Source of the DNA: Nitrospirota bacterium
GTDB taxonomy: Bacteria > Nitrospirota > UBA9217
Direction of reading: 5' to 3'
DNA: 64,000 nucleotides
Assembly: GCA_963740085.1 (NCBI GenBank)
Contig: CAVUCU010000004.1
Coordinates: 224,001-288,000 of the forward strand
A program made the translations under genes and the position numbers. The notes beneath the pieces are model-generated. The model saw only the letters and a program-made list of their open reading frames with translations. It had not been told where the DNA came from and did not search any database. Positions 1 to 64,000 of the stretch are shown here, one piece after another. How positions within the stretch are numbered: the stretch's first letter is position 1; every line of letters begins with the position of its first letter.

Positions 1-154
1 GCGGCGTGGTCATTCTTGTTGTCACCCGTGACGGACGGGGAGGATCTGCGTTTCAGAAAATTGAAATGAATTGAGGTGAACGCAGGCGAAAGGCGACGAA
101 AAAGCAGCGCGCTGCTGCCACGTCGCGGATGCTTTTTTCAGCTTGTTCTTGAAA

Positions 155-670
155 ATGGTCTTCTCGTACTATAAAAATCTATCACCTGCCCAAAAGCGCA
201 TATATCAAAAGAGCGATGAGATTCAAGACATTCCGCTGCCCGATGCCAGGGCATTGCACCCGCTTATCTCGCGCCTGGCTTCGGCATTGGAGCATGAAGA
301 CAAAGACCAGAGTGAGGAGATCTGCAGGGCGCTGGCAAAGGGTATGACAAACAGTCTCGGCGTTCCTCCGCTTCGTCTTAAGGTACTCGCTGTGCGGCCG
401 TCCGCCGGATGGGGTGAACTGCATGGATTATATGAACTGGCAGAGGGCAGGGCTTCAGCAGTGATTTCCCTCTGGGTGCGTACGGCCAAGCACCGGCGGG
501 TCGTTGCATTCCGCTCGTTCCTGCGCACGTTCCTTCACGAGCTTTGCCATCATTTGGATTATCATTTATACAACCTGCCCGACTCATATCATACCGAGGG
601 GTTCTACAAACGGGAATCGAGCCTTTTCCATCAATTGATGCCGGAACCGTGTAGAAAATCGTTTGGGTGA
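155..670 (+). CDS. Hypothetical protein with HExxH zinc-metallopeptidase-like motif
   Basis: ORF 143..670, first ATG at 155; TFLHELCHHLD motif followed by YHTEGF. Confidence 0.6.
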   Translation: MVFSYYKNLSPAQKRIYQKSDEIQDIPLPDARALHPLISRLASALEHEDKDQSEEICRALAKGMTNSLGVPPLRLKVLAVRPSAGWGELHGLYELAEGRASAVISLWVRTAKHRRVVAFRSFLRTFLHELCHHLDYHLYNLPDSYHTEGFYKRESSLFHQLMPEPCRKSFG

Positions 671-848
671 CGAACCCTACCGGCTCATCGTCTCCGAGGC
701 AAAAAAGCATAAGGTCAGCATGATCATCCCGGGCAGCCGCCACGGCCGAACAGGCCTTACGCGGCTCATGATGGGCAGCACAACGTCAAGGGTCATCGGT
801 CACGCGCTGTGCAGGGTGATGGTCGTGCCCGTAAAGTGGAGGCATTAG
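663..848 (+). pseudogene. C-terminal fragment of a universal stress protein (UspA family)
   Basis: IVSEAKK..VSMII..GSRHGRTGLTRLMMGSTTSRVIGHALCRVMVVP is the USP C-terminal signature; N-terminal half absent. Confidence 0.65.
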
Positions 849-1131
849 ATTGACCAACAAGCGACGATATGATTAACTCAAAAAGCATATCGATTGACCG
901 CGAGAGGGTAAAGAGACAGAACGGTGAACATCGACTGTGCTATCTCAAAAATGAGGTTCTGCGGAAGCGAATCTGGTCCACGGTTTTTCTTTGCGAAAGC
1001 CGGGCCTCCAGGAGAGAAAACAAGAGGCACCGGAACCCATGCCCGATGCCTCGTTATCTGATCGACCTGCTCAAAACGCCACACTGAACCCGGGACGCAC
1101 CCCAAGATATCCTTCCTGAAAACATAAACTG

Positions 1132-1665
1132 CTATGCAGCGTGCTCGATCTTTTCTTTTCCTTCGACGTACACCTTCTTGCCTTTTTCCACGGCCGCCGT
1201 TATCGCGCCTTTGCCTGCCCCGTAGAGGTCCTTACCCTTGTCAATGGCGGAAGCAACGTGCTCCCCCGTGTTCGAGGCGACCCGTTTCAGGTCTTTCCTG
1301 ATCTCGCTTCCCGATTTCGGCGCCAGCAGCAACGCGATGCCCGCCCCGATGATGCCGCTTGCCAGGATCGGCACGATGAGCGGGCGCTTCTCGCTGATTA
1401 TGAGCTCCAAGGGCTTTTCCTCCACGTACGCCTTCTTACCGGCTTCCGTGGCCTTGCTTACAAACTCTCTGCTTTCATCATAGAGGTCTTTGCCGATATC
1501 AATGGCCTGTGAGAAGCGGTTGGCGACCCGTTTCAGGTCTTTCCTTGTTTCTGCTCCAGATTTCGGTGCAAGCAAGAGTGCCACCCCCGCACCTACGGCA
1601 CTGCCTGCCAGAACTGTCATTAAGATTGATCCTTTTCCATTGGTGAGTTCATCTTTCATGATCAT
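1132..1665 (-). CDS. YtxH-domain protein with two tandem YtxH repeats
   Basis: GAGVALLLAPKSGAETRKDLK and GAGIALLLAPKSGSEIRKDLK; GGAG RBS upstream on the minus strand. Confidence 0.8.
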   Translation of the reverse strand: MIMKDELTNGKGSILMTVLAGSAVGAGVALLLAPKSGAETRKDLKRVANRFSQAIDIGKDLYDESREFVSKATEAGKKAYVEEKPLELIISEKRPLIVPILASGIIGAGIALLLAPKSGSEIRKDLKRVASNTGEHVASAIDKGKDLYGAGKGAITAAVEKGKKVYVEGKEKIEHAA

Positions 1666-2116
1666 TGCTCCTTTCTTTAGTCATTTTCTCAAAAGGCGTG
1701 AAAACTTCTTATTCAAAGTATAGCACTCTTTTCGGCAGATAAAAAAGATATGGACGAAAATCTGCTAAAATAGTGCAAAGAGAGAGGACGGTTTTTGACC
1801 GTCCTTTTTATTGATCGCCGGAGAGCCGCTATGATATAATAGATTCATCTGGTAAGAAACTCTTCCCGAGATCCGCATCTGTTTATTTACTGAAAATAAA
1901 TACGGAGTGTGATCTTCACTGCGTGAAAGGAAGTGACGAGATGGTATCTTTTCACATCCTTTGAGGCACCGGGCGATACGGTATCGGCTTCTTGAAAAGC
2001 GGTCTTTTAAGGATGGGATACAAGATGGTCGAAGGTCCCTTCTCAAGAACCCGGGATACGCGAATTGTTCAGGTGTTCCGTGGACGGATGAAAACGAATA
2101 AAAAGGAGGCACCAAA

Positions 2117-3071
2117 ATGAAAAGGTTCCTTTTGGGGATGATTCTTCCCGGTGTTGGCAGTTGTCGTTCCTCTTCCGGCAATCGCAGAGGTAAATATAAG
2201 TATTGGAATTCCTTTGCCGCCACCCATCGTATTTGCGGCACCGCCGGAAGTGATCGTGATGCCTGATACGGACTATGTATACGTTGTTCCTGACGTGGAT
2301 GCAGACATGTTTTTCTGGGGTGGCTGGTGGTGGCGTCCCTGGGAAGGTCGCTGGTACCGCTCACATTATTATAACCGGGGTTGGGTTTATTATAACAATG
2401 TGCCAAGTTTTTATTTTGATGTCGACCCGGGTTGGAGAGGATACTACAGAGAGCATAATTGGTACGGACACCGGTGGAACTATGAACGTATTCCCACCAG
2501 ACGACTTCAGCAGAACTGGAAGGGCTGGCGTGATGACCGGTATTGGGACAGGCAGAGAACCTGGGGTGTCCAGGGCTATCAACCTCGACCGCAACAACAG
2601 ATGCGGGAACTAAGACATCAAAGGCAAGAGCAATATCAACGACGGCCAGAGGTCCAGCGACATCGGCAACAGATTCAACAGCAACAAAGACAACCTGAGG
2701 TTCAGAAACCACGAGGTCAGCAACAAAGACAACCTGAGGTTCAGAAACCACGAGGTCAGCAACAAAGACAACCTGAGGTTCAGAAACCACACGGTCAACA
2801 AGAAAGACGACCTCAGGTACAGCATCAACAACAGCAACATCCTCAAACACAGGTTCAGCCGACAGAGAAAGGGCAGACGGTCAGACCGCAAGGCGGTCCC
2901 TTGGGCCGGGGTGAGAAGCGGCAGGTTCAGCCCGCAGAGAAAGGAAGGCCCAAAGGCGGTCCTGCTCAAAAGGGAGAGAGAAAACAAGGCAAGCCCGAGA
3001 AAAAAATAAAGTCCGCAGGATCTGAAGAACGACGCGAATCAAGAGACGAGAAGCGGCCTGCGGAGCGGTAA
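2117..3071 (+). CDS. Secreted protein with W/Y-rich domain and Q/R/P-rich low-complexity tail (indel near 2145-2150 in the signal peptide)
   Basis: AGGAGG RBS then ATG 2117 (MKRFLLGMIL) out of frame by one base with ORF 2151..3071 (VLAVVVPLPAIAEVNISIGIPLPPP...). Confidence 0.7.
2679..2795 (+). repeat. 3 x 39-bp coding tandem repeat (QQQRQPEVQKPRG)
   Basis: cagcaacaaagacaacctgaggttcagaaaccacgaggt at 2679, 2718 and (slightly varied) 2757, plus a degenerate fourth unit. Confidence 0.95.
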
Positions 3072-3172
3072 GAAAGGTCGGGAAAAACAGGAGAGAGAAG
3101 AACGATATATGCAGGAAGAACGTTTTGGACCTATTGGATTCTACGCCGTAAAGCTGCCGCAGAAGGCGCACC

Positions 3173-4465
3173 ATGAAGAAGTCTAGTCTGCGTGTACTGG
3201 CGATCGAAGACAGCATCGACGACGCTGATCTTGTGAGGATCATGCTGAACAGGGTGCAGGATCCCGTCTTCACCGTTGTCAATGCCCAACGGCTGGACGA
3301 AGGGATTACGTACCTGCGAGAGCAGACCTTCGACGTTGTCCTGCTGGATCTCGGGCTTCCGGATAGCGCAGGGATTGACGCCGTCAGGGAGATCAGAAAC
3401 GTATGTCCTGAGGTCCCGCTCATCGTTCTCTCCGGCCTGGATGATGATGAGTTTGCCCTAAAAGCGCTCCAGATGGATGTCCAGGATTACTTGACCAAGG
3501 GACAGATCGACGGCAATCTTTTGGTACGCTCCATTCGTTACGCCCGGGAGCGGAAAAGGGCAGTTACGGAGCTGCAAGCCAGCGAATCGCGCTTTCGCAG
3601 CTTAAGCGAGAGTGGCGTTATCGGAATCGCGTATTTCGATATCGACGGGCGGATCAGCGATGCGAATGACACCTTCCTCTCAATGATCAGATACAGCCGG
3701 GAGGAGCTCGAAAAGGGTCTTGTGCGCTGGGACAGTCTCCTGCCCCCGGAGTGGTTGCCGCATATGCTCAAGGTTGCCCAGGCGTTCACGACAACGGGAC
3801 GCATCGCGCCTTATGAAACGGAATACCTTGGCCGGGACGGTTCGAGGTTTTGGGGACTTTTCGGCGCGGCAAGAATTGCGGGGACTGCGGACGGAATCGC
3901 CTTCATGGTTGATATTACCGAGCGAAAAAAGTTGGAAGAGGATATCCGGCACATGGCCAATCATGACGCCATGACGGGCCTGCCGAACAGGCGGCTTTTC
4001 ATGGAGATCATCCGCTATGGGGTTGAGGAGGCGCGCAGAAATCGGAAAAAAATGGGTCTCCTGTTTCTGGACCTTGACCGCTTCAAGGGGGTCAATGACA
4101 CTTTCGGTCACGAGGCCGGTGACGATCTGCTCAAAACGGTTGCTGAACGGCTCAGGTTCGCGGTCAGAAGGGTAGACGCTGTTGCACGGATAGGAGGAGA
4201 CGAGTTCAGTATCCTTCTCACCGACATCCTCTGTCCGGAAGACGCAATTGAAATTGTACGGAAGATCCTGGTGGCCTTGCGGGATAAATGCGTCATCGGT
4301 GGGCGGGAATTCCATATCACGACGAGCATAGGCATCAGCATCTATCCCGACGACAGCGACGATATCGATACTCTCTTCCGTTATGCGGACATCGCCCTGT
4401 ACCGCGCAAAAGACCAGGGCCGGAATACATTCGCGTTCTACGACCCGGACATAACGGCGCGCTGA
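3173..4465 (+). CDS. REC-PAS-GGDEF diguanylate cyclase
   Basis: Receiver domain (VLLDLGLPD), PAS, then HDAMTGLPNRR, DLDRFKGVNDTFGH and intact GGDEF. Confidence 0.92.
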   Translation: MKKSSLRVLAIEDSIDDADLVRIMLNRVQDPVFTVVNAQRLDEGITYLREQTFDVVLLDLGLPDSAGIDAVREIRNVCPEVPLIVLSGLDDDEFALKALQMDVQDYLTKGQIDGNLLVRSIRYARERKRAVTELQASESRFRSLSESGVIGIAYFDIDGRISDANDTFLSMIRYSREELEKGLVRWDSLLPPEWLPHMLKVAQAFTTTGRIAPYETEYLGRDGSRFWGLFGAARIAGTADGIAFMVDITERKKLEEDIRHMANHDAMTGLPNRRLFMEIIRYGVEEARRNRKKMGLLFLDLDRFKGVNDTFGHEAGDDLLKTVAERLRFAVRRVDAVARIGGDEFSILLTDILCPEDAIEIVRKILVALRDKCVIGGREFHITTSIGISIYPDDSDDIDTLFRYADIALYRAKDQGRNTFAFYDPDITAR

Positions 4466-4777
4466 TCATTGGGAATCCGGGGGAGACGTTGAATCGATTT
4501 CCCGCAAGTTTCGCAGGAACCAATTTATTACAGCTACTTATAGGCGTCAGATTGAGAAGCTTTACCGTCTGCACGTTGGGTCGATCCCGCATTTTATATG
4601 AAATTTATATTAAATGTAACTTGACGAATAGTGTCCTGCGGAGATACTATTACAGCATATCGATTCATACGTTATGCCCATATCCATGGGGGCAACCGGT
4701 AACCAAACGGCTGGTTCAGAGGCTGATAAAAAAAGAGAAACTCGTAGGAGAAACGCTTTGAAAACTGGGAGGACACT

Positions 4778-6514
4778 ATGGATAAGATTCTGAGAATAGA
4801 TGTTGGAGCCAATGGTGGCCCCAAGGCGACAGCGGTACCGGTTGGTGAATACGCGGGGCTTGGCGGCAGGGCATTGACATCGGCGATCGTTTCAAAAGAG
4901 GTTCCGCCGCTCTGCCATCCCCTGGGCGGCGAGAACAAGCTGGTCATCGCACCCGGCCTCCTGAGCGGGTCCGCGGGCGCCCAGTCGGGCCGGATCTCGG
5001 TCGGCTGCAAGAGCCCCCTGACCGGCGGCATCAAGGAGTCGAACTCCGGAGGACAGGCGTCGCAGGTACTGGCCAAGCTCGGGTATAATGCCATTGTGCT
5101 CGAAGGGAAGCCTTCGAGCGACGACCTCTACAAGGTCTTCATCAATAAGGACGGGGTCAAGATCATCAAGGATAACAGCCTCAAGATGCTCCCCAATTAC
5201 GACCTGATCGCCAAGATGAAAGCTGAATACGGCGACAAGGCGGCATGTATTTCGATCGGTCCTGCCGGGGAGATGAAGATGGCTGCTGCCACGGTTGCCT
5301 TTACCGATATAGAGCAGCGGCCGACCCGCCATGCCGGTCGCGGCGGAGTGGGAGCGGTCATGGGCGCCAAGAACATCAAGGTCATTGTCCTCGATTCAAC
5401 CGGCATGCCGGTACGGGCGCCCAAGGACCCGGAGAAATTCAAAGATGCGAACAAGCGGTTCGTCGATGGACTGAAGAAGCACCCGGTCACCGGCCAGGGC
5501 CTTCCGGCATTCGGCACCAACGTGCTGACGAACATCCTGAACGAGGTGGGCGGATACCCCACCTATAACTTCAAGCAGGGCCGGTTCGACGGCGCCTCGA
5601 AGATCAGCGGTGAGACTCAGGCGGAAACCGAAACAAAGCGAGGGGGACTCGCGACCCACGGCTGCCACACTGGTTGCGTCATCCAGTGCTCGGGTACGTA
5701 CAACGACAAGGACGGCCATTATCTCACCAAACAGCCGGAGTACGAGACCATCTGGGCCCACGGCGGGAACTGCGGCATCAGTGACCTGGACAAGATCGCC
5801 ATGCTCGACTTCCTCGATGACAACTACGGCGTAGACACGATCGAGATGGGCGCGACGATCGCCGTCGCGATGGATGCCGGTCTCGCCAAGTTCGGCGACG
5901 CGGATGCGGCCATCAATCTCGTGAAGGAGGTCGGCAAGGGCACGCCCCTCGGCAGGATCCTCGGCAACGGTGCCGGCATGACCGGCAAGGCCTTCGGCGT
6001 CGAACGGGTGCCGGTGGTCAAGAACCAGGCGATGCCGGCCTACGATCCCCGTGCGGTACAGGGCATCGGCGTCACCTATGCGACCAGCCCGATGGGCGCG
6101 GACCATACAGCGGGATACGCGGTGGCCCAGAACGTCCTGAAGGTGGGCGGCGATGTGAACGCGCTTAAGCCCGAAGGGCAGGTGGACCTTTCGCGAAACC
6201 TCCAGATCGCGACAGCGGCGATCGACTCCACGGGAATGTGCCTCTTTATCGCCTTTGCGATCCTCGACCAACCCGAGACCTTCCAGGCGATGCTTGACAT
6301 GCTGAGCGCCTTCTACGGAATTAATATGACAGCCGACGGCGTTACCGAGCTGGGGAAGAAGGTCTTGAAGATGGAAAGGGACTTCAATGCCCGGGCAGGT
6401 TTCACCGCTCAGGATGACCGGCTGCCCAGCTACTTCAAGACGGAAAAGCTTGCGCCGCACAACGTTACCTTCGGGGTGAAGGACGAGGATCTGGACAAGG
6501 TCTTTAACTGGTAG
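4778..6514 (+). CDS. aor: Aldehyde:ferredoxin oxidoreductase (W/Mo-bis-MPT, AOR family)
   Basis: KSPLTGGIKESNSGG, AGRGGVGAVMGAKN, CHTGCVIQC cluster motif, GVDTIEMG, DDRLP. Confidence 0.92.
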   Translation: MDKILRIDVGANGGPKATAVPVGEYAGLGGRALTSAIVSKEVPPLCHPLGGENKLVIAPGLLSGSAGAQSGRISVGCKSPLTGGIKESNSGGQASQVLAKLGYNAIVLEGKPSSDDLYKVFINKDGVKIIKDNSLKMLPNYDLIAKMKAEYGDKAACISIGPAGEMKMAAATVAFTDIEQRPTRHAGRGGVGAVMGAKNIKVIVLDSTGMPVRAPKDPEKFKDANKRFVDGLKKHPVTGQGLPAFGTNVLTNILNEVGGYPTYNFKQGRFDGASKISGETQAETETKRGGLATHGCHTGCVIQCSGTYNDKDGHYLTKQPEYETIWAHGGNCGISDLDKIAMLDFLDDNYGVDTIEMGATIAVAMDAGLAKFGDADAAINLVKEVGKGTPLGRILGNGAGMTGKAFGVERVPVVKNQAMPAYDPRAVQGIGVTYATSPMGADHTAGYAVAQNVLKVGGDVNALKPEGQVDLSRNLQIATAAIDSTGMCLFIAFAILDQPETFQAMLDMLSAFYGINMTADGVTELGKKVLKMERDFNARAGFTAQDDRLPSYFKTEKLAPHNVTFGVKDEDLDKVFNW

Positions 6515-6536
6515 CGGAAATTTCAGGATTCAATCC

Positions 6537-6564
6537 AAGGAGAGACGCGGGTCTCTCCTTTTTT
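6537..6564 (+). terminator. Intrinsic terminator after aor
   Basis: aaggagagac-gcgg-gtctctcctt followed by tttt. Confidence 0.85.
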
Positions 6565-6647
6565 ATTGCTGTTCCGGGCAGCGGGGGAGGGGCTCGTCAT
6601 GCGCGCCCTGTGTCCAAACCATACTTTGAGATGTGCAGTGAGGTGAT

Positions 6648-7286
6648 ATGAACGTGACCGGCAGGCATTCGGATGAATCCGAACCGTATCCTCATCTTGC
6701 ATTCGTCGTGACTGAACCTCTGGTCTCGAACTTTTTTCTGCTGCTCCAGCAGGGAGTAATGATCTGGTCCCGCACCGGCTGCAGCGTTGAGGCGTTCCTG
6801 CGGGATGAGCTCAAGGCCTCCCCGGAGATGATCGGGAAGATCCAGTCCATCGTGCTTGATGGAAAGCCGGTAGACGACATCCGCGCGGCCGTGCTTCACG
6901 ACGGTTCGACGCTGGCGCTCTCGGCTGCCATGCCCGGATTGGTAGGCGCCACCCTCAGGCGGGGAGGGGCGTATTCCTCGCTACGCAGCGCGATCACCTA
7001 CCACGAAACAGGGAACGCATGCACGCCCGGCGAGGGATGGATGAACATAAAGCTCTTTAATCTCCTGATGGCGGAGCTGGGGCCGAATCTCCTGCGAAAG
7101 GGTGTTCTCCTCGTGACAACGGATCTGCTTGATCTTCTGACTGAGCGAGGCGGGGCGTTACGGCAGGGAGGCAGCATCACCCTGAACAACAAACCTGTCG
7201 ATATCATGATGCTGAGGGGTAACGCAGAGTTGGGAAGTGCAGGCAAGGTATTTCTTTCCGTCTCGTCCGGGTCGACAGCAGTGTGA
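6648..7286 (+). CDS. Hypothetical protein with ubiquitin/ThiS-like segment, downstream of aor
   Basis: GAGG RBS; IQSIVLDGKPVDD...LHDGSTLALSAAMPGLVGATLRRGG. Confidence 0.6.
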   Translation: MNVTGRHSDESEPYPHLAFVVTEPLVSNFFLLLQQGVMIWSRTGCSVEAFLRDELKASPEMIGKIQSIVLDGKPVDDIRAAVLHDGSTLALSAAMPGLVGATLRRGGAYSSLRSAITYHETGNACTPGEGWMNIKLFNLLMAELGPNLLRKGVLLVTTDLLDLLTERGGALRQGGSITLNNKPVDIMMLRGNAELGSAGKVFLSVSSGSTAV

Positions 7287-7295
7287 CTGCCGAGG

Positions 7296-7520
7296 CTAAC
7301 CTCCGGCGATGGGCGGGAAGAGGGCGATTTCGTCTTTGTCTTTCAGGATATGATCCGCGGGACGATGCTCCCCGTTGACGATCCTGAGAAGCCGGATCGT
7401 TCCAGGGAGGTGAAGGGAACGCACTACGTCATCGACGGTCGTGCCTTCGGGAAACGCGGCAACCTGTTCATCGGGGCCAAATTGGCGCAAGGATGCAAAA
7501 AGCCTGATCGTAACGTTCAT
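7296..7520 (-). CDS. MoaD/ThiS-family sulfur carrier protein
   Basis: 74 aa; IRLFASLR N-terminus; IALFPPIAGG C-terminal di-Gly. Confidence 0.9.
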   Translation of the reverse strand: MNVTIRLFASLRQFGPDEQVAAFPEGTTVDDVVRSLHLPGTIRLLRIVNGEHRPADHILKDKDEIALFPPIAGG

Positions 7521-7649
7521 CGTAATAACAGTATACCAGACATCCCGGGGCTGCTGGATCGAATTTGAAGCGTATTGTCAAAACGTACACGACGATCGCA
7601 TGATACAATAAAGGAAAAGGTTGGGAAGCATCCGGAAGGAGGGGATCAT

Positions 7650-8159
7650 ATGACGGACACAGCGGACCGAAACGCCGTAAGGGGGGGCAGCGCCGGCTGT
7701 CTTGACATCTCACTTCAGGGCAAAGCATCGCTGATACGGGCGAGCGACGGACGGGAGATCCCCTTTGCCAGGGCGATCCTGACAATTCGCAATATCTGCA
7801 AAGCCGAGCTCATCAACGTCGTACCCCACGCCACGCTCGGCCAGGAGGGCGGAACAGTCCAGGATGTCACCAGTTCTTTCTCTCATTCGGCACCCGCTTC
7901 TATTCCCCCGGAAGGGGAGGTCAGCTGGGACGTCTATGACCTTCTGCTTCCTGCGCACCCCGGGACGGCCAGCAAGGTCCACATGTTCGGGTATCGGGCG
8001 GCGCTGAACTGGAGATTCGATCTTTCCGTCTGGGTAGAATACCGCGTATCGGGCTCCTCCGAAGCTGTTCAGACTCCAATCTCACGATGGGCATTGCGGT
8101 GGACGGTCGTAAATCCCGCGACCGGGGCTGTCGATGTTGCCATTGAAAGCGGAAAGTGA
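7650..8159 (+). CDS. Hypothetical protein
   Basis: GGAGG RBS before ATG 7650 within ORF 7575..8159; no family recognised. Confidence 0.55.
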   Translation: MTDTADRNAVRGGSAGCLDISLQGKASLIRASDGREIPFARAILTIRNICKAELINVVPHATLGQEGGTVQDVTSSFSHSAPASIPPEGEVSWDVYDLLLPAHPGTASKVHMFGYRAALNWRFDLSVWVEYRVSGSSEAVQTPISRWALRWTVVNPATGAVDVAIESGK

Positions 8160-8205
8160 GGAACACCCGGTTCACGGTGTAAAAGGGCCGGGTATCCTTC
8201 GAACA

Positions 8206-8802
8206 TCAGTTCCCGCTTTTCTTTACGAGCCTGAAGCCGATATCCGTACCCATTTTCATACCATAGCCGAGAGTGATATTCAGTATGCCCAGCGGCTCGA
8301 GGTAGCGAGCGGACTTCAGCGGCCCCGCGTCCACGGAATCGAATCCTATTCCCTCTGCAAGCTTTCGTACCAAGCCCTTGCTGTTGGCATCGTCACCAGC
8401 AACCAGGGCGGTCAGACGCTCTCCCCGTAACCTGCCCGTGCTCATATTCTGGGCAAATACGGTATTGAACGCTTTGACCACGCTGGCCTTCGGCACCAGC
8501 TTTTGCAGTTCTTCTGCTTCAGACGTCGTGAAGCCGATCGCAAGCTCGAACGACGGGGTCAGAACGTTGCTCACATCCACGACGGGCTTGCCGTCGAGTG
8601 CGCTTCCTATGGTCCTGGCGATCTCCGCGTGGGCTCCCCAGGGCACGGCAAGAATTACCACGTCGGCCCACACTGACACTTCGCGCGGCGATTCCTTGGG
8701 GTCCGTGGACCCGAAACGGATTTCATTCCCGGCACGCCGCAATCCCTCGGCGAGCGCCTTCCCTACATTGCCTTTTCCAATGATCGCGATCTTCGTTGAC
8801 AT
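8206..8802 (-). CDS. NADPH-dependent F420 reductase-like oxidoreductase (F420_oxidored family)
   Basis: IIGKGNVGKALA Rossmann motif, VILAVPW, VVDVSN, VVKAFNT, DAGPL..ARYLEP. Confidence 0.88.
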   Translation of the reverse strand: MSTKIAIIGKGNVGKALAEGLRRAGNEIRFGSTDPKESPREVSVWADVVILAVPWGAHAEIARTIGSALDGKPVVDVSNVLTPSFELAIGFTTSEAEELQKLVPKASVVKAFNTVFAQNMSTGRLRGERLTALVAGDDANSKGLVRKLAEGIGFDSVDAGPLKSARYLEPLGILNITLGYGMKMGTDIGFRLVKKSGN

Positions 8803-8888
8803 GACTTTCCTCCTTACATCGAAATATGAGCCATCCGCTGATCGTCACTCAGAATAGTCCGATTACAGCGTTCATCGGCCATCCCAGG

Positions 8889-9293
8889 CTAGAGTCCTAT
8901 GGTCTTTTGAGCCACATTCCCGGATTGCGAATATGTTGACGTGTTTAAGGAAGAGACGGAAGTTGCCGGCTTATTTGGCGACAAGTGGATATTTTGCAAT
9001 GGCTGTTCGAGGGATCGCTTATTATCAGATACAGGTTCTATTTTTAGAGGATGGATCGCAAGAAACATCTGCCAGAATACAAACAGTGCCCCGGGAAGCG
9101 CAAGAATTGCGGCAAGTCTGCTCCAGAAAATTGCCCTGGAAAATTGAGATGAGATCCTGCTTTCTGCTGATTTTTCTCTTTTGGACAATTCAGATAGTGC
9201 GCGTGAATAAAATTCATGATCTTCCGTGTATTTGGTAAGGCAAGAATTCAATTCAGCGTTAGACTTTTTAGAAAAAACCGGATCGTAGTCCAT
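8889..9293 (-). CDS. Hypothetical protein, one predicted TM segment, AT-richer than neighbours
   Basis: 134-aa ORF with GGAGG RBS; hydrophobic LAAILALPGALFVFWQMFLA. Confidence 0.5.
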   Translation of the reverse strand: MDYDPVFSKKSNAELNSCLTKYTEDHEFYSRALSELSKREKSAESRISSQFSRAIFWSRLAAILALPGALFVFWQMFLAIHPLKIEPVSDNKRSLEQPLQNIHLSPNKPATSVSSLNTSTYSQSGNVAQKTIGL

Positions 9294-9381
9294 GCGCGGT
9301 CCTCCCTCTAAGCCAATTTAAGATAAACGATCTCGAACATAAGATCAGGTCCTGTTGCGTCAGGGCATCGCCGCCCGGTCA

Positions 9382-10365
9382 TTATACATAGTCACCCCGC
9401 TTAACCAGTCCGATGACCGGTTCTCCTCTGAGAAACCTCTTCACGTTTTCGACGGCCCGGCGGGTCCCGTCGTCATTGATGCCGGCTACCATGGCGGAAT
9501 TATGCGGAGAGCCGAGGACATTGGGAAGAGAGAAAAAGGGAAAGTTGGTCCTGAATTCTCCGGATCCGAACGGCTCTATCCACCAGACGTCGAGACCTGC
9601 CTGGAAGCGGGGGTGGCTCCTGAGGTGTTCGTAAAGCGCACCTTCGTCAATGATGCCTCCTCTTGCCACATTGATGAGGATCGCATCCGGCTTCATCCAG
9701 TCCAGTTCCCGTTTTCCGATCAGTCCCCGCGTTGACTTCATGAGCGGAAGAGAGATGGTCACGACATCCGATGACGAGAGGACATGTTTCAGATCATTCA
9801 ATGTGCCGATGAACTCCACGGGTTCGTCGGTCCTTCCGCTGGTGTTCACGGCATAGATTTGAAGACCGAGCCCGCGCATCAGGCGAGCTGTCGCGCGGCC
9901 GATGCCGCCGAACCCAAGGACCCCGCATACAGATCCGGACAGCATTCGGTTCAGCATGGACTGATGGAACTCACCGCGGGCCAGATTTAGGTGTTCCCGC
10001 ACCAGGTTCTTGGACAGGGCAAGCGCCATGGCGAGGACATGCTCGGCCATGGGGTCCGCGTAAGCACCGACGTTGCTCGTGAGGACGATGTCGCTGCGAA
10101 GCTCATGGAAAGGCAGATGGTCGGCGCCCGCGGAAAGAAGCTGGATCATTTTGACCTTGCGGAGCAGACCGGGGCCGGCGGGGAACAGCTCTTTCGGCAG
10201 ATTCCAAGACAGGAGCACATCGGCATCAATGAGTGTCTGCTCCCTGAGCCCTGTGGGCATTTCCGCGAGAAAGGAAAGCCGCGCATCGCTCCCCACGAGT
10301 TCCTTGAGAAGACCGCGCCTCGCTTCGCCTACGCCATACGTCACAATAATGTGGGGTTTCTCCAT
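9382..10365 (-). CDS. D-isomer-specific 2-hydroxyacid dehydrogenase
   Basis: GVLGFGGIG, LINVARGGIIDE, GLDVW..EP, SPHNS. Confidence 0.9.
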   Translation of the reverse strand: MEKPHIIVTYGVGEARRGLLKELVGSDARLSFLAEMPTGLREQTLIDADVLLSWNLPKELFPAGPGLLRKVKMIQLLSAGADHLPFHELRSDIVLTSNVGAYADPMAEHVLAMALALSKNLVREHLNLARGEFHQSMLNRMLSGSVCGVLGFGGIGRATARLMRGLGLQIYAVNTSGRTDEPVEFIGTLNDLKHVLSSSDVVTISLPLMKSTRGLIGKRELDWMKPDAILINVARGGIIDEGALYEHLRSHPRFQAGLDVWWIEPFGSGEFRTNFPFFSLPNVLGSPHNSAMVAGINDDGTRRAVENVKRFLRGEPVIGLVKRGDYV

Positions 10366-10623
10366 CTCAGTTCACTTCACTTTTAACAGGCAGCAATTTC
10401 GCGAAGTCGTCTTCGCATTATTACGAGGACATTCCCATCAGTTGTTCAGTCATTGCAAAAAATGCACGCTCTTGGATACTAGTATAGTATATTTCTTCAT
10501 TGAGGGGGGGATAACGTATGTTTTATGTGCGTGCTGCAACCTTCTTGACAATGGCCATGATGGCGATAAAATTATGACATCCGTGACTTGCGGTTTTAAT
10601 TACAGGAATTAAGAAACCGGGTA

Positions 10624-11202
10624 GTGATCATGCATTCAAAGAATGCTATTCCCCTGCGAAGGGAAAAATCCGCAATACCTGCGATCGTTGTTTTCACGGT
10701 AGGACATTCTTCCAGGAGCATCGAAGAGTTTATCCATCTGCTGAAGGCAAATGGCATTCGCCGACTTGTAGATGTCCGCACAGTTCCCCGTTCCCGCCAT
10801 AATCCGCAGTTTAACCGTGAGACATTGAGCAAATTTCTTCGCAACCGGCGTATTAACTACCGGCACATGAAGGCCCTCGGCGGGTTTCGGCACGCCCGGA
10901 CCGATTCGATCAACAGTGGCTGGCGTAACGCTTCTTTCCGGGGTTTTGCCGATTACATGCAGACCCTGGAATTCGAGGATGCCTTGAACAAATTAATTGA
11001 GCTTGCTGTTCAGAAGCCCACAGCGATCATGTGCGCCGAAGCAGTGCCCTGGCGATGCCACCGCTCCCTGATCAGCGATGCTCTTACCGCGCGCGGCATT
11101 GAGGTGCGGGATATCTTCAGCGATAAGAATGTCAGACTGCATACAATGACGCCCATGGCCCGGGTACGCGGGGGGACAATAATCTATCCCGAAAGTGAGT
11201 AA
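10624..11202 (+). CDS. DUF488-family protein
   Basis: FTVGHS, LVDVRTVPRSRHNPQFN, MCAEAVPWRCHRSLISD. Confidence 0.88.
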   Translation: MIMHSKNAIPLRREKSAIPAIVVFTVGHSSRSIEEFIHLLKANGIRRLVDVRTVPRSRHNPQFNRETLSKFLRNRRINYRHMKALGGFRHARTDSINSGWRNASFRGFADYMQTLEFEDALNKLIELAVQKPTAIMCAEAVPWRCHRSLISDALTARGIEVRDIFSDKNVRLHTMTPMARVRGGTIIYPESE

Positions 11203-11436
11203 AGAAAAGGTGAAGAGGTTCAGGAGCTGATTTTTTAAAAATATCTTTTTTATGAATAGATACAACGGCTCACCGCATGCTGCTTCCCCGTGAACGGGGG
11301 GCTTATTCAATAAAATCATTATAAAGTATTACGCCGATCTGATGTTCTTATGCCACTACTTGAACTTTAACATATTTGCGCTATAGTAAGAATAATGTAA
11401 TGATCGTTTCTTGGAATGCATTCAACAATTTTTTAA

Positions 11437-11562
11437 CTACTCAGGTTGGCCGCAAAAGAACACAAAGAACTCAAAGAAAAAACATAAGTCATGTACTTTA
11501 GTTTTAAATTCTCTCTGCGTTCCTTGCGCTCTTTTGCGGCTAACAGGTTTTGACCTGAGTAG
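11437..11562. repeat. Palindromic intergenic element with 9-bp internal repeats
   Basis: ctactcaggt...acctgagtag outer IR; gccgcaaaaga-acacaaaga-actcaaaga versus tgcgttccttgcgctcttttgcggc. Confidence 0.75.
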
Positions 11563-11693
11563 ATACAATTTATTTTATTAAAGAACTTCAGGTCGTTATC
11601 CTTGTCCCTATCACGCTGCTCTGTAAGCATTCATTTACAGCGCAAATTTACGAATTGAAACCGAGGACGCAAAGAACGAGAAAGGAGCAGATC

Positions 11694-12890
11694 ATGAAGA
11701 ATGGCATTTTCACCCGAAGGGATTTTTTGAAGACCGCCGGAGCATTAACCGCGATGACCGCCATAGGTGAGATACCGGCAGGTCTCCTTGCCGCGGTTAG
11801 CCGGAGACCACTGGCAAAATTTCCCGAGAAAACAGATTTGATACTGCTGACCTCACGCCCGCCGCAGCTCGAAACACCCTTCTCCTATTTCAACGAACTC
11901 ATCACGCCGAACGAGGCGGTCTTTGTCCGGTGGCATATATCCGGCATCCCCACGTCTGTTGACATGCTCCAGTGGCGGCTCACGGTCGGAGGCAACACGG
12001 AGAAGGAACTCCAGCTCTCCATGGAAGACCTCAGGAAGTTCGAGCGCGTTACCTACACGGCGGTCATCCAGTGCGCGGGCAACAGCAGGAGCTTCTTCGA
12101 CCCCCGGGTTGCAGGAGGGCAGTGGGAGAACGGGGCCATGGGGAACGTCACCTGGACCGGCGCCAGGCTGAAGGACATCCTGAACGCGGCGGGGATCAAG
12201 GCCGGTTCCGTGGATGTCTCTTTCGATGGCCTCGACAAACCGCCGTTGCCCTCGGTCCCTGACTTCGTCAAGAGCCTGCCGCTGGATAAGGCGATGGACG
12301 AGGACATTATCGTGGCCTACGAGCAGAACGGAAAGCCGCTCCCCATGCTGAATGGGTTCCCGGCCCGGCTCATCGTGCCCGGCTGGTATGCCACCTACTG
12401 GGTCAAGGCGCTCAGCTCCATTACCGTTCTTCCTTCGAAGTTCGAAGGGTTCTGGGTGAAGACCGCTTACCGCATCCCGGACAATCCCTGCGGCTGTCTT
12501 CCGCCCGGAGGAAAGCCGGACAAGACGATACCCGTTCACCGCATGACGACTCGCTCGTTCATCGTCACTCCCGCGGACGGCGCGTCGCTCAAGGCGAACA
12601 GGCCCGTGGAGATCAGGGGGATCGCTTTCTCCGGGGGATACGGGATCAGGGATGTGATCGTCTCGACAGACAACGGCAGGACCTGGAAAGAGGCCATGCT
12701 CGGGAAAGACATGGGCAAATATTCCTGGATCCAGTGGACCTGCTCGTGGAAGCCCGGGAAGGCCGGAAGGTACACGCTCCACGTCAAGGCCACGAACAGT
12801 ATCGGCGAATCGCAGGCCGGTGTGGGACTGTGGAACCCTGCAGGGTATCTCCGGAACAAGATCGAGAAGGTCGACGTTGTCGTCAGATAG
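11694..12890 (+). CDS. Tat-exported sulfite-oxidase-family molybdoenzyme (SorA/SoxC-like)
   Basis: TRRDFLK Tat motif; FVRWH; Mo-ligating IQCAGN; NGFPARLIVPGWYATYWVK; C-terminal Ig-like dimerisation domain. Confidence 0.9.
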   Translation: MKNGIFTRRDFLKTAGALTAMTAIGEIPAGLLAAVSRRPLAKFPEKTDLILLTSRPPQLETPFSYFNELITPNEAVFVRWHISGIPTSVDMLQWRLTVGGNTEKELQLSMEDLRKFERVTYTAVIQCAGNSRSFFDPRVAGGQWENGAMGNVTWTGARLKDILNAAGIKAGSVDVSFDGLDKPPLPSVPDFVKSLPLDKAMDEDIIVAYEQNGKPLPMLNGFPARLIVPGWYATYWVKALSSITVLPSKFEGFWVKTAYRIPDNPCGCLPPGGKPDKTIPVHRMTTRSFIVTPADGASLKANRPVEIRGIAFSGGYGIRDVIVSTDNGRTWKEAMLGKDMGKYSWIQWTCSWKPGKAGRYTLHVKATNSIGESQAGVGLWNPAGYLRNKIEKVDVVVR

Positions 12891-12896
12891 GAGGAA

Positions 12897-13259
12897 GTGA
12901 TGAACAATCGAGTAATGTTCATGAGTGCAGTGTGCGCAGTGTTCGCGATAGCGCTGTCATGCGGGACCGCCTTTGCAGAGAACCCGGAAACGGTTTCTTC
13001 AGGGAACAGCAGCGTCAAATCCATCGACATTCCCGTCATCCGGGTCGACCTGAAACAGGGCCCCGGCATGGATAAAACATCGACCCTGTGCAACATCTGC
13101 CACAGCGTCGACTATATCACCATGCAGCCGCCCTTTTCCCGCGCGCAGTGGACGGGATCGGTGAACAAGATGATCAAGGTCATGGGTGCTCCGATAAATG
13201 AAGAGGACGCGAAGACGATCATCGAATACCTCTCAACGTACTACGGAAACGGAAAGTAG
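12897..13259 (+). CDS. Monoheme c-type cytochrome (SorB-like partner)
   Basis: Signal peptide; CNICHSVDYITMQPP...W...VNKMIKVMGAPI. Confidence 0.88.
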   Translation: MMNNRVMFMSAVCAVFAIALSCGTAFAENPETVSSGNSSVKSIDIPVIRVDLKQGPGMDKTSTLCNICHSVDYITMQPPFSRAQWTGSVNKMIKVMGAPINEEDAKTIIEYLSTYYGNGK

Positions 13260-13338
13260 GCGAACGGTCCGCCTCGGCCCGTACTATTTTGACGATCACC
13301 CGATGGAGATGACGATAATCTTGGAAGGGCATGATCTG

Positions 13339-13399
13339 CCGCGGAGACACGTTGAAATGCACCTTGAAAATACCAGGGATTTTCTCCGCGTCTCTGCGG
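13339..13399. repeat. Palindromic intergenic element
   Basis: ccgcggagacac ... gcgtctctgcgg imperfect inverted repeat. Confidence 0.55.
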
Positions 13400-13469
13400 T
13401 AAAAAAATGCCTTTACGCGATTGTTGCAAAGTAAATGGGAAAACACGTTGTCGATAACGGAGGTGCCGC

Positions 13470-13922
13470 ATGATCAGCCTTGATATCAACGGAAAGTCCT
13501 ACCAGGTCAAAGTCGATCCCGATGTGCCGCTGCTCTGGGTCATCCGGGAGCGGCTCCAACTCACGGGCACGAAGTTCGGGTGCGGCATCGGCATGTGCGG
13601 ATCGTGCACCGTGCACATCGACGGCAAGGCCCAACGGTCCTGCCAGATCCCGGTCGGAAGCGTGCAGGGCAAAAAGATCACGACCATCGAGGGACTGCCG
13701 GAGAACCATCCCGTGAAGAGGGCCTGGGTGCAGGAGCAGGTTCCGCAGTGCGGGTACTGCCAGCCGGGGCAGATCATGCAGGCCGCGGCCCTTCTCGCTG
13801 AAGACCCCCGGCCGACCGACGCCAGCATCAACGAACATATGAACGGCAATCTCTGCCGCTGCGGCACGTATCCGAAGATACGGAGCGCCATCCGGCTCGC
13901 GTCGAAGGGAGGCAAAAAATGA
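13470..13922 (+). CDS. Two-[2Fe-2S] small subunit of xanthine-oxidase-family enzyme (IorA-like)
   Basis: [16 protein letters not shown]...[18 protein letters not shown]. Confidence 0.93.
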
Positions 13923-16205
13923 AGCTCGATCTTACGCGCAGACAGTTCCTGAAGATCGCAGGCACCGGCCTTGCTATTGCCGTGGTAGAGACATCGGATG
14001 GGTTCCGTCTTCTTTCAGCGGCACAGGCAGCGGAGGAGACCATCAGTTTCCATCCGAGTGCCTGGGTCAAGATCCTGCCGACCAACACCGTTATCGTGGT
14101 GGTGAACAAGTCTGAGATGGGGCAGGGCGTATACACGTCGCTGCCCATGCTCGTTGCCGACGAACTCGACGCGGACTGGAAGAACGTGACCCTGGAGGTC
14201 GCGCCCGCGGGCGATGCCTTCAAGGACCCGGTCTGGGGCAGCCAGTCCACAGGCGGAAGCTCGAGCATCCGCCACATGTCCGAGCCTCTCAGGAAAGCGG
14301 GAGCTGCGGCCCGGGAAATGCTTGTTGCTGCTGCTGCCCGCGGGTGGAACGTCCCGGTCAAGGAGTGCAGCGTTGAACTTGGCAGGGTCCGTCACGCGCG
14401 GAGCAGCCGGACGATTTCATACGGGAAACTGGTGAATGAGGCCGCAAAGCTCGACGTGCCGCAGAATCCCGTACTCAAGAAGGAAAGCCAGTTCCGGTAC
14501 ATCGGAAAGGATATTCCCCGGCTTGACATACACGACAAGGTGAACGGTCAGGCGCGGTTCGGCATAGATTCCTTCGTACCCGGCATGCTCTACGCGGCGA
14601 TCGCCCGGCCGAAGGCCTATGGTGCGGAACTCGCCTCATCCCAAAAAGATGCGGCTTTGGCCGTGCCCGGTGTACGCGCAGTCGTACCGATCCCGTCCGG
14701 CATGGCTGTACTGGCCGATACCATCGATGGGGCCTGGAAGGGGCGGGATGCACTCAAGCCGGACTGGCAGAACGGGAAATATCCGGGCCTCAGCACGGTG
14801 TCGCTGCAGAAGGATTACCTGGGCAGGCTTGACACAGCCGGCATCGTGGCGCGTAATGACGGCGACGCAAAGTCAGTAATAGAAGGCGCCGCCAGGAAGG
14901 TTGAGGCAGTGTACGAGCTTCCGTATCTTGCCCATGCCACCATGGAACCCATGAACTGCGCGGTCCATGTGCGGGCTGACGGCTGCGACATCTGGGCGCC
15001 GACACAGAACCAGTCAGGAGTGTTGGCCACTGCCGCAGGCGATCACCGGTCTGAAGCCTGAACAGATATTTGTTCATACCACGCTCCTTGGAGGCGGTTT
15101 CGGCAGGCGGTTCGAGCGGGACTTCATGGAGGAGGCGCTCCTCCTATCGAAGTCCGCGGGTAAGCCGGTCAAGGTTGTCTGGACGCGGGAAGAGGACACC
15201 CAGAATGATTTCTACCGTCCGATGAACGCGACCAGGATCACGGCAGCGCTCGACGCAGAGGGCCGGGCAGCAGCCTGGTCGCACACGATCGTCTGTCCAT
15301 CGATCTTTGCCCGCGTGTTTCCGCAGATGGTGAAGAACGGGATCGACAACGCCGCCGTGGAGGGCGTGGAGAATTTGGAGTATGAGGTCCCGAACGTGCA
15401 CGTTGAGTACGTGCGGTTTGACACGCCGGTGCCCGTGGGCTTCTGGCGTTCGGTGGGGAGTTCGCACAATGGTTTTACGGTGGAGAGCTTCGTTGACGAG
15501 CTCGCTGACGCGGCGAAGAAGGACCCCCTTGACTTCAGACTGGGCTTGCTTAAAAAGCACCCGCGGGCTGCGCGCGTGCTCCAGGTGGCGGCGGAAAAGG
15601 CCGGCTGGAGCAAACCGCCTGCAAAGGGACAGGCGCGCGGCATCGCCTACCACCTCTCCTTCGGTAGCTACGTAGCGGAAGTTGCTGAGGTGTCCGTTGA
15701 TCCAAAGAGCGGGGTGATCACGGTCCACAAAGTGACCTGCGCGGTGGACTGCGGCCCGGTCGTGAATCCCGCGATCATCAAGGCCCAGATGATGGGAGGC
15801 ATCACCATGGGTCTGTCCGCGGCTCTCAAGGAACAGATAGAGTTCGCAAACGGGGGCGTCAAGTCCGAGAACTTCGCGGATTATGAACTTCTCAGGATGA
15901 GCGAAGCGCCGGACGTGGACGTTCATATTGTCAAGAGTGGTGAAGCCCTGGGCGGCATCGGCGAGCCGGGTGTTCCGCCCCTTGCGCCGGCGGTCGCAAA
16001 CGCAGTGTTCAAGGCAACAGGCGCCCGGTTAAGACGGCTGCCCATGAATCCCGTGACCGTGCTCGCAGCGATGAAGAAGCGGGTAGAATTGCAAGGAACC
16101 GTTAAGTTCAGATACTATCCGCAGATTTCGCAGATTACACAGATTAAGTCAGAGCTGAATTGGTTTTTAAATCTGTCGTTCTCTATCTGCGAAATCTGCG
16201 GATGA
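13919..16205 (+). CDS. Tat-exported molybdopterin-binding subunit (IorB/aldehyde oxidase-like); +1 indel near 15035
   Basis: TRRQFLK; EMGQG; STGGSSS; [11 protein letters not shown] joined to [21 protein letters not shown] in ORF 14967..16205; true stop may be near 16086. Confidence 0.88.
16117..16203. repeat. Palindromic element with 19-bp perfect inverted repeat and 9-bp internal repeats
   Basis: atccgcagatttcgcagat (16117-16135) versus atctgcgaaatctgcggat (16185-16203). Confidence 0.85.
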
Positions 16206-16227
16206 AATGGTTTTGTTGAGGTGATTC

Positions 16228-17073
16228 ATGCAGATCTATGAAGAAGTGTTGAGGCTCAAACAACAGGGCAGGTCCTCTGCGATCGCTACGATCGTTGAGT
16301 GTCGGGGATCATCGCCGCAGAAGCAGGGTGCCAAGATGCTTGTGCGCGACGATGGTTCGATCATGGGCACCCTTGGCGGCGGATGCATGGAAGCCGATGT
16401 GGTGCAGGCGGCAATGATGACCATGAAGAACGGCGAGCCCATGACCCTGCCCTTCGAGCTTACGGAGCGCGAGGGCGGGCTTGTGTGCGGCGGCACGGTG
16501 CTGGTCTACATCGAACCGGTCCTGCTCGATCCGCACCTGGTGATCCTCGGCGCCGGTCATGTGGGCAGGACGCTTGCGAAATTGGCGCGCTTTACGGGTT
16601 TTCGGGTGACCGTGGTCGACGACCGCGCGGAGTTCGCAAATCAGGAGAATATCCCCGATGCGAACGATCTGGTCGTCCACGAGTTCGAGCGGGCCTTTGA
16701 ACGCGTTCCGGTCGAGAGCGGGACGTTCATCGTCGTTGCCACCCGCGGGCACAACCACGATCTCGACGCGGTCAAGGCCGCGCTCAGGACACCCGCGTTC
16801 TACATCGGCCTGCTCGGCAGCAAGCGCAAGAAGGCACTGCTCCGGCGGTCGCTTGCGGACAGCGGCTTCTCCCCGGCGGACATCGATCGGGTCGTTATCC
16901 CCGTGGGCATGGAGATCAATTCAGTTACGCCCGAGGAGATCGCGGTGAGCATCATGGCGCAGATCGTTCAGAGAAGGAGAGAAAATGGCGCCACGCGTGG
17001 CTGCCCTGCTTCTTGCGGCGGGAGCTTCCAGGAGAATGGGGACACAGAAGCAGCTCCTGCTGCTCGGCGATAG
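16228..17073 (+). CDS. xdhC: XdhC/CoxI-family Moco insertion chaperone
   Basis: GSSPQKQGAKM, GTLGGGCME, LVCGG, GAGHVG, TRGH, YIGLLGS, TPEEIAVSI. Confidence 0.9.
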   Translation: MQIYEEVLRLKQQGRSSAIATIVECRGSSPQKQGAKMLVRDDGSIMGTLGGGCMEADVVQAAMMTMKNGEPMTLPFELTEREGGLVCGGTVLVYIEPVLLDPHLVILGAGHVGRTLAKLARFTGFRVTVVDDRAEFANQENIPDANDLVVHEFERAFERVPVESGTFIVVATRGHNHDLDAVKAALRTPAFYIGLLGSKRKKALLRRSLADSGFSPADIDRVVIPVGMEINSVTPEEIAVSIMAQIVQRRRENGATRGCPASCGGSFQENGDTEAAPAARR

Positions 17074-17587
17074 ACCCGTCATTAGACGGTGCGCCGACAC
17101 GATCTTCGCCTCGGGTATTCAGGATATTGTGGTCGTGGTCAATGGGAAAGGCGAAAGGGCCGTCGAAGCCCTCTCCGGCCTGCCGGTGAAGATCGTCCGG
17201 AACGATGCGGCCGACAGCCAGATGGCTGATTCAGTACGCATCGGGGTCCGGGCGCTCGACGATCTTTTTTCAGGGGTACTCATCTGCCTGTCCGATCACC
17301 CGCTCGTCGATCCGGAGACGTTCCGGACCGTCATACAGGCCCATTACCGGGGACCCGACAGGATCATCATTCCGTGCCACGAGGGGAGGCGCGGACATCC
17401 AGCGCTCTTTTCATGGACAATTCTGAACGAGGTCCTCTCAGGCGGCACGTTGCGCGATATCATTGGGAAAGACGAACGCAGGGTCCAGCCGATCGAAGTG
17501 GATGACGAAGGAGTCCTGCTGGACATGGACACGGACGAGGATTATCAAAAGGCCCGGGAGATGTTTGCCAGACAACCGGGTTTGTGA
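16985..17587 (+). CDS. mocA: Molybdenum cofactor cytidylyltransferase (MocA-like NTP transferase)
   Basis: LLAAGASRRMGTQKQLL, LSDHP, GHPALF, DMDT; context of an MCD-type enzyme. Confidence 0.85.
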   Translation: MAPRVAALLLAAGASRRMGTQKQLLLLGDRPVIRRCADTIFASGIQDIVVVVNGKGERAVEALSGLPVKIVRNDAADSQMADSVRIGVRALDDLFSGVLICLSDHPLVDPETFRTVIQAHYRGPDRIIIPCHEGRRGHPALFSWTILNEVLSGGTLRDIIGKDERRVQPIEVDDEGVLLDMDTDEDYQKAREMFARQPGL

Positions 17588-17603
17588 GAGCGAGGAGACG
17601 ACT

Positions 17604-18727
17604 ATGTGCGATAGCGGTGATTTCCGCGAAGGGGCCTCCGTTACCAGGACCGTGCCGCTCGCGGAGGCGGTGGGATTGGTGCTGGCCCACGATGTGACGG
17701 AGATACGCAGGGGTGAGTTCAAGGGCCGGGCATTCAGGAAAGGCCACATCGTCCGGAGCGATGATATTCATCGCCTCCAGCAGATCGGCAAGGAGCACCT
17801 CTATGTCCTGACCATCGGTGCTGACGAGATGCACGAGGATGATGCCGCGCTGACGCTCGCCCGCGCCCTGATCGGCGATGGTGTTGCGATGCCGGAGGAA
17901 CCGAAGGAAGGCAAGGTAAGGCTGGTCGCTGCCAGGGACGGATTGCTGACGATCGACCGGGATGCCCTTCTGCAATTCAACCTGCTCGGCGACGTTATCT
18001 GTAGTACGCTGCACAACAATACAGTGGTGAGAAAAGACCGGGTCATTGCCGAGACAAAGGCTGTTCCGCTTGTGGTGAAGCGAACGGTCATCGACCAGGC
18101 AGTGTCCCTGGCCGGGAGTGGTGTTGTCACGGTGAAGGAGATCAGGAAACCGAAGGCAGGCGTCGTGATCACCGGCAACGAGGTTTACCACGGAAGGATA
18201 CAGGACAGTTTCGCGCCGGTCATTGCAAAAAAGATCGAGGCCTTCGGCGGCGAGATCATCGGCACGTATCTTGCCCCCGATGACAGGGAGATCATTCAGC
18301 GGCGTCTGCGGGAACTGCTGGACGCGGGCGCCGACCTTCTGATCACCACAGGCGGCATGTCCGTTGACCCTGACGATGTGACGCGGTTCGCCATCCGCGA
18401 CCTCGGAGCGACGGAGCTCACCTACGGTTCACCCGTCCTGCCGGGCGCGATGTTTATGGTGGGGTACCTTGAGAAAGCACGGTAGTTCGGAGTTTGGAGT
18501 TCGGAGTGAAAACCCAAAACATCCGAACTCAAAGCTCAGGGCCGATCCCCATTCTGGGGATCCCCGCGTGCGGGATGTATCACAAAACAACTGTCCTCGA
18601 TCTTATCCTTCCGAGGGTGCTTGCCGGTGAACGGATCGGCAGAAGAGAACTCGCAGAACTGGGACACGGAGGGCTCTGTCTCCATTGTACTTCGTGTCAG
18701 TATCCGGTCTGTCCATTCGGAAAGTGA
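17604..18727 (+). CDS. MoeA-like molybdopterin-binding protein; reading frame broken near 18475 next to a palindromic insert
   Basis: AVGLVLAHDVT, VITGNEV, TTGGMSVDPDD, YGSPVLPGAMF; C-terminus IPILGIPACGMY...GGLCLHC..CQYPVCPFGK in ORF 18494..18727. Confidence 0.8.
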
Positions 18728-18924
18728 CGAGCTCGGCGCAAATTATAAGAAGTCGGAATATGTCGACTCGAACCCTCGTTCGTCATTCCGAAGAAGCGAA
18801 GCGACTGTGGAATCTTGCGCAGGGCAGCTCCGAGAAATGTCTTTACTCGAATGAATAACCAGGATTTCTCGCTTCGCTCGAAATGACAGCACGAGCGATT
18901 TCGGACTTTTTACGAATGCATCAA
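18725..18924. mobile_element. MITE-like element with REP-like inner hairpin
   Basis: Right end gactttttacgaatgcatcaa; interrupted left end tgacgagctcg..taagaagtc; inner gtcattccga...tcgaaatgac (18782-18887). Confidence 0.6.
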
Positions 18925-18965
18925 GGATGTCAAACTACAGGAGAGACAACAATAGGAGGCCCGCG

Positions 18966-20033
18966 ATGAACGGCACAAGGAACATCATAGTACAGTATGG
19001 TAAGAAAAGCATATGGACCATTGCTGCATTCACCGCCGTGGCCTTATGTGCAACGGCCCTCTTTGCCGCTAACCCGGACGAAGAGTTGATGAACAGGGCC
19101 AAATCCATACTCGGCCCGCTCCCTGCGTCAATGCCCTCCCGGGACAATCTTATCACCCCCGAGAAGGTCAAGCTGGGAAACGTACTTTTTTGGGAACCGA
19201 GGATATCCGTTGACGGAACGATAAGCTGTGCCAAGTGCCACCCTATGGGTCTTTACGCCGTCGACGGCCTCCGAAAGTCGGTGGGGAATCACTGCAAGGA
19301 AAATCCCAGAAATGATCCGACCATCTTTAACGCAGCGTCTCAGATCTCGGAGCACTGGATCGGCAACAGAACGAGTGTAGAGGACCAGGCAAAACAGGCC
19401 CTCGTTGGACCACCATCGTATGGCATGCCGAGCTATGAGTCTGTTGAGAAGATCCTCAAGGGGATACCAGGGTATGTAGAGATGTTCAAACAGGCTTTTC
19501 CCGGAGAGAAAGACCCTGTAACCGCGGACAACTTCGCGAAGGCCGTCGGCGCCTTTGAACGGACGCTCGTGACACCGTCAGCCTTCGATGATTTCATGAA
19601 AGGCAATACCGCAGCGCTTACGAACCAGCAGAAACGGGGACTACAGATCTTTCTCGGTGCGGGGTGCGCTACATGCCATTTCAGCCCCTATCTGGGCGGT
19701 CAGATGAACCAGAAGTTCGGTCTTTTCGAGCCATATGAGAAATACACAAAAAGCAAGCCGGTAGATGAAGGAAGATTCGTGGTCACGAAAAGTCCTTCGG
19801 ACAAATATGTGTTCAAGGTCCCGGTACTCAGGAATGTAGCGGAAACCCCTCCGTATTTCCACGACGGGTCCGTGGATAAGTTGGAGGACGCGGTCGTGAT
19901 CATGGCCAAGATCCAGCTCGCGAAGGACCTCACCAAAGATGAGGCGGGAGATATCGTGGCCTTTCTCAAGTCACTGACCGGGACGATCCCCGAGGCAGCG
20001 CTTAAGGTGCCGATTCTGCCGCCGGTAGATTGA
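18966..20033 (+). CDS. Diheme cytochrome c peroxidase (bCcP/MauG family)
   Basis: Signal peptide; CAKCH and CATCH; FKVPVLRNVAETPPYFHDGS. Confidence 0.92.
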   Translation: MNGTRNIIVQYGKKSIWTIAAFTAVALCATALFAANPDEELMNRAKSILGPLPASMPSRDNLITPEKVKLGNVLFWEPRISVDGTISCAKCHPMGLYAVDGLRKSVGNHCKENPRNDPTIFNAASQISEHWIGNRTSVEDQAKQALVGPPSYGMPSYESVEKILKGIPGYVEMFKQAFPGEKDPVTADNFAKAVGAFERTLVTPSAFDDFMKGNTAALTNQQKRGLQIFLGAGCATCHFSPYLGGQMNQKFGLFEPYEKYTKSKPVDEGRFVVTKSPSDKYVFKVPVLRNVAETPPYFHDGSVDKLEDAVVIMAKIQLAKDLTKDEAGDIVAFLKSLTGTIPEAALKVPILPPVD

Positions 20034-20057
20034 TCGATCATTCTTTCCGCAATTGTC

Positions 20058-20086
20058 TTGACAGAATCCGGGACCGATGTTATATA
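20058..20086 (+). promoter_or_regulatory. Near-consensus sigma-70 promoter
   Basis: TTGACA-17 bp-TATATA with extended -10 TG. Confidence 0.6.
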
Positions 20087-20092
20087 CACGGG

Positions 20093-20220
20093 TCCCAGTG
20101 CGCCAACACTGTCGGACAAGCGGAGAATAGCATAACATAATGAAAGTTGAAGGGAGAGTAGTGACTCCATAGCCCTTGGGCAACTATGCCTTGCGGCAAA
20201 AGCACTCGGAATTTTCCTTT
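20093..20220 (+). ncRNA. Candidate structured small RNA (unassigned family)
   Basis: No ORF; nested pairings tcc/gga, agtgc/gcact, gcc/ggc, caag/cttg, gcat/atgc, agttg/caact, aaggg/ccctt, gagt/actc; T-rich tail. Confidence 0.35.
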
Positions 20221-20372
20221 ATTTCACTACGCTCAAGATAAAAAAACTGAATACCCAGGTAGAAAAGACCTGCTATGTTAAAATGGACTGTTCAAAAAGG
20301 GCTGGTGCCCAGATCTTGTGCCCACTGTCAGGTTAACCAATTGAATATTAAATAACTCGCATGATTATTTTT

Positions 20373-20389
20373 TCGGCACAGGTCTTGCT
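20373..20389 (+). promoter_or_regulatory. Sigma-54 (-24/-12) promoter of the first dockerin/MCO operon
   Basis: tcGGcacaggtcttGCt = GG-N10-GC, close to TGGCAC-N5-TTGC; AT-rich spacer upstream. Confidence 0.7.
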
Positions 20390-20477
20390 ATCTCTGACAC
20401 AAGTATTATTTTGTTGATTGTTAGTCTTGTATCATAAATAACGATAATTAGATATTCGATAGTAAAAGGGGGAGCGT

Positions 20478-23400
20478 ATGAGTGTAAGAAAACCATGCTC
20501 ATCACCATTTGGGATATTTCAGAGATCCGTATTGATCGTCGGTTTCCTGTCCGGTATTTTCCTCGGGACTAATGTCCAGGCATTTACCGTGAACGTGATC
20601 GACGACACGGGCAGCTCCGTTCCGAACTACGAATGGACCGTGCAGGAAGACAATACCTATGATGCCGTCGCAAATGTCGGGATCAAGGGCAATCCGAACA
20701 CGCTCTCGACATCGATCCATAAAAGCCATGCCCATGTGCTGGCTGTGGGTTCCACATCAACGGTCGACCTTCCCTCAACGAACCGCTATTATATTTCAGC
20801 GAAGGCCCCGGGATACACGCTGAATGGCGACATGGTAAAGGTGGGCCAGTCGAGCGTCACGATCCTTCTTCACAAAAACCCGATACCCATGGCACAGGTC
20901 AGCGTGCTTGTCTTCGAAGACAATGCGCCGATCAACGGCGCTCCCGATATACCGGGTGAGAGGTCTTTGCCGAATTTCAAGATCTATATCTATGACCAAG
21001 CCGGCCAGATGTCGACCGACGGCTTCGGAAACCCCATCGGGACCACGTATGACCTCAATACCGGAGATACCATAACGATAGGCGCAGGGTATGTGATTAC
21101 GACGACGGCCGGCGACGGCACGACCGGCAACGCACTGATCCCAAACCTCGCGCCGGGTAAATACGGGATCCGGGCCGTACCGAATGACGGAAGACCCTGG
21201 GTTCAGACGGCAACCATAGAAGGTACGCCCGGGATCGATACATGGGTCATGGCCGGGGAGCCGCCGTATAATACGGAAGCCGGCTTTTTCGGGGTCCATG
21301 CGTTTATCGGGTTCGTACTGCCGACCTCTTATTATCAAGGGATCGGGGACAGCACGACAAATCAGTTCCGGGCATTATTGCCCGGCGAAACAGCGGGAGC
21401 GATCACCGGTCAGGTCATGATCAATCATATGAACCGGCCGCCGCTTCAAGCAGGCCTTGTCCCGAGTATTCCCGTTCCGGAGGCCTATGTGGGGCTGACC
21501 GATGCGGGAAACGGCAACACGCAGGTCTACGCCGCAAAATGCAATCCCGATTCTACCTTTACCATTGCCAATGTACCCCCCGGCACGTACACGTTGACCA
21601 TGTGGGACTTTCCTCTTGATATGGTCATGGATTTCCGTACCGTCGTCATTCCGCCAACCGGCGGGACCGCGGATCTGGGGCAGATCCCGGTTGTTGCGTG
21701 GTTCGGCAGGTATGAGGGAAGCATCTTCAACGACGTCAACAAGAACGGCGTACGGGACCCTGGAGAAGCGGCGATCCCGAACCAGCTCGTCGATATTCGG
21801 TTCCGTGACGGTTCTATCTATTGGGCCAACACGACCGATTCCAGCGGAGAATTCTTGAATAGTGAGGTGTTCCCTTTCTTTAAATATATTATTGCCGAGA
21901 GTGATTATACGCGGTTCAAACCCACAGGCGCCACCGTGTATGTGGACAAGGGGGGGCCCATGTCTTCACCCTGGCCGAATCCGCTCTACCCGCTTCTGGA
22001 AACCCGCACCGATACCGGTCCCTTCCCTTTTCTTCTCGAGGGGATGATGCTGTACAACGGCAGTAACTCCAAGATCGACTGGGGCAGGGTGCCCTATGCA
22101 CCCGGCGAGAACGGCGGCATTGTCGGTGTTGCCTACCTCGCAACAACCCGTGCCCAGGCCGACCCGAGGCTTTCCGTTGCCGAACCATGGGAGCCGGGCA
22201 TTCCCGACGTAACGATAAATCTCTACAAAGTGACCGGCTATGACAGTAACGGGAAACCGATCACGCAGGGCCCGATCAATACCTACCAGACCGACTCCTG
22301 GGATAAGAATCTTCCGACGGGCTGTAAATCCGCAATGCAGGCAGCGGGACTTTCGCTCAATCCACTGGGAATCCCGATGGATACCTACATAGACTGCGCA
22401 GAGACCATTCCTTTCTGGAACCAGACCAAACCCGCCGTGTTCGACGGAGGTTATGCATTCTCCACCGACGCGCAGGGGAACCAGCTTCCTGCCGGCGAAT
22501 ATGTTGTTGAGATGATCATTCCTCCGGGCTATATCCTCGAGAAGGAAGAGGACGTGAACGCGATCGTGTCGGGAGACACGTACACCCCCTCGGTGCCGCA
22601 ACCGGCGCTTCTCCCGGCAGAGTGCGTCGGGGCAGACCATCTGGTACCCGCTTTTCACAGCTCAGACAGCGGCCCGAACGGCATTCCCCAGGGCAGCCCG
22701 ATCGATGTTTCAAGTCCGGTGTTTCCCTTTGTTGGGCAAATTAGGCCTCTTTGCGACAAAAAGCTTGTCCGGCTTGCAGACGGACAGAACGCGGCAGCGG
22801 ATTTTCATATCTGGACGCGTGTGCCGCCGGCGGGCAGGATCGTGGGGCTCGTGACCGATGACCTTACCCCGGAGTTCCGCAGGGGCAGTCCGAGGCTCAA
22901 CGACGTCATCGGCATACCATTCCTTCCTATATCTTTCCAGGACTATACCGGACACGAAGTGGCGCGTACGTATTCCGATGAGTGGGGTCAGTACAATGTC
23001 CTCGTCCCTTCAACCTATTCGGTCAATGTTCCGTTGCCGACGGGTGTAAGCCCGAATATAGTGCAGATCTTTGTGAACCATCGGGGGTTCGATCCGTCGC
23101 ATCCCGATCCGTACTTTAATCCCGGCTACCCGGTTGTCGAGGTCCATATGGACGTCTGGCCCGGGAAAACGACCTATGCGGATACGCCTCTCATCCCCAT
23201 CCGTCCGAATTTCAGCGCCCTTGATTGCGATCTTCCTGACAAGACGCCGATCGTGTTCGAAGTGAACGGGCCTGCAGGCGGGCCCTGGGTAGAAACAACA
23301 CCGGGAACAATCACGATCACTTCAGTGGGCAAGCAATTGTTAAGCGACACGAGCACCAGGGACTACGGCTTCGGAAGTTCCGCGGGAAATGTCTTTGCCA

Positions 23401-25616
23401 CTCCTGTCGGCAACCCTGTGGACAGCATGTCGACCCTGAAGCTTCAGATATCGAGCTGGGCGGATGGAGCGATCACGTTGACCGGAAAGCTCGAGGACGG
23501 CGTAACGCCTCTTCAGAACGGCGACTACCAGCTGACGATCAGACGTGACGACAGCCGCCGGATGAGCATAGCTGCTGCGACGCTCCATGTGGGTGTTCCG
23601 GCGAGCAAGGTCAAACATGTTGCGACCGGCACCGGCGCTATCCAGGCAGCTATCGACAGCGCCGCTGACGGCGACCTGATCCTGATCGCGCCCGGACTCT
23701 ATCCGGAGAACATCATCATGTACAAGAACGTGAAGCTCCAGGGATACGGCGCGGCCTCCACGGTCATCAATGCAGGCTACTTTACACCGGACAAGCAGAC
23801 TGCCTGGCTCGCGCTGCTCAACAGCATCACGAGCGCTCAGTCCAGCACATTTTACATCATCCCCGGAGAACAACCGGACTTCTTCCTTGAGCAGGGCTCG
23901 GGCATCCTGGTGCTCGCGAGAGAGGGAGACTTTACCCAGCTTGATCCGGCCAGAATAGACGGATTGCAGTTCACTGGCGCAAATCTCGGCGGAGGCATCT
24001 TTGTCAACGGGTTCGGCCATTATCTGCAGATCACGAACAATAAAATTACCGCCAACCAGGGGACCGTGGGCGGAGGCATCCGGATCGGGAGTCCGTCGCT
24101 CGTCAGCCCGGGTGATCAGGCGGGCTCGAGTTTCTACGAAAGCTCACATAACGACAACATCACCATCAGCAACAACCTGATCATAACCAACGGGTCCAAC
24201 GGCCAGACGATCGCGAGCGGAGGCGGCATTGGTCTGTTCACCGGCTCCGACAATTATGTGGTGAGCGACAGCTGGATCTGCGGCAATTACTCGGCCCTTG
24301 CCGGAGCTGCAATAGGGCAGCAGGGATTGAGCGACCATGGCCTGATCAGGAACAATTCGATCATCTTCAACCAGTCCTTTGACGAAGGCGGCGGGATCTT
24401 CCTGTCCGGAGAAACGCCGATCGCCGGCCTCGTATCGAACGCCACGGCAACGCGAGTGCTTCCTTCGCCCCTCCTGCTGTCCGCGGGAGCGGGAAACGCC
24501 GTGATCACCGGCAACCTGATCCAGGGGAACAACGGCGGCAATATGGGCGGCGGCATCACGCTCTTCAACTACAACGGTCTGGATGTTCTTTCCAATCCGA
24601 CGGATACGGCGGCATGGTACAAGACGGAGATCTACAACAACCTGATCGTCAACAACATTTCCGGCGCATACGGGGCCGGGATCGCGCTCTTCAATGCGCT
24701 CGACACGACCATCGTGAACAACACGATCTCAAATAACGACTCCACGGCCACAAGCGAGTTTGCCTTCGGTATCGTTCCCAACCCGGCGGGACTGGTGGAT
24801 CTCTTCCTGCCGCCCACAGCCATCACAGGGCCGATGCCCGCTGGCATAGGTATCCAGCCCATCAGCGCCGATCTGGTCTCGGCGATGTCTGCCACGGTCG
24901 CTTCCGGTTACGGCGCATTCGGCGGCACCATAACACCGGTTCTGGTCAATAATATCGTCACCAACAATTTCTCCTACTTCTGGAACGGGTACGACCCGCA
25001 AAACAGCCTGTCTGCCCTCACACTCTCCGGTGTATGGGACATGGGGGTATTCGGCGTACCAACGGCAAAGCTGAACCCCCGGTTCTCGCTGCTCACGAAT
25101 GCAACGGGATATGATCCTTCCAATATCTCCGGGGACCCGAAGTTCATGACCAGCTACAGGAACAACCTCAATGCCGCACAGGGAGGGGCGACCCTGGGCA
25201 ATTTCGTGAGCATCATCTATACTCCCATGACGCTTGTCGGCAACTATCACATCCAGCGAGTTTCACCGGCACTGGATTCCGGCGATTCGACCGCTCTCAG
25301 CACCTGGTATCCTTACCTGAGCCTTGATATCGATACGGAACCACGGCCCATGGGCTATACCGTTCCTGCGAAGCCGGACATGGGCGCTGATGAATTGAAC
25401 TCGAAAGGGGACGTCAATTGCGACGGCGGTGTGACCGCGCAGGACGCCCTGCTGGCGCTCCGGTACGTCGTGGATAATACGCAAACGCTGGCATGCCCGC
25501 AGAATGCCGACGCGGCTCCGCTGACGCCCACGGGCAAGCCGATCGGAAACGGAGTAACGAATCTGAGCGATGTGCTCGCTATTCTGATGCGAGCAACGAA
25601 TCTAGTGATATGGTAG
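20478..25616 (+). CDS. 1712-aa secreted protein: SdrD-B/Ig-like repeats, IPT/TIG-like, right-handed beta-helix, choice-of-anchor-Q-like segment, C-terminal dockerin
   Basis: Signal peptide; GSIFNDVNKNGVRDPGE; IQAAIDSAADGDLILIAPGLYPEN; repeated GGGI..N..I.NN; SPALDSG..PDMGADE; GDVNCDGGVTAQDALLALR..NGVTNLSDVLAIL. Confidence 0.8.
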   Translation: MSVRKPCSSPFGIFQRSVLIVGFLSGIFLGTNVQAFTVNVIDDTGSSVPNYEWTVQEDNTYDAVANVGIKGNPNTLSTSIHKSHAHVLAVGSTSTVDLPSTNRYYISAKAPGYTLNGDMVKVGQSSVTILLHKNPIPMAQVSVLVFEDNAPINGAPDIPGERSLPNFKIYIYDQAGQMSTDGFGNPIGTTYDLNTGDTITIGAGYVITTTAGDGTTGNALIPNLAPGKYGIRAVPNDGRPWVQTATIEGTPGIDTWVMAGEPPYNTEAGFFGVHAFIGFVLPTSYYQGIGDSTTNQFRALLPGETAGAITGQVMINHMNRPPLQAGLVPSIPVPEAYVGLTDAGNGNTQVYAAKCNPDSTFTIANVPPGTYTLTMWDFPLDMVMDFRTVVIPPTGGTADLGQIPVVAWFGRYEGSIFNDVNKNGVRDPGEAAIPNQLVDIRFRDGSIYWANTTDSSGEFLNSEVFPFFKYIIAESDYTRFKPTGATVYVDKGGPMSSPWPNPLYPLLETRTDTGPFPFLLEGMMLYNGSNSKIDWGRVPYAPGENGGIVGVAYLATTRAQADPRLSVAEPWEPGIPDVTINLYKVTGYDSNGKPITQGPINTYQTDSWDKNLPTGCKSAMQAAGLSLNPLGIPMDTYIDCAETIPFWNQTKPAVFDGGYAFSTDAQGNQLPAGEYVVEMIIPPGYILEKEEDVNAIVSGDTYTPSVPQPALLPAECVGADHLVPAFHSSDSGPNGIPQGSPIDVSSPVFPFVGQIRPLCDKKLVRLADGQNAAADFHIWTRVPPAGRIVGLVTDDLTPEFRRGSPRLNDVIGIPFLPISFQDYTGHEVARTYSDEWGQYNVLVPSTYSVNVPLPTGVSPNIVQIFVNHRGFDPSHPDPYFNPGYPVVEVHMDVWPGKTTYADTPLIPIRPNFSALDCDLPDKTPIVFEVNGPAGGPWVETTPGTITITSVGKQLLSDTSTRDYGFGSSAGNVFATPVGNPVDSMSTLKLQISSWADGAITLTGKLEDGVTPLQNGDYQLTIRRDDSRRMSIAAATLHVGVPASKVKHVATGTGAIQAAIDSAADGDLILIAPGLYPENIIMYKNVKLQGYGAASTVINAGYFTPDKQTAWLALLNSITSAQSSTFYIIPGEQPDFFLEQGSGILVLAREGDFTQLDPARIDGLQFTGANLGGGIFVNGFGHYLQITNNKITANQGTVGGGIRIGSPSLVSPGDQAGSSFYESSHNDNITISNNLIITNGSNGQTIASGGGIGLFTGSDNYVVSDSWICGNYSALAGAAIGQQGLSDHGLIRNNSIIFNQSFDEGGGIFLSGETPIAGLVSNATATRVLPSPLLLSAGAGNAVITGNLIQGNNGGNMGGGITLFNYNGLDVLSNPTDTAAWYKTEIYNNLIVNNISGAYGAGIALFNALDTTIVNNTISNNDSTATSEFAFGIVPNPAGLVDLFLPPTAITGPMPAGIGIQPISADLVSAMSATVASGYGAFGGTITPVLVNNIVTNNFSYFWNGYDPQNSLSALTLSGVWDMGVFGVPTAKLNPRFSLLTNATGYDPSNISGDPKFMTSYRNNLNAAQGGATLGNFVSIIYTPMTLVGNYHIQRVSPALDSGDSTALSTWYPYLSLDIDTEPRPMGYTVPAKPDMGADELNSKGDVNCDGGVTAQDALLALRYVVDNTQTLACPQNADAAPLTPTGKPIGNGVTNLSDVLAILMRATNLVIW

Positions 25617-25681
25617 GCCGCGCGATCGGGCCATCCACCGGCTGTGCGCATCCCGCCGGGATTAACAAAGGGAGGATTTCC

Positions 25682-26980
25682 ATGCGAATAAAATCTCGTA
25701 TCATTTACACGGGTCTTGTCCTTCTGCTTCTGGGTGTGGCCATCCCCGCGTGGGCGGCCTCGGTACAGGTGCAGTACCCCTGCGATATCGATAATCAGCC
25801 GACCGGGAATTTCCCCGGTCCCGAGGATGTCGACTGGAATGGCGATGGCATTATCGACATGCTGGTGTCCAACGGAACGGCCACAGCCTCATGCCCTGCG
25901 ACACTCAAATACATGAGACTTGGCGGGACTGACGGATATTGCCGGATGGCCGACGGGCTCGATCTGTATTCTTTCGGATTCATTGATCTGACAGGCATGC
26001 CGGAAGACACCGTTCTGGATCAGGGATTAAATCACGCCAATATTCCCGCGCCGACGATCGTCATGAACGAAGGTGACGAGGTTTATCTCAACCTGTCGAA
26101 CCTGGGGATGCTCCTTCGTCCTGATCTGTTCGATCCGCACACGGTCCACTTTCACGGGTTCCCGAATGCCGCGACGGTCTTCGACGGCGAACCCATGGCG
26201 AGCTTCGGCGTCAGGCCGACTTCCACCATTACCTATTACTACCATCCCGTGGATCCGGGCACCTACATGTACCATTGTCATCAGGAAGCCACGGAACACA
26301 TGGAGATGGGCATGCTCGGGAACCTTGTGGTACGCCCCGCGCAGAACGGGACTTCCTATATCTACAGCGGCCAGACCTATACGAAGTTTGCTTACAACGA
26401 CAGAGACGGCCGCACGGGATATGATGTAGAGGCGATGATCAAGTACTCTGACATGGACCCCATATTTCATCAGCGGGACGAAATCTTCCAGCCGCCGCGC
26501 TTTGCCGAATTCGAGGCGCGCTATTTTTTACTGAACGGCCGGGGATATCCCGATACCGTCAATACCGGGGAGATCACGAACGGCACGAATAATTACGCTG
26601 CCCAGAAGATGAATTCCAAGATCACGATCAACCGGACGGCTCCTAGTGGCCAGCGGACCATACTCATCAGACTCATCAATCTTTCGGTCCAGCATTTCAC
26701 GAACGTAGAGGCCCCCGGGTTGGGTATTAAAATTATCGCCAAATGCGCGAGGCTTTTGCGCGGTCCGAACCCGACGGACGGCACAGGGCCGGGAGCGGGC
26801 AACGATACAAGCTACTATGTCACTTCCGCGCTTGTGGGACCGGGAGAGTCGATCGATCTCCTCATCGATACGAACGGTGTGGCCGCCGGGACGTATTATC
26901 TCTTTTCGCGAAATCTGGACCAATTGAACAACGATCTGATGGACCGCGGCGGAGTAATGACGGAAATCACCATTATCTGA
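25682..26980 (+). CDS. Two-domain multicopper-oxidase subunit A (T1 Cu plus four His in domain 1)
   Basis: GGAGG RBS, signal peptide; HTVHFHG and YHCHQEATEHMEMGM; domain 2 lacks His motifs; EF-hand-like DWNGDGIID. Confidence 0.85.
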   Translation: MRIKSRIIYTGLVLLLLGVAIPAWAASVQVQYPCDIDNQPTGNFPGPEDVDWNGDGIIDMLVSNGTATASCPATLKYMRLGGTDGYCRMADGLDLYSFGFIDLTGMPEDTVLDQGLNHANIPAPTIVMNEGDEVYLNLSNLGMLLRPDLFDPHTVHFHGFPNAATVFDGEPMASFGVRPTSTITYYYHPVDPGTYMYHCHQEATEHMEMGMLGNLVVRPAQNGTSYIYSGQTYTKFAYNDRDGRTGYDVEAMIKYSDMDPIFHQRDEIFQPPRFAEFEARYFLLNGRGYPDTVNTGEITNGTNNYAAQKMNSKITINRTAPSGQRTILIRLINLSVQHFTNVEAPGLGIKIIAKCARLLRGPNPTDGTGPGAGNDTSYYVTSALVGPGESIDLLIDTNGVAAGTYYLFSRNLDQLNNDLMDRGGVMTEITII

Positions 26981-27015
26981 TCCAAGATGCGAGTATCGTC
27001 TGAACGGAGGCAATC

Positions 27016-28495
27016 ATGATGCTGTTTAAGGATATTTTAAGAATTCTGCTGCTGATCATAGGTCTTGCGGTCATCCCGCTGTCACAGGCGGACGCCAAGG
27101 TCCACGGACTGAGCGGTACGTCGCCGACCCCTGTATTCAACTTCATTGCCTCGGCGGCACATATCACCACGCCGGATGGCGGCAGCCTCCTGTTCTGGGG
27201 GTTCGGCGACGCTTCGGCGGGCATACCCCAGTATCCGGGCCCGACTTTGATCGTGAATGAAGGGGATACGGTCACCATCAACCTGACCAATAACCTGGCC
27301 GAGCCTGTATCAATGACTTTCCCCGGACTCGATGTCACCTCGCACGAGGCGCCTCTCTTTCCCATGGGCGACCGGACGATGCTCAATTCCGTGGTCTCCG
27401 AGGCTGCGCCGAACGGCGGTACCCGGACCTACACATTCACGGCAAGCAGACCCGGCACGTTTTACTATCAGAGCGGCTCCAATCAGCCGATCCAACTGCG
27501 CATGGGACTCTTCGGCGCCATCGTTGTGCGTCCGGCCCAAAATGGAACGGCAATGACCATCAACGGCAATGATTACCGGTTCCTTCGGGGACTCTATACA
27601 TTGGCCACGGGCACAACCGGAACCGGCGTCACCAAGACGTTCACCCAGTTCGCCTACGATGACGGCGATGGTTCGACAGGATATGACCGGGAATACCTTT
27701 TTCTTTTCAGCGATATGGACCCGGCGTTTCACAGCTGGATGGAATTCGGCGGCGCTTACGATATCAGCAAGTGGAAGGCCAATTACTGGTTCATCAACGG
27801 CCGCTGCGCACCGGATACCATGGATATGCCGAATGTCGCGAATCTGCCGAACCAGCCTTATAATGCTCAGCCTTTCATGCACCCCGGCGAAGTGATCCTG
27901 ATCAGGTATGTCGCCATGGGCAGGGACTTGCACCCCCTTCACACGCACGCCAATCATGTGCGGGTCGTTGCTACTGACGGGAATCTGCTGAGCACAGCGG
28001 CTACGGGCACGACCGGCGCCGATCTGTCCTGGCTGACATTTACCCTTACCCAGTTCCCGGGAAAAACGCTTTGACGGCACTTTCACCTGGACCGGCAGTG
28101 AACTCAACTGGGACATATACGGCCACAAACCCGGCGACCCCCTGGAACCTTACGAGTACCTTGCCGACCACGGCAAACAGTTTACGCCGAACCTGCCGCC
28201 CATCAATGACACGAACGGACAGCCCGTATCCCAGGGTCTGGCGCCTGCGCAGGCATTTCCTGTGCTTCAAGCGTCAATCGAGACCATCATAGGGGGGCTC
28301 TTCTGGAGCGGCAGCCCCTATCTGGGGTCTTCGGCGCCGGTCGTACCCGGGGAGGGCGGATTCAACCCCTTTAACGGCTACTTCTATATGTGGCACAGCC
28401 ACGCTGAGCGGGAAATAACGAACAACGATATTTTCCCGGGAGGGATGCTTACCATGCTGGGCATCCTGCCATGGTCGGCACCCATATCCGAATAA
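27016..28495 (+). CDS. Two-domain multicopper-oxidase subunit B (T2/T3 His in domain 2, no T1 Cys); +1 indel near 28069
   Basis: Domain 1 has PVSMTFPG and YYQSG (no ligands); domain 2 has HPLHTH and YMWHSH; after the shift the frame reads FDGTFTWTG... into ORF 28262..28495. Confidence 0.8.
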
Positions 28496-28507
28496 CGGAG
28501 GTCGTGA

Positions 28508-29749
28508 ATGATGAATAAGACAAACCTGAAGATAATCTGTATGACCTTCCTGCTTATCGCCGGCGTTGCTGTCATGGCGGATGTGTCGTCGGCAGCGACC
28601 TACACTCTCCGGGCCGATAGGGCGAATCTCACCATGCCCGATGGTACGGTAGTCCCTGTCTGGGGATTTGCCGATGACGTCGCAGGAGCCGGTACGGGTA
28701 CGGTAATGGTCCCGGGCCCCCAGTTGATCGTTCCCGCATTGGACACGACGCTGACGATCAATCTGACGAACAACCTGCCGGTGCCCATTTCTGTGGACAT
28801 CCCGGGTCAACGGTATCCGAACGGCGCGACCCCGACCTATGTAGATGACGGGAAAGGCAATCGGGTAATGTCCTTCACGAATCACATCGCCGCGAATGGA
28901 GGAACAGCGTCACTCACCTTCGCAAACCTCAGACCCGGCGTATTTCTGTATGAGAGCGGCACCAATCCTGCCATGGAGATACCCATGGGACTTTATGGGT
29001 CGCTGATAGTACGCCCGCCTACCGCGGGTCAGGCATACGAACTCAATCCTCCATACAATGTGGACTCAACCTTTGCCAACGAGGCGGTTATTCTGCTGAG
29101 CGAGATAGACCCTCGATTCAACGACTATGTCGATGTCAATGGCACGACAGTCGACGCCGCGAACAAGATCAACTATTCGATAAGCTATGCCCCGATGTAT
29201 TTTCTCATCAACGGGAAGGCTTATCCGCAGACCTCGGACATCTCGGTTCCTCATGGGCAGCGGACGCTCCTGCGCCTTTTGAACGCCAGCGGGCGCAACG
29301 TCATGCCCACGTTCCAGGGAGAGGTTCCCACGGTCATTGCCGAGGACGGCTATTTGCTTAATTACCCCAGGCGCGAATTTGCACCCTCCCTGACCGCGGG
29401 CAAGACACTGGACATTATTTCGGCGCCGAGCGCAACAGGGTATCATGCTTTCTATGATCGTCGTCTGGGCATGTCAAACGCAGGTGTTTATCCCGGCGGC
29501 ATGATCACCTTTCTCGGGGACTTGAACTGCAGCCCGTTAAAAGGAGACGTGAACGGAGACGGCAGAATATCACCTATCGACGCTTTGACTGTCCTCCGTG
29601 CATTTGTCGGGGGAACGACCAATACACTTCCTGCCGGCGCCGATGTCTCTCTCGATCCCGCTTCAGGACTTCCCTGCGGGAATGGGACGATCGATCTGGT
29701 CGACGTCCTTATGCTGCTTCAAAAGGCTACAGGGTTCAACCCTTATTGA
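28508..29749 (+). CDS. Two-domain cupredoxin-fold subunit C lacking Cu ligands, with C-terminal dockerin
   Basis: PGPQLIV, LTNNL, FLYESG..MGLYGSLIVRP, FLINGKAYP; GDVNGDGRISPIDALTVLR..NGTIDLVDVLMLL. Confidence 0.8.
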   Translation: MMNKTNLKIICMTFLLIAGVAVMADVSSAATYTLRADRANLTMPDGTVVPVWGFADDVAGAGTGTVMVPGPQLIVPALDTTLTINLTNNLPVPISVDIPGQRYPNGATPTYVDDGKGNRVMSFTNHIAANGGTASLTFANLRPGVFLYESGTNPAMEIPMGLYGSLIVRPPTAGQAYELNPPYNVDSTFANEAVILLSEIDPRFNDYVDVNGTTVDAANKINYSISYAPMYFLINGKAYPQTSDISVPHGQRTLLRLLNASGRNVMPTFQGEVPTVIAEDGYLLNYPRREFAPSLTAGKTLDIISAPSATGYHAFYDRRLGMSNAGVYPGGMITFLGDLNCSPLKGDVNGDGRISPIDALTVLRAFVGGTTNTLPAGADVSLDPASGLPCGNGTIDLVDVLMLLQKATGFNPY

Positions 29750-29777
29750 CCGGGAGAACGGGGAGTCGGGTGCGTTG

Positions 29778-30269
29778 ATGAGGGATCAAAGGGAGCAAAC
29801 AGGGTCTTTGAAAGAGGCCGTGAAAAACCGACCGGTTTTAATTGCCGCGGGACTCATGATGATTGTGGGTCTGATCACCCAGAGCGGCTGCGTGAGAGTA
29901 AAACCCGTTGATCAGGATACAACTCATCAGCTGACTCCTGCGGAATCTGCGGGCATCGAGATCGTGAGGATCCATCCCTCAGTGGGTGGGCAGATGCTTG
30001 ATCTTCGATATCGCCTGATCGATGTGGAAAAGGCGAAACGCGCCATGAACCGGCAGGCAAAGATCTATCTAATTGATCAGGCAAGCGGTACGAAACTTCC
30101 GATCCCAAACATGGCAAAGGTCGGCAAACTGCTGCAGCGACCGGAACAGACCGGGGGAGACAAGATATTCTGGGTCTTTTTCAGCAATCCCGGGGGCATG
30201 GTCAAGACGGGAGCAAAGGTAACTCTGGTGATCGATGAGATCCGCATCAAGGATATCGTTGTTCAGTAA
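29778..30269 (+). CDS. Conserved-looking exported hypothetical protein (possible lipoprotein)
   Basis: Hydrophobic leader ending QSGC; beta-rich GIEIVR..LDLRYRLID..FFSNPG..VKTG.KVTLVI. Confidence 0.6.
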   Translation: MRDQREQTGSLKEAVKNRPVLIAAGLMMIVGLITQSGCVRVKPVDQDTTHQLTPAESAGIEIVRIHPSVGGQMLDLRYRLIDVEKAKRAMNRQAKIYLIDQASGTKLPIPNMAKVGKLLQRPEQTGGDKIFWVFFSNPGGMVKTGAKVTLVIDEIRIKDIVVQ

Positions 30270-31890
30270 TCGCAGTACCTTGAGCCGCAGATTGATCGTC
30301 GCGGTCGCATGCATGGCGGTCTTCTTCTCACCTGGGGCCAATGCATGGTGCGGGGAAATTGCTCAAGAGCTTCTTAAAGAAATAGAAAGCAATGGTCCAA
30401 TCCATGAGTATGCGGTCATTATCAAATTGAGGGGCGTCGTCGGCTACCAGTCGCTCAAGGCATCTGTCGAACAGATGGCTCGCCACGAGCGGGTAAAAAA
30501 AGTGGTCCAGGAAATCAAGGCTGCGACCGACAGATCGCAGCAGAATTTGCGGTCGCATCTCGTCAACCAGGAAACGCTTGGCAAGGTAAGGAACGTAAAG
30601 CACTTCTGGATAGTCAACGGAATAGCCGTAACAGCAACGCCGGAGGCCATAAAAGAACTGGCGTCGCGGGCTGATGTTGAGGAAATTGTGCCGGACAGGA
30701 TCATCACCCTCGGCGCACCGGCCGTTGCTTCCAGCGCGGCTCCTGCTGGATGGAACCTGGACAGGATCGGGGTCCATCCTCTCTGGAACGCGGGATACAC
30801 AGGGCAGGGCGTAGTGGTCGCCACCATGGATACGGGAGTTGATATCAATCAACCTGAACTTGCATCGAAATGGCGTGGAGGAGTGAACAGCTGGTTCGAT
30901 CCCAGCGGAGAACACGGGACCCCCGCTGATGTGAGCGGCCACGGGACCCAGACCATGGGCATCATATTGGCGGGGAATACAGTGGACCATCTCATCGGTG
31001 TTGCTCCTGATGCTAAATGGATTGCGGCCAAGATATTTAATGATGCAGGTGTATCTTTTTCCAGCATCACGCATCAGGCATTTCAGTGGGTCCTCGACCC
31101 TGACGGAGACCCGAATACGAACGACGCTCCCGATATTGTTAACTGCTCCTGGGACCTGAGCAGCAGCGGGACTGTCACCGTTGTGAACCTGGAGTTCCAG
31201 CCTGACGTTCAGGCACTTCAGGCAGCAGGCATTGCGGTCGTCTTTTCAGCGGGCAATGCCGGGCCGCTTTCAAATACTTCGGTCAGTCCGGCGAACTATC
31301 CGGAATCGTTCTCGGTTGGAATGACGGACAGTACGGACATGATAGACCCGCGGAGCAGCAGAGGGCCGTCGGCATTCGACGGAACATCTCTCTATCCGAC
31401 GGTGGTTGCCCCCGGGGCCGGTGTTACGACGACTGACCTCTGGTTCGGCTCAGCGGACCTGAGCACCGTAACGGTGAACGGGTCATCATTTTCCGCTCCC
31501 CACGTTGCGGGCGCAATGGCGCTGCTGCTGTCAAGCAACCCGACCCTGACTGCCGGGCAGATGGAGGACGCGATAAAGCCGACTGCCTGGGACCTCGGAA
31601 CTACGGGGCCTGACAATGATTATGGGTACGGATTTCTGGATGTAGAACGGGCGGCAAGACAATTGAATATTCTGCAGCCGGGCTCAGTCGGTGATGTGGA
31701 CGGCAACGGAGCGCTGGATCTGAATGACGTTTTAATTGATTTAAGGGCGGCGGTCGGGTTTCCGACGAGCACTGTTGAAATGGACAGGATCAAAGCCAGA
31801 GGTGATGTATATCCTCCCGGCGCGCCGGATAATATGATCACGCCGGCGGACGCGCTGACGCTTCTCCGCATGTACGTGGGGGCACACTAA
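30235..31890 (+). CDS. Subtilisin-like S8 serine protease with I9-like propeptide and C-terminal dockerin
   Basis: Triad motifs MDTGV, GHGTQTMG, GSSFSAPHVAG; oxyanion AGN; GDVDGNGALDLNDVL..GDVYPPGAPDNMITPADAL; start codon uncertain. Confidence 0.88.
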   Translation: MRSASRISLFSNRSTLSRRLIVAVACMAVFFSPGANAWCGEIAQELLKEIESNGPIHEYAVIIKLRGVVGYQSLKASVEQMARHERVKKVVQEIKAATDRSQQNLRSHLVNQETLGKVRNVKHFWIVNGIAVTATPEAIKELASRADVEEIVPDRIITLGAPAVASSAAPAGWNLDRIGVHPLWNAGYTGQGVVVATMDTGVDINQPELASKWRGGVNSWFDPSGEHGTPADVSGHGTQTMGIILAGNTVDHLIGVAPDAKWIAAKIFNDAGVSFSSITHQAFQWVLDPDGDPNTNDAPDIVNCSWDLSSSGTVTVVNLEFQPDVQALQAAGIAVVFSAGNAGPLSNTSVSPANYPESFSVGMTDSTDMIDPRSSRGPSAFDGTSLYPTVVAPGAGVTTTDLWFGSADLSTVTVNGSSFSAPHVAGAMALLLSSNPTLTAGQMEDAIKPTAWDLGTTGPDNDYGYGFLDVERAARQLNILQPGSVGDVDGNGALDLNDVLIDLRAAVGFPTSTVEMDRIKARGDVYPPGAPDNMITPADALTLLRMYVGAH

Positions 31891-31975
31891 GGGAATGATC
31901 CGTTGAAACGGTTAGTCTGCAAAACTGTTAAATGAGCAAATAAAATAATTTATCGCGATGAAGGAGGAACATCAA

Positions 31976-32809
31976 ATGAAAAAGAGATTCAGTGTTTACG
32001 TCATGATGTTTGCAGCAATTACGTTTCTGTTCGCAGCCTGCGGCCGTGATCATGGGGACAACGGAACGCCGGTCGATCTGACTAAAGCCTCAACAGTAAC
32101 CGTTACCTCGGACAAGAGGATCGCCCTGGCGAACGGCAGTGAAAATATAACCCTGACCGCGCTGGTGACCAACGCGAGCGGCAGTGCGCTGTCTGGAACA
32201 GCGATATCATTTGGGATCACGGCGGGAACAGGCACGTTACAAAACGCGGCTGCTACGACGGACGCATTGGGTAACGCTACGGTGCAAGTGAACAGGGGTC
32301 CCATTGCCGCCCCGCTGACAAAAGAGGATGTGGTCATCACTGCTACGGCCGATGGCGTTTCGGGTTCTAAAACGGTCAGGTTCATCAATCTGCCCGCCTC
32401 TGCAGCGATTGAAGTCGCGCTCACTAAAACGGTCTCGGACCTGGCGTGGTTGACATTCGACATCATCAGCGCTCCAACGCAAACGCCGCCAATATTCTTG
32501 CAATTGGCTGCCATAGGCTCCGCGAATACTCCGCCGTATGTTAATGGGGTAAATACCTTGACGTGGCAGGCTGACCCTACCGCTCCCACGTATGCGATCA
32601 TTACCTCTCTGATCCCGGGTTTCACTGCAACCGCTAATAGTGCTATCGTGGGAATTACGTATAACATCGATTCGACCATAAAAGAGCTGCCGGTCTTTTC
32701 AGTGGGGCCGAATCATATCACCGCCAATAATTCGGGCGGATTTCCCATACTCCCGACACTGAACCAGGTAGATATTTCTGCAACGACGGTCTTTGACACA
32801 GAATTATAG
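31976..32809 (+). CDS. Lipoprotein with Big_1 Ig-like domain and cohesin-like C-terminal domain (copy 1)
   Basis: Lipobox FAAC; ANG...TLTALVTNASG.....I.F..T....TTDALGNATV; C-terminal beta domain whose cohesin assignment is inferred. Confidence 0.65.
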   Translation: MKKRFSVYVMMFAAITFLFAACGRDHGDNGTPVDLTKASTVTVTSDKRIALANGSENITLTALVTNASGSALSGTAISFGITAGTGTLQNAAATTDALGNATVQVNRGPIAAPLTKEDVVITATADGVSGSKTVRFINLPASAAIEVALTKTVSDLAWLTFDIISAPTQTPPIFLQLAAIGSANTPPYVNGVNTLTWQADPTAPTYAIITSLIPGFTATANSAIVGITYNIDSTIKELPVFSVGPNHITANNSGGFPILPTLNQVDISATTVFDTEL

Positions 32810-32911
32810 TTACTCCCGGGTCGCGTACGCCGTCGCATGATCGGTCGACGGTGTGCGCTTCTCAGGGTTTTATTGCCATGTATTTTTTGTCCGGCTATTG
32901 GAGGTAGTATC

Positions 32912-34195
32912 TTGAAAATTAAGTCACTGTTCTTCGTTGTTTGCTTCTCGTTGTTTTTATCGTGCTGGCTGTCTCCGGAGGCTGTCGCGTCGCCCAGCGT
33001 GACCATTGCCCCCGCGTCCGACAGTGTTTATGCGGTTATGGGGAACGATTTTTCAGACGCCTCGGGCATGGATATCACCATTCGCTACGATCCCTCTGCG
33101 CTGGCCGCTCCCCAGGTCGTGCAAGGAGGTCTTATCGGCGGGGCCCTCATGGCTATCAATGCCTCAACACCGGGAATGATCCGCCTGGCGCTCGTCCGTG
33201 TTACGGCGATCAAAGGGTCTGGAGCGATCGCAACGATAACCTTTACCCGTTTGAAGAGCACCGGTGCGGACATCCTGTCCCTCGTTTCCTCGGCAATAAA
33301 CACTGCGGGCCAAAGCATCCCGGTAACGTCACAGGTGGTGAATTCCGTGAAGACAGCGGACAGCGGCGCATCAACAACGGACCAAAAAACCGGGCAATCG
33401 ACAGCAGGGACCTCTCCGTCGTCGGAGTCCGGAACTCCCGGTACAACGGCAACAGCGCCGACGGGAATAGCAGGGATAGTGGTTCCCTTGCCGGGCGCAC
33501 CCGCCTCCGAGGTCCAGAGCGCAAGTTCTTCAACGGGTCAGCCCGCTCCTGATGAACAGCAGCCCGCCACTGATGAGATCGTTTCCCCTGAAGCAGCCAA
33601 AGAATCACCAGGTGAAAAGGCCGGCAAACCGGAGCTCAAGAAAGTCAAGATGTTTCCCAGTGTTCTGGAAAAATTCAGGGATTTTAAGGGCGCGAAGACA
33701 CCTGAGGCACTTATGGCTTTGTTCGATGTGCGGGATAACAATCCGCAACAAGACCCGCCTATCGTCCTTTCGAACGGCAAGGCTACGGTTAAAATCGTCC
33801 TTGAACTCGATTCCCAGGGAAAGAATAACAATTTTCTGCTTGATGGCGCAAGCCTGGTTTCTCTGAAAAAAAAGGAGAAGCATTTCTGGACCGTGGAACT
33901 TTTGCCGGATTCGAGGACCTATGAAGCGACAGTCAGCGTGCCCCGGAACGATCAGTGGTCCGTTATCCCCTTGACCGTTGCCCCGCCCATGGATGTCAAC
34001 ATAGACCCATCCTCCAGCAGACTGACCGAAGCGGATTTTAAAATGTATCTCAAGGAAAAGGGGACCGCCAAGACCCCCCGTTTTGACCTGAACAAAGACG
34101 GACGGCGCGATTACATTGATGATTATATTTTTACGGCCAATTATATCGTTCAACGTGACAGTCATTCGAAGAAGGAGATGAAGGTCCGAAAGTAA
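32912..34195 (+). CDS. Secreted cohesin-domain protein with S/T/P linker and C-terminal EF-hand/dockerin-like loop
   Basis: GAGG RBS plus TTG; SGMDITIRYDPSAL...GMIRLALV....GSGAIATITF; FDLNKDGRRDYIDD. Confidence 0.75.
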   Translation: MKIKSLFFVVCFSLFLSCWLSPEAVASPSVTIAPASDSVYAVMGNDFSDASGMDITIRYDPSALAAPQVVQGGLIGGALMAINASTPGMIRLALVRVTAIKGSGAIATITFTRLKSTGADILSLVSSAINTAGQSIPVTSQVVNSVKTADSGASTTDQKTGQSTAGTSPSSESGTPGTTATAPTGIAGIVVPLPGAPASEVQSASSSTGQPAPDEQQPATDEIVSPEAAKESPGEKAGKPELKKVKMFPSVLEKFRDFKGAKTPEALMALFDVRDNNPQQDPPIVLSNGKATVKIVLELDSQGKNNNFLLDGASLVSLKKKEKHFWTVELLPDSRTYEATVSVPRNDQWSVIPLTVAPPMDVNIDPSSSRLTEADFKMYLKEKGTAKTPRFDLNKDGRRDYIDDYIFTANYIVQRDSHSKKEMKVRK

Positions 34196-34523
34196 CATTT
34201 GTCCCGCGTGCCGAAAACCGTAACGAGGGGGTGGGACATCATGGGAATTGAACTACTCTGGAGCCTGTTATGCTCACCCTGTCGAATTTCGGCAGGGTCA
34301 CGAGTGGTTCCCATAATCTTTTGCAGAGAAGGGGTCTGTTGAGGTCATATTTTATCATGGAGTTGCTTCCGATCTGCTTTGTTGCCCCTCATGCTATTTC
34401 CATAGATTGCGATCTGATATTTCTTCCAAAATTCACGGGCAGCATCACGGTATTATTTATAAAGAAGATCATCGATCAGGACGCAATTCCTGGTCCAGGT
34501 CTTCTTGCCTGTCGGGGTGGCTC

Positions 34524-35111
34524 ATGATAATAAAAACGGTCCGGATCTTTGTCTGCATGGTCGCGATACTGTTCATGCCATTGACCGGGGCCCTGAATCG
34601 TGCGCTGGCTGATGAACAGGGTTATCAGCGAAGCGTAGAGCAATACACAGTACCCGATGTCGTTCTCGTGAACCAGAACGGAGCGAAGGTCCGTCTTAAG
34701 GACCTTCTGCAAACCGACACGCCGGTGGTCCTGGATTTCATATTCGGGACCTGTACGACCATCTGTCCCATCCTTTCGGCCGGGTACGTCAACTTGCAGC
34801 ATAAGCTCGGCCCGGATTCCCGGGCGATCCGGCTCGTTTCGATCTCCATCGATCCGGAACATGATACACCGAAGGTCATGAACGCGTATCTGAAACGGTT
34901 TCGTGCGAAGCCGGGATGGGATTTTCTGACCGGCTCCCGTGAAGATATCGACAAGGTGATGACGGCGTTCGGCGCTTACATTCAGAACAAGATGTCGCAT
35001 TACCCGTTGACGCTGATCCGCTCCCCTGAGGACGGCTCATGGATCAGGCTCTTCGGCCTCATGAGCACCGCGGAATTTATGAACGAGGTCCAGAAGGTAA
35101 AGAAGAAATGA
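34524..35111 (+). CDS. SCO/SenC copper chaperone (copy 1)
   Basis: LVNQNG, DFIFGTCTTICP (CxxxC), SISIDPEHDTP, W.FLTG, conserved His (MSHYP). Confidence 0.9.
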   Translation: MIIKTVRIFVCMVAILFMPLTGALNRALADEQGYQRSVEQYTVPDVVLVNQNGAKVRLKDLLQTDTPVVLDFIFGTCTTICPILSAGYVNLQHKLGPDSRAIRLVSISIDPEHDTPKVMNAYLKRFRAKPGWDFLTGSREDIDKVMTAFGAYIQNKMSHYPLTLIRSPEDGSWIRLFGLMSTAEFMNEVQKVKKK

Positions 35112-36815
35112 TCGGTGAACGGGGGAAAAAGAAGCATCGCGGTGAGCAGATCGTCCTGCACGCAGGGGTCCTTTGCCTGACACTTCTTTTCTGTGCAGCC
35201 TTCGCTCTTGCAGCCGAAAAACCAGGTGCTGATGCCGCCCATTCGCAGCGCGAGATCCTTCAACTGGGGGAGCGGATGTATCGCGAGGGGCTTCTGCCCT
35301 CCGGAGAGCCGATGCAGGCATTTGTAAAAGGAGACCTCCCCGTTTCGGGGACGACCTTTACCTGTGTAACCTGTCATCAGCGCAGCGGGCTTGGATCGAC
35401 CGAAGGGGGTGTTGATACGCCTGCCACGAACGGCCCCGAACTCTTGAAGCCATTTCAGATGCGCTATGCACGTTACGGTATGAACAAATCAACCTATTTC
35501 CAAATACCCATCGAGCGGCCGGCATATACCGATGAAACACTGGCAGAAGCGATCCGGGGCGGCGTCGATTCCCGGGGGCGGGTCCTCGATTATGTCATGC
35601 CTCGTTACCTGCTTGATGATGAGGACATGGCGATCATGATCTTCTACCTGAAGTCACTTTCAACGCATATTTCACCCGGCATTTCAGACACGACCTTCAA
35701 GTTTGCGACCGTCATGACGGATGACGTCAGCCAGGAAGACCGCGATGCGGAGCTCGCCCCTTTGGTAAATTTTATCAATATCAGGAACAATCATTCAGCA
35801 TTTTTAAAAAAACTATCCAACAGCGGAAAACTGCGTATGGCTGGAAATTTGATGCCTCCCCCCACACAGGCGATATCGTTATCGATATGGTTGTTGAAAG
35901 GTCCACCGGAAACGTGGCGCAGCCAGTTGGAGGAGTACAATCGCAAGGAGCCGGTATTCGCCCTGATCGGCGGAATAACAAAAGGGGAATGGAAGCCGAT
36001 CCACCAGTTCAGTGAGGACAACCACATCCCGTGTCTTTTTCCCAACACCGATTTTCCGGTGATTTCACGGACCGACTGGTACACCTATGTACCTGTCAAA
36101 AGGGTACTACCAGGAGGGCGAGGCTGCTGCCCACTATCTCAACAACAAGGGGGAGCTCTTGAAGGGCGGGCCGATCGTCCAGATCGTTCGCGATTCGCGC
36201 GAGGGGCGGGCGCTCTCAATGGGATTTCAGGAGACCTGGCGGAATCTCGGGCATGAAGCGTTGGTGACGCTCATCCTGAAACCGGGGGAAAAACTGACCG
36301 AGGACGTTATACAGAAATTGCTGGCAAAGAAGAAGGCCAGAGCTGTCGTCCTCTGGGATGGCTCCGCGGCGCCGTCGGAGCTGGAAACGCTGGCAACGGT
36401 CAAGAACAGGCCGGAGATGGTTTTCGTTTCTTCAAGCTATCTCGGCAAGGATCTGTGGTCGCTGAAAGAACAGGTCCGCGATTTCACTTACGTAACGTAT
36501 CCTTTCAGGTTGCAGGACAAGCTTGATCAATGGGACTCCTCGCTGGTCCTTTCAGCCAACATAACGAAAGAAGCGAATGCAGCATATTCCATTCAAGAGA
36601 TATTGACCCAGGCACTCATAGATATGAAAGGTAATTATTACCGCGACAATTTTCTGGATGTTATCGGGATGATGGATGATCTGGAGGTCCCCTTGTATGA
36701 ACGCCTCAGTTTCGGCCCGGGACAGCGCTACGCCTCGAAGGGGTGTTACATCGTTCAGCTCTCAAAGGGAGAAAAACCCGAACTCGTCAGGAAAAGTGAC
36801 TGGGTAATTCATTGA
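35108..36815 (+). CDS. Monoheme cytochrome c fused to a periplasmic-binding-protein-like domain (copy 1); +1 indel at about 36087
   Basis: CVTCH, VMPRY (possible axial Met); continues in ORF 36087..36815; paralogue 2 reads accttgtac where this copy reads acctatgtac. Confidence 0.78.
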
Positions 36816-36828
36816 AAGGAGGTCAGGA

Positions 36829-37407
36829 GTGATGCGGAGCAAATTCCTGGGCATGGTGCCGGTTCTGGTCTTTTTTACGATGATGCTTATCGGGAGACCG
36901 GCTGTCGCCGCGGGGGAATCCTACGAGCGGACCCTGGAAAGTTATACTGTGCCGGATGTTGTGCTGGTTAATCAGGATGGGGTCAAGGTTCACCTGAGGG
37001 AACTCCTGCAGTCGAAGGATCCGGTCATTCTGGATTTCATCTTCGGCACCTGCACGACCATCTGCCCGATATTGTCGTCAAGTTTCGCCAACCTGCAGAA
37101 TAAGCTGGGCGCCGCTTCCCGGAAAGTTCATCTGGTATCCATAACCATTGATCCGGAGCACGACTCACCAAGGGTCATGAAGGAGTACCTGAAGCGATAT
37201 CGCGCAAAACCCGGATGGGATTTTTTGACCGGATCGCGCTCGGATATTGACAAGGTGATGGCTGCATTCAACGCCTCTATTCCCAGCAAGATGTCCCATT
37301 ATCCGCTGACACTGATCCATTCTCCGGGAGACGGCAAATGGATCAGGATCTTCGGGCTGATGGGGAGCGCTGAATTCATGAGCGAGTGCCGGAAGGTGGG
37401 GATATGA
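36829..37407 (+). CDS. SCO/SenC copper chaperone (copy 2)
   Basis: DFIFGTCTTICP, ITIDPEHDSP, MSHYP. Confidence 0.9.
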   Translation: MMRSKFLGMVPVLVFFTMMLIGRPAVAAGESYERTLESYTVPDVVLVNQDGVKVHLRELLQSKDPVILDFIFGTCTTICPILSSSFANLQNKLGAASRKVHLVSITIDPEHDSPRVMKEYLKRYRAKPGWDFLTGSRSDIDKVMAAFNASIPSKMSHYPLTLIHSPGDGKWIRIFGLMGSAEFMSECRKVGI

Positions 37408-39086
37408 TGAAAGGTCCGAACAGTAACCGGCTGGGCAATTGTATTATACTGTTCGCAGTTCTCTGCGTGGCGGCCCTTCAGCTTTTCGTAGTGCTGCCAA
37501 ACTCGTTCGGCGAACCGCTTAAGCCTTCTCTTTCGCCGGAAGAGAAGCTTCGGTTGGGAGAACGGATGTATCGAGAAGGTGTCCTGCCATCGGGTGAACC
37601 GATGCAGGCATTCGTAAAAGGAGACGTCCCTGTTCCTGGGACTGCTTTTACCTGTGTAAGTTGTCATCTGCGGAGCGGGCTCGGATCTTTTGAAGGGGGC
37701 GTTTACACGCCTGCCACGAACGGGGCTAAACTCTTCAATCCGCTCCAACTGACCTATGTACGATTCGACCGGCCGGCGTACACCGATAAAACACTGGCTG
37801 ACGCGATCCGGGGTGGCGTCGATCCCCGGGGACGGGTCCTCGATTATGTCATGCCTCGTTACCTGCTGGATGATGAGGACATGGCGATCATGATATTCTA
37901 CCTGAAGTCGCTCTCGTCACAATTTTCACCCGGGATCTCGGAGACGAACCTTCATTTGGCAACGGTCATGACCGATGATGTGAGCCAGAAAGATCGTGAT
38001 GCGATGTTTGTGTCTTTGCTGGGTATCATTGGTTCCAGGAACCAATATGCAAGGTTGAAAAGCCGGCAGAGCGTCCTCGGCAAAGGGCAATTAGTCCTGA
38101 TGTCGGATGACATGATGAACTCATTTGACCAAATTATATCGCTCTCGCCCTGGCTCCTGAAAGGTCCACCGGAGACGTGGCGCAGCCAGTTGGAGGAGTA
38201 CAATCGCAAGGAGCCGGTATTCGCCCTGATCGGCGGAATAACAAAAGGGGAATGGAAACCGATCCACCAGTTCAGTGAGGACAACCACATCCCGTGTCTT
38301 TTTCCCAACACCGATTTTCCGGTAATTTCACGGACCGACTGGTACACCTTGTACCTTTCAAAAGGGTACTACCAGGAGGGCGAGGCTGCTGCCCACTATC
38401 TCAACAACAAGGGGGAGCTCTTGAAGGGCGGGCCGATCGTCCAGATCGTTCGCGATTCGCGCGAGGGGCGGGCGCTCTCAATGGGATTTCAGGAGACCTG
38501 GCGGGATCTCGGGCATGAAGCGTTGGTGACGCTCATCCTGAAGCCGGGGGAAAAACTGACCAAGGATGTCAAACAGCTGCTGGCAAAGGACAAGCCTGGA
38601 GCTGTCGTCCTCTGGGATGGCTCCGCGGCGCCGTCGGAGCTGGAAACGCTGGCAACGGTCAAGAACAGGCCGGAGATGGTTTTCGTTTCTTCGAGCTATC
38701 TCGGCAAGGATCTGTGGTCGCTGAAAGAACAGGTCCGCGACTTCACTTACATAACGTATCCTTTCAGATTGCCGCCGTCGCCCACGGAGATGATAAATCC
38801 CTCTGACCCGTGGTACTATTTAAAAGGAAATACAACGAAAGAAGCTAATCAGGCGTATATCATCTCTCAAGTATTCAACATGGCGATCATGGATATGAGA
38901 AGGAATTATTACCGCGACAATTTTCTCGACGTTATCGGGATGATACCGGATACGGAGGTCCCCTTGTATGAACACATCAGTTTCGGTCCTGGACAGCGCT
39001 ACGTCTCGAAGGGATGTTATATCGTTCAGCTCTCAAAGGGAGAAAAACCCGTACTCATCAGAAAAAGTGACTGGGTAATTCAGTAG
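37404..39086 (+). CDS. Monoheme cytochrome c plus periplasmic-binding-protein-like domain (copy 2)
   Basis: CVSCH, VMPRY, PVFALIGG, SFGPGQRY.SKGCYIVQL; ATGA overlap with SCO. Confidence 0.8.
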   Translation: MMKGPNSNRLGNCIILFAVLCVAALQLFVVLPNSFGEPLKPSLSPEEKLRLGERMYREGVLPSGEPMQAFVKGDVPVPGTAFTCVSCHLRSGLGSFEGGVYTPATNGAKLFNPLQLTYVRFDRPAYTDKTLADAIRGGVDPRGRVLDYVMPRYLLDDEDMAIMIFYLKSLSSQFSPGISETNLHLATVMTDDVSQKDRDAMFVSLLGIIGSRNQYARLKSRQSVLGKGQLVLMSDDMMNSFDQIISLSPWLLKGPPETWRSQLEEYNRKEPVFALIGGITKGEWKPIHQFSEDNHIPCLFPNTDFPVISRTDWYTLYLSKGYYQEGEAAAHYLNNKGELLKGGPIVQIVRDSREGRALSMGFQETWRDLGHEALVTLILKPGEKLTKDVKQLLAKDKPGAVVLWDGSAAPSELETLATVKNRPEMVFVSSSYLGKDLWSLKEQVRDFTYITYPFRLPPSPTEMINPSDPWYYLKGNTTKEANQAYIISQVFNMAIMDMRRNYYRDNFLDVIGMIPDTEVPLYEHISFGPGQRYVSKGCYIVQLSKGEKPVLIRKSDWVIQ

Positions 39087-39135
39087 TAAAGAAACTGCCC
39101 ACCGCTCGTCCGGACAAACAATTTTGGAGAGAAAG

Positions 39136-39867
39136 ATGAACAGGGTTGTCTTAATGGTAATGATCTTTTTAGCAATCGCATCTGCGGCGCAGGCTAAAAA
39201 CCAGTTTTACGGTGATCAAGAGCTTAGTATGCTGAGTGAAGGGTACAAGCTGTTCATTAGCGACAACATTATTAATACCGTTGATAAAATAGAGCGCGGC
39301 GCAGACGCTCGCACCGCTTACTGTACCGGCGCTGATGAAAAAACTGCAAAGCATATCGGCGATATAAGCGTGGTGCGCTCGGATAACCGTTTGCGGATCA
39401 GTGGGAATACAAAGATATCCTACTCTGCTGCTTGCAACACGTATTACTCTGTTGTTGAACGTTTAAAGACTGCTGATGATATCAGGAGGCTCTGGTTGTT
39501 ATTTGCCGATTCTGGAACGGACGGTTATGCGGCAGAAACCATTAAAAAACACGGTGTAAATGAAGACCCCAGTGCTTTAATTGAGTTGAGGCGGTTGGAA
39601 GTTGTTTCCAAGTATATCGAATTTTTTACAAACAATAAAGACTGGAAACTTACGGAGTATACCTTTCTGTCGCAAGCCTTTAAGGCACGGAAAGATAAAC
39701 CGTTATCTCCTGTCTTTGCACAATTCATCTCGGCGTTGTTAACAGGTGATGCGGAGAAGGCGTTCCGAGTCCTAAAATCGATTGATCTTGATGATCTTGG
39801 CAGCCGTTTTATTCCACCGGTTTCAAGTGACGGCCTGAAGCCCAGCGGGGCAGACCCGCACGAGTAG
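39136..39867 (+). CDS. Secreted hypothetical protein (lower GC than flanks)
   Basis: GGAG RBS; signal peptide ending AAQA. Confidence 0.6.
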   Translation: MNRVVLMVMIFLAIASAAQAKNQFYGDQELSMLSEGYKLFISDNIINTVDKIERGADARTAYCTGADEKTAKHIGDISVVRSDNRLRISGNTKISYSAACNTYYSVVERLKTADDIRRLWLLFADSGTDGYAAETIKKHGVNEDPSALIELRRLEVVSKYIEFFTNNKDWKLTEYTFLSQAFKARKDKPLSPVFAQFISALLTGDAEKAFRVLKSIDLDDLGSRFIPPVSSDGLKPSGADPHE

Positions 39868-39931
39868 CATGCCGGGAGTGCAACCTATAGTTCACCTCTC
39901 CGACAACCCGCATCTCCTCATGAAAGGATAT

Positions 39932-40336
39932 ATGTCGATTTTTCGCAGCTCTGTCAGATTTCTTATATTGTCGGTGGTTGTTTCGGCCCTTGCCCTGAGC
40001 CTTGCTTCAGGAGCTGGGGTGGCACAGGTCGCGTCACAATACGACGCGACGCTCAAGCAAATGCTTGATGCGGTCCAGGAGAAATCATACGAGCCGTTCG
40101 TGGCCAGAGGAGACCTGAGATTCAAAAACGGTTTTACCACGACGATGTTCGATGAACTGTCCCGGCAGCTCGCGCCGAGGCTTCGGCAGGGTTATTCCAT
40201 GACATTCCTTACCACCCTGCGCCAGCGGGACTACCTGGTCTATGTCTGGAAACTTGCGTTTAAGGACGGCAAGGATGACTTTCTTGTCAACATGGCTATT
40301 AAAGACGGAAAAATCACCGGCTTTATTACCCGGTGA
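39932..40336 (+). CDS. Exported hypothetical protein
   Basis: AAGGA RBS; hydrophobic leader; small alpha/beta domain. Confidence 0.6.
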   Translation: MSIFRSSVRFLILSVVVSALALSLASGAGVAQVASQYDATLKQMLDAVQEKSYEPFVARGDLRFKNGFTTTMFDELSRQLAPRLRQGYSMTFLTTLRQRDYLVYVWKLAFKDGKDDFLVNMAIKDGKITGFITR

Positions 40337-40572
40337 TGGTGATTAAGTACCGGTCCCATCCGATATTCGTCCGCTCCGCTGGATGTCTGGAACTTCAAAA
40401 GGTCGGAATTTGAAGGTATCCTGACGCTCAGTTCATCTAAAAAATGAGATGCATTGGGTTTAAATGCATACCTGGTTAAAAAAGACCATTCAAAATGGAC
40501 CTGTTCCCTTTCCTCATCTCTTTCCTTCCGTATAACGCATTGTAATCATAAATGTCTTGAATAGGCTTTAGT

Positions 40573-40589
40573 TGGGCATTACTCTTGCA
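40573..40589 (+). promoter_or_regulatory. Sigma-54 (-24/-12) promoter of the second MCO/dockerin unit
   Basis: tgGGcattactcttGCa = GG-N10-GC. Confidence 0.65.
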
Positions 40590-40683
40590 AACAATAAGCC
40601 GGATAAAAGAAGATTAAAGGTCCGCCGATGCCAATAACCTTCAACCAAGTCTCAGGTGTGACGGCTTGAGAAAGGAAATTCCT

Positions 40684-41301
40684 ATGAAACTGAGATTGAT
40701 GATCGTCCTGGGCATTGTACTCCTGGCCTGTCAGGCTGTCGCCGGAGAGAAGATTGCTCTTAAGACGCAAAAGGATATTGAGAACTACAATGCCGGGATA
40801 AGGATCGCAAGGTCCTTAAGGCAGCAGGGGGGCGAGATCAACCTGGATATCGTGATCCAGGGAATGAAGGACGAGTTAACAGGCGAAGGGCACATTTTGA
40901 CGGAAGACAATGTCTCGGAAACCCTGGTCGCGTCGCATAACGAAATGAAGCAGGTGTGCCGGGTTATCGAAGATTCGGAACTCTACGAGGCAATATGTAA
41001 CAGAACTGATCCGCAGGCACCAGCATCATCTCAAGCCCAGGTGCAGAAGCAGAGATCTGATGAGGAACAAACTTTTGCCGCCCTGTTTGCCTCTACTCCA
41101 GCAGCTCCCCGGAGAATTGCTTCGCAAACGGGCGTATTATCTCAGGCGCTTATGCAGAGACAGGCGCCTGTTCAGTACCAAACCTTTGCAGACCTGCAAG
41201 CTGCACAGGCGCAAGTGAACGATGAGCCGGTTAAGATCGAGAGGAGCGACCTTGCCAGAAGATTTGGCGAGGCGTGGGTCAAAACGCAACCGCATCAGTG
41301 A
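40684..41301 (+). CDS. Secreted protein with FKBP N-terminal dimerisation domain only (no PPIase domain)
   Basis: KTQKDIENYNAGIRIARSL......NLDIVIQGMKD; Q/A-rich tail instead of FKBP_C. Confidence 0.65.
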   Translation: MKLRLMIVLGIVLLACQAVAGEKIALKTQKDIENYNAGIRIARSLRQQGGEINLDIVIQGMKDELTGEGHILTEDNVSETLVASHNEMKQVCRVIEDSELYEAICNRTDPQAPASSQAQVQKQRSDEEQTFAALFASTPAAPRRIASQTGVLSQALMQRQAPVQYQTFADLQAAQAQVNDEPVKIERSDLARRFGEAWVKTQPHQ

Positions 41302-41365
41302 AACACCGAAAATATATTATAAATCAGAAAAAAGAGACGAAAGATGATACCGGCAGACTAAAATG

Positions 41366-41500
41366 TTGAGAATCTCCTAAAAAGTCGAATTTAACCGCAG
41401 AGCCGCAGAGTGGCGCCGAGGAAACCTCTTAATCTTTAAGATCTATTTCTCCGCGTCTCAGAGTCTCGGCGGTAGATTTTTCTTTTTACGACTTCATCAA
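41366..41500. mobile_element. MITE-like element with inner 9-bp-repeat palindrome
   Basis: ttgagaatctcctaaaaag ... ctttttacgacttcatcaa terminal IRs; inner accgcagagccgcagag ... tctcagagtctcggcggt. Confidence 0.65.
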
Positions 41501-41605
41501 ATATTTGACGATAAACAGACGGAACATTCGAAGAAGAGTGACGCGCATGCACATGACCGCGGGTTTGGCAGCGCAGGCAAACAGATATGAAAGGAGAAGT
41601 AAAAT

Positions 41606-41927
41606 ATGAGCGGACTCAAATTTAAGTTGAGAAACAGCTGTAAGCCTTTATTGTTGCTGCCATTCATATTGGCAGTAGCCGCCCTTTTTTTGGGGAGGGA
41701 TCAATGTAACGAGCGCGGGAGCGGATCAATCGGGGAGACATCCGAAAAATGCCGCTGAATATCACGCGATCCGGGACCCCAAAGTTGACCCGAATTTATC
41801 CCCGGCTCAACGGGCGCGCGTGCAACGGGACGCTGCGATCAAGAATAGAGAAAATACCAGGAAGTTCATTCAGAATATTATGGCAGGGAAAGAATCGGCA
41901 TCTTCCCAGGGAGGGAGTGCAAAATGA
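41606..41927 (+). CDS. Small secreted protein (one indel near the T/G runs at 41685-41700), translationally coupled to the large MCO
   Basis: AAGGAG RBS; MSGLKFKLRNSCKPLLLLPFILAVAALF leader; downstream frame ends SSQGGSAK-TGA overlapping ATG 41924. Confidence 0.5.
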
Positions 41928-44900
41928 ATAAGCGAAATTTGTCTTTATGCGCAATAGTGATCTTTGCGATAGCCCTGCTGGGCGCACCCGCGGCCATGGC
42001 CGCCTGCAATTACACGGCGGCGGAGGCAGCACTGTATCCGCCGGGAATAGGATTCAATCCAGCCGTCTGTTACAATGTGCCGAACTTCTCGCAAAGCCCG
42101 AACATCAGGAAGTTCGTTGACAGTCTCCCTGGTCTGGGGGCAGCCAACGCGAACAATCTCGGGCAGTATATCCCGATTGCCGTTCCGGACACGACATCGT
42201 ATCCGGGGTCGGATTATTATGAGATCGGTCTCAAACAGTACACGAAGAAGATGAACACCGACCTCCCGGCCACCACGCTCAGGGGCTATTACCAGAAAGA
42301 CGGCACTGATCATTCCTCGCAGTATCTGGGCGTGGCTATCATCGCCAAGCGCAACCGTCCGGTGCGCGTCAAGTATTTTAACGAGCTCCCCATCAGCTCT
42401 CTTACCGATACAACTGCCGGCAGGCTTTTCCTGCCTGTGGACACCACCTTGATGGGTGCAGGCATTGGGCCAGATGGAGTACATTCTTTCTCGCAAAACC
42501 GTGCAAGCTGGCATCTCCACGGTGGCCGCACCCCGTGGATCAGCGACGGCACGCCGCACCAGTGGCTTACCCCGGCTGGTGATCCGTCAATACCCCCGAA
42601 AGGCGCGAGTTTCCAGAACGTGCCTGACATGGTTAACGGCTCCGGAACCACGTGCATCGGAGGCGCCAAGTGCTTCACCCCTAATGCGGGCGACGGCATC
42701 GGGACGCTCTACTATTCAAACGATCAGAGCGCCCGCCTGATGTTCTACCACGACCATGCCCTTGGAATAACTCGACTGAACGTCTATGCCGGTCTTGCCG
42801 CGCCCTATCTCCTGACCAGCCAGGTCGAGGAAGACCTGATCTCGGGGACGGATGTTTCGGGCGGCAACCCGGCGGCAAAACAGATATTGCCCGACCAGGG
42901 AACTCCAAATGGCGTCTATAGATATGGAATCCCTCTGGTTATCCAGGACAAATCATTCGTGAATGACGCAACCACGCCTCCGGCCCCGGGCTTCCCGGCA
43001 ACGACTTCCGGCTACGTACCTATGCCGACCACCCTTAGTACTGATCCTCTCTGGGCAAAGTATGTTGGGACCGGCGGAGGGAACCTCTGGATGCCCCACG
43101 AGTATATGCCGATCGAGAACATCTTTGATCCGACCGGTAACACACCCAACGGCAGATGGGACTATGCTCCTTTCCTGAATCCGCCTTTGATCCCCACGCA
43201 TCCCATGCTCCCCACTCCGACCACTGTACCGGAATCATTCGGAGACACCGTGACGGTCAACGGCACTGTTTTCCCCTACCTCGAGCTGCCGCCGGATGCC
43301 ATCCGTTTCCGGATACTGAGCGTCGGCAACGACCGCGGGTTCAACCTGATGTGGTTCAAGGCTGATCCCCTGCGGATAAACGTGACGAACGGAGGGTCCA
43401 ATTATACGAATCCAACGGTGTTTATGAGCGGAAATGTAGGCCTCTATTCGACTGCAACCGCAATTGTCTCTCCCGGCACCATATCAGCGATCGATGTTGC
43501 AGGCTCGGCGCATTACATCTTTCCTCCTACGGTTAAGCTCTCGGGCGGAGGAGGAACCTGTGCTTCAGTAATAGCATCAGTTGTCTCCAATTCGAGCGGT
43601 GTAATTACCGTATCGGCCCAGGGGTGCAGCGGTTTCACGTCTGCGCCAAATGTTACGTATCACTGGCGGTGGAGGAGGCACCTATACATCCGCAACAGCG
43701 TCGATAATTCCCAAAGGCGTCATTACGGGAATCGTGGTTACGGGCGCAACGGGCTACCGGTCGGATATGCCTGCTCCGACGGTGACCATTTCGGATTCAA
43801 CCGGCACGGGCGCCACAGCCGTCGCCTTCGTCAACACGGAAGTAAAGATGGTTGATGCACTCCCGAACAATGGGTGGCTGAATGGGCCGTGGGATGGGCG
43901 CGACGGCGGCGTCCCTGATCCGGCCATGTCAGGCCCGTCATGGGTCCAGATCGGCAACGAGTCCGGGTTCCTGGCCCAGGCCGCGGTATGGCCGCCCCAA
44001 CCGATCGTTTACGAACAACTTCGCCAGAGCATTCCCACGCTTGGCGTCACGTACCACTCGCTCCTTCTGCAGCCGGCAATGCGCGCGGACGTGATCGTTG
44101 ACTTCAGCAGTTACAAGGACGGCGACGTGCTCATCCTGTACAACGATGGGCCCGCGCCCATGCCGGGGTACTGGCCGCTCAACGACTACTACACGGACGA
44201 CCCGGACCAGACCGGAATAGGCGCAGCTCCGACGACACCGCCCGGCTTCGGCCCCAACACCCGCACCATCATGCAGGTCCGGATCAAGGGGACCAAGACG
44301 TCGGCCTATACATTCAACCTTGCAGAGCTCCAGGCAGCAGTTGCCGAAGGCCTTCGCAGCGGACCAGGACAAACCCATTGTTCCCCAGTTGGCCTATAAC
44401 GACGCTTACCCGGGATTTGCAACGTTTGACGCATACGCAAGTAATAAAGACACAACCCTGAACCTTACCGGTTCGCCTCAGGGGGTATCAAGGATCCTTA
44501 CCGCAGTAGGCGGCAACGGCTATACGACGCCTCCCACGGTCCAGGTTCTGGCCACGGGCGCTGGCTCGGGTGCAACGGGCACGGCAGGTCTCAATCCTTA
44601 CGGCGGTGCCATTCTCCTCACGGCAGGTGCCGGCTACACCTCGCCTCCTGCGGTTACGATAGGGACTCCGCTCAGTACCTACACCACCCCAACGTTTAAC
44701 CCTCGTCCCGGTGTGATTCAGGTAACCGCCTTGGGCTCTACAACGATCTCGGGCGGTATGGTTACCGCCATCGCGATCGATGAGCCCGGCTCGAACTACA
44801 ACACCAACGTTTTGGACACCGCGGCAACCCCCACATGCATCATTGCGCCACCAACGTGCACGCCGCTCGGTACGGCAATTTGCGATACGGCCACCTGCCA

Positions 44901-46457
44901 GTCGTTCATCTCAGTGGCGGGTTCCGTCGGCTCCATTCAGGTTACCACCGCCGGCTCGGGCTACACGTCTGAACCTACGGTCTTCCTGAATGGCGGAGGA
45001 GGTACGGGCGCCACGGCAGATGCCTTGCTGGCCGGGGCGACGATAATGACCGGCAAGAACATAACAGAGGGTTTTGACCCCGACTACGGGCGGTTGGACA
45101 TCAGGCTCGGCTCCACGCCGAACCCGCTCACGCCCAGCATAGGCAACGGCCAGGTTATCGGCATCGCGCGCTACATCGACCCGCCGACCGAGTTCCTGAA
45201 CGATGGAGAGGTCATCCTGTGGCGTTTCGCGCATCTGGGAGTTGACTCCCATGCCCTGCATTTCCACCTGTTCGACATGCAGGTGGTGAACCATGTTGAC
45301 TATACCAACGTCGTAAAGCCGCCGTACCCGGACGAACTCGGTTGGAGGGAAACCATCAGGACCAACCCGATGGAAGACATCATCGTGGCGATAAGACCGA
45401 GGACGATGGCGCTCCCGTTCCCGGTACCGAACAGCAGCCGGCTTCTGGACGTGACGAACGCCGCTGGATGTCAACACGAACTTCCTTCCCATACCGCCTC
45501 CGCCCGGCATAGCAGCGGTACCGCAGATCATCAATGCGGTGACTGACTTCGGTTGGGAATACGTCTGGCATTGCCACCTCCTGGCGCATGAAGAGAATGA
45601 CATGATGCGGCCGATGTGCTTGTTGCCTCCGTCTGCCGTACCGAATGCGCCTGGTCTCGCGGCCGGAGGTGTAGTCGCGTCGCCGGAGCAAGTCAGCTCT
45701 CACTTGGACGCATTACTGCTCGACACCTGCCAATGCGCCGGCCGCATTTCGTCATCCAACGGTGCACGGGCAATGGTTGCACTCCTGCGACGACCATAGC
45801 AACATTGATTGACAGAAACTTGCGCACCTATATCGACACTACGGTTGCTGCAGGCACGACGTATGGATATCGTATCCATGCGTTCAACAACTCGGGCAGT
45901 TCGGCGATTCGACCACCCGATCCGTAACAACAGCTGACCTATAGCATTCCCACCGTATCCATAACAGCACCGGCAAGCGGGGCAACGTATACCGCTCCAG
46001 CTACGGTCGCGTTGGCCGCTTCCGCGACGTCCGGAGGAACCGGAGACCATCACCAAGGTGGAGTTCTTCAATGGTTCGAATCTGATACAAAGCGTCACAA
46101 CAGCACCCTATAACGCGAGCTGGGCGAGTGTGCCTGCCGGTGTATATGGAGCCGTGACCGCCAAGGTCACCAACAGCCAGGGAGCAACTGCTGTCTCTAC
46201 TCCGATATCGGTCATTGTAGCGCCGATCATAACGACCTGCGGTCGTAGCCCCCACGGGCGACGTCAGCGGCAACGGCTTAATTGACCTGACCGATGTCTT
46301 GCTTGTCCTGCGTGCAGCATTGGGTTTACCGGACACCACCGTTCCTTTGACCACGATCATAGCCAAGGGCGATGTATATCCTCCAGGCGCGCCGGATGGC
46401 GTGATCACCATGGCAGATGCGCTGACGGTTCTGCAAATGTATGTGTCCACACATTAA
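41924..46457 (+). CDS. Large OmpB/MofA/CotA-like multicopper oxidase with Gly/Thr-rich inserts, FN3, Ig-like domain and C-terminal dockerin; multiple indels
   Basis: WHLHGG, FYHDH, HALHFHL, WHCHLLAHEENDMM in successive frames (breaks near 43658, 44340, 45457, 45700-45750, 45910, 46040, 46235); last frame GDVSGNGLIDLTDVL..GDVYPPGAPDGVITMADAL..STH-stop. Confidence 0.8.
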
Positions 46458-46483
46458 GGGAGTGCAACACGACAATTAATATC

Positions 46484-46525
46484 TATCAGCATGGCACAGT
46501 GAAAAGATCACGTGCCATGCTGATA
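46484..46525. promoter_or_regulatory. Intergenic stem-loop without U-tract
   Basis: tatcagcatggcac...gtgccatgctgata 14-bp perfect stem. Confidence 0.7.
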
Positions 46526-46551
46526 ACATAACGCGGTTTAAATATGGAGGA

Positions 46552-47382
46552 ATGAAAATGAATACAAGATCAGGTGGTTATATCATATTAGCTGCGGTCA
46601 TCTTTCTTCTGTTCTCTGGCTGCGGCGGTAGCAGCGGGGGTGGGGGGGGTGCTGCAGCCTCAACAACTACCCTGACATCGGACAAGGCGATCGCGCTGGC
46701 GAACGGCAATGATCCCGTCAGCCCGGAACGAGTTACCTTTACCGCAACATCCACGCCGGGGAGTCCGGTATCATTTGTGATCACCGCGGGAACGGGTTCA
46801 CTCGTCAATGCTGATACGGCGACGAATGCCTCCGGTATTGCGACGGTGCAGCTCCAAAGAAACCCAATTACCGGTGTGAACACGAGAGAAGATATAACGG
46901 TCACAGCCACTGCCGCCGGCGCTTCGGCTGCCAAGACTGTCAGATTCATCGACCTGCCGTCTCAGGCCAATATATCGATCGCGCTCAACCGGGTGATAAC
47001 GGACCTGGGCGCCCTGACATTCGACCTTGTAAGTTCGCCGACTCAGTCGGCGCCGCAGTTCATGCTGGCGACACCTTTAGGCGTTGCAATCACGTTTCCG
47101 CGCATAGGTCCTCTTGGCCCTGGCACACAAAATACCTACACCATTGCGGTGGGCACCGGGAAATATTCGCTCGTCACAACAGTGAACCCGGGTATCACCA
47201 CGACAGTGAATGGTCCTCTCGTGGGATTGACCTATAGCATTGATCCGACCATCAAGTCGCTTCCGACCTTTGCCGTAGGAACGACACCGCAGGCAACAAA
47301 TTCTTTAGCCTCAGGCGCACTTCCTATCGCGGTGTCACAAGCAGATTTCGTTGCGACGACGGTTTTCGACACGGATAATTAA
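46552..47382 (+). CDS. Lipoprotein with Big_1 Ig-like domain and cohesin-like C-terminal domain (copy 2)
   Basis: Lipobox FSGC; paralogue of 31976..32809 (TSDK.IALANG, KTVRFI.LP, DL..LTFD, YxID.TIK.LP.F.VG, ATTVFDT). Confidence 0.7.
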   Translation: MKMNTRSGGYIILAAVIFLLFSGCGGSSGGGGGAAASTTTLTSDKAIALANGNDPVSPERVTFTATSTPGSPVSFVITAGTGSLVNADTATNASGIATVQLQRNPITGVNTREDITVTATAAGASAAKTVRFIDLPSQANISIALNRVITDLGALTFDLVSSPTQSAPQFMLATPLGVAITFPRIGPLGPGTQNTYTIAVGTGKYSLVTTVNPGITTTVNGPLVGLTYSIDPTIKSLPTFAVGTTPQATNSLASGALPIAVSQADFVATTVFDTDN

Positions 47383-47389
47383 CGAGGGG

Positions 47390-47505
47390 TTGCCGTGGCC
47401 CCGTCAATGGATGTCGACATCAACCTCTTTGCCGGCAGGTTGATGGATGCGGATTTCGAGATTTATTTGAAAAACCGGGGACCGTCGAGGTCCCCGGTTT
47501 TTTTC
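47390..47505 (+). pseudogene. Decayed fragment of the cohesin-protein C-terminal region
   Basis: Translates as VAPSMDVDINLFAGRLMDADFEIYLK versus VAPPMDVNIDPSSSRLTEADFKMYLK at about 33975-34055. Confidence 0.7.
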
Positions 47506-47837
47506 GGCGGGATTTATCCCGAAAAACAATTGGTCCCGGGTAAACAATGCCGCCTGATGTAATTCACCTGGGGTAGCGCTTCGTGCATGGACTGCATCTC
47601 GAAACACACCGTACGGACAAAAACCGCTGAACAATCCCGCAGCAGACCTCCCTTGCCCCGCTGGAAGCAATGAATATCCATATTGTGAGAAGTCTTCGTT
47701 TTGTGATATAGTGCCCCTAAGGGATAGTTTCCACAAGTCCTTAACATTCTCAATATAATTCAGACTTGAAACGTTCAGAACATCGCTTGCATTACAATGG
47801 GGAATTATTTCTGCAGTTCAGCGGTCGAGGTATTATC

Positions 47838-48425
47838 ATGAGATCAATCATAGCGCGGGTACTTGTCTGCTTGGTCGCTCTATTCTTGTTGCCATTGACC
47901 GGGACCCTGGATCGTGCGCTGGCTGAAGAACAGGGTTATCAGCGAAGCGTAGAGCAATACACGGTGCCCGATGTCGTTCTCGTGAACCAGAACGGAGCGA
48001 AGGTCCGTCTTAAGGACCTTCTGCAAACCGACACGCCGGTGGTCCTGGATTTCATATTCGGGACCTGCACGACCATCTGTCCGATCCTCTCGGCCGGGTA
48101 CGTCAACCTGCAGCATAAGCTCGGCCCGGATTCCCGGGCGATCCGGCTCGTTTCGATCTCCATCGATCCGGAACATGATACCCCGAAGGTCATGAACGCA
48201 TATCTGAAACGGTTTCGTGCGAAGCCGGGATGGGATTTTCTGACCGGCTCCCGTGAAGATATCGACAAGGTGATGACGGCGTTCGGCGCTTACATTCAGA
48301 ACAAGATGTCGCATTACCCGCTGACGCTGATCCGCTCCCCCCAGGACGGCTCATGGATCAGGCTCTTCGGCCTCATGAGCACCGCGGAATTTATGAACGA
48401 GGTCCAGAAGGTAAAGAATAAATGA
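47838..48425 (+). CDS. SCO/SenC copper chaperone (copy 3, nearly identical to copy 1)
   Basis: CTTIC and MSHYP; DNA nearly identical to 34580-35110. Confidence 0.9.
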   Translation: MRSIIARVLVCLVALFLLPLTGTLDRALAEEQGYQRSVEQYTVPDVVLVNQNGAKVRLKDLLQTDTPVVLDFIFGTCTTICPILSAGYVNLQHKLGPDSRAIRLVSISIDPEHDTPKVMNAYLKRFRAKPGWDFLTGSREDIDKVMTAFGAYIQNKMSHYPLTLIRSPQDGSWIRLFGLMSTAEFMNEVQKVKNK

Positions 48426-50155
48426 TCGCAGAACGGGAAACGAAAAGACGGGGTCATTGGAATAGTATGATGCGAGGATACATCCTCGCCCTCATGCTTC
48501 TTTTCTGTTGTGTCGCAACCGCTCCCGCAGAAGAAAATCAAGGAACCGATACCGCCCTTTCGCAGCGCGAGATCCTTCAACGGGGAGAGAACATCTACCG
48601 CGAGGGCATCCTGCCCTCGGGAGAGCCGCTTCAGGCCGTCGTGAAGGGCGACATCCCGGTGGTCGGGACGGCTTTTAGCTGTGTGAGCTGTCATCTTCGC
48701 AGCGGTCTCGGATCACTGGAAGGGGGCGTCATTACGCCCCCGACCACGGGGAAGAAGCTGTACCAGCCGCTTTACACCGGTACTGAACTTACCCACTCCG
48801 CGCGAAAACAAGTGCCGACCTATTTTCGGTCAATAGCCCATCGACCGGCGTATACGGACGAAACACTTGCTGTCGCCCTGCGGATGGGTATCGATCCCGA
48901 AGGCCAGGAATTGAATTCCGTCATGCCACGCTATTTTCTTGATGATCGGGACATGGGAATCCTTATATCCTACCTGAAGTCACTTTCCTCGGAGCTTTCT
49001 CCCGGGGTTACGGATACGACCCTTCACTTTGCCACCATCGTTACGGAAGGGGTCGGCGCCGAAGATCGGGAGGCAATGCTGGCGCCTCTGCAGACCTATG
49101 TCGCCGCCCGGAACAGCATGTCAAAAGTTTATGAGACGCGGGCAAAATACGGCGTGTTTGCCGAAGAAATGGACCTTTCCTACAAGAGAATGTCGCTGTC
49201 TGTCTGGGAACTCAAGGGTTCTGCTGAAACGTGGAGAGGACAATTGGAGGAATACTATCGCAAGGAGCCGGTCTTTGCGCTGCTCGGCGGGATAGCCGCG
49301 GGAGAATGGAAACCGATCCATGAATTCAGCGAGGACCATCGCATTCCCTGCATCTTCCCCGTTACCGATTTCCCCGTCATCTCCGAGACCGGCTGGTACA
49401 CGCTCTATTTTTCCAAGGGCATTTATCAGGAGGGTGAGGCCGTGGCCCATCACCTCGCGAGAATGGAGGGGCTTTCGGCGGAGAACACGGTGTTGCAGAT
49501 CGTCCAGAACTCACGCGAGGGCCGGGCCCTTCAAGCGGGATTCGAATCCACCTGGCAGGACCTGGGTCGTCGTCAGCCGATCACCATAGCCCTTCCGGAA
49601 GGCGATGCAATCACAAAGGAGGCCCTTCAGCGGCTCATGGAAAAGAACAAACCGTCCATAATCCTTCTGTGGGCAGGTGCCGGGGTCTTTCCGGCCTTGC
49701 AGGCGATTACGAAGCCGGCGAAGAGGCCGCAGCGTGTATATATGTCATCGAGTCTCCTGAAACAGGGCCTCTGGACCGTGCCGGAAAAGGCGCGTGATGT
49801 TGTGTACATGGCCTATCCCTACAGGCTCCCGCAGGAAGAGGCGATATACTCGAAGTATGCAAGCGGTTTACTGCGGGGCAAGAAGAACATGCCGATCAAC
49901 GACCGGAGAATTTCAACGCGGATGTATTCCGTAGCGAGGCTGATGACCGAAACGTTTCTGCATATACAGAGAAATTACTATCGTGACTATTTCCTCGATG
50001 TCATCGGTATGTTGAGAGACCAGCTATATCCCGATTATGTGCGCCTGAGCTTCGGACCGGGGCAGCGCTACGCCTCGAAGGGGTGTTATATCGTTCAGTT
50101 GACTCGAGGTATCAAACCCGAACTCGTCAGAAGAAGCGAATGGGTGATCTATTGA
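48422..50155 (+). CDS. Monoheme cytochrome c plus periplasmic-binding-protein-like domain (copy 3)
   Basis: CVSCH, VMPRY, PVFALLGG, SFGPGQRYASKGCYIVQL. Confidence 0.8.
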   Translation: MIAERETKRRGHWNSMMRGYILALMLLFCCVATAPAEENQGTDTALSQREILQRGENIYREGILPSGEPLQAVVKGDIPVVGTAFSCVSCHLRSGLGSLEGGVITPPTTGKKLYQPLYTGTELTHSARKQVPTYFRSIAHRPAYTDETLAVALRMGIDPEGQELNSVMPRYFLDDRDMGILISYLKSLSSELSPGVTDTTLHFATIVTEGVGAEDREAMLAPLQTYVAARNSMSKVYETRAKYGVFAEEMDLSYKRMSLSVWELKGSAETWRGQLEEYYRKEPVFALLGGIAAGEWKPIHEFSEDHRIPCIFPVTDFPVISETGWYTLYFSKGIYQEGEAVAHHLARMEGLSAENTVLQIVQNSREGRALQAGFESTWQDLGRRQPITIALPEGDAITKEALQRLMEKNKPSIILLWAGAGVFPALQAITKPAKRPQRVYMSSSLLKQGLWTVPEKARDVVYMAYPYRLPQEEAIYSKYASGLLRGKKNMPINDRRISTRMYSVARLMTETFLHIQRNYYRDYFLDVIGMLRDQLYPDYVRLSFGPGQRYASKGCYIVQLTRGIKPELVRRSEWVIY

Positions 50156-50319
50156 TCCGCTCCTGCGCGGTACCGGTGAGCTGCGCCGGCTGTGGAAAAA
50201 GTTCACTTTGGTTAAGCAATAATCCTCGGCAGGCATCATACCGGCAATGAAGTGAATAGACTGGTTGCAACAGCCGATATCCCTGATTATGCAGATGCTA
50301 TCTGCTAAAAGGAACTGAC

Positions 50320-51219
50320 ATGAGAGCTCATATCATTTTTAATGTTTCGCTGGGAAAGTTTATAGCGGCGTTATTGGTCCTCACCGCATTATTTCATGGC
50401 TCTTCTTCGGCAGAGGTGTCTGATCAATCAGCAAACCAGACTCTGCAGATCAACCAGGGGGGCGTCGAGTTGTCAAAGGATTCGCCGGTCGAACTGAACC
50501 AAGAGTATTTTACAGGCTACTGGACTGATACGAAGAACATCGTAACCGCTCCTGCACGATGGGACTCATCAGACTGGATTGAAGCATCCATCGTTACGGG
50601 CATAGCCATTGGATTGTTCACTCAGGACGAGAACATACAAAGATGGTCGCAAAAGCATAAAAACACTACGACCGGCAATATCTCCGACGATGCCAAAAAA
50701 ATAGGTACTTTTTCAGTACCGGCAGTGGTCGGACTCGGCCTGTACGGCTACATCGCCGGCGATGGGAAAGCCAAAACGACCTTTTTGCTGAGTACGGAAA
50801 GCTTCATCGTCACCGGCGTTTTTGCACAGATTCTTAAACGTGCAACCGGCCGTCATCGGCCTTATACCGGAGATTCGCACGATACGTGGTCGGGTCCCAG
50901 CATTTCCGGCCAGAACGATCACCTGTCGTTACCGTCAGGCGATGCCTCGTCAGCGTTTGCAATAGCATCGGTGGTTGCTTCTGAATACGACAATTGGGTG
51001 GTCCCGCCTCTCGTCTACACCGCATCGGCGCTCATCGGTCTCTCGCGGGTGCATAACAATGCACATTGGTCTTCCGATGTATTTGTGGGTTCCGCGATAG
51101 GATATTTTACCGGGAAGGCGATCGTTGCCTCGCATAGAGATGGTCAAAAAAGCAATCTTTCACTTGCGCCCATGATAGATGGAAAGGACCTGGGCTTTGT
51201 AGTGACATACAGGTATTAG
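50320..51219 (+). CDS. PAP2-family phosphatase-like exported protein
   Basis: KRATGRHRP, LPSGD (Asp where PSGH is usual), SRVHNNAHWSSDV. Confidence 0.82.
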   Translation: MRAHIIFNVSLGKFIAALLVLTALFHGSSSAEVSDQSANQTLQINQGGVELSKDSPVELNQEYFTGYWTDTKNIVTAPARWDSSDWIEASIVTGIAIGLFTQDENIQRWSQKHKNTTTGNISDDAKKIGTFSVPAVVGLGLYGYIAGDGKAKTTFLLSTESFIVTGVFAQILKRATGRHRPYTGDSHDTWSGPSISGQNDHLSLPSGDASSAFAIASVVASEYDNWVVPPLVYTASALIGLSRVHNNAHWSSDVFVGSAIGYFTGKAIVASHRDGQKSNLSLAPMIDGKDLGFVVTYRY

Positions 51220-51320
51220 CGAAACAGAGCGAGAAAGAGTCGATCAATTGCACCGCTTCCTTCCTCAATTCGTTTGAAAAGAATTGAGACAAGTATGAAG
51301 AGAATATTTATGAAAATGTG

Positions 51321-51626
51321 ATGACCATGAAAAATCGAGTCGCTAACTATTTAACGGTAACTGGTTTAGTTGTTTTGTTCATATTCTCAGGACACGTTGT
51401 TTCATATTCACAAGATCGCGCAGAATCCAAGGCGATCTTTTATGTTCAATGATACGACGTCGGAAAAACAGCCCTGGAAGGGCTGGCGGGAGTGAAGAGA
51501 GTCGAAAAAGGCTTTCGCTACTTTAAGGAAATAAATACAGTTTATTATGATCCGAAGGTAATTACCATCGAGGAAATGGAACTTGCCCTGAAGAAGGCCG
51601 GAACTTTCATTGAAACGGTAAAATAG
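51321..51626 (+). CDS. Probable selenoprotein with HMA/ferredoxin-like fold (in-frame TGA at 51450-51452)
   Basis: Leader...KAIFYVQ-TGA-YDVGKTALEGLAGVKRVEK...TVYYDPKVITIEEMELALKKAGT; hairpin cagccct-gga-agggctg starting 16 nt after TGA; not in the ORF track. Confidence 0.7.
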
Positions 51627-51808
51627 AAAGAACATCACCATTAATTAATACTAAAGTTGAGCATTTTGCCTTTCTCACGGTCTGCGTCGACTTGCAATCG
51701 ATAGAGTGTTTGCTATACTTATCTTAAAAGACATCGTTTATCAGCTTGAAACGATGTTTTTCTATTTTAAAAGAGAAATGCCGTCAATTCGAGGGGGGGA
51801 AAGATGCC

Positions 51809-52873
51809 ATGAAAAATACTCTGAGTAGAAGAGATTTTTTCAGGAGGGCCGGGATCGGAGCCGTTGGATTAGGGTTCGGAGTTTCTCTTTTTGACGGGAT
51901 ATATCAATATGCCGAGGCGGCTTCAGAAGAAGAAAAACATGCCCTCCTCATGAAAGGCTCGGTAAATTTCATGGGATTCATGGCGAAAGAGATCACTCCG
52001 AATGATGAATTCTATATCACGACCTACTCGGATACCGTGCCGGTCATTGACCCCAGGAAATTCAGTTTAAGGATCGAGGGCCTGGTCGAAAAACCGTATA
52101 CGCTCAACCTGAAAGAACTTGAAGAGATGAAGGACAAGACCGAATTCGTCACGCTTGAGTGTATCGGCAACCCTGTCGGAGGAGATTCGATCAGCAACGC
52201 TCTCTGGGACGGCGTGACGCTGAAAAAAATAATAGACAAGGCGGTCCCTCAAAAAGGGATCGTGAAGACGGTCTTTTATGCCGAAGATGGCTACAGTGAC
52301 AGCATCCCGTATTCCCTTTCACTCTCGGAAGACGTATTTCTCGCGTACAAAATGAACGGAGAGCCTCTTCCCGGGAAGCATGGATATCCACTGAGAGCGA
52401 TCGTTCCCGGCATATATGGAATGAAACACGTCAAATGGCTCTCGAAGATAGAACTCGTTAATTTCGATTTCAAGGGATACTGGGAGAAAAAAGGATGGTC
52501 TGATGAGGCAATTATTCCCGATAAGTCGCAAATTTTGATGCCGATGGATGGAAAAACGATACAGCCAGGCAATTACGTTATCGGCGGAGTTGCATTTGCC
52601 GGAAGGTATGGAATAAGCAAGGTACAGGTATCGCTCGATAATAAGAGGACGTGGCATGATGCCGAAATTAAGCCGCCACTTTCGAAGTGGTCATGGACGC
52701 TCTGGAGCTACGACTGGAAACCTTCAAAACAGGGAGAATATACGATAACCGTTCGGGGAATCGACAAAGCGGGAAAAGTCCAGGAGTCCGCATCTCTGCT
52801 GGGAACGTTATTCCGTTCATTTCCTGATGGCGCAAAAGGTCTTCATTCCGTAAACGTGGATATAAGAAAATAA
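51809..52873 (+). CDS. Tat-exported sulfite-oxidase-family molybdoenzyme (second copy)
   Basis: SRRDFFR; ITPNDEFY; TLECIGN; HGYPLRAIVPGIYGMKHVKW. Confidence 0.9.
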   Translation: MKNTLSRRDFFRRAGIGAVGLGFGVSLFDGIYQYAEAASEEEKHALLMKGSVNFMGFMAKEITPNDEFYITTYSDTVPVIDPRKFSLRIEGLVEKPYTLNLKELEEMKDKTEFVTLECIGNPVGGDSISNALWDGVTLKKIIDKAVPQKGIVKTVFYAEDGYSDSIPYSLSLSEDVFLAYKMNGEPLPGKHGYPLRAIVPGIYGMKHVKWLSKIELVNFDFKGYWEKKGWSDEAIIPDKSQILMPMDGKTIQPGNYVIGGVAFAGRYGISKVQVSLDNKRTWHDAEIKPPLSKWSWTLWSYDWKPSKQGEYTITVRGIDKAGKVQESASLLGTLFRSFPDGAKGLHSVNVDIRK

Positions 52874-52927
52874 CGGAATGACAAGGGGTTCTGAGGCAAT
52901 ATCCGCGGTGGGAACCTTTGTCACTCT

Positions 52928-52950
52928 TGGCGGAGCTGAGGGAGAATCTC
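52928..52950 (-). other. tRNA-Ala-like 3'-end fragment (possible att remnant) followed by a hairpin
   Basis: Minus strand gagattctccctcagctccgcca; similar to 61901-61922; hairpin tgacaagg..cctttgtca at 52879-52923. Confidence 0.4.
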
Positions 52951-53364
52951 GCGCGTGCGCTCGATTCAGCACAGTAGTAGCGCAGTGGGATCGAAGACAT
53001 TCATGTTGACGGCCGTTGCGTAAACTGCTGCGGTTGAAACACACAAGGCGATGGAGTTCGCCGAAACCGCCCCTTTTCTCAGGGCTGATGACTCCTACTC
53101 TCAATCTAAATGAGGGCAGGAGTTTTTTATGCCCGGAAGGGGACAGAGAATGCAAAGCGAGTATCGAGTGTTGCGCGCCAAAAAAAGAGGTTCGTATGCT
53201 AAACTATATTATAATCATCACAAGTCGACGAGCATCAGGACTTGAAGCGGCCAGGGCGTCCAGGGCGTCCGCCAGGTCCGAACGGCTTTTAAAACAGGAG
53301 GAGTTTGGTTCAAAGGCGACCTTTAGGGGCGGATTACAACTGTTAGTCAGGAGAGGAATTATAC

Positions 53365-53835
53365 ATGCTTGAGATCGATATTCCCGGATTCGGCCTGGTG
53401 AAATTGGAGTACCTGGTGTCGGACTTTTCCGGCACCTTGTCCGTGAATGGGCAACTTATACCGAAGGTGGACTTGATGTTGAATAAAATCTCGAAGTTTA
53501 TGAAAATCCACATTCTCACGGCGGATACCTTCGGCAAGGCGCGGGGTGAATTGACAGGCATCAACTGCGAAATACATATTCTGAACGGGGGTGGCCACGA
53601 CGTGCAAAAAGAAGAGTTTGCAGCAAAACTCGGCGCGGAGAATGTCGTCGCTTTCGGGAACGGGAACAATGACCGGAGGATGCTTAAATCTTCGCGGATC
53701 GGCATTGCGGTGTCAGAGGGAGAAGGATGCGCTGTCGACGCGATCACGGCGGCGAATATCCACGTGCGAAGCGCAATCGACGGTCTCGACTTATTGCTTA
53801 ATCCGAAGAGGCTTAAGGCGACATTGCGGTTTTGA
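53365..53835 (+). CDS. HAD-superfamily hydrolase (soluble P-type ATPase-like)
   Basis: DFSGTL, LTADTFG, GNGNND. Confidence 0.85.
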   Translation: MLEIDIPGFGLVKLEYLVSDFSGTLSVNGQLIPKVDLMLNKISKFMKIHILTADTFGKARGELTGINCEIHILNGGGHDVQKEEFAAKLGAENVVAFGNGNNDRRMLKSSRIGIAVSEGEGCAVDAITAANIHVRSAIDGLDLLLNPKRLKATLRF

Positions 53836-53850
53836 CCAGAGAACGGCGCT

Positions 53851-54231
53851 ATGACCACATGCCCTTTTTGCACGATAGTTCCTGAAAAGATCATTGCTCA
53901 GAATGACCATACGTTTACCGTCAGGGACACACTGCCGGTTTCACCGGGTCACACGTTGATCGTGCCGAAGCGCCATATTGCATCAATCTTCGAAGCGACA
54001 AAGGATGAAGTAGCCGCTTTGTGGGAGTCCTTGCAACAGGCACGCACACAGTTACTCAAGGAATTCTCTCCCGACGGTTTCAACCTCGGCATCAACGATG
54101 GATTGGCAGGGGGTCAGACCATCCTGCACCTGCATATTCACATTATCCCGCGCTATAAGGGCGATATGCCGGACCCACGAGGCGGCATCCGCTGGATCTT
54201 CCCGGACAAGGCGGTTTATTGGAAAGATTGA
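53851..54231 (+). CDS. HIT-family hydrolase
   Basis: CPFC, PVSPGHTLIVPKRH, AGGQTILHLHIHIIPR. Confidence 0.92.
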   Translation: MTTCPFCTIVPEKIIAQNDHTFTVRDTLPVSPGHTLIVPKRHIASIFEATKDEVAALWESLQQARTQLLKEFSPDGFNLGINDGLAGGQTILHLHIHIIPRYKGDMPDPRGGIRWIFPDKAVYWKD

Positions 54232-54253
54232 GCGCCGAACGTTTATCACCCAT

Positions 54254-54781
54254 TTATGCAGCTCTCGATTTTTGCGCCACGCTGCGAATCATCTTCATGA
54301 TTTCCCGCATGAATGCGGGCAGGTCCGAGGGCTGCCGCGAAGTCACGAGATTGCCGTCCACAACCACTTCTTTGTCCTCGTAGATAGCTCCGGCAGCCTT
54401 CAATTCGTCCACAACAGTCCGGTAACAGGTGGCGTGCCTGCCTTTCAACAGCCCCGCGGTGATCAGTGTCTGCGGTCCGTGGCAGATGGCGGCAACAGGC
54501 TTGCCCTTCAGGAAAAAGTCCCGAGCGATCTCCACTGCCTTCGGCTCCTTTCGCACCGCTTCGGGCGCCTTGCCTCCGGGAAGCACCAGAATGTCGTAGT
54601 CCTCAGGTCTGACCTCCATCAAGGTCTTGGTCACTTCTACTTCGTAGCCGTGCTTGCCCTTGATTGGCTGATTCTTCATTGACGCAACGTCCACTTCGAT
54701 CCCTTCTTCAAGCAACCGATAGTAGGGAACGAGAAGTTCCGAGTCCTCATATGTGTCCGCGCTGATGAACAATGCTTTCAT
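54254..54781 (-). CDS. PfpI/DJ-1 family protein (type 1 glutamine amidotransferase-like)
   Basis: GGAGG RBS then MKALFISAD.YEDSE; LPGG; AAICHGPQ; VVVDGNLVTSRQP. Confidence 0.9.
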   Translation of the reverse strand: MKALFISADTYEDSELLVPYYRLLEEGIEVDVASMKNQPIKGKHGYEVEVTKTLMEVRPEDYDILVLPGGKAPEAVRKEPKAVEIARDFFLKGKPVAAICHGPQTLITAGLLKGRHATCYRTVVDELKAAGAIYEDKEVVVDGNLVTSRQPSDLPAFMREIMKMIRSVAQKSRAA

Positions 54782-55058
54782 GGGATAACCTCCTCTGTTA
54801 GAATTATAACTGTCGTGAAGACCTGCAGCCGTCATTTTTTCATGAACCTCTGCGGTGCGATATTTTATTTTACCGCATTCTTGAAAATATTTCTCTGTTG
54901 CAATTGACTTAAGCATATATTTCGATTACGATTTAAGTATACCGTCATTCTGATCGTGGCACCCCATGATTTGAATTCTGGGGAAATGCCATCAGAGAAA
55001 CAGTGCGATGCTGAAAAACCGAGGGTTTTTCTTTCCTTATGAGAAGGAGGGTCAACAT

Positions 55059-56114
55059 TTGCCGGAAGAGATCGTAGAAACTTTTCAAGTGAAGCGCCTG
55101 ACTGTTCTCGATGAAAAGGGAAATAGCAGCGGTAGGCCTGTGCCTTCGCTGACTGATGAAGAATTAAAGCGGATGTACGAGCTTCTCGTTCTTGCGAGGA
55201 CCTTTGATCAACGCGCCTTGAGCCTCCAGCGTGAGGGACGGCTCGGTACCTATCCCTCCATCCTGGGACAGGAGGCATCGCAGCTCGGAAGCGCTCTGGC
55301 GGTGGAAAAAGGAGACTGGCAGTTTCCGTCCTTTCGGGAAAGCGGCGTTTATATCGCCCTTGGTTTTCCAATGCACCTGCTTTTTCAGTATTGGGCCGGC
55401 GATGAGCGGGGCATGAGTATCCCAGAGGGGATGAACATCTTTCCCCCGTCTATTCCTGTGGGCACTCAGATTCCCCATGCCGTAGGCGCTGCGATGGCGG
55501 CAAAGTACCGGAAAGATCGCGCTGCCGCGCTCGTTTATTTCGGCGACGGCGGCAGTTCGCGCGGTGATTTCCATGAGGGAATGAACATGGCTGGCGTGTT
55601 CAAGCTCCCTGTGGTCTTTCTATGCCAGAACAATCAATGGGCCATATCCCTTCCCCGGGAGCGTCAGACCGCGTCAAAGACCATTGCGCAGAAGGCGGTT
55701 GCCTACGGCTTCGAAGGCATCCAGGTAGACGGAAACGACTTCCTTGCTGTATTCAAAGCGACAACGGACGCCCTGGCAAAGGCGAAAGACGGCGGCGGCC
55801 CGACCCTGATCGAGAGCGTTACCTACCGGATGTCGGACCATACGACATCAGATGACGCGAGCCGCTACCGGTCGAAGGAAGAAATCGAGCAGTGGAAGGC
55901 ACGAGACCCGCTTTTGCGGATGCGGTTGTACCTGGAGAAAAAAGGCCTTGTGACCGACGCATCCCAGAAGGAAATCGAAGCCAGGGCAAAGACCATGGTC
56001 GACGAGGCCCAGAAAAAGGCCGAGTCCGCGGCCCCGCCTGGTCCCAAGGACATGTTCACCTATACTTACACGAGCCTCACGCAGAGGCAGGCTCGCGAGA
56101 TAAAGGATTTCTGA
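55059..56114 (+). CDS. pdhA: 2-oxoacid (pyruvate) dehydrogenase E1 alpha subunit
   Basis: GQEA, TPP motif [28 protein letters not shown]; AGGAGG RBS before TTG 55059. Confidence 0.9.
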
Positions 56115-56115
56115 T

Positions 56116-57080
56116 ATGGCGATAATGAATATGGTCCAGGCCCTGAACCTGGCTTTGAAGGAAGAAATGGAGCGGGACAAGGACGTCGTCATACTCGGCG
56201 AGGACGTGGGAAAGGACGGAGGCGTGTTCCGGGTGACCGAAGGCCTCTACAACCGCTTCGGCCCGAGCGCGTTATCGATACGCCTCTTGCCGAGACAGGC
56301 ATCGTTGGTGCTGCTATTGGCATGGCCGTTTACGGATTGAAGCCCGTGGTTGAGATCCAATTCATGGGATTCATTTACTCCGCCATTGACCAGATATTTT
56401 CGCACGCGGCGAGAATCCGTTCGCGCTCGCGCGGGAGGTTCACGGCATCCCTTGTCATCCGCACGCCCTACGGGGCGGGCGTAAAAGCTCTCGAGCACCA
56501 CTCCGAAAGCACGGAGGCCATTTTTTGCCAGATGCCGGGCGTAAAAGTGGTCGTCCCGTCGTCGCCGCTAATCGCAAAAGGTCTGCTTCTATCGGCCATC
56601 AGGGATCCGGACCCCGTGCTCTTTCTTGAACCTACAAGGCTCTACCGCATGATCAAAGATGAGGTTCCGGAGATCGATTACACGGTCCCCCTGGGAAAGG
56701 CCCGAATCGTTCAGGAAGGGACGGATGTCACTGTGATCGCCTGGGGCAGCATGCTCCAGCGGACGATGAAGGCAGTGGAGGGATTCAATGCCGAGGTGAT
56801 AGACCTCGTGACACTTTCTCCCTTTGATGAAGAGGCGGTGCTTGAATCCGCAAAAAAAACGGGCAGGGTCGTGATCGTGCACGAAGCGCCATCCATGTGC
56901 GGTCTGGGCGCCGAACTCTCTGCAACGATCGCCGAGTTTGCCATGCTTCATCTGAAGGCCCCTATCGTCCGAGTTACGGCATACAACGTCGTCCTCCCCC
57001 TACCGAAGCTTGAGGACCAGTACCTGCCGTCCATCGATAAAATACGAAAAGCCATAGAGACGGTGCTGCAGTACAAATAA
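56116..57080 (+). CDS. pdhB: E1 beta subunit; -1 indel near 56264
   Basis: [14 protein letters not shown] joined to DTPLAE..EIQF..HHSES. Confidence 0.9.
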
Positions 57081-57096
57081 AGAATGGAGAACTTCT

Positions 57097-57193
57097 CCTT
57101 CTCGCAAAGCACGCAAATTTCGCAAAGAAGGGCTTGAAACGTGATCTCCGGTTTTTAAAAAAGTCTTGCGTCATTGCCGTGCTTAGAGAGAGG
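57097..57193. repeat. Palindromic element with 9-bp internal repeats
   Basis: ctcgcaaagcacgcaaatttcgcaaag ... cttgcgtcattgccgtgcttagagag. Confidence 0.55.
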
Positions 57194-57214
57194 CGCATTG
57201 CTTTTGGATGAATT

Positions 57215-57342
57215 TTGAAAAATTCGTAAGAAGTCAAGATTTGGCACACAGAGAGCACATAAGTAAGACCTTTACACAATAAAGATTATTTCTGTGCCTT
57301 ATGCGCATTTTGCGGCTAAAAAACTTTTTTCGAATTTATCAA
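57215..57342. mobile_element. MITE-like element (20-bp terminal IRs)
   Basis: ttgaaaaattcgtaagaagt ... acttttttcgaatttatcaa (17 of 20 complementary) with an inner degenerate palindrome. Confidence 0.65.
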
Positions 57343-57362
57343 TTTTATAACCAAGGGAGAAG

Positions 57363-58631
57363 ATGATCATGGCTTTCGATTTTATACTACCCGACCTGGG
57401 CGAGGGGATTACCGAGGCTGAGATCAGGAAATGGCTTATCAAAGAGGGCGATGTCGTAGAAGAGCACCAGTCCGTCGTGGAGATCGAAACGGACAAGGCC
57501 GTCGTGGAAGTGCCGTCGCCCGTGGGCGGAACGATCCTCAAGATCGCCCGGGAAGAAGGGGAGACCGTCAAGGTCGGCGAAGTGCTCCTGGTCATCGGCG
57601 GAGCAGACGAGAAGGCCGAAGCGCCGCGGCCGCCGGAGAAGCCGAAGACCACTGAACGACCGAAGTCGGTTTCCGTCGTTGGTGAGCTTCCGGAAGAAGA
57701 GGAGGAAGTAAAGCCCGCTGTGGGGGGCCGTCCCAAGCCGGCGCCTGCCCCCCTGGTTCAGGTTGAGAAACAAGGGGCCGTAATCCTCGCTGCGCCTGCG
57801 GTGCGGGCCCTTGCAAGGGAGAAGGGAGTTAATCTGGAAAAGGTCACGGGCTCGGGGCCAGGCGGGAGCATTACGAGCGAGGACGTGCAGAAGGCCATGA
57901 GGCAGCCTGCGAAGGCCGAAGAAGAGGCCGCTGTAGAGCGCATTGCCATAAGGGGAGTCAGAAAGACCATCGCAAGAAACCTCGTGATCGCCCAAAAGAC
58001 CACGGCCTTTGTAACGGAAATGGACGATGCCGACGTTACCGACCTCTCGAACCTCCTGGCGAGGGAGAAGAAGAGACTCGAGGGAGAAGGGGTCCATCTA
58101 ACTTTCATGCCTTTTATCATGAAGGCCGTGCAACATTCGCTCATGGACTTCAGCACCTTTAATGCCTCGGTCGACGAACAAAAAGAAGAGATCATGGTAA
58201 AAAAGTTTTATAACATCGGCGTTGCCGTGGACACACCCGATGGTTTGATCGTCCCCGTGGTCAGGGATGTCGAAAACAAGACCATACGTGAGCTTGCTGC
58301 AGAACTCAAGGATTTAAGCGAAAAGGCGCGGAAGCGCACGATTAAGCTCGAGGACCTGAAGGGGAGTAGCTTTACGATCACCAACTACGGCACCTACGGA
58401 GCTAGGTTCGCAACACCTATCATCAACTATCCTGATGTGGCGATCCTGGGGACCGGAAAAATATCTGACAAGCCCTGGGTCAAGGATGGTCAGGTTATTA
58501 TCCGGAAGATTTTGCCGCTTTCGCTTACCTTCGATCACCGTGTAAATGACGGGGCAGAAGCGGCAAAATTCCTGACGCGGCTCATCGCTTACCTCGAAGA
58601 CCCGGCGGCGATCTTCATCGAAAGTGCATAA
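57363..58631 (+). CDS. pdhC: Dihydrolipoamide acyltransferase E2
   Basis: Lipoyl ETDKA, E3-binding PAVRALARE..GSGPGG, catalytic FDHRVNDG. Confidence 0.92.
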   Translation: MIMAFDFILPDLGEGITEAEIRKWLIKEGDVVEEHQSVVEIETDKAVVEVPSPVGGTILKIAREEGETVKVGEVLLVIGGADEKAEAPRPPEKPKTTERPKSVSVVGELPEEEEEVKPAVGGRPKPAPAPLVQVEKQGAVILAAPAVRALAREKGVNLEKVTGSGPGGSITSEDVQKAMRQPAKAEEEAAVERIAIRGVRKTIARNLVIAQKTTAFVTEMDDADVTDLSNLLAREKKRLEGEGVHLTFMPFIMKAVQHSLMDFSTFNASVDEQKEEIMVKKFYNIGVAVDTPDGLIVPVVRDVENKTIRELAAELKDLSEKARKRTIKLEDLKGSSFTITNYGTYGARFATPIINYPDVAILGTGKISDKPWVKDGQVIIRKILPLSLTFDHRVNDGAEAAKFLTRLIAYLEDPAAIFIESA

Positions 58632-58856
58632 AGGCGTGGATTATTGAGCAATAGCTCCTTCCTGAATGCTGCAAATAGTCATCATCATAAGCGTTCCTGC
58701 TGCACCGCCACACGAACTCGCGCGTGGCTTGTTTATGAAATTTAATGTTGAAAACCCCATGCCTTCCGGCCTCCATAACATCGGGCGACAGGCAGCCTGA
58801 ATGAACGGCGAGTCTCCTGCATCCTCCGATCCAGACAGCAGCATGAGTGTACGACC

Positions 58857-61762
58857 ATGACGATGGACAAAGACATCGATATCGAGGTGATGATACGCAG
58901 AATAGGCCAAGAGCTTTTTTCTGCGATAAGGGAAACACCTCCGGCATTCGATAGGAAGACATGGACCGGCAGGATCATGAATTGGTCCATGAAGCAGGAA
59001 GATCTCAAGATCAGGCTCTTCAGGTTCATCGATGTGCTGCCATCGCTTCGGTCCGACGAGCAGGTGACCCGGCTGTTGCAGGAGTATTTCTCCGGTGATG
59101 CCGATCTGCCCAAGCTCATCAGCGGAGGCATCGGATTGCTCTCAGGGACGGGGTTCGTTGCGGGGCCGGTGATCAGAAAAAGCGTCGAGTCCATGGCCCG
59201 GCAGTTCATAGCGGGAAAAGACGCCAATGATGCCAAGAACACCCTCAATGAACTGCGAAAAGACGGCAGTGGGTTCAGCATCGACCTGTTAGGCGAGGCT
59301 GTTGTGAGCGACAAGGAGGCTTTGGAGTATGCCGGGCGCTATCTGGCGCTTCTCGATTTCATCCATGAGAGCCTTCCTGACGAGGCAGGAACTGATGTGT
59401 CGTTCAAGGTTTCTTCTCTGTATTCACAACTTGACCCCCGTGATTGGGATGGCTCCATCGCCAGGACCAAGGAGAATTTGCGCCCGATCCTCCGGCAAGC
59501 AAAAGCGCTTAGAATATAGTTACCTTTGACATGGAACAGTATTATTATAAGGACCTCACCATTGCAATTTTCAAAAGCATTCTCGAGGAAGAGGAGTTCA
59601 GAGAGCTTCCGACTGCATGTATAGCACTTCAAGCATATCTGAAGGATACGGAACAGGATATCTCAGCCCTGACAGCGTGGGCCAGGGAACAATCGAGAAA
59701 GTTCACTATCCGTCTCGTGAAAGGCGCCTACTGGGACTATGAGATCGTGATGAACCGTCAGAAGGGGTGGCCCGTGCCTGTCTTTTTGAGCAAGGAGGAA
59801 ACGGACCTTAACTTCGAGCGGCTCACCCTGCTCCTCTTCAAACACCATGACGCAGTTCGCCCCGCGATCGCCACGCACAATCTGAGGAGCATCAGCCATG
59901 CAATTGCCGCAGCAGATGCATTGAATATCCCGAAACAGGACTACGAATTTCAGATGCTCTACGGCATGGCTGATCCTATCCGGAAAGCGCTTCGCGAGCG
60001 CGGGCTCAACGTACGGACGTATACTCCGGTTGGAGAGTTGATTCCGGGCATGGCCTACCTGGTCAGGAGGCTTCTCGAAAATACATCCAATGAGTCTTTC
60101 CTCAGAAAATCCTTCAACAAGGAGACCTCTTTTGATGAACTGATACGGCCTCCCCAATCGCAGGAGACCTCTGAAGAGGAGATGCCGGATGATGCCTTTC
60201 GGAACGAAGCTCCCTGTGATTTTTCCATCAGCCTGAACAGAACGATGATGGCCGATGCGCTCCGGAGTATCAAAAAGCACGGAGACAGGGAGTATCCGCT
60301 CCTCATCGGCAAACACGAGGTCAGAACGGATCGGAAAATTCCATCATACAATCCGGCAAGCCCCCACGAGGTCGTCGGAACGGTATCATTCGCAGGCATC
60401 CCGGAAGCCGATGCGGCGATCGATGAAGCCCGCAAGGAAGCCGCATCATGGCGAATGATTGCTCCTGAAATGAGAGCGGGATATCTTTTTCAGGCAGCCG
60501 AGATTATGCGAAAGCAGCGTTTTGAGCTTGCGGCACTGGAGGTCGTAGAGGTCGGGAAAACATGGGCGGATGCGGACGGCGACGTGTGTGAAGCGATCGA
60601 TTATCTCGAATATTACGGCAGGGAGATGAAGCGGCTCGCCAGGCCGAGGGTCCTCCTGCAGTATCAGGGCGAGGACAATGAATATCGATATCAACCAAAA
60701 GGGATCGGCGTCGTGATAGCTCCCTGGAATTTCCCCCTGGCAATTGCGACGGGAATGGCCTCTGCGGCCATTGTGGCCGGGAACTGCGTACTGTTCAAAC
60801 CTTCAGGCCTGTCGCCGGTACTAGGGTACCGGCTGGTTGATACGTTCAGGTCCGTGGGCCTCCCGGCGGGCGTGCTTCAGTTCCTTCCCGGGCCGGGGAG
60901 CGAAGTTGGAGAATATCTCGTTTCTCATCCTGCTGTTGATTTCATCGCGTTTACCGGGTCAATGGACGTTGGCCTCAGGATCGTACAACGAGCGGGGGAG
61001 ACGAAGCCCGGCCAGCGGAACGTCAAGAAGGTTGTAGCTGAAATGGGAGGGAAAAATGCGGTCATCGTGGACGAAACCGCCGATCTTGACGAGGCGGTGA
61101 AAGGCATCGTTGAATCGGCCTTCGGGTATCAGGGGCAAAAGTGTTCCGCCTGTTCGCGGGTGATCGTCATCGGCGGAATATTCGATGAGCTCTGCGGTCG
61201 CCTCGTGGATGCAGCCGATAGCCTGCGGATCGGCCCGCCTGAAGACCCGGCCAATCTTCTCGGCCCCGTTATTGATGAAGCGGCGCTGAAAAAAATAAAG
61301 GCATACATAGAGACCGGAAAGACGGAGGGAAGGGTCGTTCTCGAAAAAAAAGTTTCCCCAACCGGTCATTTTGTCGGCCCCGTTATATTCACTGACGCGC
61401 CTCCTTTGTCCCGCATTGCGACAGAGGAGATTTTCGGGCCCGTGCTTACGATTCTGAGGGCAAAGAACCTGGATGAGGCTATCGGAATGGCAAATGAAAG
61501 CTTCTATGCGCTCACGGGCGGTCTCTATTCCCGCAGTCCCGCAGCAGTACAAAAAGTGAAAGAGGAATTCCGCGTCGGGAATCTTTATATCAACAGGAAA
61601 ATTACCGGCGCTCTCGTGGGCAGACAGCCGTTCGGTGGATTCGGCATGTCCGGGGTCGGTTCAAAATCCGGTGGGCCGGACTATCTTCTTCAGTTCATGA
61701 ATCCAGTCAGCATAAGTGAAAATACTCTCAGAAGGGGGTTTGCGCCGTTTCAAAAAGAGTGA
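58857..61762 (+). CDS. putA: Bifunctional proline dehydrogenase/P5C dehydrogenase; -1 indel near 59517
   Basis: LFRFIDVLP, DLLGEAV, DME, RLVKGAYWD, YLVRRLLEN, PWNFP, EMGGKN, GQKCSACSR. Confidence 0.92.
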
Positions 61763-61867
61763 TCAGATTTGCGTATTTCTTTGCAACACATGAAATGACA
61801 ACCCGCATTTGCTGAAAATTTTGCAACGCTCTCTCTTGGGATGATCTTCTAACGGAAGCGAAAAACA

Positions 61868-61922
61868 GGTTGACCTTTCGGTCAACCCATTTCTTTTTTT
61901 TGTGGAGCTGAGGGGGAATCTC
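61868..61922 (-). other. tRNA-Ala-like 3'-end fragment plus terminator-like hairpin
   Basis: Minus strand gagattccccctcagctccaca; hairpin ggttgacc-tttc-ggtcaacc at 61868-61887. Confidence 0.5.
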
Positions 61923-62075
61923 TAGCGCTTCGCTTCCACAGGGGCCTGCCCCCTATGGCGGCCGATTATTCTGTCCTGTGACCCCCGAGGAATGAGGGAA
62001 TTCTTCCCTCATACTATCCTGGTTGGATCCCCCACATCAAAGGGCCGACCTTTCGGTCAATCCTTTGTCTTTTCC

Positions 62076-62109
62076 TGGTGGAGCGAACCCCTGACCCCAA
62101 GACTGCCAG
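62076..62109 (-). pseudogene. 3' half of tRNA-Ala(GGC) with T-arm deletion (att-site-like remnant)
   Basis: Minus strand ctGGCagtcttggggtcaggggttcg-ctccacca: anticodon loop, variable loop, GGTTCG, acceptor end with CCA; followed by a gaccgaaaggtc hairpin. Confidence 0.65.
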
Positions 62110-62306
62110 GGTCGTTTTTGAAGCCTCAACCATCCCCCTCCGTTGTCTTTTTGTGCTTTTTCTTACCCTTCTCTACTCTTAAAATGAAAGTTATAGAGCA
62201 CTAAAGGTGATCTTAATCACGGATTTGTCTATTGACTCGTGCTGTAATAAAGAATAATTGTCTTCATGATTGAAATAAATACAGATGATGTCGTCATTCA
62301 ATAGCC

Positions 62307-62365
62307 ATGAGAAAAAAACGTCACAACTATACACCTGAGGGAAAAGTTGCTATCCTCAAGCGTAA
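62307..62365 (+). mobile_element. Remnant of IS3-family transposase OrfA N-terminus
   Basis: MRKKRHNYTPEGKVAILKR resembles the start of the IS3 OrfA HTH; no further transposase. Confidence 0.45.
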
Positions 62366-62436
62366 CCTGCGAAGGGGTTCCACCGAACATCTCCGAGGCC
62401 ATTCGGGACTAGAGTCTGGACAGACGGGTGAACTGA

Positions 62437-63309
62437 ATGATCACAATGATCGACAAGCCATCGGGAAACCGTGGCACGAAGCATCGTCGGAAGGGTGGAA
62501 GCAACGCCTATCCGTCCGCCGCGGGAAACGCCGTACCTTCTCAGATATTGATCGTTGACGACGATACCGCTCTCCTCGAGAGATATATTGAGAGTCTTTC
62601 CGACGCCTATCGAGTCGTCACGGTCCAGACCGGCCGGGTTGCGATCGAGCGGGTGAAACGACGCAGCGACATCGATCTCGCAGTCATTGAATACCGGTTG
62701 TCCGACATGTCCGGCATCGATGTCATGAAAGAGATCAAGGACGTTGAGCCCTCCATTCTCGTTCTCATCGCCACGGCATACGGCGACGAGGAGGTTGCGG
62801 TCGAGGCATTCAGAGGCGGCGCCCGCGATTACCTCAAGAAGCCGTTCAGCATATCCGAGCTTTCCACGAAGATCGACTTTTATCTCGCCCTCAAGCATGC
62901 GGATAAACAGCGCAGAAAGAACGTCCTTCACGGGTCCGAGACTCCTGCCCAGCCGGGAATGCCGCATTCCGCCGTCACACTCAGCCAGTATCATAAGATC
63001 CAGCAGGCCGTTCGTTTTATCAACGATAACTACCGAACCGATATTTGCCTCGATGCCGTTGCCTGGGAGGCCAGAATGTCCCCCGCCCACTTTTCCAGGA
63101 TATTCAAGAAGGTGATGGGTTTGTCCTATCAGGATTATCTCAACAAGCGAAGAATCACGAAGGCCAAGAACCTTCTCCGCACCAGCGCAAAGAACGTAAC
63201 CGAAATCGCCGTCTCACTCGGTTTTGCCGACCCAACCGGCTTCGGCAGAATTTTCAAGAAGCTCACCAGCCAAACGCCTTCCGCTTTCAGAAGCCTGCCT
63301 CCAGAGTGA
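62437..63309 (+). CDS. REC-AraC response regulator (Glu at the phosphoacceptor position)
   Basis: ILIVDDD, DLAVIEYRLSDMSG, TAYGD, DYLKKPF; AraC HTH MSPAHFSRIFK..AKNLL..VTEIA..LGF. Confidence 0.88.
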   Translation: MITMIDKPSGNRGTKHRRKGGSNAYPSAAGNAVPSQILIVDDDTALLERYIESLSDAYRVVTVQTGRVAIERVKRRSDIDLAVIEYRLSDMSGIDVMKEIKDVEPSILVLIATAYGDEEVAVEAFRGGARDYLKKPFSISELSTKIDFYLALKHADKQRRKNVLHGSETPAQPGMPHSAVTLSQYHKIQQAVRFINDNYRTDICLDAVAWEARMSPAHFSRIFKKVMGLSYQDYLNKRRITKAKNLLRTSAKNVTEIAVSLGFADPTGFGRIFKKLTSQTPSAFRSLPPE

Positions 63310-63439
63310 TTTTCTCAGAAAAAAGCATAAAAAGCTGAGTGCATGTCATAAAACGCCGAGACAGGAGCGATTGGTATCTGCTAAGGTTATCCCGTCGCTG
63401 AGTTCTGCCTGCGGATCAAAGTCCATGAGAAGGGAGGAA

Positions 63440-64000
63440 ATGCTCCGGATGTGTTCGAACCGGAAGACCCGGTTGTCCGACCTGTCCGGCATCGATGTCA
63501 TGAAAGAGATCAAAGACATTGAGCCCTCCATTCTCGTTCTCATCGCCGCGGCATACGGCGACGAGGAGGTTGCGGTCGAGGCATTCAGAGGCGGCGCCCG
63601 CGATTACCTCAAGAAGCCGTTCAGCATATCCGAGCTTTCCACGAAGATCGACTTTTATCTCGCCCTCAAGCATGCGGATAAACAGCGCAGAAAGAACATC
63701 CTGCCCGGGTCCGAGACTCCTGTCCAGCCGGGAATGCCGCATTCCACCGTCACACTCAGCCAGTATCATAAGATCCAGCAGGCTGTTCGTTTTATCAACG
63801 AAAACTACCGGACCGACATCTGCCTCGCCGCCGCCGCCCGGGAGGCTGGAATGTCCTCTGCCCACTTTTCCAGAATATTCAAGAAGGCGATGGGCTTGTC
63901 CTATCAGAATTATCTCAACAAGCAAAGAATCACGAAGGCCAAGAACCTTCTCCGCACCAGCGCCCAGAGCGTAACCGAAATCGCCGTCTCACTCGGTTTT
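63440..64000 (+). CDS. Second, N-terminally truncated copy of the REC-AraC regulator (runs off window)
   Basis: 63469-64000 nearly identical to 62694-63225; GGAGG then ATG 63440 in frame; lacks the first half of REC. Confidence 0.7.
   Translation, partial: MLRMCSNRKTRLSDLSGIDVMKEIKDIEPSILVLIAAAYGDEEVAVEAFRGGARDYLKKPFSISELSTKIDFYLALKHADKQRRKNILPGSETPVQPGMPHSTVTLSQYHKIQQAVRFINENYRTDICLAAAAREAGMSSAHFSRIFKKAMGLSYQNYLNKQRITKAKNLLRTSAQSVTEIAVSLGF

Follow-up and report, generated by a model that had tools for sequence, protein, structure and literature searches.

In the two-domain multicopper oxidases of type C, the type-1 copper is held in domain 1, and three identical chains assemble to give three clusters. 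The solved structures 3g5w, 2zwn, and 3gdc, i.e., the blue copper oxidase of Nitrosomonas europaea, the metagenomic mgLAC, and an Arthrobacter enzyme, respectively, belong to this type. Six-domain oxidases of the ceruloplasmin type are single chains with several type-1 sites and one trinuclear cluster, located at one domain interface. The Mnx manganese oxidase of Bacillus (MnxG with MnxE/MnxF) is a multicopper oxidase active solely in hetero-oligomeric form, in which MnxE and MnxF are not known to be cupredoxin paralogues or to contribute cluster ligands. To our knowledge, every known multicopper oxidase has the whole ligand set in each chain, either as two-domain homotrimers or as three- or six-domain single chains.

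An assembly of unequal chains has been described for Nmar_1354 of Nitrosopumilus maritimus (PDB 9cck), which, in the accessible part of its report (PMC11761707), is an alpha-alpha-alpha' heterotrimer whose trinuclear sites sit between two-domain units. The cassette that we describe here had already been noticed in Sideroxydans lithotrophicus ES-1, as Slit_1812-1818 (He et al. 2017, PMC5566968; Keffer et al. 2025, PMC12016527). According to the accessible text of these two papers, the proteins Slit_1812 and Slit_1814-1818 all increase in abundance on magnetite relative to Fe(II)-citrate, and Slit_1817 and Slit_1818 are called oxidases with canonical motifs, their function being left unassigned there. 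We found no heteromer model for the triplet in the published literature, the accessible text of the ES-1 papers included. Large multicopper oxidases of the OmpB/MofA type are those of Geobacter and Leptothrix; published descriptions call OmpB MofA-like and the ES-1 triplet non-homologous to OmpB.

We analysed a 64-kb stretch of DNA from a Nitrospirota bacterium (hereafter, the window), in which all genes described below lie on the forward (+) strand. Three adjacent genes, A, B, and C, each encode two cupredoxin domains; for A and B this is seen with Pfam, which finds Cu-oxidase_3 together with Cu-oxidase or Cu-oxidase_2, and for C with Pfam Cu-oxidase_3 and profile alignments. Subunit A (25682..26980, 432 aa; Pfam Cu-oxidase_3/_2 and Cu-oxidase) carries in domain 1 a complete type-1 site and four cluster histidines, and its domain 2 is ligand-free. 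The motif PHTVHFHG (26135..26158) gives type-1 His153 and cluster His156 and His158; the motif HCHQEATEHMEMGM (26273..26314) gives cluster His198 and His200 together with type-1 Cys199, His206, and Met211. Past residue 200, no H-x-H is found in A, the only later histidines being 206, 263, and 338. The first-pass annotation of this DNA had already recognised HTVHFH, the full type-1 and cluster set of domain 1, and a domain 2 without His motifs, all of which we recovered; it gave the type-1 loop as HCH-x4-H-x4-M, a spacing that we correct to HCH-x5-H-x4-M. Subunit C (28508..29749, 413 aa; Pfam Cu-oxidase_3) is devoid of copper ligands: it has no H-x-H or HCH, and its histidines are at 126, 249, and 313 only. 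It ends in a Dockerin_1 domain (residues 345-383, about 29540-29719; Pfam, 29.8 bits against a cut-off of 22.9), so that its earlier description as ligand-free yet dockerin-bearing is confirmed by both the His positions and the Pfam match. In profile-profile comparison, C matches A over 319 columns (E 2e-28) and B over 292 columns (E 2.6e-57), and is thus closer to B than to A. Elsewhere, its tail varies by lineage, being cadherin-like/Big_9, DUF11, He_PIG, Laminin_G_3, or BACON.

The solved relatives ranking best for A and B are the two-domain oxidases 3g5w, 3gdc, and 2zwn; A also matches the solved Nmar_1354 (9cck) in sequence (E 1.4e-10). When aligned with 3g5w, 3gdc, and 2zwn, the motifs of A and B fall on those of the solved oxidases. 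These share with our locus two cupredoxin domains, H-x-x-H-x-H and HCH-x5-H-x4-M in domain 1, and H-x-x-H-x-H and H-x-H in domain 2. However, each type C chain holds all eight cluster histidines and the type-1 site, whereas here a chain holds at most four of the eight and the set is complete only when A and B are taken together. Moreover, domain 2 of B has an insertion, about 105 aa long, with no counterpart in 2zwn, and the insertion RPDLFD, just ahead of the type-1 His in PHTVHFHG, is peculiar to A. Membership in the NirK family was considered and rejected, since TIGR02376 scores 36.3 bits for A, 29.1 for B, and 32.7 for C, where its cut-off is 296.3.

The gene of B is split in the window. 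Its first part (27016..28066, frame 1) contains a domain 1 in which EPVSMTFPG and YYQSGSNQPIQLRMGL are read and ligands are absent, followed by the start of domain 2 with HPLHTHANH (27931-27957). The second part (28067..28495, read in the +1 frame at 28037-28495) completes B and includes the B-specific insertion and WHSH (28391-28402), which brings cluster histidines, with Ser at the Cys position. HPLHTH and WHSH are in separate frames because of a single extra base within GGGAAAAACGC (28060..28069), as determined against the intact B (489 aa) of the same-genus genome G005, which aligns colinearly across the break. The first-pass annotation was right about the ligand-free domain 1 and the two motifs of domain 2, but had merged the two frames unremarked, as if B were a single open frame.

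As assembled, frame 1 terminates at a stop codon (28072-28074) and a +1 shift is required to reach WHSH. Hence, B could be a true pseudogene and the oxidase dead in this genome, whatever the family does elsewhere, which we consider unlikely. Metagenome contigs from two public runs (X1 and X2) span the break with net one base fewer, which restores the frame, while those of runs X3 and X5 do not reach it; the X1 and X2 contigs have a low depth there (2.9-5.1) and differ at several nearby bases, so they possibly come from a related strain, a point in favour of the pseudogene. Likewise, a strong match to A is found in just 4 of 41 related genomes (G000 included), and the cassette is therefore dispensable. 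Against this, the rest of the cassette described below, i.e., the giant protein G, A, C, the small protein, and the subtilase, is intact in the window, and, apart from the break, the two halves of B are open frames that align colinearly with the B of G005. In addition, at least three other genes of the window are also split into overlapping frames and G is broken into six pieces in G005, which would fit indel errors of long-read assembly (the source assembly has 7 contigs and 3.46 Mb). An assembly error is thus more likely than a dead gene.

Judging from the homologues, the split of the ligands does not reflect decay at this locus alone. Relatives of A are encoded at no fewer than 577 places in species-representative genomes. 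We studied the best 80 of these 577, picked by their likeness to A, and our ligand table, drawn from 83 loci in many phyla, covers 83 sequences of A, 78 of B, and 73 of C. All eight domain-1 ligand columns are kept in 83/83 A sequences, and none of the four domain-2 cluster histidines is. In B, two of the domain-2 cluster histidines are kept in 78/78 sequences and the other two in 76/78, the two misses being one frameshifted copy and one copy at a contig end; Ser occupies the domain-2 Cys position in 75/78 and the domain-1 Cys position in 77/78. C has no cluster histidine and has Ser at the Cys position in 73/73. A type-1 site is therefore found in A only, and the eight cluster histidines are never those of one chain, A providing four, B four, and C none. 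A wider search with the B profile gave 926 cluster representatives at E<=1e-30; within the top 150, the alignment spans the four His positions in 105 representatives, of which 103 keep every one of the four, while P0263 and P0284 lack one or two. The best 120 homologues of A all have HCH-x5-H-x4-M, and 119 have HxxHxHG, while HCH occurs in 0/120 of the best matches of C. Since the ligand pattern is kept in A, B, and C sequences from other genomes, it is more than chance, and the conservation of the ligand losses in homologous triplets, named at the outset as a test, is borne out.

The gene order is conserved as well. Among 82 loci, B comes after A in 77/77 with room, and B and C are together in 72/72 with room; G is present in 70/70 loci with room. 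Fusions join G to A in 9 loci and C to G in 4, and no A::B or B::C fusion was found among the 82. The sequences of A fall into a single clade, as do those of B and those of C, with supports of 1.0, 0.955, and 0.989, respectively.

We modelled A with B using the G005 sequences. The model reached an ipSAE of 0.91, versus 0.00 for the best control, a mark that in the calibration of the tool is reached by 116/157 solved complexes and 2/215 mismatched pairs; part of this high score may come from the likeness of A and B to solved homotrimeric two-domain oxidases. At least 85% of the contacts are common between runs, and the partner pLDDT is at least 87. Domain 1 of A is set against domain 2 of B, so that the histidine motifs of the two proteins meet at one interface, the second of the tests named at the outset. 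This interface includes six of the eight predicted cluster histidines (A 101, 103, and 145; B 309, 311, and 459, in G005 numbering), and A His143 and B His457 are the two outside the confident-contact list. No B residue before 182 is at the modelled interface, which takes in B 360-367, 411-416, and 420-427, all within an insertion absent from 2zwn.

The triplet had first been taken as the unit, but the conserved unit is larger and also takes in G, a small membrane-anchored protein, and a subtilase. G (20478..25616) is a secreted protein of 1712 aa with N-terminal beta-sandwich domains and a right-handed beta-helix at about residues 1040-1640 (Pfam SdrD_B, fn3_3, and Beta_helix); 317 of its positions are at least 90% conserved across 52 homologues. 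The beta-helix was modelled with a pLDDT of 88.4 and has weak fold matches to polysaccharide lyases and epimerases (E about 6e-5 to 1e-3, TM 0.2-0.4), so we read it as a generic beta-helix. NosD is absent among the fold-search matches listed, and a NosD identity was rejected (TIGR04247 covers only 45 residues, at 22.7 bits where the cut-off is 300). In a protein atlas, G falls in clusters named hypothetical, beta-helix, or SdrD-like, and nothing else; its C-terminal dockerin is weak (21.1 bits, under the 22.9 cut-off). The small conserved protein (29778..30269) begins with a membrane helix or a lipoprotein signal, after which comes an Ig-like beta-sandwich; it lies directly after C in 67/84 sources, and its model (pLDDT 85.5) has generic Ig-like matches only, with no solved match at E<=0.001. 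The subtilase (30235..31890; Peptidase_S8 with an I9 propeptide, Pfam E 2.8e-47) has a homologue in 50/84 sources and a tail with no Pfam match. Further downstream, about 3 kb from the dockerin of C, a cohesin-domain protein is encoded (32837..34195; Pfam Cohesin, 28.1 bits against 24.1), with a homologue in only 6/84 sources. From these Pfam predictions, it is the likely docking partner of the C and G dockerins. Then come two SCO1/SenC copper-chaperone genes (34407-35111 and 36829-37407, Pfam) and two MofC-like genes, the first in two overlapping frames (35039-36815) with cytochrome c and periplasmic-binding matches, and the second (37386-39086) with a periplasmic-binding match only (Pfam). 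Homologues of the SCO1/SenC and MofC-like genes are within 9 kb in 21-22/84 sources.

As far as the accessible text of the two ES-1 papers goes, the cluster of that bacterium has the same parts, i.e., three cupredoxin proteins, small hypothetical proteins, SCO1/SenC, and a cytochrome. When published peptides are matched by eye, one from Slit_1817 (520 aa) bears the B-type motif HPFHFHGNH, those of Slit_1816 (2873 aa) resemble the beta-helix of G, and those of Slit_1815 (170 aa) resemble the small protein after C. In ES-1, C and G appear as one protein, as in 4 of our loci, whereas they are separate in the window. Slit_1353 was discarded as a member of the cassette, being a monohaem cytochrome unrelated to the cluster, and the idea that G or A corresponds to Geobacter OmpB or OmpC is disfavoured by the published descriptions given above.

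We consider it fairly probable that the three proteins assemble into a single secreted multicopper oxidase of hetero-oligomeric make-up, whose most likely form is a pseudo-threefold ring in which A, B, and C, at 1:1:1, contribute six cupredoxin domains in all. Because each gene keeps part of the copper-binding residues, the oxygen-reducing copper cluster probably forms only where two different subunits meet. Domain 1 of A would provide the only type-1 copper (His153, Cys199, His206, and Met211) and four histidines of the trinuclear cluster, and domain 2 of B would provide the other four, which would place one oxygen-reducing cluster at the A/B interface. The ligand table would argue against a trimer with three functional clusters. 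Electrons would pass from the type-1 copper of A through the His-Cys-His bridge to the cluster. C would be a copper-free spacer closing the ring, as its synteny (72/72 loci), its paralogy, and its variable anchoring tails suggest, and it would bear a lineage-specific attachment, which is a dockerin here and consists elsewhere of cadherin-like repeats or of the entire G. The assembly would act jointly with G, a strongly conserved surface protein of about 1,700 aa with beta-sandwiches and a beta-helix, and would be matured outside the cytoplasm by the SCO1-type chaperones, perhaps also by the subtilase. For the substrate, our leading guess is an extracellular metal or Fe(II)/Mn(II) bound in minerals.

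Such a ring would resemble ceruloplasmin in its pseudo-threefold arrangement, its six cupredoxin domains, and its single cluster, but it would be made of three bacterial gene products with one type-1 site instead of a single chain. With Mnx, it would share the hetero-oligomeric state, but the accessory subunits of Mnx are not known to be cupredoxin paralogues or ligand donors. Nmar_1354 is likewise a two-domain oxidase trimer with unequal chains; however, from the accessible part of its report, it is a single gene product whose odd chain merely lacks a dangling cupredoxin.

The place of C in this ring can be contested. A and B could form the catalytic pair on their own, with C outside any six-domain ring and acting only as an adaptor to G or to the cell surface; the third position would then be filled by a second A or B, or the proteins would form a higher-order assembly or an open A-B heterodimer. 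The A-B interface is the only one that was modelled, the C profile is nearer to B than to A, the C tails are a variable, adhesin-like part of the system, and C is fused to G in 4 loci, all of which would suit an adaptor. We nevertheless find this quite improbable: C has kept both cupredoxin domains and accompanies A and B in 72/72 loci with room, and a second A or B in the ring would leave one interface short of the full set of His, given the ligand table and the way in which two-domain oxidases are built. That the proteins act separately, A as a homotrimeric nitrite-reductase-like enzyme with a type-1 and a mononuclear site and B and C as non-catalytic cupredoxin-fold surface proteins, is very improbable, since, although copper nitrite reductases are also among the matches of domain 1 of A (E about 1e-10 to 1e-7) and nitrite reductase is the best NCBIfam match of C (32.7 bits), these NCBIfam scores are far under the cut-off, A has in domain 2 no conserved His at the cluster positions to complete the site of an A homotrimer, and there would be no reason for every complete B to have four histidines in domain 2 while its domain 1 is empty.

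If the A-B-C oxidase is real, one cluster made from two gene products together with a copper-free paralogue would be a new quaternary design, and it would give a concrete picture of a possible origin of six-domain oxidases. A wider reading, which we put forward tentatively and hold to be possible rather than probable, is that the triplet is a free-living evolutionary intermediate on the way from homotrimeric two-domain oxidases to ceruloplasmin-like single chains with six domains, and that it serves as the catalytic head of an extracellular machine, ancient in origin and spread by horizontal transfer. The gene would have been triplicated, and two of the three clusters and of the type-1 sites would have been lost before any fusion. 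The machine would consist of G, A, B, C, the small membrane protein, the subtilase, the SCO1 chaperones, and the MofC-like cytochrome, and bacteria from many phyla that cycle iron, sulfur, and metals would use it to oxidise solid-phase Fe(II)/Mn(II) or to send electrons to external oxygen. The cassette is widespread, strictly co-inherited with G, and induced on magnetite in an iron oxidiser; it is therefore a good candidate for an extracellular redox system, unrecognised so far, in sediments, soils, and groundwater. Its cultured carriers include Sideroxydans lithotrophicus ES-1, Oryzomonas japonica, Desulfopila sp. IMCC35006, and Rhodoferax ferrireducens. The most compact complete A+B+C triplets have 1026-1050 residues without signal peptides and tails, and the sole triplet under 1000 residues, L024, has a frameshifted B.

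The run of genes that concerns us lies consecutively on the + strand. It begins with G, a giant beta-sandwich/beta-helix surface protein (20478-25616, 1712 aa), and continues with the three two-cupredoxin paralogues A (25682-26980, 432 aa, with a likely start at 25682), B (27016 onwards, with the remainder to 28495, its frame being broken in the window) and C (28508-29749, 413 aa); a small protein directly after C (29778-30269) and a subtilase (30235-31890) close the run. Multicopper-oxidase cupredoxin domains were matched by Pfam in A, B and C, and their three N-termini, read off the translations by eye, are Sec-signal-like, without a twin arginine. The first-pass annotation had described a multicopper-oxidase ligand set split over three genes, an observation that is real, an overlooked frameshift aside, and had proposed from it that A, B and C form a heterotrimer. 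A carries PHTVHFHG (nt 26135-26158, + strand) and HCHQEATEHMEMGM (26273-26314, + strand) in domain 1 and, beyond these two motifs, no additional H-x-H, as had been claimed; only the spacing of its type-1 loop has to be corrected, from HCH-x4-H-x4-M to HCH-x5-H-x4-M. In B, domain 1 is ligand-free (EPVSMTFPG, YYQSGSN), and domain 2 presents HPLHTHANH (27931-27957, + strand) and WHSH (28391-28402, + strand), all as described, except that the frameshift between these two motifs had been missed. C was rightly seen as a ligand-free protein with a dockerin: its three His are scattered, no ligand motif is found, and its type I dockerin scores 29.8 bits in Pfam against a cut-off of 22.9.

This pattern is conserved in homologous triplets. 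Among 41 related genomes, four (the source genome counted) contain a strong A match, and B and C again neighbour A in the three others. With a single genome scanned for each species, 598 pattern matches were obtained; 577 of them encode an A relative, and the best 80 of these were examined. These best 80 of 577 loci come from Nitrospirota, Desulfobacterota, Geobacter, Oryzomonas, Geomonas, Gallionella, Thiobacillus, Sulfuricella, Rhodoferax ferrireducens, Thioploca, Methylocaldum, Acidobacteriota, Verrucomicrobiota, Hydrogenedentes and Phycisphaerales, with one record labelled Bathyarchaeia. This last record (L090, titled Candidatus Bathyarchaeia archaeon) is a 42-kb contig with a G::A fusion, B, C and the small protein; its presence in an archaeal bin reflects either gene transfer or mis-binning. 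The ORFs of the loci were classified by profiles built from four seed loci, and synteny was counted over 82 loci with A, leaving out the window and L019, a duplicate of the same-genus locus L016. Wherever the contig leaves room, B follows A (77/77), B and C follow A (72/72) and G is present (70/70).

Sequences of at least 300 aa from A (83), B (78) and C (73) were aligned jointly, and the ligand losses proved to be conserved in all three sets. All eight domain-1 ligands are kept in 83/83 A sequences, and none of the four cluster His in domain 2. B has a Ser at the Cys position of domain 1 in 77/78 sequences; in its domain 2, the first two cluster His are found in 78/78 and the last two in 76/78, with a Ser at the Cys position in 75 of the 78. 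The two B sequences missing the last two His are one frameshifted (L024) and one lying at a contig end (L072). In C, the Cys position of domain 1 is a Ser in 73/73 sequences and domain 2 has no cluster His. A, B and C form one clade each (support 1.0, 0.955 and 0.989), the classes having been set by profile score and thus not being fully independent of this result. Larger searches gave the same picture. Out of 8000 scored candidates for A, 5322 were hits at E<=1e-10; the best 120 of these all have HCH-x5-H-x4-M, 119 have the first A motif (the exception being a 241-aa fragment), and four have some later H-x-H. For B, a profile search over 1.84 billion representatives returned 926 hits at E<=1e-30; among the best 150, 105 span all four His positions and 103 of them keep all four, P0263 and P0284 being the incomplete ones. 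HCH, sought in the best 120 C hits, occurred in none, and a stray H-x-H in six.

By sequence, the solved structures closest to A and B are those of the two-domain oxidases 3g5w, 3gdc and 2zwn, followed by nitrite reductases; no NCBIfam model approaches its own cut-off. The two motifs of A align onto those of domain 1 in 3g5w and 3gdc, and HPLHTH and WHSH of B onto those of domain 2 in 2zwn and 3g5w. C is a complete two-domain paralogue nearer to B, since its profile aligns with that of B over 292 columns (E 2.6e-57) and with that of A over 319 columns (E 2e-28). Compared with 2zwn, B carries an insertion of some 105 aa in domain 2 (residues ~326-432, window 28067-28390) with conserved W360, D368, D386 and H387 (numbering of G005, the same-genus genome).

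We folded A of G005 (residues 10-374 of a 374-aa ORF) together with B of G005 (28-489), with a 61-row alignment for each. Three runs gave an ipSAE of 0.91, 0.90 and 0.92, against 0.00 for the best of three controls, although part of this score may be memory, since A and B resemble solved homotrimers. In the calibration of the tool, that mark was reached by 116/157 solved complexes and 2/215 mismatched pairs, counts that hold only roughly here because custom alignments were supplied. The runs have at least 85% of contacts in common and a partner pLDDT of at least 87. The convergence of the cluster His foreseen by the first-pass annotation is largely reproduced: of the eight His predicted for the cluster, six (A 101, 103 and 145; B 309, 311 and 459) lie in the confident interface, with A 143 and B 457 absent from it. 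No B residue before 182 takes part, so domain 2 of B is predicted to face A. The B-specific insertion contributes many predicted contacts with A, and several of the lowest-error pairs involve its residues 367, 412, 413, 426 and 431; these modelled contacts cannot be a memory of the solved homotrimers.

Is B functional in the window genome? Its frame 1 ends in a stop at 28074 and the rest lies in the +1 frame (28037-28495); reading through the break by a four-letter step yields a protein of 492 aa (P0001). The B of G005 is intact (489 aa) and colinear over the break (PGKTFDGTFTW vs PGKRFDGTFTW in the window), and in the DNA alignment the window has one base more, located within GGGAAAAACGC. Contigs from two public soil-metagenome runs (X1 and X2, depth 2.9-5.1) span the break with net one base fewer; they also show three or four further base differences nearby, and hence possibly belong to a close strain. 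Overlapping frames also divide three further genes of the window: one for a molybdopterin-binding subunit (xanthine-dehydrogenase family; 13919-16205), a MofC-like cytochrome/periplasmic-binding gene (35039-36815) and an oxidase-like gene (41924-45546). In G005 (L016, 1132-7636), G is fragmented into six ORFs and the A N-terminus lies in another frame, with B and C intact, so that the broken genes differ between the two genomes. The source assembly amounts to 3.46 Mb in 7 contigs. Taken together, the split genes, B included, suggest assembly indel errors. A true pseudogene in the window genome would account for the same stop at 28074 and is rather unlikely; the B break is probably a long-read assembly indel error.

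The proposed oxidase stands as regards ligand conservation and the A-B interface model, but A, B and C are an incomplete unit, the conserved cassette being wider. In 52 homologues of G, drawn from many phyla, 317 positions reach 90% identity or more, among them Cys 616, 640, 716 and 759 and His81, His274 and His1281; the dockerin tail of G is not conserved. Judged from these sequences, such conservation is far above that expected of a surface adhesin. Pfam finds in G only beta-sandwich modules and a beta-helix, and its relatives in the protein atlas are named hypothetical only; the beta-helix part (model pLDDT 88.4) has a weak likeness to polysaccharide lyases and epimerases. G is fused onto the N-terminus of A in 9 of the 82 loci and onto the C-terminus of C in 4, and both fusions join neighbouring genes, G-A-B-C and A-B-C-G being cyclic permutations. 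The tail of C varies by lineage (dockerin in the window; Big_9/cadherin-like repeats, DUF11, He_PIG, Laminin_G_3 or BACON elsewhere), which would fit an anchoring role. Most likely, the proteins would form a ring in the order B-A-C, with one type-1 copper housed in A, one trinuclear cluster between domain 1 of A and domain 2 of B, and C as a copper-free spacer and anchor, the ring being coupled to G at the cell surface.

Judging from the accessible text and supplement of two articles, the cassette is already in print as an uncharacterised co-expressed cluster. For Sideroxydans lithotrophicus ES-1, three tandem multicopper-oxidase genes were reported alongside one mofC-like gene and one for a copper chaperone, the oxidases being stated non-homologous to known metal oxidoreductases (He et al. 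2017, PMC5566968). Slit_1812-1818 showed a higher abundance on magnetite than on Fe(II)-citrate; canonical oxidase motifs were ascribed to Slit_1817 and Slit_1818 (520 and 515 aa), and to the larger Slit_1816 (2873 aa) adhesin- and polysaccharide-lyase-like domains without oxidase motifs, Slit_1815 being listed with 170 aa (Keffer et al. 2025, PMC12016527). Among the peptides of that supplement, matched by eye, we recognized the B motif as HPFHFHGNH and others like the G beta-helix and the small protein. No heterotrimeric or heteromeric two-domain oxidase, nor a subunit model under the Slit locus tags, was found in the literature searched, which covered few subscription journals; its sole match, from the accessible text, was the alpha-alpha-alpha' trimer of Nmar_1354, whose chains are one gene product. 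We are dealing with a variant of a known enzyme type, in a cluster previously noticed but left unexplained. A metal substrate is hinted at, no more, by the magnetite induction, the carrier taxa and invariant acidic residues near the type-1 His of A. Immediately ahead of this His153, A has a seven-residue insertion, LRPDLFD (window 26114-26134), in which Arg146, Pro147, Asp148, Leu149 and Asp151 are invariant, as are two residues of the loop between Cys199 and His206, Glu202 and Glu205 (window 26282-26296). These A-specific acidic residues around the type-1 site may constitute a cation-substrate site.

The neighbours were counted in 84 sources, i.e., the window and L016-L098, L019 being a second copy of L016. 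The small protein, a membrane helix with an Ig-like sandwich whose model matched no solved structure in a fold search, follows C in 67/84, and the subtilase is found in 50/84, SCO1/SenC in 22/84, a MofC-like cytochrome c with a periplasmic-binding domain in 21/84 and a cohesin protein in just 6/84. The window has the cohesin protein (32837-34195) and two SCO1 + MofC-like pairs (34407-39086). Sec export would imply copper loading outside the cytoplasm, consistent with the SCO1 genes. A di-haem cytochrome c peroxidase/MauG-family gene (18927-20033) lies immediately upstream of G; a homologue, sought in the flanking sequence of the remaining 83 sources, was found in none, and this gene is probably outside the cassette. 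A second copper-oxidase island (40666-50155) contains an FKBP_N protein (40666-41301), three overlapping ORFs with PhsA/CueO-like and weak Cu-oxidase_2 matches (41924-45546), probably a single large oxidase gene that frameshifts have interrupted, then a Big_1 protein, SCO1/SenC (47766-48425) and a second MofC-like protein (48422-50155). Its layout is like the mofA-mofB-mofC arrangement, as far as the accessible text of He et al. 2017 (PMC5566968) describes it. Finally, the region is flanked by two molybdoenzymes of the sulfite-oxidase-like type (11655-12890 and 51746-52873), of which one has a TAT signal, and a 2Fe-2S/molybdopterin dehydrogenase set with XdhC and MobA-like genes is located at 13470-18485.

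Follow-up and report, generated by a model that had tools for sequence, protein, structure and literature searches.

Dockerin Genes Adjoining Lipoprotein Genes with a Predicted Cohesin Fold in a Nitrospirota Bacterium

What do dockerins bind in a bacterium where they end a protease and copper oxidases, and could the partner be encoded next door? The question is raised by the window, i.e., the whole stretch of 64,000 nucleotides of a Nitrospirota contig analyzed here, in which there are four C-terminal dockerin-like modules (Table 1). In alignments, the modules split into two sequence subtypes. Subtype B comprises the S8 protease and the 3′ end of the large multicopper oxidase (MCO) region (46233-46457). 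The S8 (30235-31890) and large-MCO modules are 60% identical and have in common GDVYPPGAPD..IT.ADALT.L.MYV..H. Subtype A comprises the 1712-aa protein and MCO subunit C, with a second repeat of its own (AD..., P..G.P.GNG, and L.DVL..L..AT). Identity between the two subtype-A modules is 43%, versus 26%-37% between subtypes A and B. Both observations of the first-pass annotation, a motif shared by the S8 and large-MCO dockerins and a separate subtype for the other two proteins, are thus borne out.

Table 1. Coordinates of the features discussed in the window
Feature	Position (strand)	Modules and evidence
1712-aa secreted beta-helix/SdrD_B protein	20478..25616 (+)	Subtype-A dockerin ~25386-25613; ORF, Pfam SdrD_B and Beta_helix
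MCO subunit, first of three paralogous subunits	25682..26980 (+)	No dockerin; Pfam Cu-oxidase_3, Cu-oxidase_2, Cu-oxidase
MCO subunit B	27016..28492 (+)	Split by one frame change near 28064-28071
MCO subunit C	28508..29749 (+)	Subtype-A dockerin 29522-29746; Dockerin_1, Cu-oxidase_3
163-aa small protein	29778..30269 (+)	Hydrophobic N-terminus and Cys; directly after subunit C
S8 subtilase with I9 propeptide	30235..31890 (+)	Subtype-B dockerin 31672-31887; Pfam Peptidase_S8 2.8e-47
Lipoprotein 1	31958..32809 (+), start 31958/31976	Cys signal peptide; Big_1 aa 47-143; C-domain aa 145-283 (nt 32390-32806)
Secreted cohesin protein	32837..34195 (+), probable start 32912	Pfam Cohesin 2.7e-6
Two tandem SCO1 and cytochrome c-periplasmic-binding-protein gene pairs	34407..39086 (+)	Pfam SCO1-SenC, Peripla_BP_6; repeats
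Large MCO	41924..46457 (+)	At least six frame pieces; subtype-B dockerin piece 46233-46454; stop-to-stop ORFs
Lipoprotein 2, paralogue of lipoprotein 1	46552..47382 (+)	Big_1 4.5e-5; predicted cohesin-fold C-domain nt 46963-47379
Remnant of the cohesin protein's C-terminal part	47383..47500 (+)	Remainder deleted in cassette 2
Third SCO1 and cytochrome c-binding-protein pair	47766..50155 (+)	Cassette 2 end; direct repeats D1-D6, tblastn

Two predicted calcium-loop-plus-helix repeats are present in the dockerin modules, as read from the alignments. Repeat 1 follows the canonical D.[DNS].[DN]G.....D loop. In repeat 2, the initial Asp, the [DN][GN] pair, and the final Asp are retained in that order, with an insertion of ∼7 residues in subtype B, 11 in a third subtype (see below), and 12 in subtype A. 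With Pfam Dockerin_1 (PF00404, curated cut-off of 22.9 bits), the module of subunit C is well recognized (E 4.5e-9, 36.8 bits), while the large-MCO piece (E 1.4e-4, 22.4 bits) and the 1712-aa protein (E 2.7e-4, 21.5 bits) fall just under the cut-off. The S8 module has no Dockerin_1 match in Pfam at E ≤ 10; only a custom HMM and the alignment to the MCO module identify it. Dockerin-bearing ORFs are rare in the genome (only six of 46,661 six-frame ORFs), a count that speaks against chance as the source of the adjacencies described below.

The genes that come after the two subtype-B modules encode paralogous lipoproteins (43% identity, E 7e-53), each with a Big_1 domain (Pfam 8.9e-13 in lipoprotein 1), as had been proposed at first reading. 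Both carry a signal peptide ending in a predicted lipobox Cys (LFAAC and LFSGC after a hydrophobic stretch, by pattern reading only), and Cys28 of lipoprotein 1 is nearly invariant in a 31-member family alignment. The first domain superimposes on intimin D00-D0 (Z 15.2, rmsd 1.9, 99 residues, 31% identity) and probably acts as a stalk. Unlike intimin or invasin, the lipoprotein has neither a beta-barrel anchor nor a lectin-like tip. Against NCBIfam, there are only weak intimin matches on the Big_1 part, at 24 bits versus cut-offs of 1400-2050, which places the lipoprotein outside the intimin family.

The C-domain is predicted to be a cohesin-like beta-sandwich that can be superimposed on solved cohesins. 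The AlphaFold model of full-length lipoprotein 1 has a pLDDT of 87.5. In a Foldseek search with the whole model, the Big_1 domain dominates the matches; the C-domain was therefore folded alone (pLDDT 78.5). In a structure search without Foldseek, cohesins are the top 21 of 48,161 PDB chains for the C-domain model (Z 9.1-6.3). The best match is 2xdh_A (Z 9.1, rmsd 3.5, 113 residues), and the next non-cohesin is at Z 5.3. With the full-length model, all 14 structural rows mapping to residues 143-283 are cohesins (Z 10.2-8.8). With Foldseek, the top ranks for the C-domain are nearly all cohesins, yet the best E-value is only 7.9e-3. The result that would have refuted the first-pass annotation, a C-domain without a cohesin fold, thus did not appear: Cohesins come first in two independent structure searches and with two predicted models. 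On the other hand, sequence comparisons give no such signal. Neither C-domain has a Pfam cohesin match at E ≤ 10, and none of 37 representatives of the lipoprotein family matches Pfam Cohesin (PF00963) at E ≤ 0.01. In hhalign, the C-domain aligns with the neighboring Pfam cohesin with a probability of 0.4%, and a profile search of PDB sequences from the C-domain gives no match. Since the C-domain lacks sequence similarity to cohesins, it is the predicted structure that links it to them, and a shared fold is no proof of function. Complex prediction from C-domain alignment A5 and dockerin alignment A7 scores 0.21 and 0.18, where the mark is 0.32; this uncontrolled result is neutral on binding.

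The two dockerin-lipoprotein adjacencies in the window are one segmental duplication of one cassette. The cassette order is dockerin, lipoprotein, cohesin protein, SCO1, and cytochrome c-PBP fusion. The DNA similarity of the two copies starts at the dockerin, outside the catalytic parts, and crosses the stop codon into the lipoprotein gene. Within the duplication also lie the SCO1 and cytochrome c-PBP genes, where direct repeats D1-D6 reach 91% identity to cassette 1, and the cohesin-protein remnant, which aligns with aa 379-416 of the 32837 protein at 47% identity (E 3e-11) and in the DNA too. The first reading, a lipoprotein gene after each subtype-B gene, therefore stands in that both pairs lie in order on the same strand, but not as two independent events. 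Promoter and terminator scans give sites not above shuffled sequence, except for a modest promoter-like excess in the second region (8 vs. 4.2, sd 2.0), and no site between any dockerin gene and its lipoprotein gene.

Some genes of the window are broken in the assembly. With an intact 1349-aa paralogue as tblastn query, the large MCO falls into at least six pieces (frames 2, 3, 1, 1, 2, and 1), and a 1-base insertion relative to locus L010 puts the dockerin piece in another frame than the MCO piece before it. The module and the motif assigned to a “large MCO” with a subtype-B dockerin are thus present, but one open gene is not, and with the frame-broken copy the MCO/lipoprotein 2 pair may not be functional. 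Similarly, with the 489-aa L001 orthologue as tblastn query, subunit B is read in frame 1 over 27079-28071 and in frame 2 over 28064-28492, and tblastn places a frame break near 36087-36166 in the first binding-protein gene.

Ten related loci were fetched, one of which (L007) starts at the match and is left out of the upstream count. In all nine others, a dockerin gene stands just before the lipoprotein gene (eight S8 and one MCO-type). The counts given here make the loci look more independent than they are: All belong to a single bacterial family of related organisms, and L001, L004, L007, and L008 have nearly the same sequence. In G030, which belongs to a different genus and whose lipoproteins are only 34%-36% identical, all three lipoprotein genes with upstream sequence come after dockerin genes. 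There, the partners are a CCP_MauG-type haem peroxidase, an animal-haem-peroxidase/RTX protein, and a Big_9 protein. The numbers of subtype-B-type dockerins and of family lipoproteins agree in G000 (2/2) and G047 (1/1), and G030 has four such dockerins for four lipoproteins plus one fragment. The expected adjacency across genomes thus holds, including across unrelated enzyme classes.

These observations suggest that each dockerin enzyme may have a private tether. In the mechanism we propose, the S8 protease or the large MCO would be exported via its signal peptide, and its C-terminal calcium-loop dockerin would plug, presumably in a calcium-dependent manner, into the cohesin-fold domain of the adjoining lipoprotein. 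That domain would be held out on the Big_1 stalk from the lipid anchor, so that the enzyme is kept at the cell envelope, either on the cell surface or on the outer membrane's periplasmic leaflet. The dockerin and the lipoprotein would move jointly and become attached to unrelated enzyme genes at the 3′ end. We hold the chances to be about even that the enzyme dockerin indeed binds the cohesin-fold domain of its neighbor, as a two-gene tether in a mobile cassette.

One gene further, the cassette encodes a Pfam-recognizable cohesin, which could be the actual receptor. The protein consists of the cohesin, a Ser/Thr/Pro-rich linker, a domain of unknown family, and a C-terminal dockerin-like EF-hand loop pair with a conserved FDLN.DG.R.Y.DD.IFTANY motif, and is thus laid out as an adaptor scaffoldin. 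One can therefore conceive a cellulosome-like hierarchy in which the enzyme dockerin binds the 32912 cohesin adaptor and the dockerin-like end of the adaptor binds the lipoprotein anchor. The gene is downstream from the lipoprotein gene in 9/9 related loci with downstream sequence, in the order S8, lipoprotein, cohesin protein, and it also follows the Big_9 pair in G030. In addition, the protein has no conserved lipobox Cys (missing from the L002 and L003 orthologues) and would therefore need an anchor. However, lipoprotein genes match enzyme genes one to one and the cohesin protein does not: It is absent after the CCP_MauG and peroxidase pairs of G030, and lipoprotein 2 of the window is trailed by a mere remnant. 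Its C-terminus is also weak as a dockerin (in the G030 orthologue, Dockerin_1 6.4e-4, under the cut-off, and EF-hand_1 6e-5; in the window copy, no Pfam match to either). We consider such a hierarchy unlikely.

Alternatively, the beta-sandwich does not bind dockerins but performs some other service (maturation, inhibition, export, or substrate binding), the adjacency reflecting a shared operon only. The missing sequence similarity to any cohesin fits this possibility, as does the use of beta-sandwich folds for many different functions; in the Foldseek list, rank 20 is a carbohydrate-binding module (2ylk_A). But the dockerin is the only thing that the partner genes have in common. Their catalytic parts (S8, MCO, CCP_MauG, An_peroxidase, and Big_9) are unrelated, which makes a service specific to one enzyme improbable, and cohesins stand clearly over every other fold in the non-Foldseek structure search. 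We judge this alternative slightly less likely still. Least probable of all, and in our opinion very unlikely, is the strict code of the first-pass annotation, with subtype B only on the lipoproteins and subtype A on the 32912 cohesin or a cohesin encoded elsewhere. The subtypes are distinct, as a profile from subtype-B and G030 dockerins misses subtype A in G047 at E ≤ 0.01, and the genome does contain further cohesins (e.g., the Pfam cohesin on a secretin 20 kb upstream of the window). Yet the cohesin protein goes along with the subtype-B cassette and is also encoded in G030, which has no strong subtype-A match (cross-hits at E 3e-4 or worse), so that docking of subtype A on it finds no support here. 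G030 also has two lipoproteins, nearly identical by visual comparison, of which one comes after a dockerin with a short second loop and the other after one with a long second loop. What stands of a subtype-based code is the distinctness of the two subtypes; the code itself is too narrow, given the mixed second loops in G030 and a third subtype with lipoproteins of its own.

This third subtype (GDVAPL...PDG) occurs in the same genome and has a second family of small lipoproteins downstream in 20 of 25 loci. In that family, 11 of 30 Atlas matches fall in cohesin clusters (score 0.92), hhalign against the cohesin alignment gives a probability of 17.9%, and one of 23 members matches Pfam Cohesin (E 0.011); there is no PDB sequence match. 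These are leads only for a candidate cohesin. Subtype A also has a small downstream gene, that of the 163-aa protein after subunit C. The protein is kept in L001 (60% identity) and has no Pfam or NCBIfam match. As a candidate subtype-A socket it finds no support, with no Atlas cohesin lead and hhalign probabilities <0.3% against both cohesin-type alignments.

If the tether reading is extended, each exported dockerin enzyme would have a private lipoprotein socket, with at least three non-cross-reacting pairs per cell: subtype B with the hidden cohesin of the Big_1 lipoprotein, GDVAPL...PDG with the second lipoprotein family, and subtype A with some further partner. Plug and socket would form a graftable cassette. 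The cargo, copper oxidases, haem peroxidases, and a protease beside SCO1 copper chaperones, would then suggest an envelope-bound oxidative machine, perhaps oxidizing metals or humic matter. Taken as a whole, this picture is tentative and, in our estimation, rather doubtful. If the hidden cohesin of a lipoprotein indeed binds the adjoining dockerin, this would show how Nitrospirota hold copper and haem oxidoreductases at the envelope, and a plug gene followed by its socket gene would be a simple natural rule for cognate pairs. Many “orphan” dockerins of non-cellulolytic bacteria may then have their partner next door, and several presumably orthogonal pairs from one organism would be available for protein-assembly engineering. 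Furthermore, sequence-based cohesin-dockerin censuses would then overlook whole receptor families.

Dockerin and cohesin proteins outside cellulose degradation are known elsewhere. Methane-oxidizing archaea (ANME) have many of them without degrading cellulose, as is the case here, and the passages on them propose a cell-surface role while stating that the role is unknown (PMC9012536, PMC5244752). Those passages give domain counts and scaffoldin-like proteins, with no description of an enzyme gene that has a lipoprotein cohesin of its own downstream (PMC9012536, PMC5244752). The listings and abstract beginnings returned by a full-text search contain no report of lipoprotein cohesins adjoining dockerin enzymes in Nitrospirota. 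Non-cellulosomal cohesin and dockerin modules were reportedly surveyed by Peer et al. in 2009. As in such modules, single cohesins and dockerins occur here on proteins unrelated to cellulose breakdown, and the C-domain has its best structural match in a solved non-cellulosomal example, cohesin 2xdh of Archaeoglobus fulgidus. Unlike in such modules, the predicted cohesin is undetectable by sequence, and the protein that carries it is a lipoprotein with a Big_1 stalk whose gene comes immediately after that of the presumed dockerin partner. Unlike in the cellulosome, only single cohesins are found, and there is no glycoside hydrolase among the dockerin proteins scanned. There is also a likeness in arrangement to OlpA and OlpC of Clostridium thermocellum (3ul4 and 4dh2), in which one cohesin on a cell-bound protein serves the dockerin of a single enzyme, as predicted here. 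Both turn up in the structure search without Foldseek (Z 8.5 and 7.8 with the C-domain model; Z 9.5 and 8.9 with the full-length model). OlpA and OlpC are held on the Gram-positive wall by SLH domains; in the window proteins, Pfam finds no SLH domain. The tether proposed here differs from OlpA and OlpC in its predicted lipid anchor, in belonging to a two-membrane bacterium, and in its cargo, a protease or an oxidase instead of a glycoside hydrolase.

The two Big_1 lipoproteins that follow the S8 protease and the large multicopper oxidase (MCO) have 43% identity and belong to a small family: a search of 5.8 billion clusters gives 30 proteins, and one of 1.84 billion gives 50 representatives at E ≤ 0.001. 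Its members have zero to three Big_1 domains and, after them, a conserved C-domain some 140 residues long (residues 145–283 in lipoprotein 1). Sequence methods give no link of the C-domain to cohesins, and Pfam Cohesin matches 0 of the 37 scanned representatives (of 50 found), 19 of which contain Big_1; the 13 outside the Pfam scan are nine short fragments, one repeat protein of 1759 aa, and three with Pfam domains already listed. The predicted models have a pLDDT of 87.5 (full lipoprotein) and 78.5 (C-domain alone). With the C-domain model, a structure search other than Foldseek places cohesins as the top 21 of 48,161 chains (Z 9.1–6.3; next fold at Z 5.3), the best match being 2xdh_A, a non-cellulosomal cohesin of Archaeoglobus. 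Foldseek also ranks cohesins first with that model, but weakly (best E-value 7.9e-3). For residues 143–283 of the full model, 14 of 14 matches listed are cohesins (Z 10.2–8.8), and the first domain matches the Big_1 of intimin (Z 15.2). Since cohesins are the leading structural matches of the predicted C-domain in both models, the objection foreseen in the first-pass annotation, that the C-domain might not be a cohesin fold, fails.

Features of the region (window positions, or contig or locus coordinates where so marked)
Feature	Coordinates	Strand	Remarks
1712-aa beta-helix protein		+	dockerin subtype A
Three paralogous MCO subunits	25682-29749	+	about 410-490 aa; 27-29% mutual identity (tblastn); dockerin only on the last (subunit C, subtype A); operon kept in related locus L001
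Frame change, subunit B	28064-28071	+	
163-aa small protein	29778-30269	+	
S8 protease		+	dockerin subtype B
Big_1 lipoprotein 1	31958-32809	+	
Pfam-cohesin protein	32837-34195	+	probable start 32912
C-terminus of the Pfam-cohesin protein	33968-34192	+	in G030: L018:12952-13176
Two pairs, SCO1/SenC copper chaperone and cytochrome c-like/Peripla_BP_6 fusion	34407-39086	+	DNA identity between copies 64-97% (all three pairs)
Frame change, one cytochrome c-binding-protein gene	36087-36166	+	
Large MCO	41924-46457	+	dockerin subtype B
Big_1 lipoprotein 2	46552-47382	+	
Third SCO1 and binding-protein pair	47766-50155	+	
TPR, STN and secretin protein	G000:C4:201454-203940 (L030:184-2538)		about 20 kb upstream of the window
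Weak Pfam cohesin match	G000:C4:292308-292589		about 4 kb beyond the window end; E 0.216, 13 bits; within a 3093-aa open frame
Small lipoprotein gene with internal stops	G000:C4:471774-472243		
Second-family lipoprotein	G000:C1:646531-647058 (L028:132-659:-)		

The dockerin layout of the four C-terminal modules comprises a canonical first calcium loop with its helix and, from the alignment, a second repeat with an insertion in the loop. Identities are 43% within subtype A, 60% within subtype B, and 26–37% between A and B, which bears out the two subtypes described from the sequence alone. At its cut-off of 22.9 bits, Pfam Dockerin_1 accepts subunit C (36.8), leaves the MCO piece (22.4) and the 1712-aa protein (21.5) just below, and misses the S8 module. 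Among 46,661 six-frame ORFs of the assembly (3.46 Mb, 7 contigs), a custom HMM finds six with dockerins: the four window modules plus a pair with 53% mutual identity that forms a third subtype (GDVAPL...PDG).

In the window, the DNA similarity between the two copies of the cassette begins at the dockerin and continues past the stop codon into the bases beyond. The copies also share SCO1 and binding-protein genes, and a remnant of the C-terminal part of the Pfam-cohesin protein (47% identical) lies directly 3′ of lipoprotein 2. The two adjacencies are one event, the ancestral cassette having been dockerin B, lipoprotein, cohesin protein, SCO1, and binding protein. Both adjacencies of a subtype-B gene and a paralogous lipoprotein are present as first noted, but they count as one duplication, not two. 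Nor is the large MCO a single open gene: aligned to a 1349-aa paralogue that lies intact at another site of the genome, it runs through frames 2,3,1,1,2,1, at least five changes in all, and its dockerin piece is parted from the preceding domain by one base inserted with respect to locus L010. Because several other conserved genes also carry frame changes or stops (see table), assembly indel errors are as likely as gene decay.

Ten related loci were fetched, nine with upstream and nine with downstream sequence. In 9/9, the gene directly upstream of the lipoprotein gene carries a subtype-B dockerin at its end (eight S8, one MCO-type), and the cohesin protein is downstream in 9/9. Since these loci are orthologues in close kin (L001, L004, L007, and L008 have nearly the same sequence), the counts show conservation, not independent origins. 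More telling is G030, a genome of another genus, with lipoproteins 34%–36% identical. There, each of the three lipoprotein genes with upstream sequence lies directly behind a dockerin gene, coding for a CCP_MauG protein of 795 aa, an animal-haem-peroxidase/RTX protein of at least 1301 aa, or a Big_9 protein of 876 aa; a fourth begins at a contig end. With these three and the nine related loci, the adjacency holds across genomes, and the partner genes of the lipoproteins share only the dockerin. The copy numbers of dockerins of this type and of family lipoproteins match: two and two in the window's genome, one and one in G047, four and four (plus one lipoprotein fragment) in G030. A profile of the C-domain has matches in 4 of the 401 genomes of the phylum sample, one of them weak (8.7e-4). 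The dockerin carriers in two G030 loci (L018, G030:C203; L027, G030:C157) are two di-haem CCP_MauG proteins, an animal-haem-peroxidase with RTX repeats, and a Big_9/cadherin-like protein; some paired lipoproteins of that genome are without the Big_1 stalk and only about 165 aa long.

Each of the two third-subtype dockerin genes of the window's genome has behind it a gene from a second family of small lipoproteins (about 150–180 aa); stops break one of these lipoprotein genes. Members of this family (further loci: L036–L060) turn up in 36 of the 401 genomes sampled from the phylum; within the bacterial family to which the window belongs, 28 of 63 genomes have them. In 20 of 25 loci (the best one per genome), the gene directly upstream ends in a GDVAPL...PDG-type dockerin (HMM E ≤ 0.001); among the other five, upstream sequence is limited to about 200 bases in L051, and L038, L041, L058, and L060 have no dockerin there. 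That this second family may also be a cohesin is only a lead. After the six dockerin genes of the window's genome, the next gene codes for a lipoprotein of either family (4/6), the 163-aa protein (1/6), or an MCO subunit (1/6). A small downstream gene is not confined to subtype B: the 163-aa protein, which follows subunit C (subtype A), has a hydrophobic N-terminus and a Cys, no family match, and a conserved counterpart in L001 (60% identity). In the Atlas, the clusters closest to it (score 0.96) consist of unnamed proteins, most of them from Pseudomonadota; it may therefore serve the oxidase operon as an accessory and not be a socket.

The Pfam-cohesin protein has a signal peptide, the cohesin (E 2.7e-6), a Ser/Thr/Pro-rich linker, a domain without family, and, at its conserved C-terminus, two EF-hand-like loops with helices (FDLN.DG.R.Y.DD.IFTANY). 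In the G030 orthologue, two Pfam models match this C-terminus: EF-hand_1 (6e-5) and, with 20.3 bits and so under its cut-off, Dockerin_1 (6.4e-4). Neither matches it in the window copy. Judged by sequence, the protein is a possible cohesin–X–dockerin adaptor. Its domain layout, like that of an adaptor scaffoldin, speaks for a hierarchical wiring from the enzyme dockerin to the cohesin protein as adaptor and on to the lipoprotein as anchor, an arrangement we consider unlikely. The proposal that subtype-A proteins dock on this cohesin is not supported: the subtype-A profile has strong matches only in the window's genome and G047, and in G030 (97% complete), where the cohesin protein is present, it gives weak cross-hits only. 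A further candidate receptor for dockerins is the secretin protein upstream of the window (Secretin 1.2e-42), with its C-terminal Pfam cohesin (1e-5); it could be an outer-membrane channel with a socket, holding dockerin proteins on their exit from the cell.

The best-supported reading, to which we give roughly even chances, is a two-gene snap-on tether made of a dockerin enzyme and the adjacent lipoprotein with its predicted cohesin fold. The enzyme would be exported, its dockerin would bind the cohesin-fold head of the adjoining lipoprotein, and the Big_1 domain would serve as the stalk. As members of the di-haem peroxidase, SCO1, and binding-protein families are usually found in the periplasm, this compartment, and not the surface, may be where the tether acts. 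The initial observation of dockerin subtypes and lipoprotein adjacency is partly confirmed and its docking interpretation partly supported.

Non-cellulosomal cohesins and dockerins are described, in passages of PMC9012536 and PMC5244752, as widespread and with roles unknown. A full-text literature search, judged from titles and abstract openings, found no published account of this dockerin-enzyme/lipoprotein arrangement. New here are a putative socket that escapes sequence profiles, several dockerin subtypes within one genome, and a plug and socket forming a movable cassette with mostly copper and haem oxidoreductases as cargo. From the structural matches, the closest solved analogues of the lipoprotein socket are the single-cohesin anchors OlpA and OlpC.
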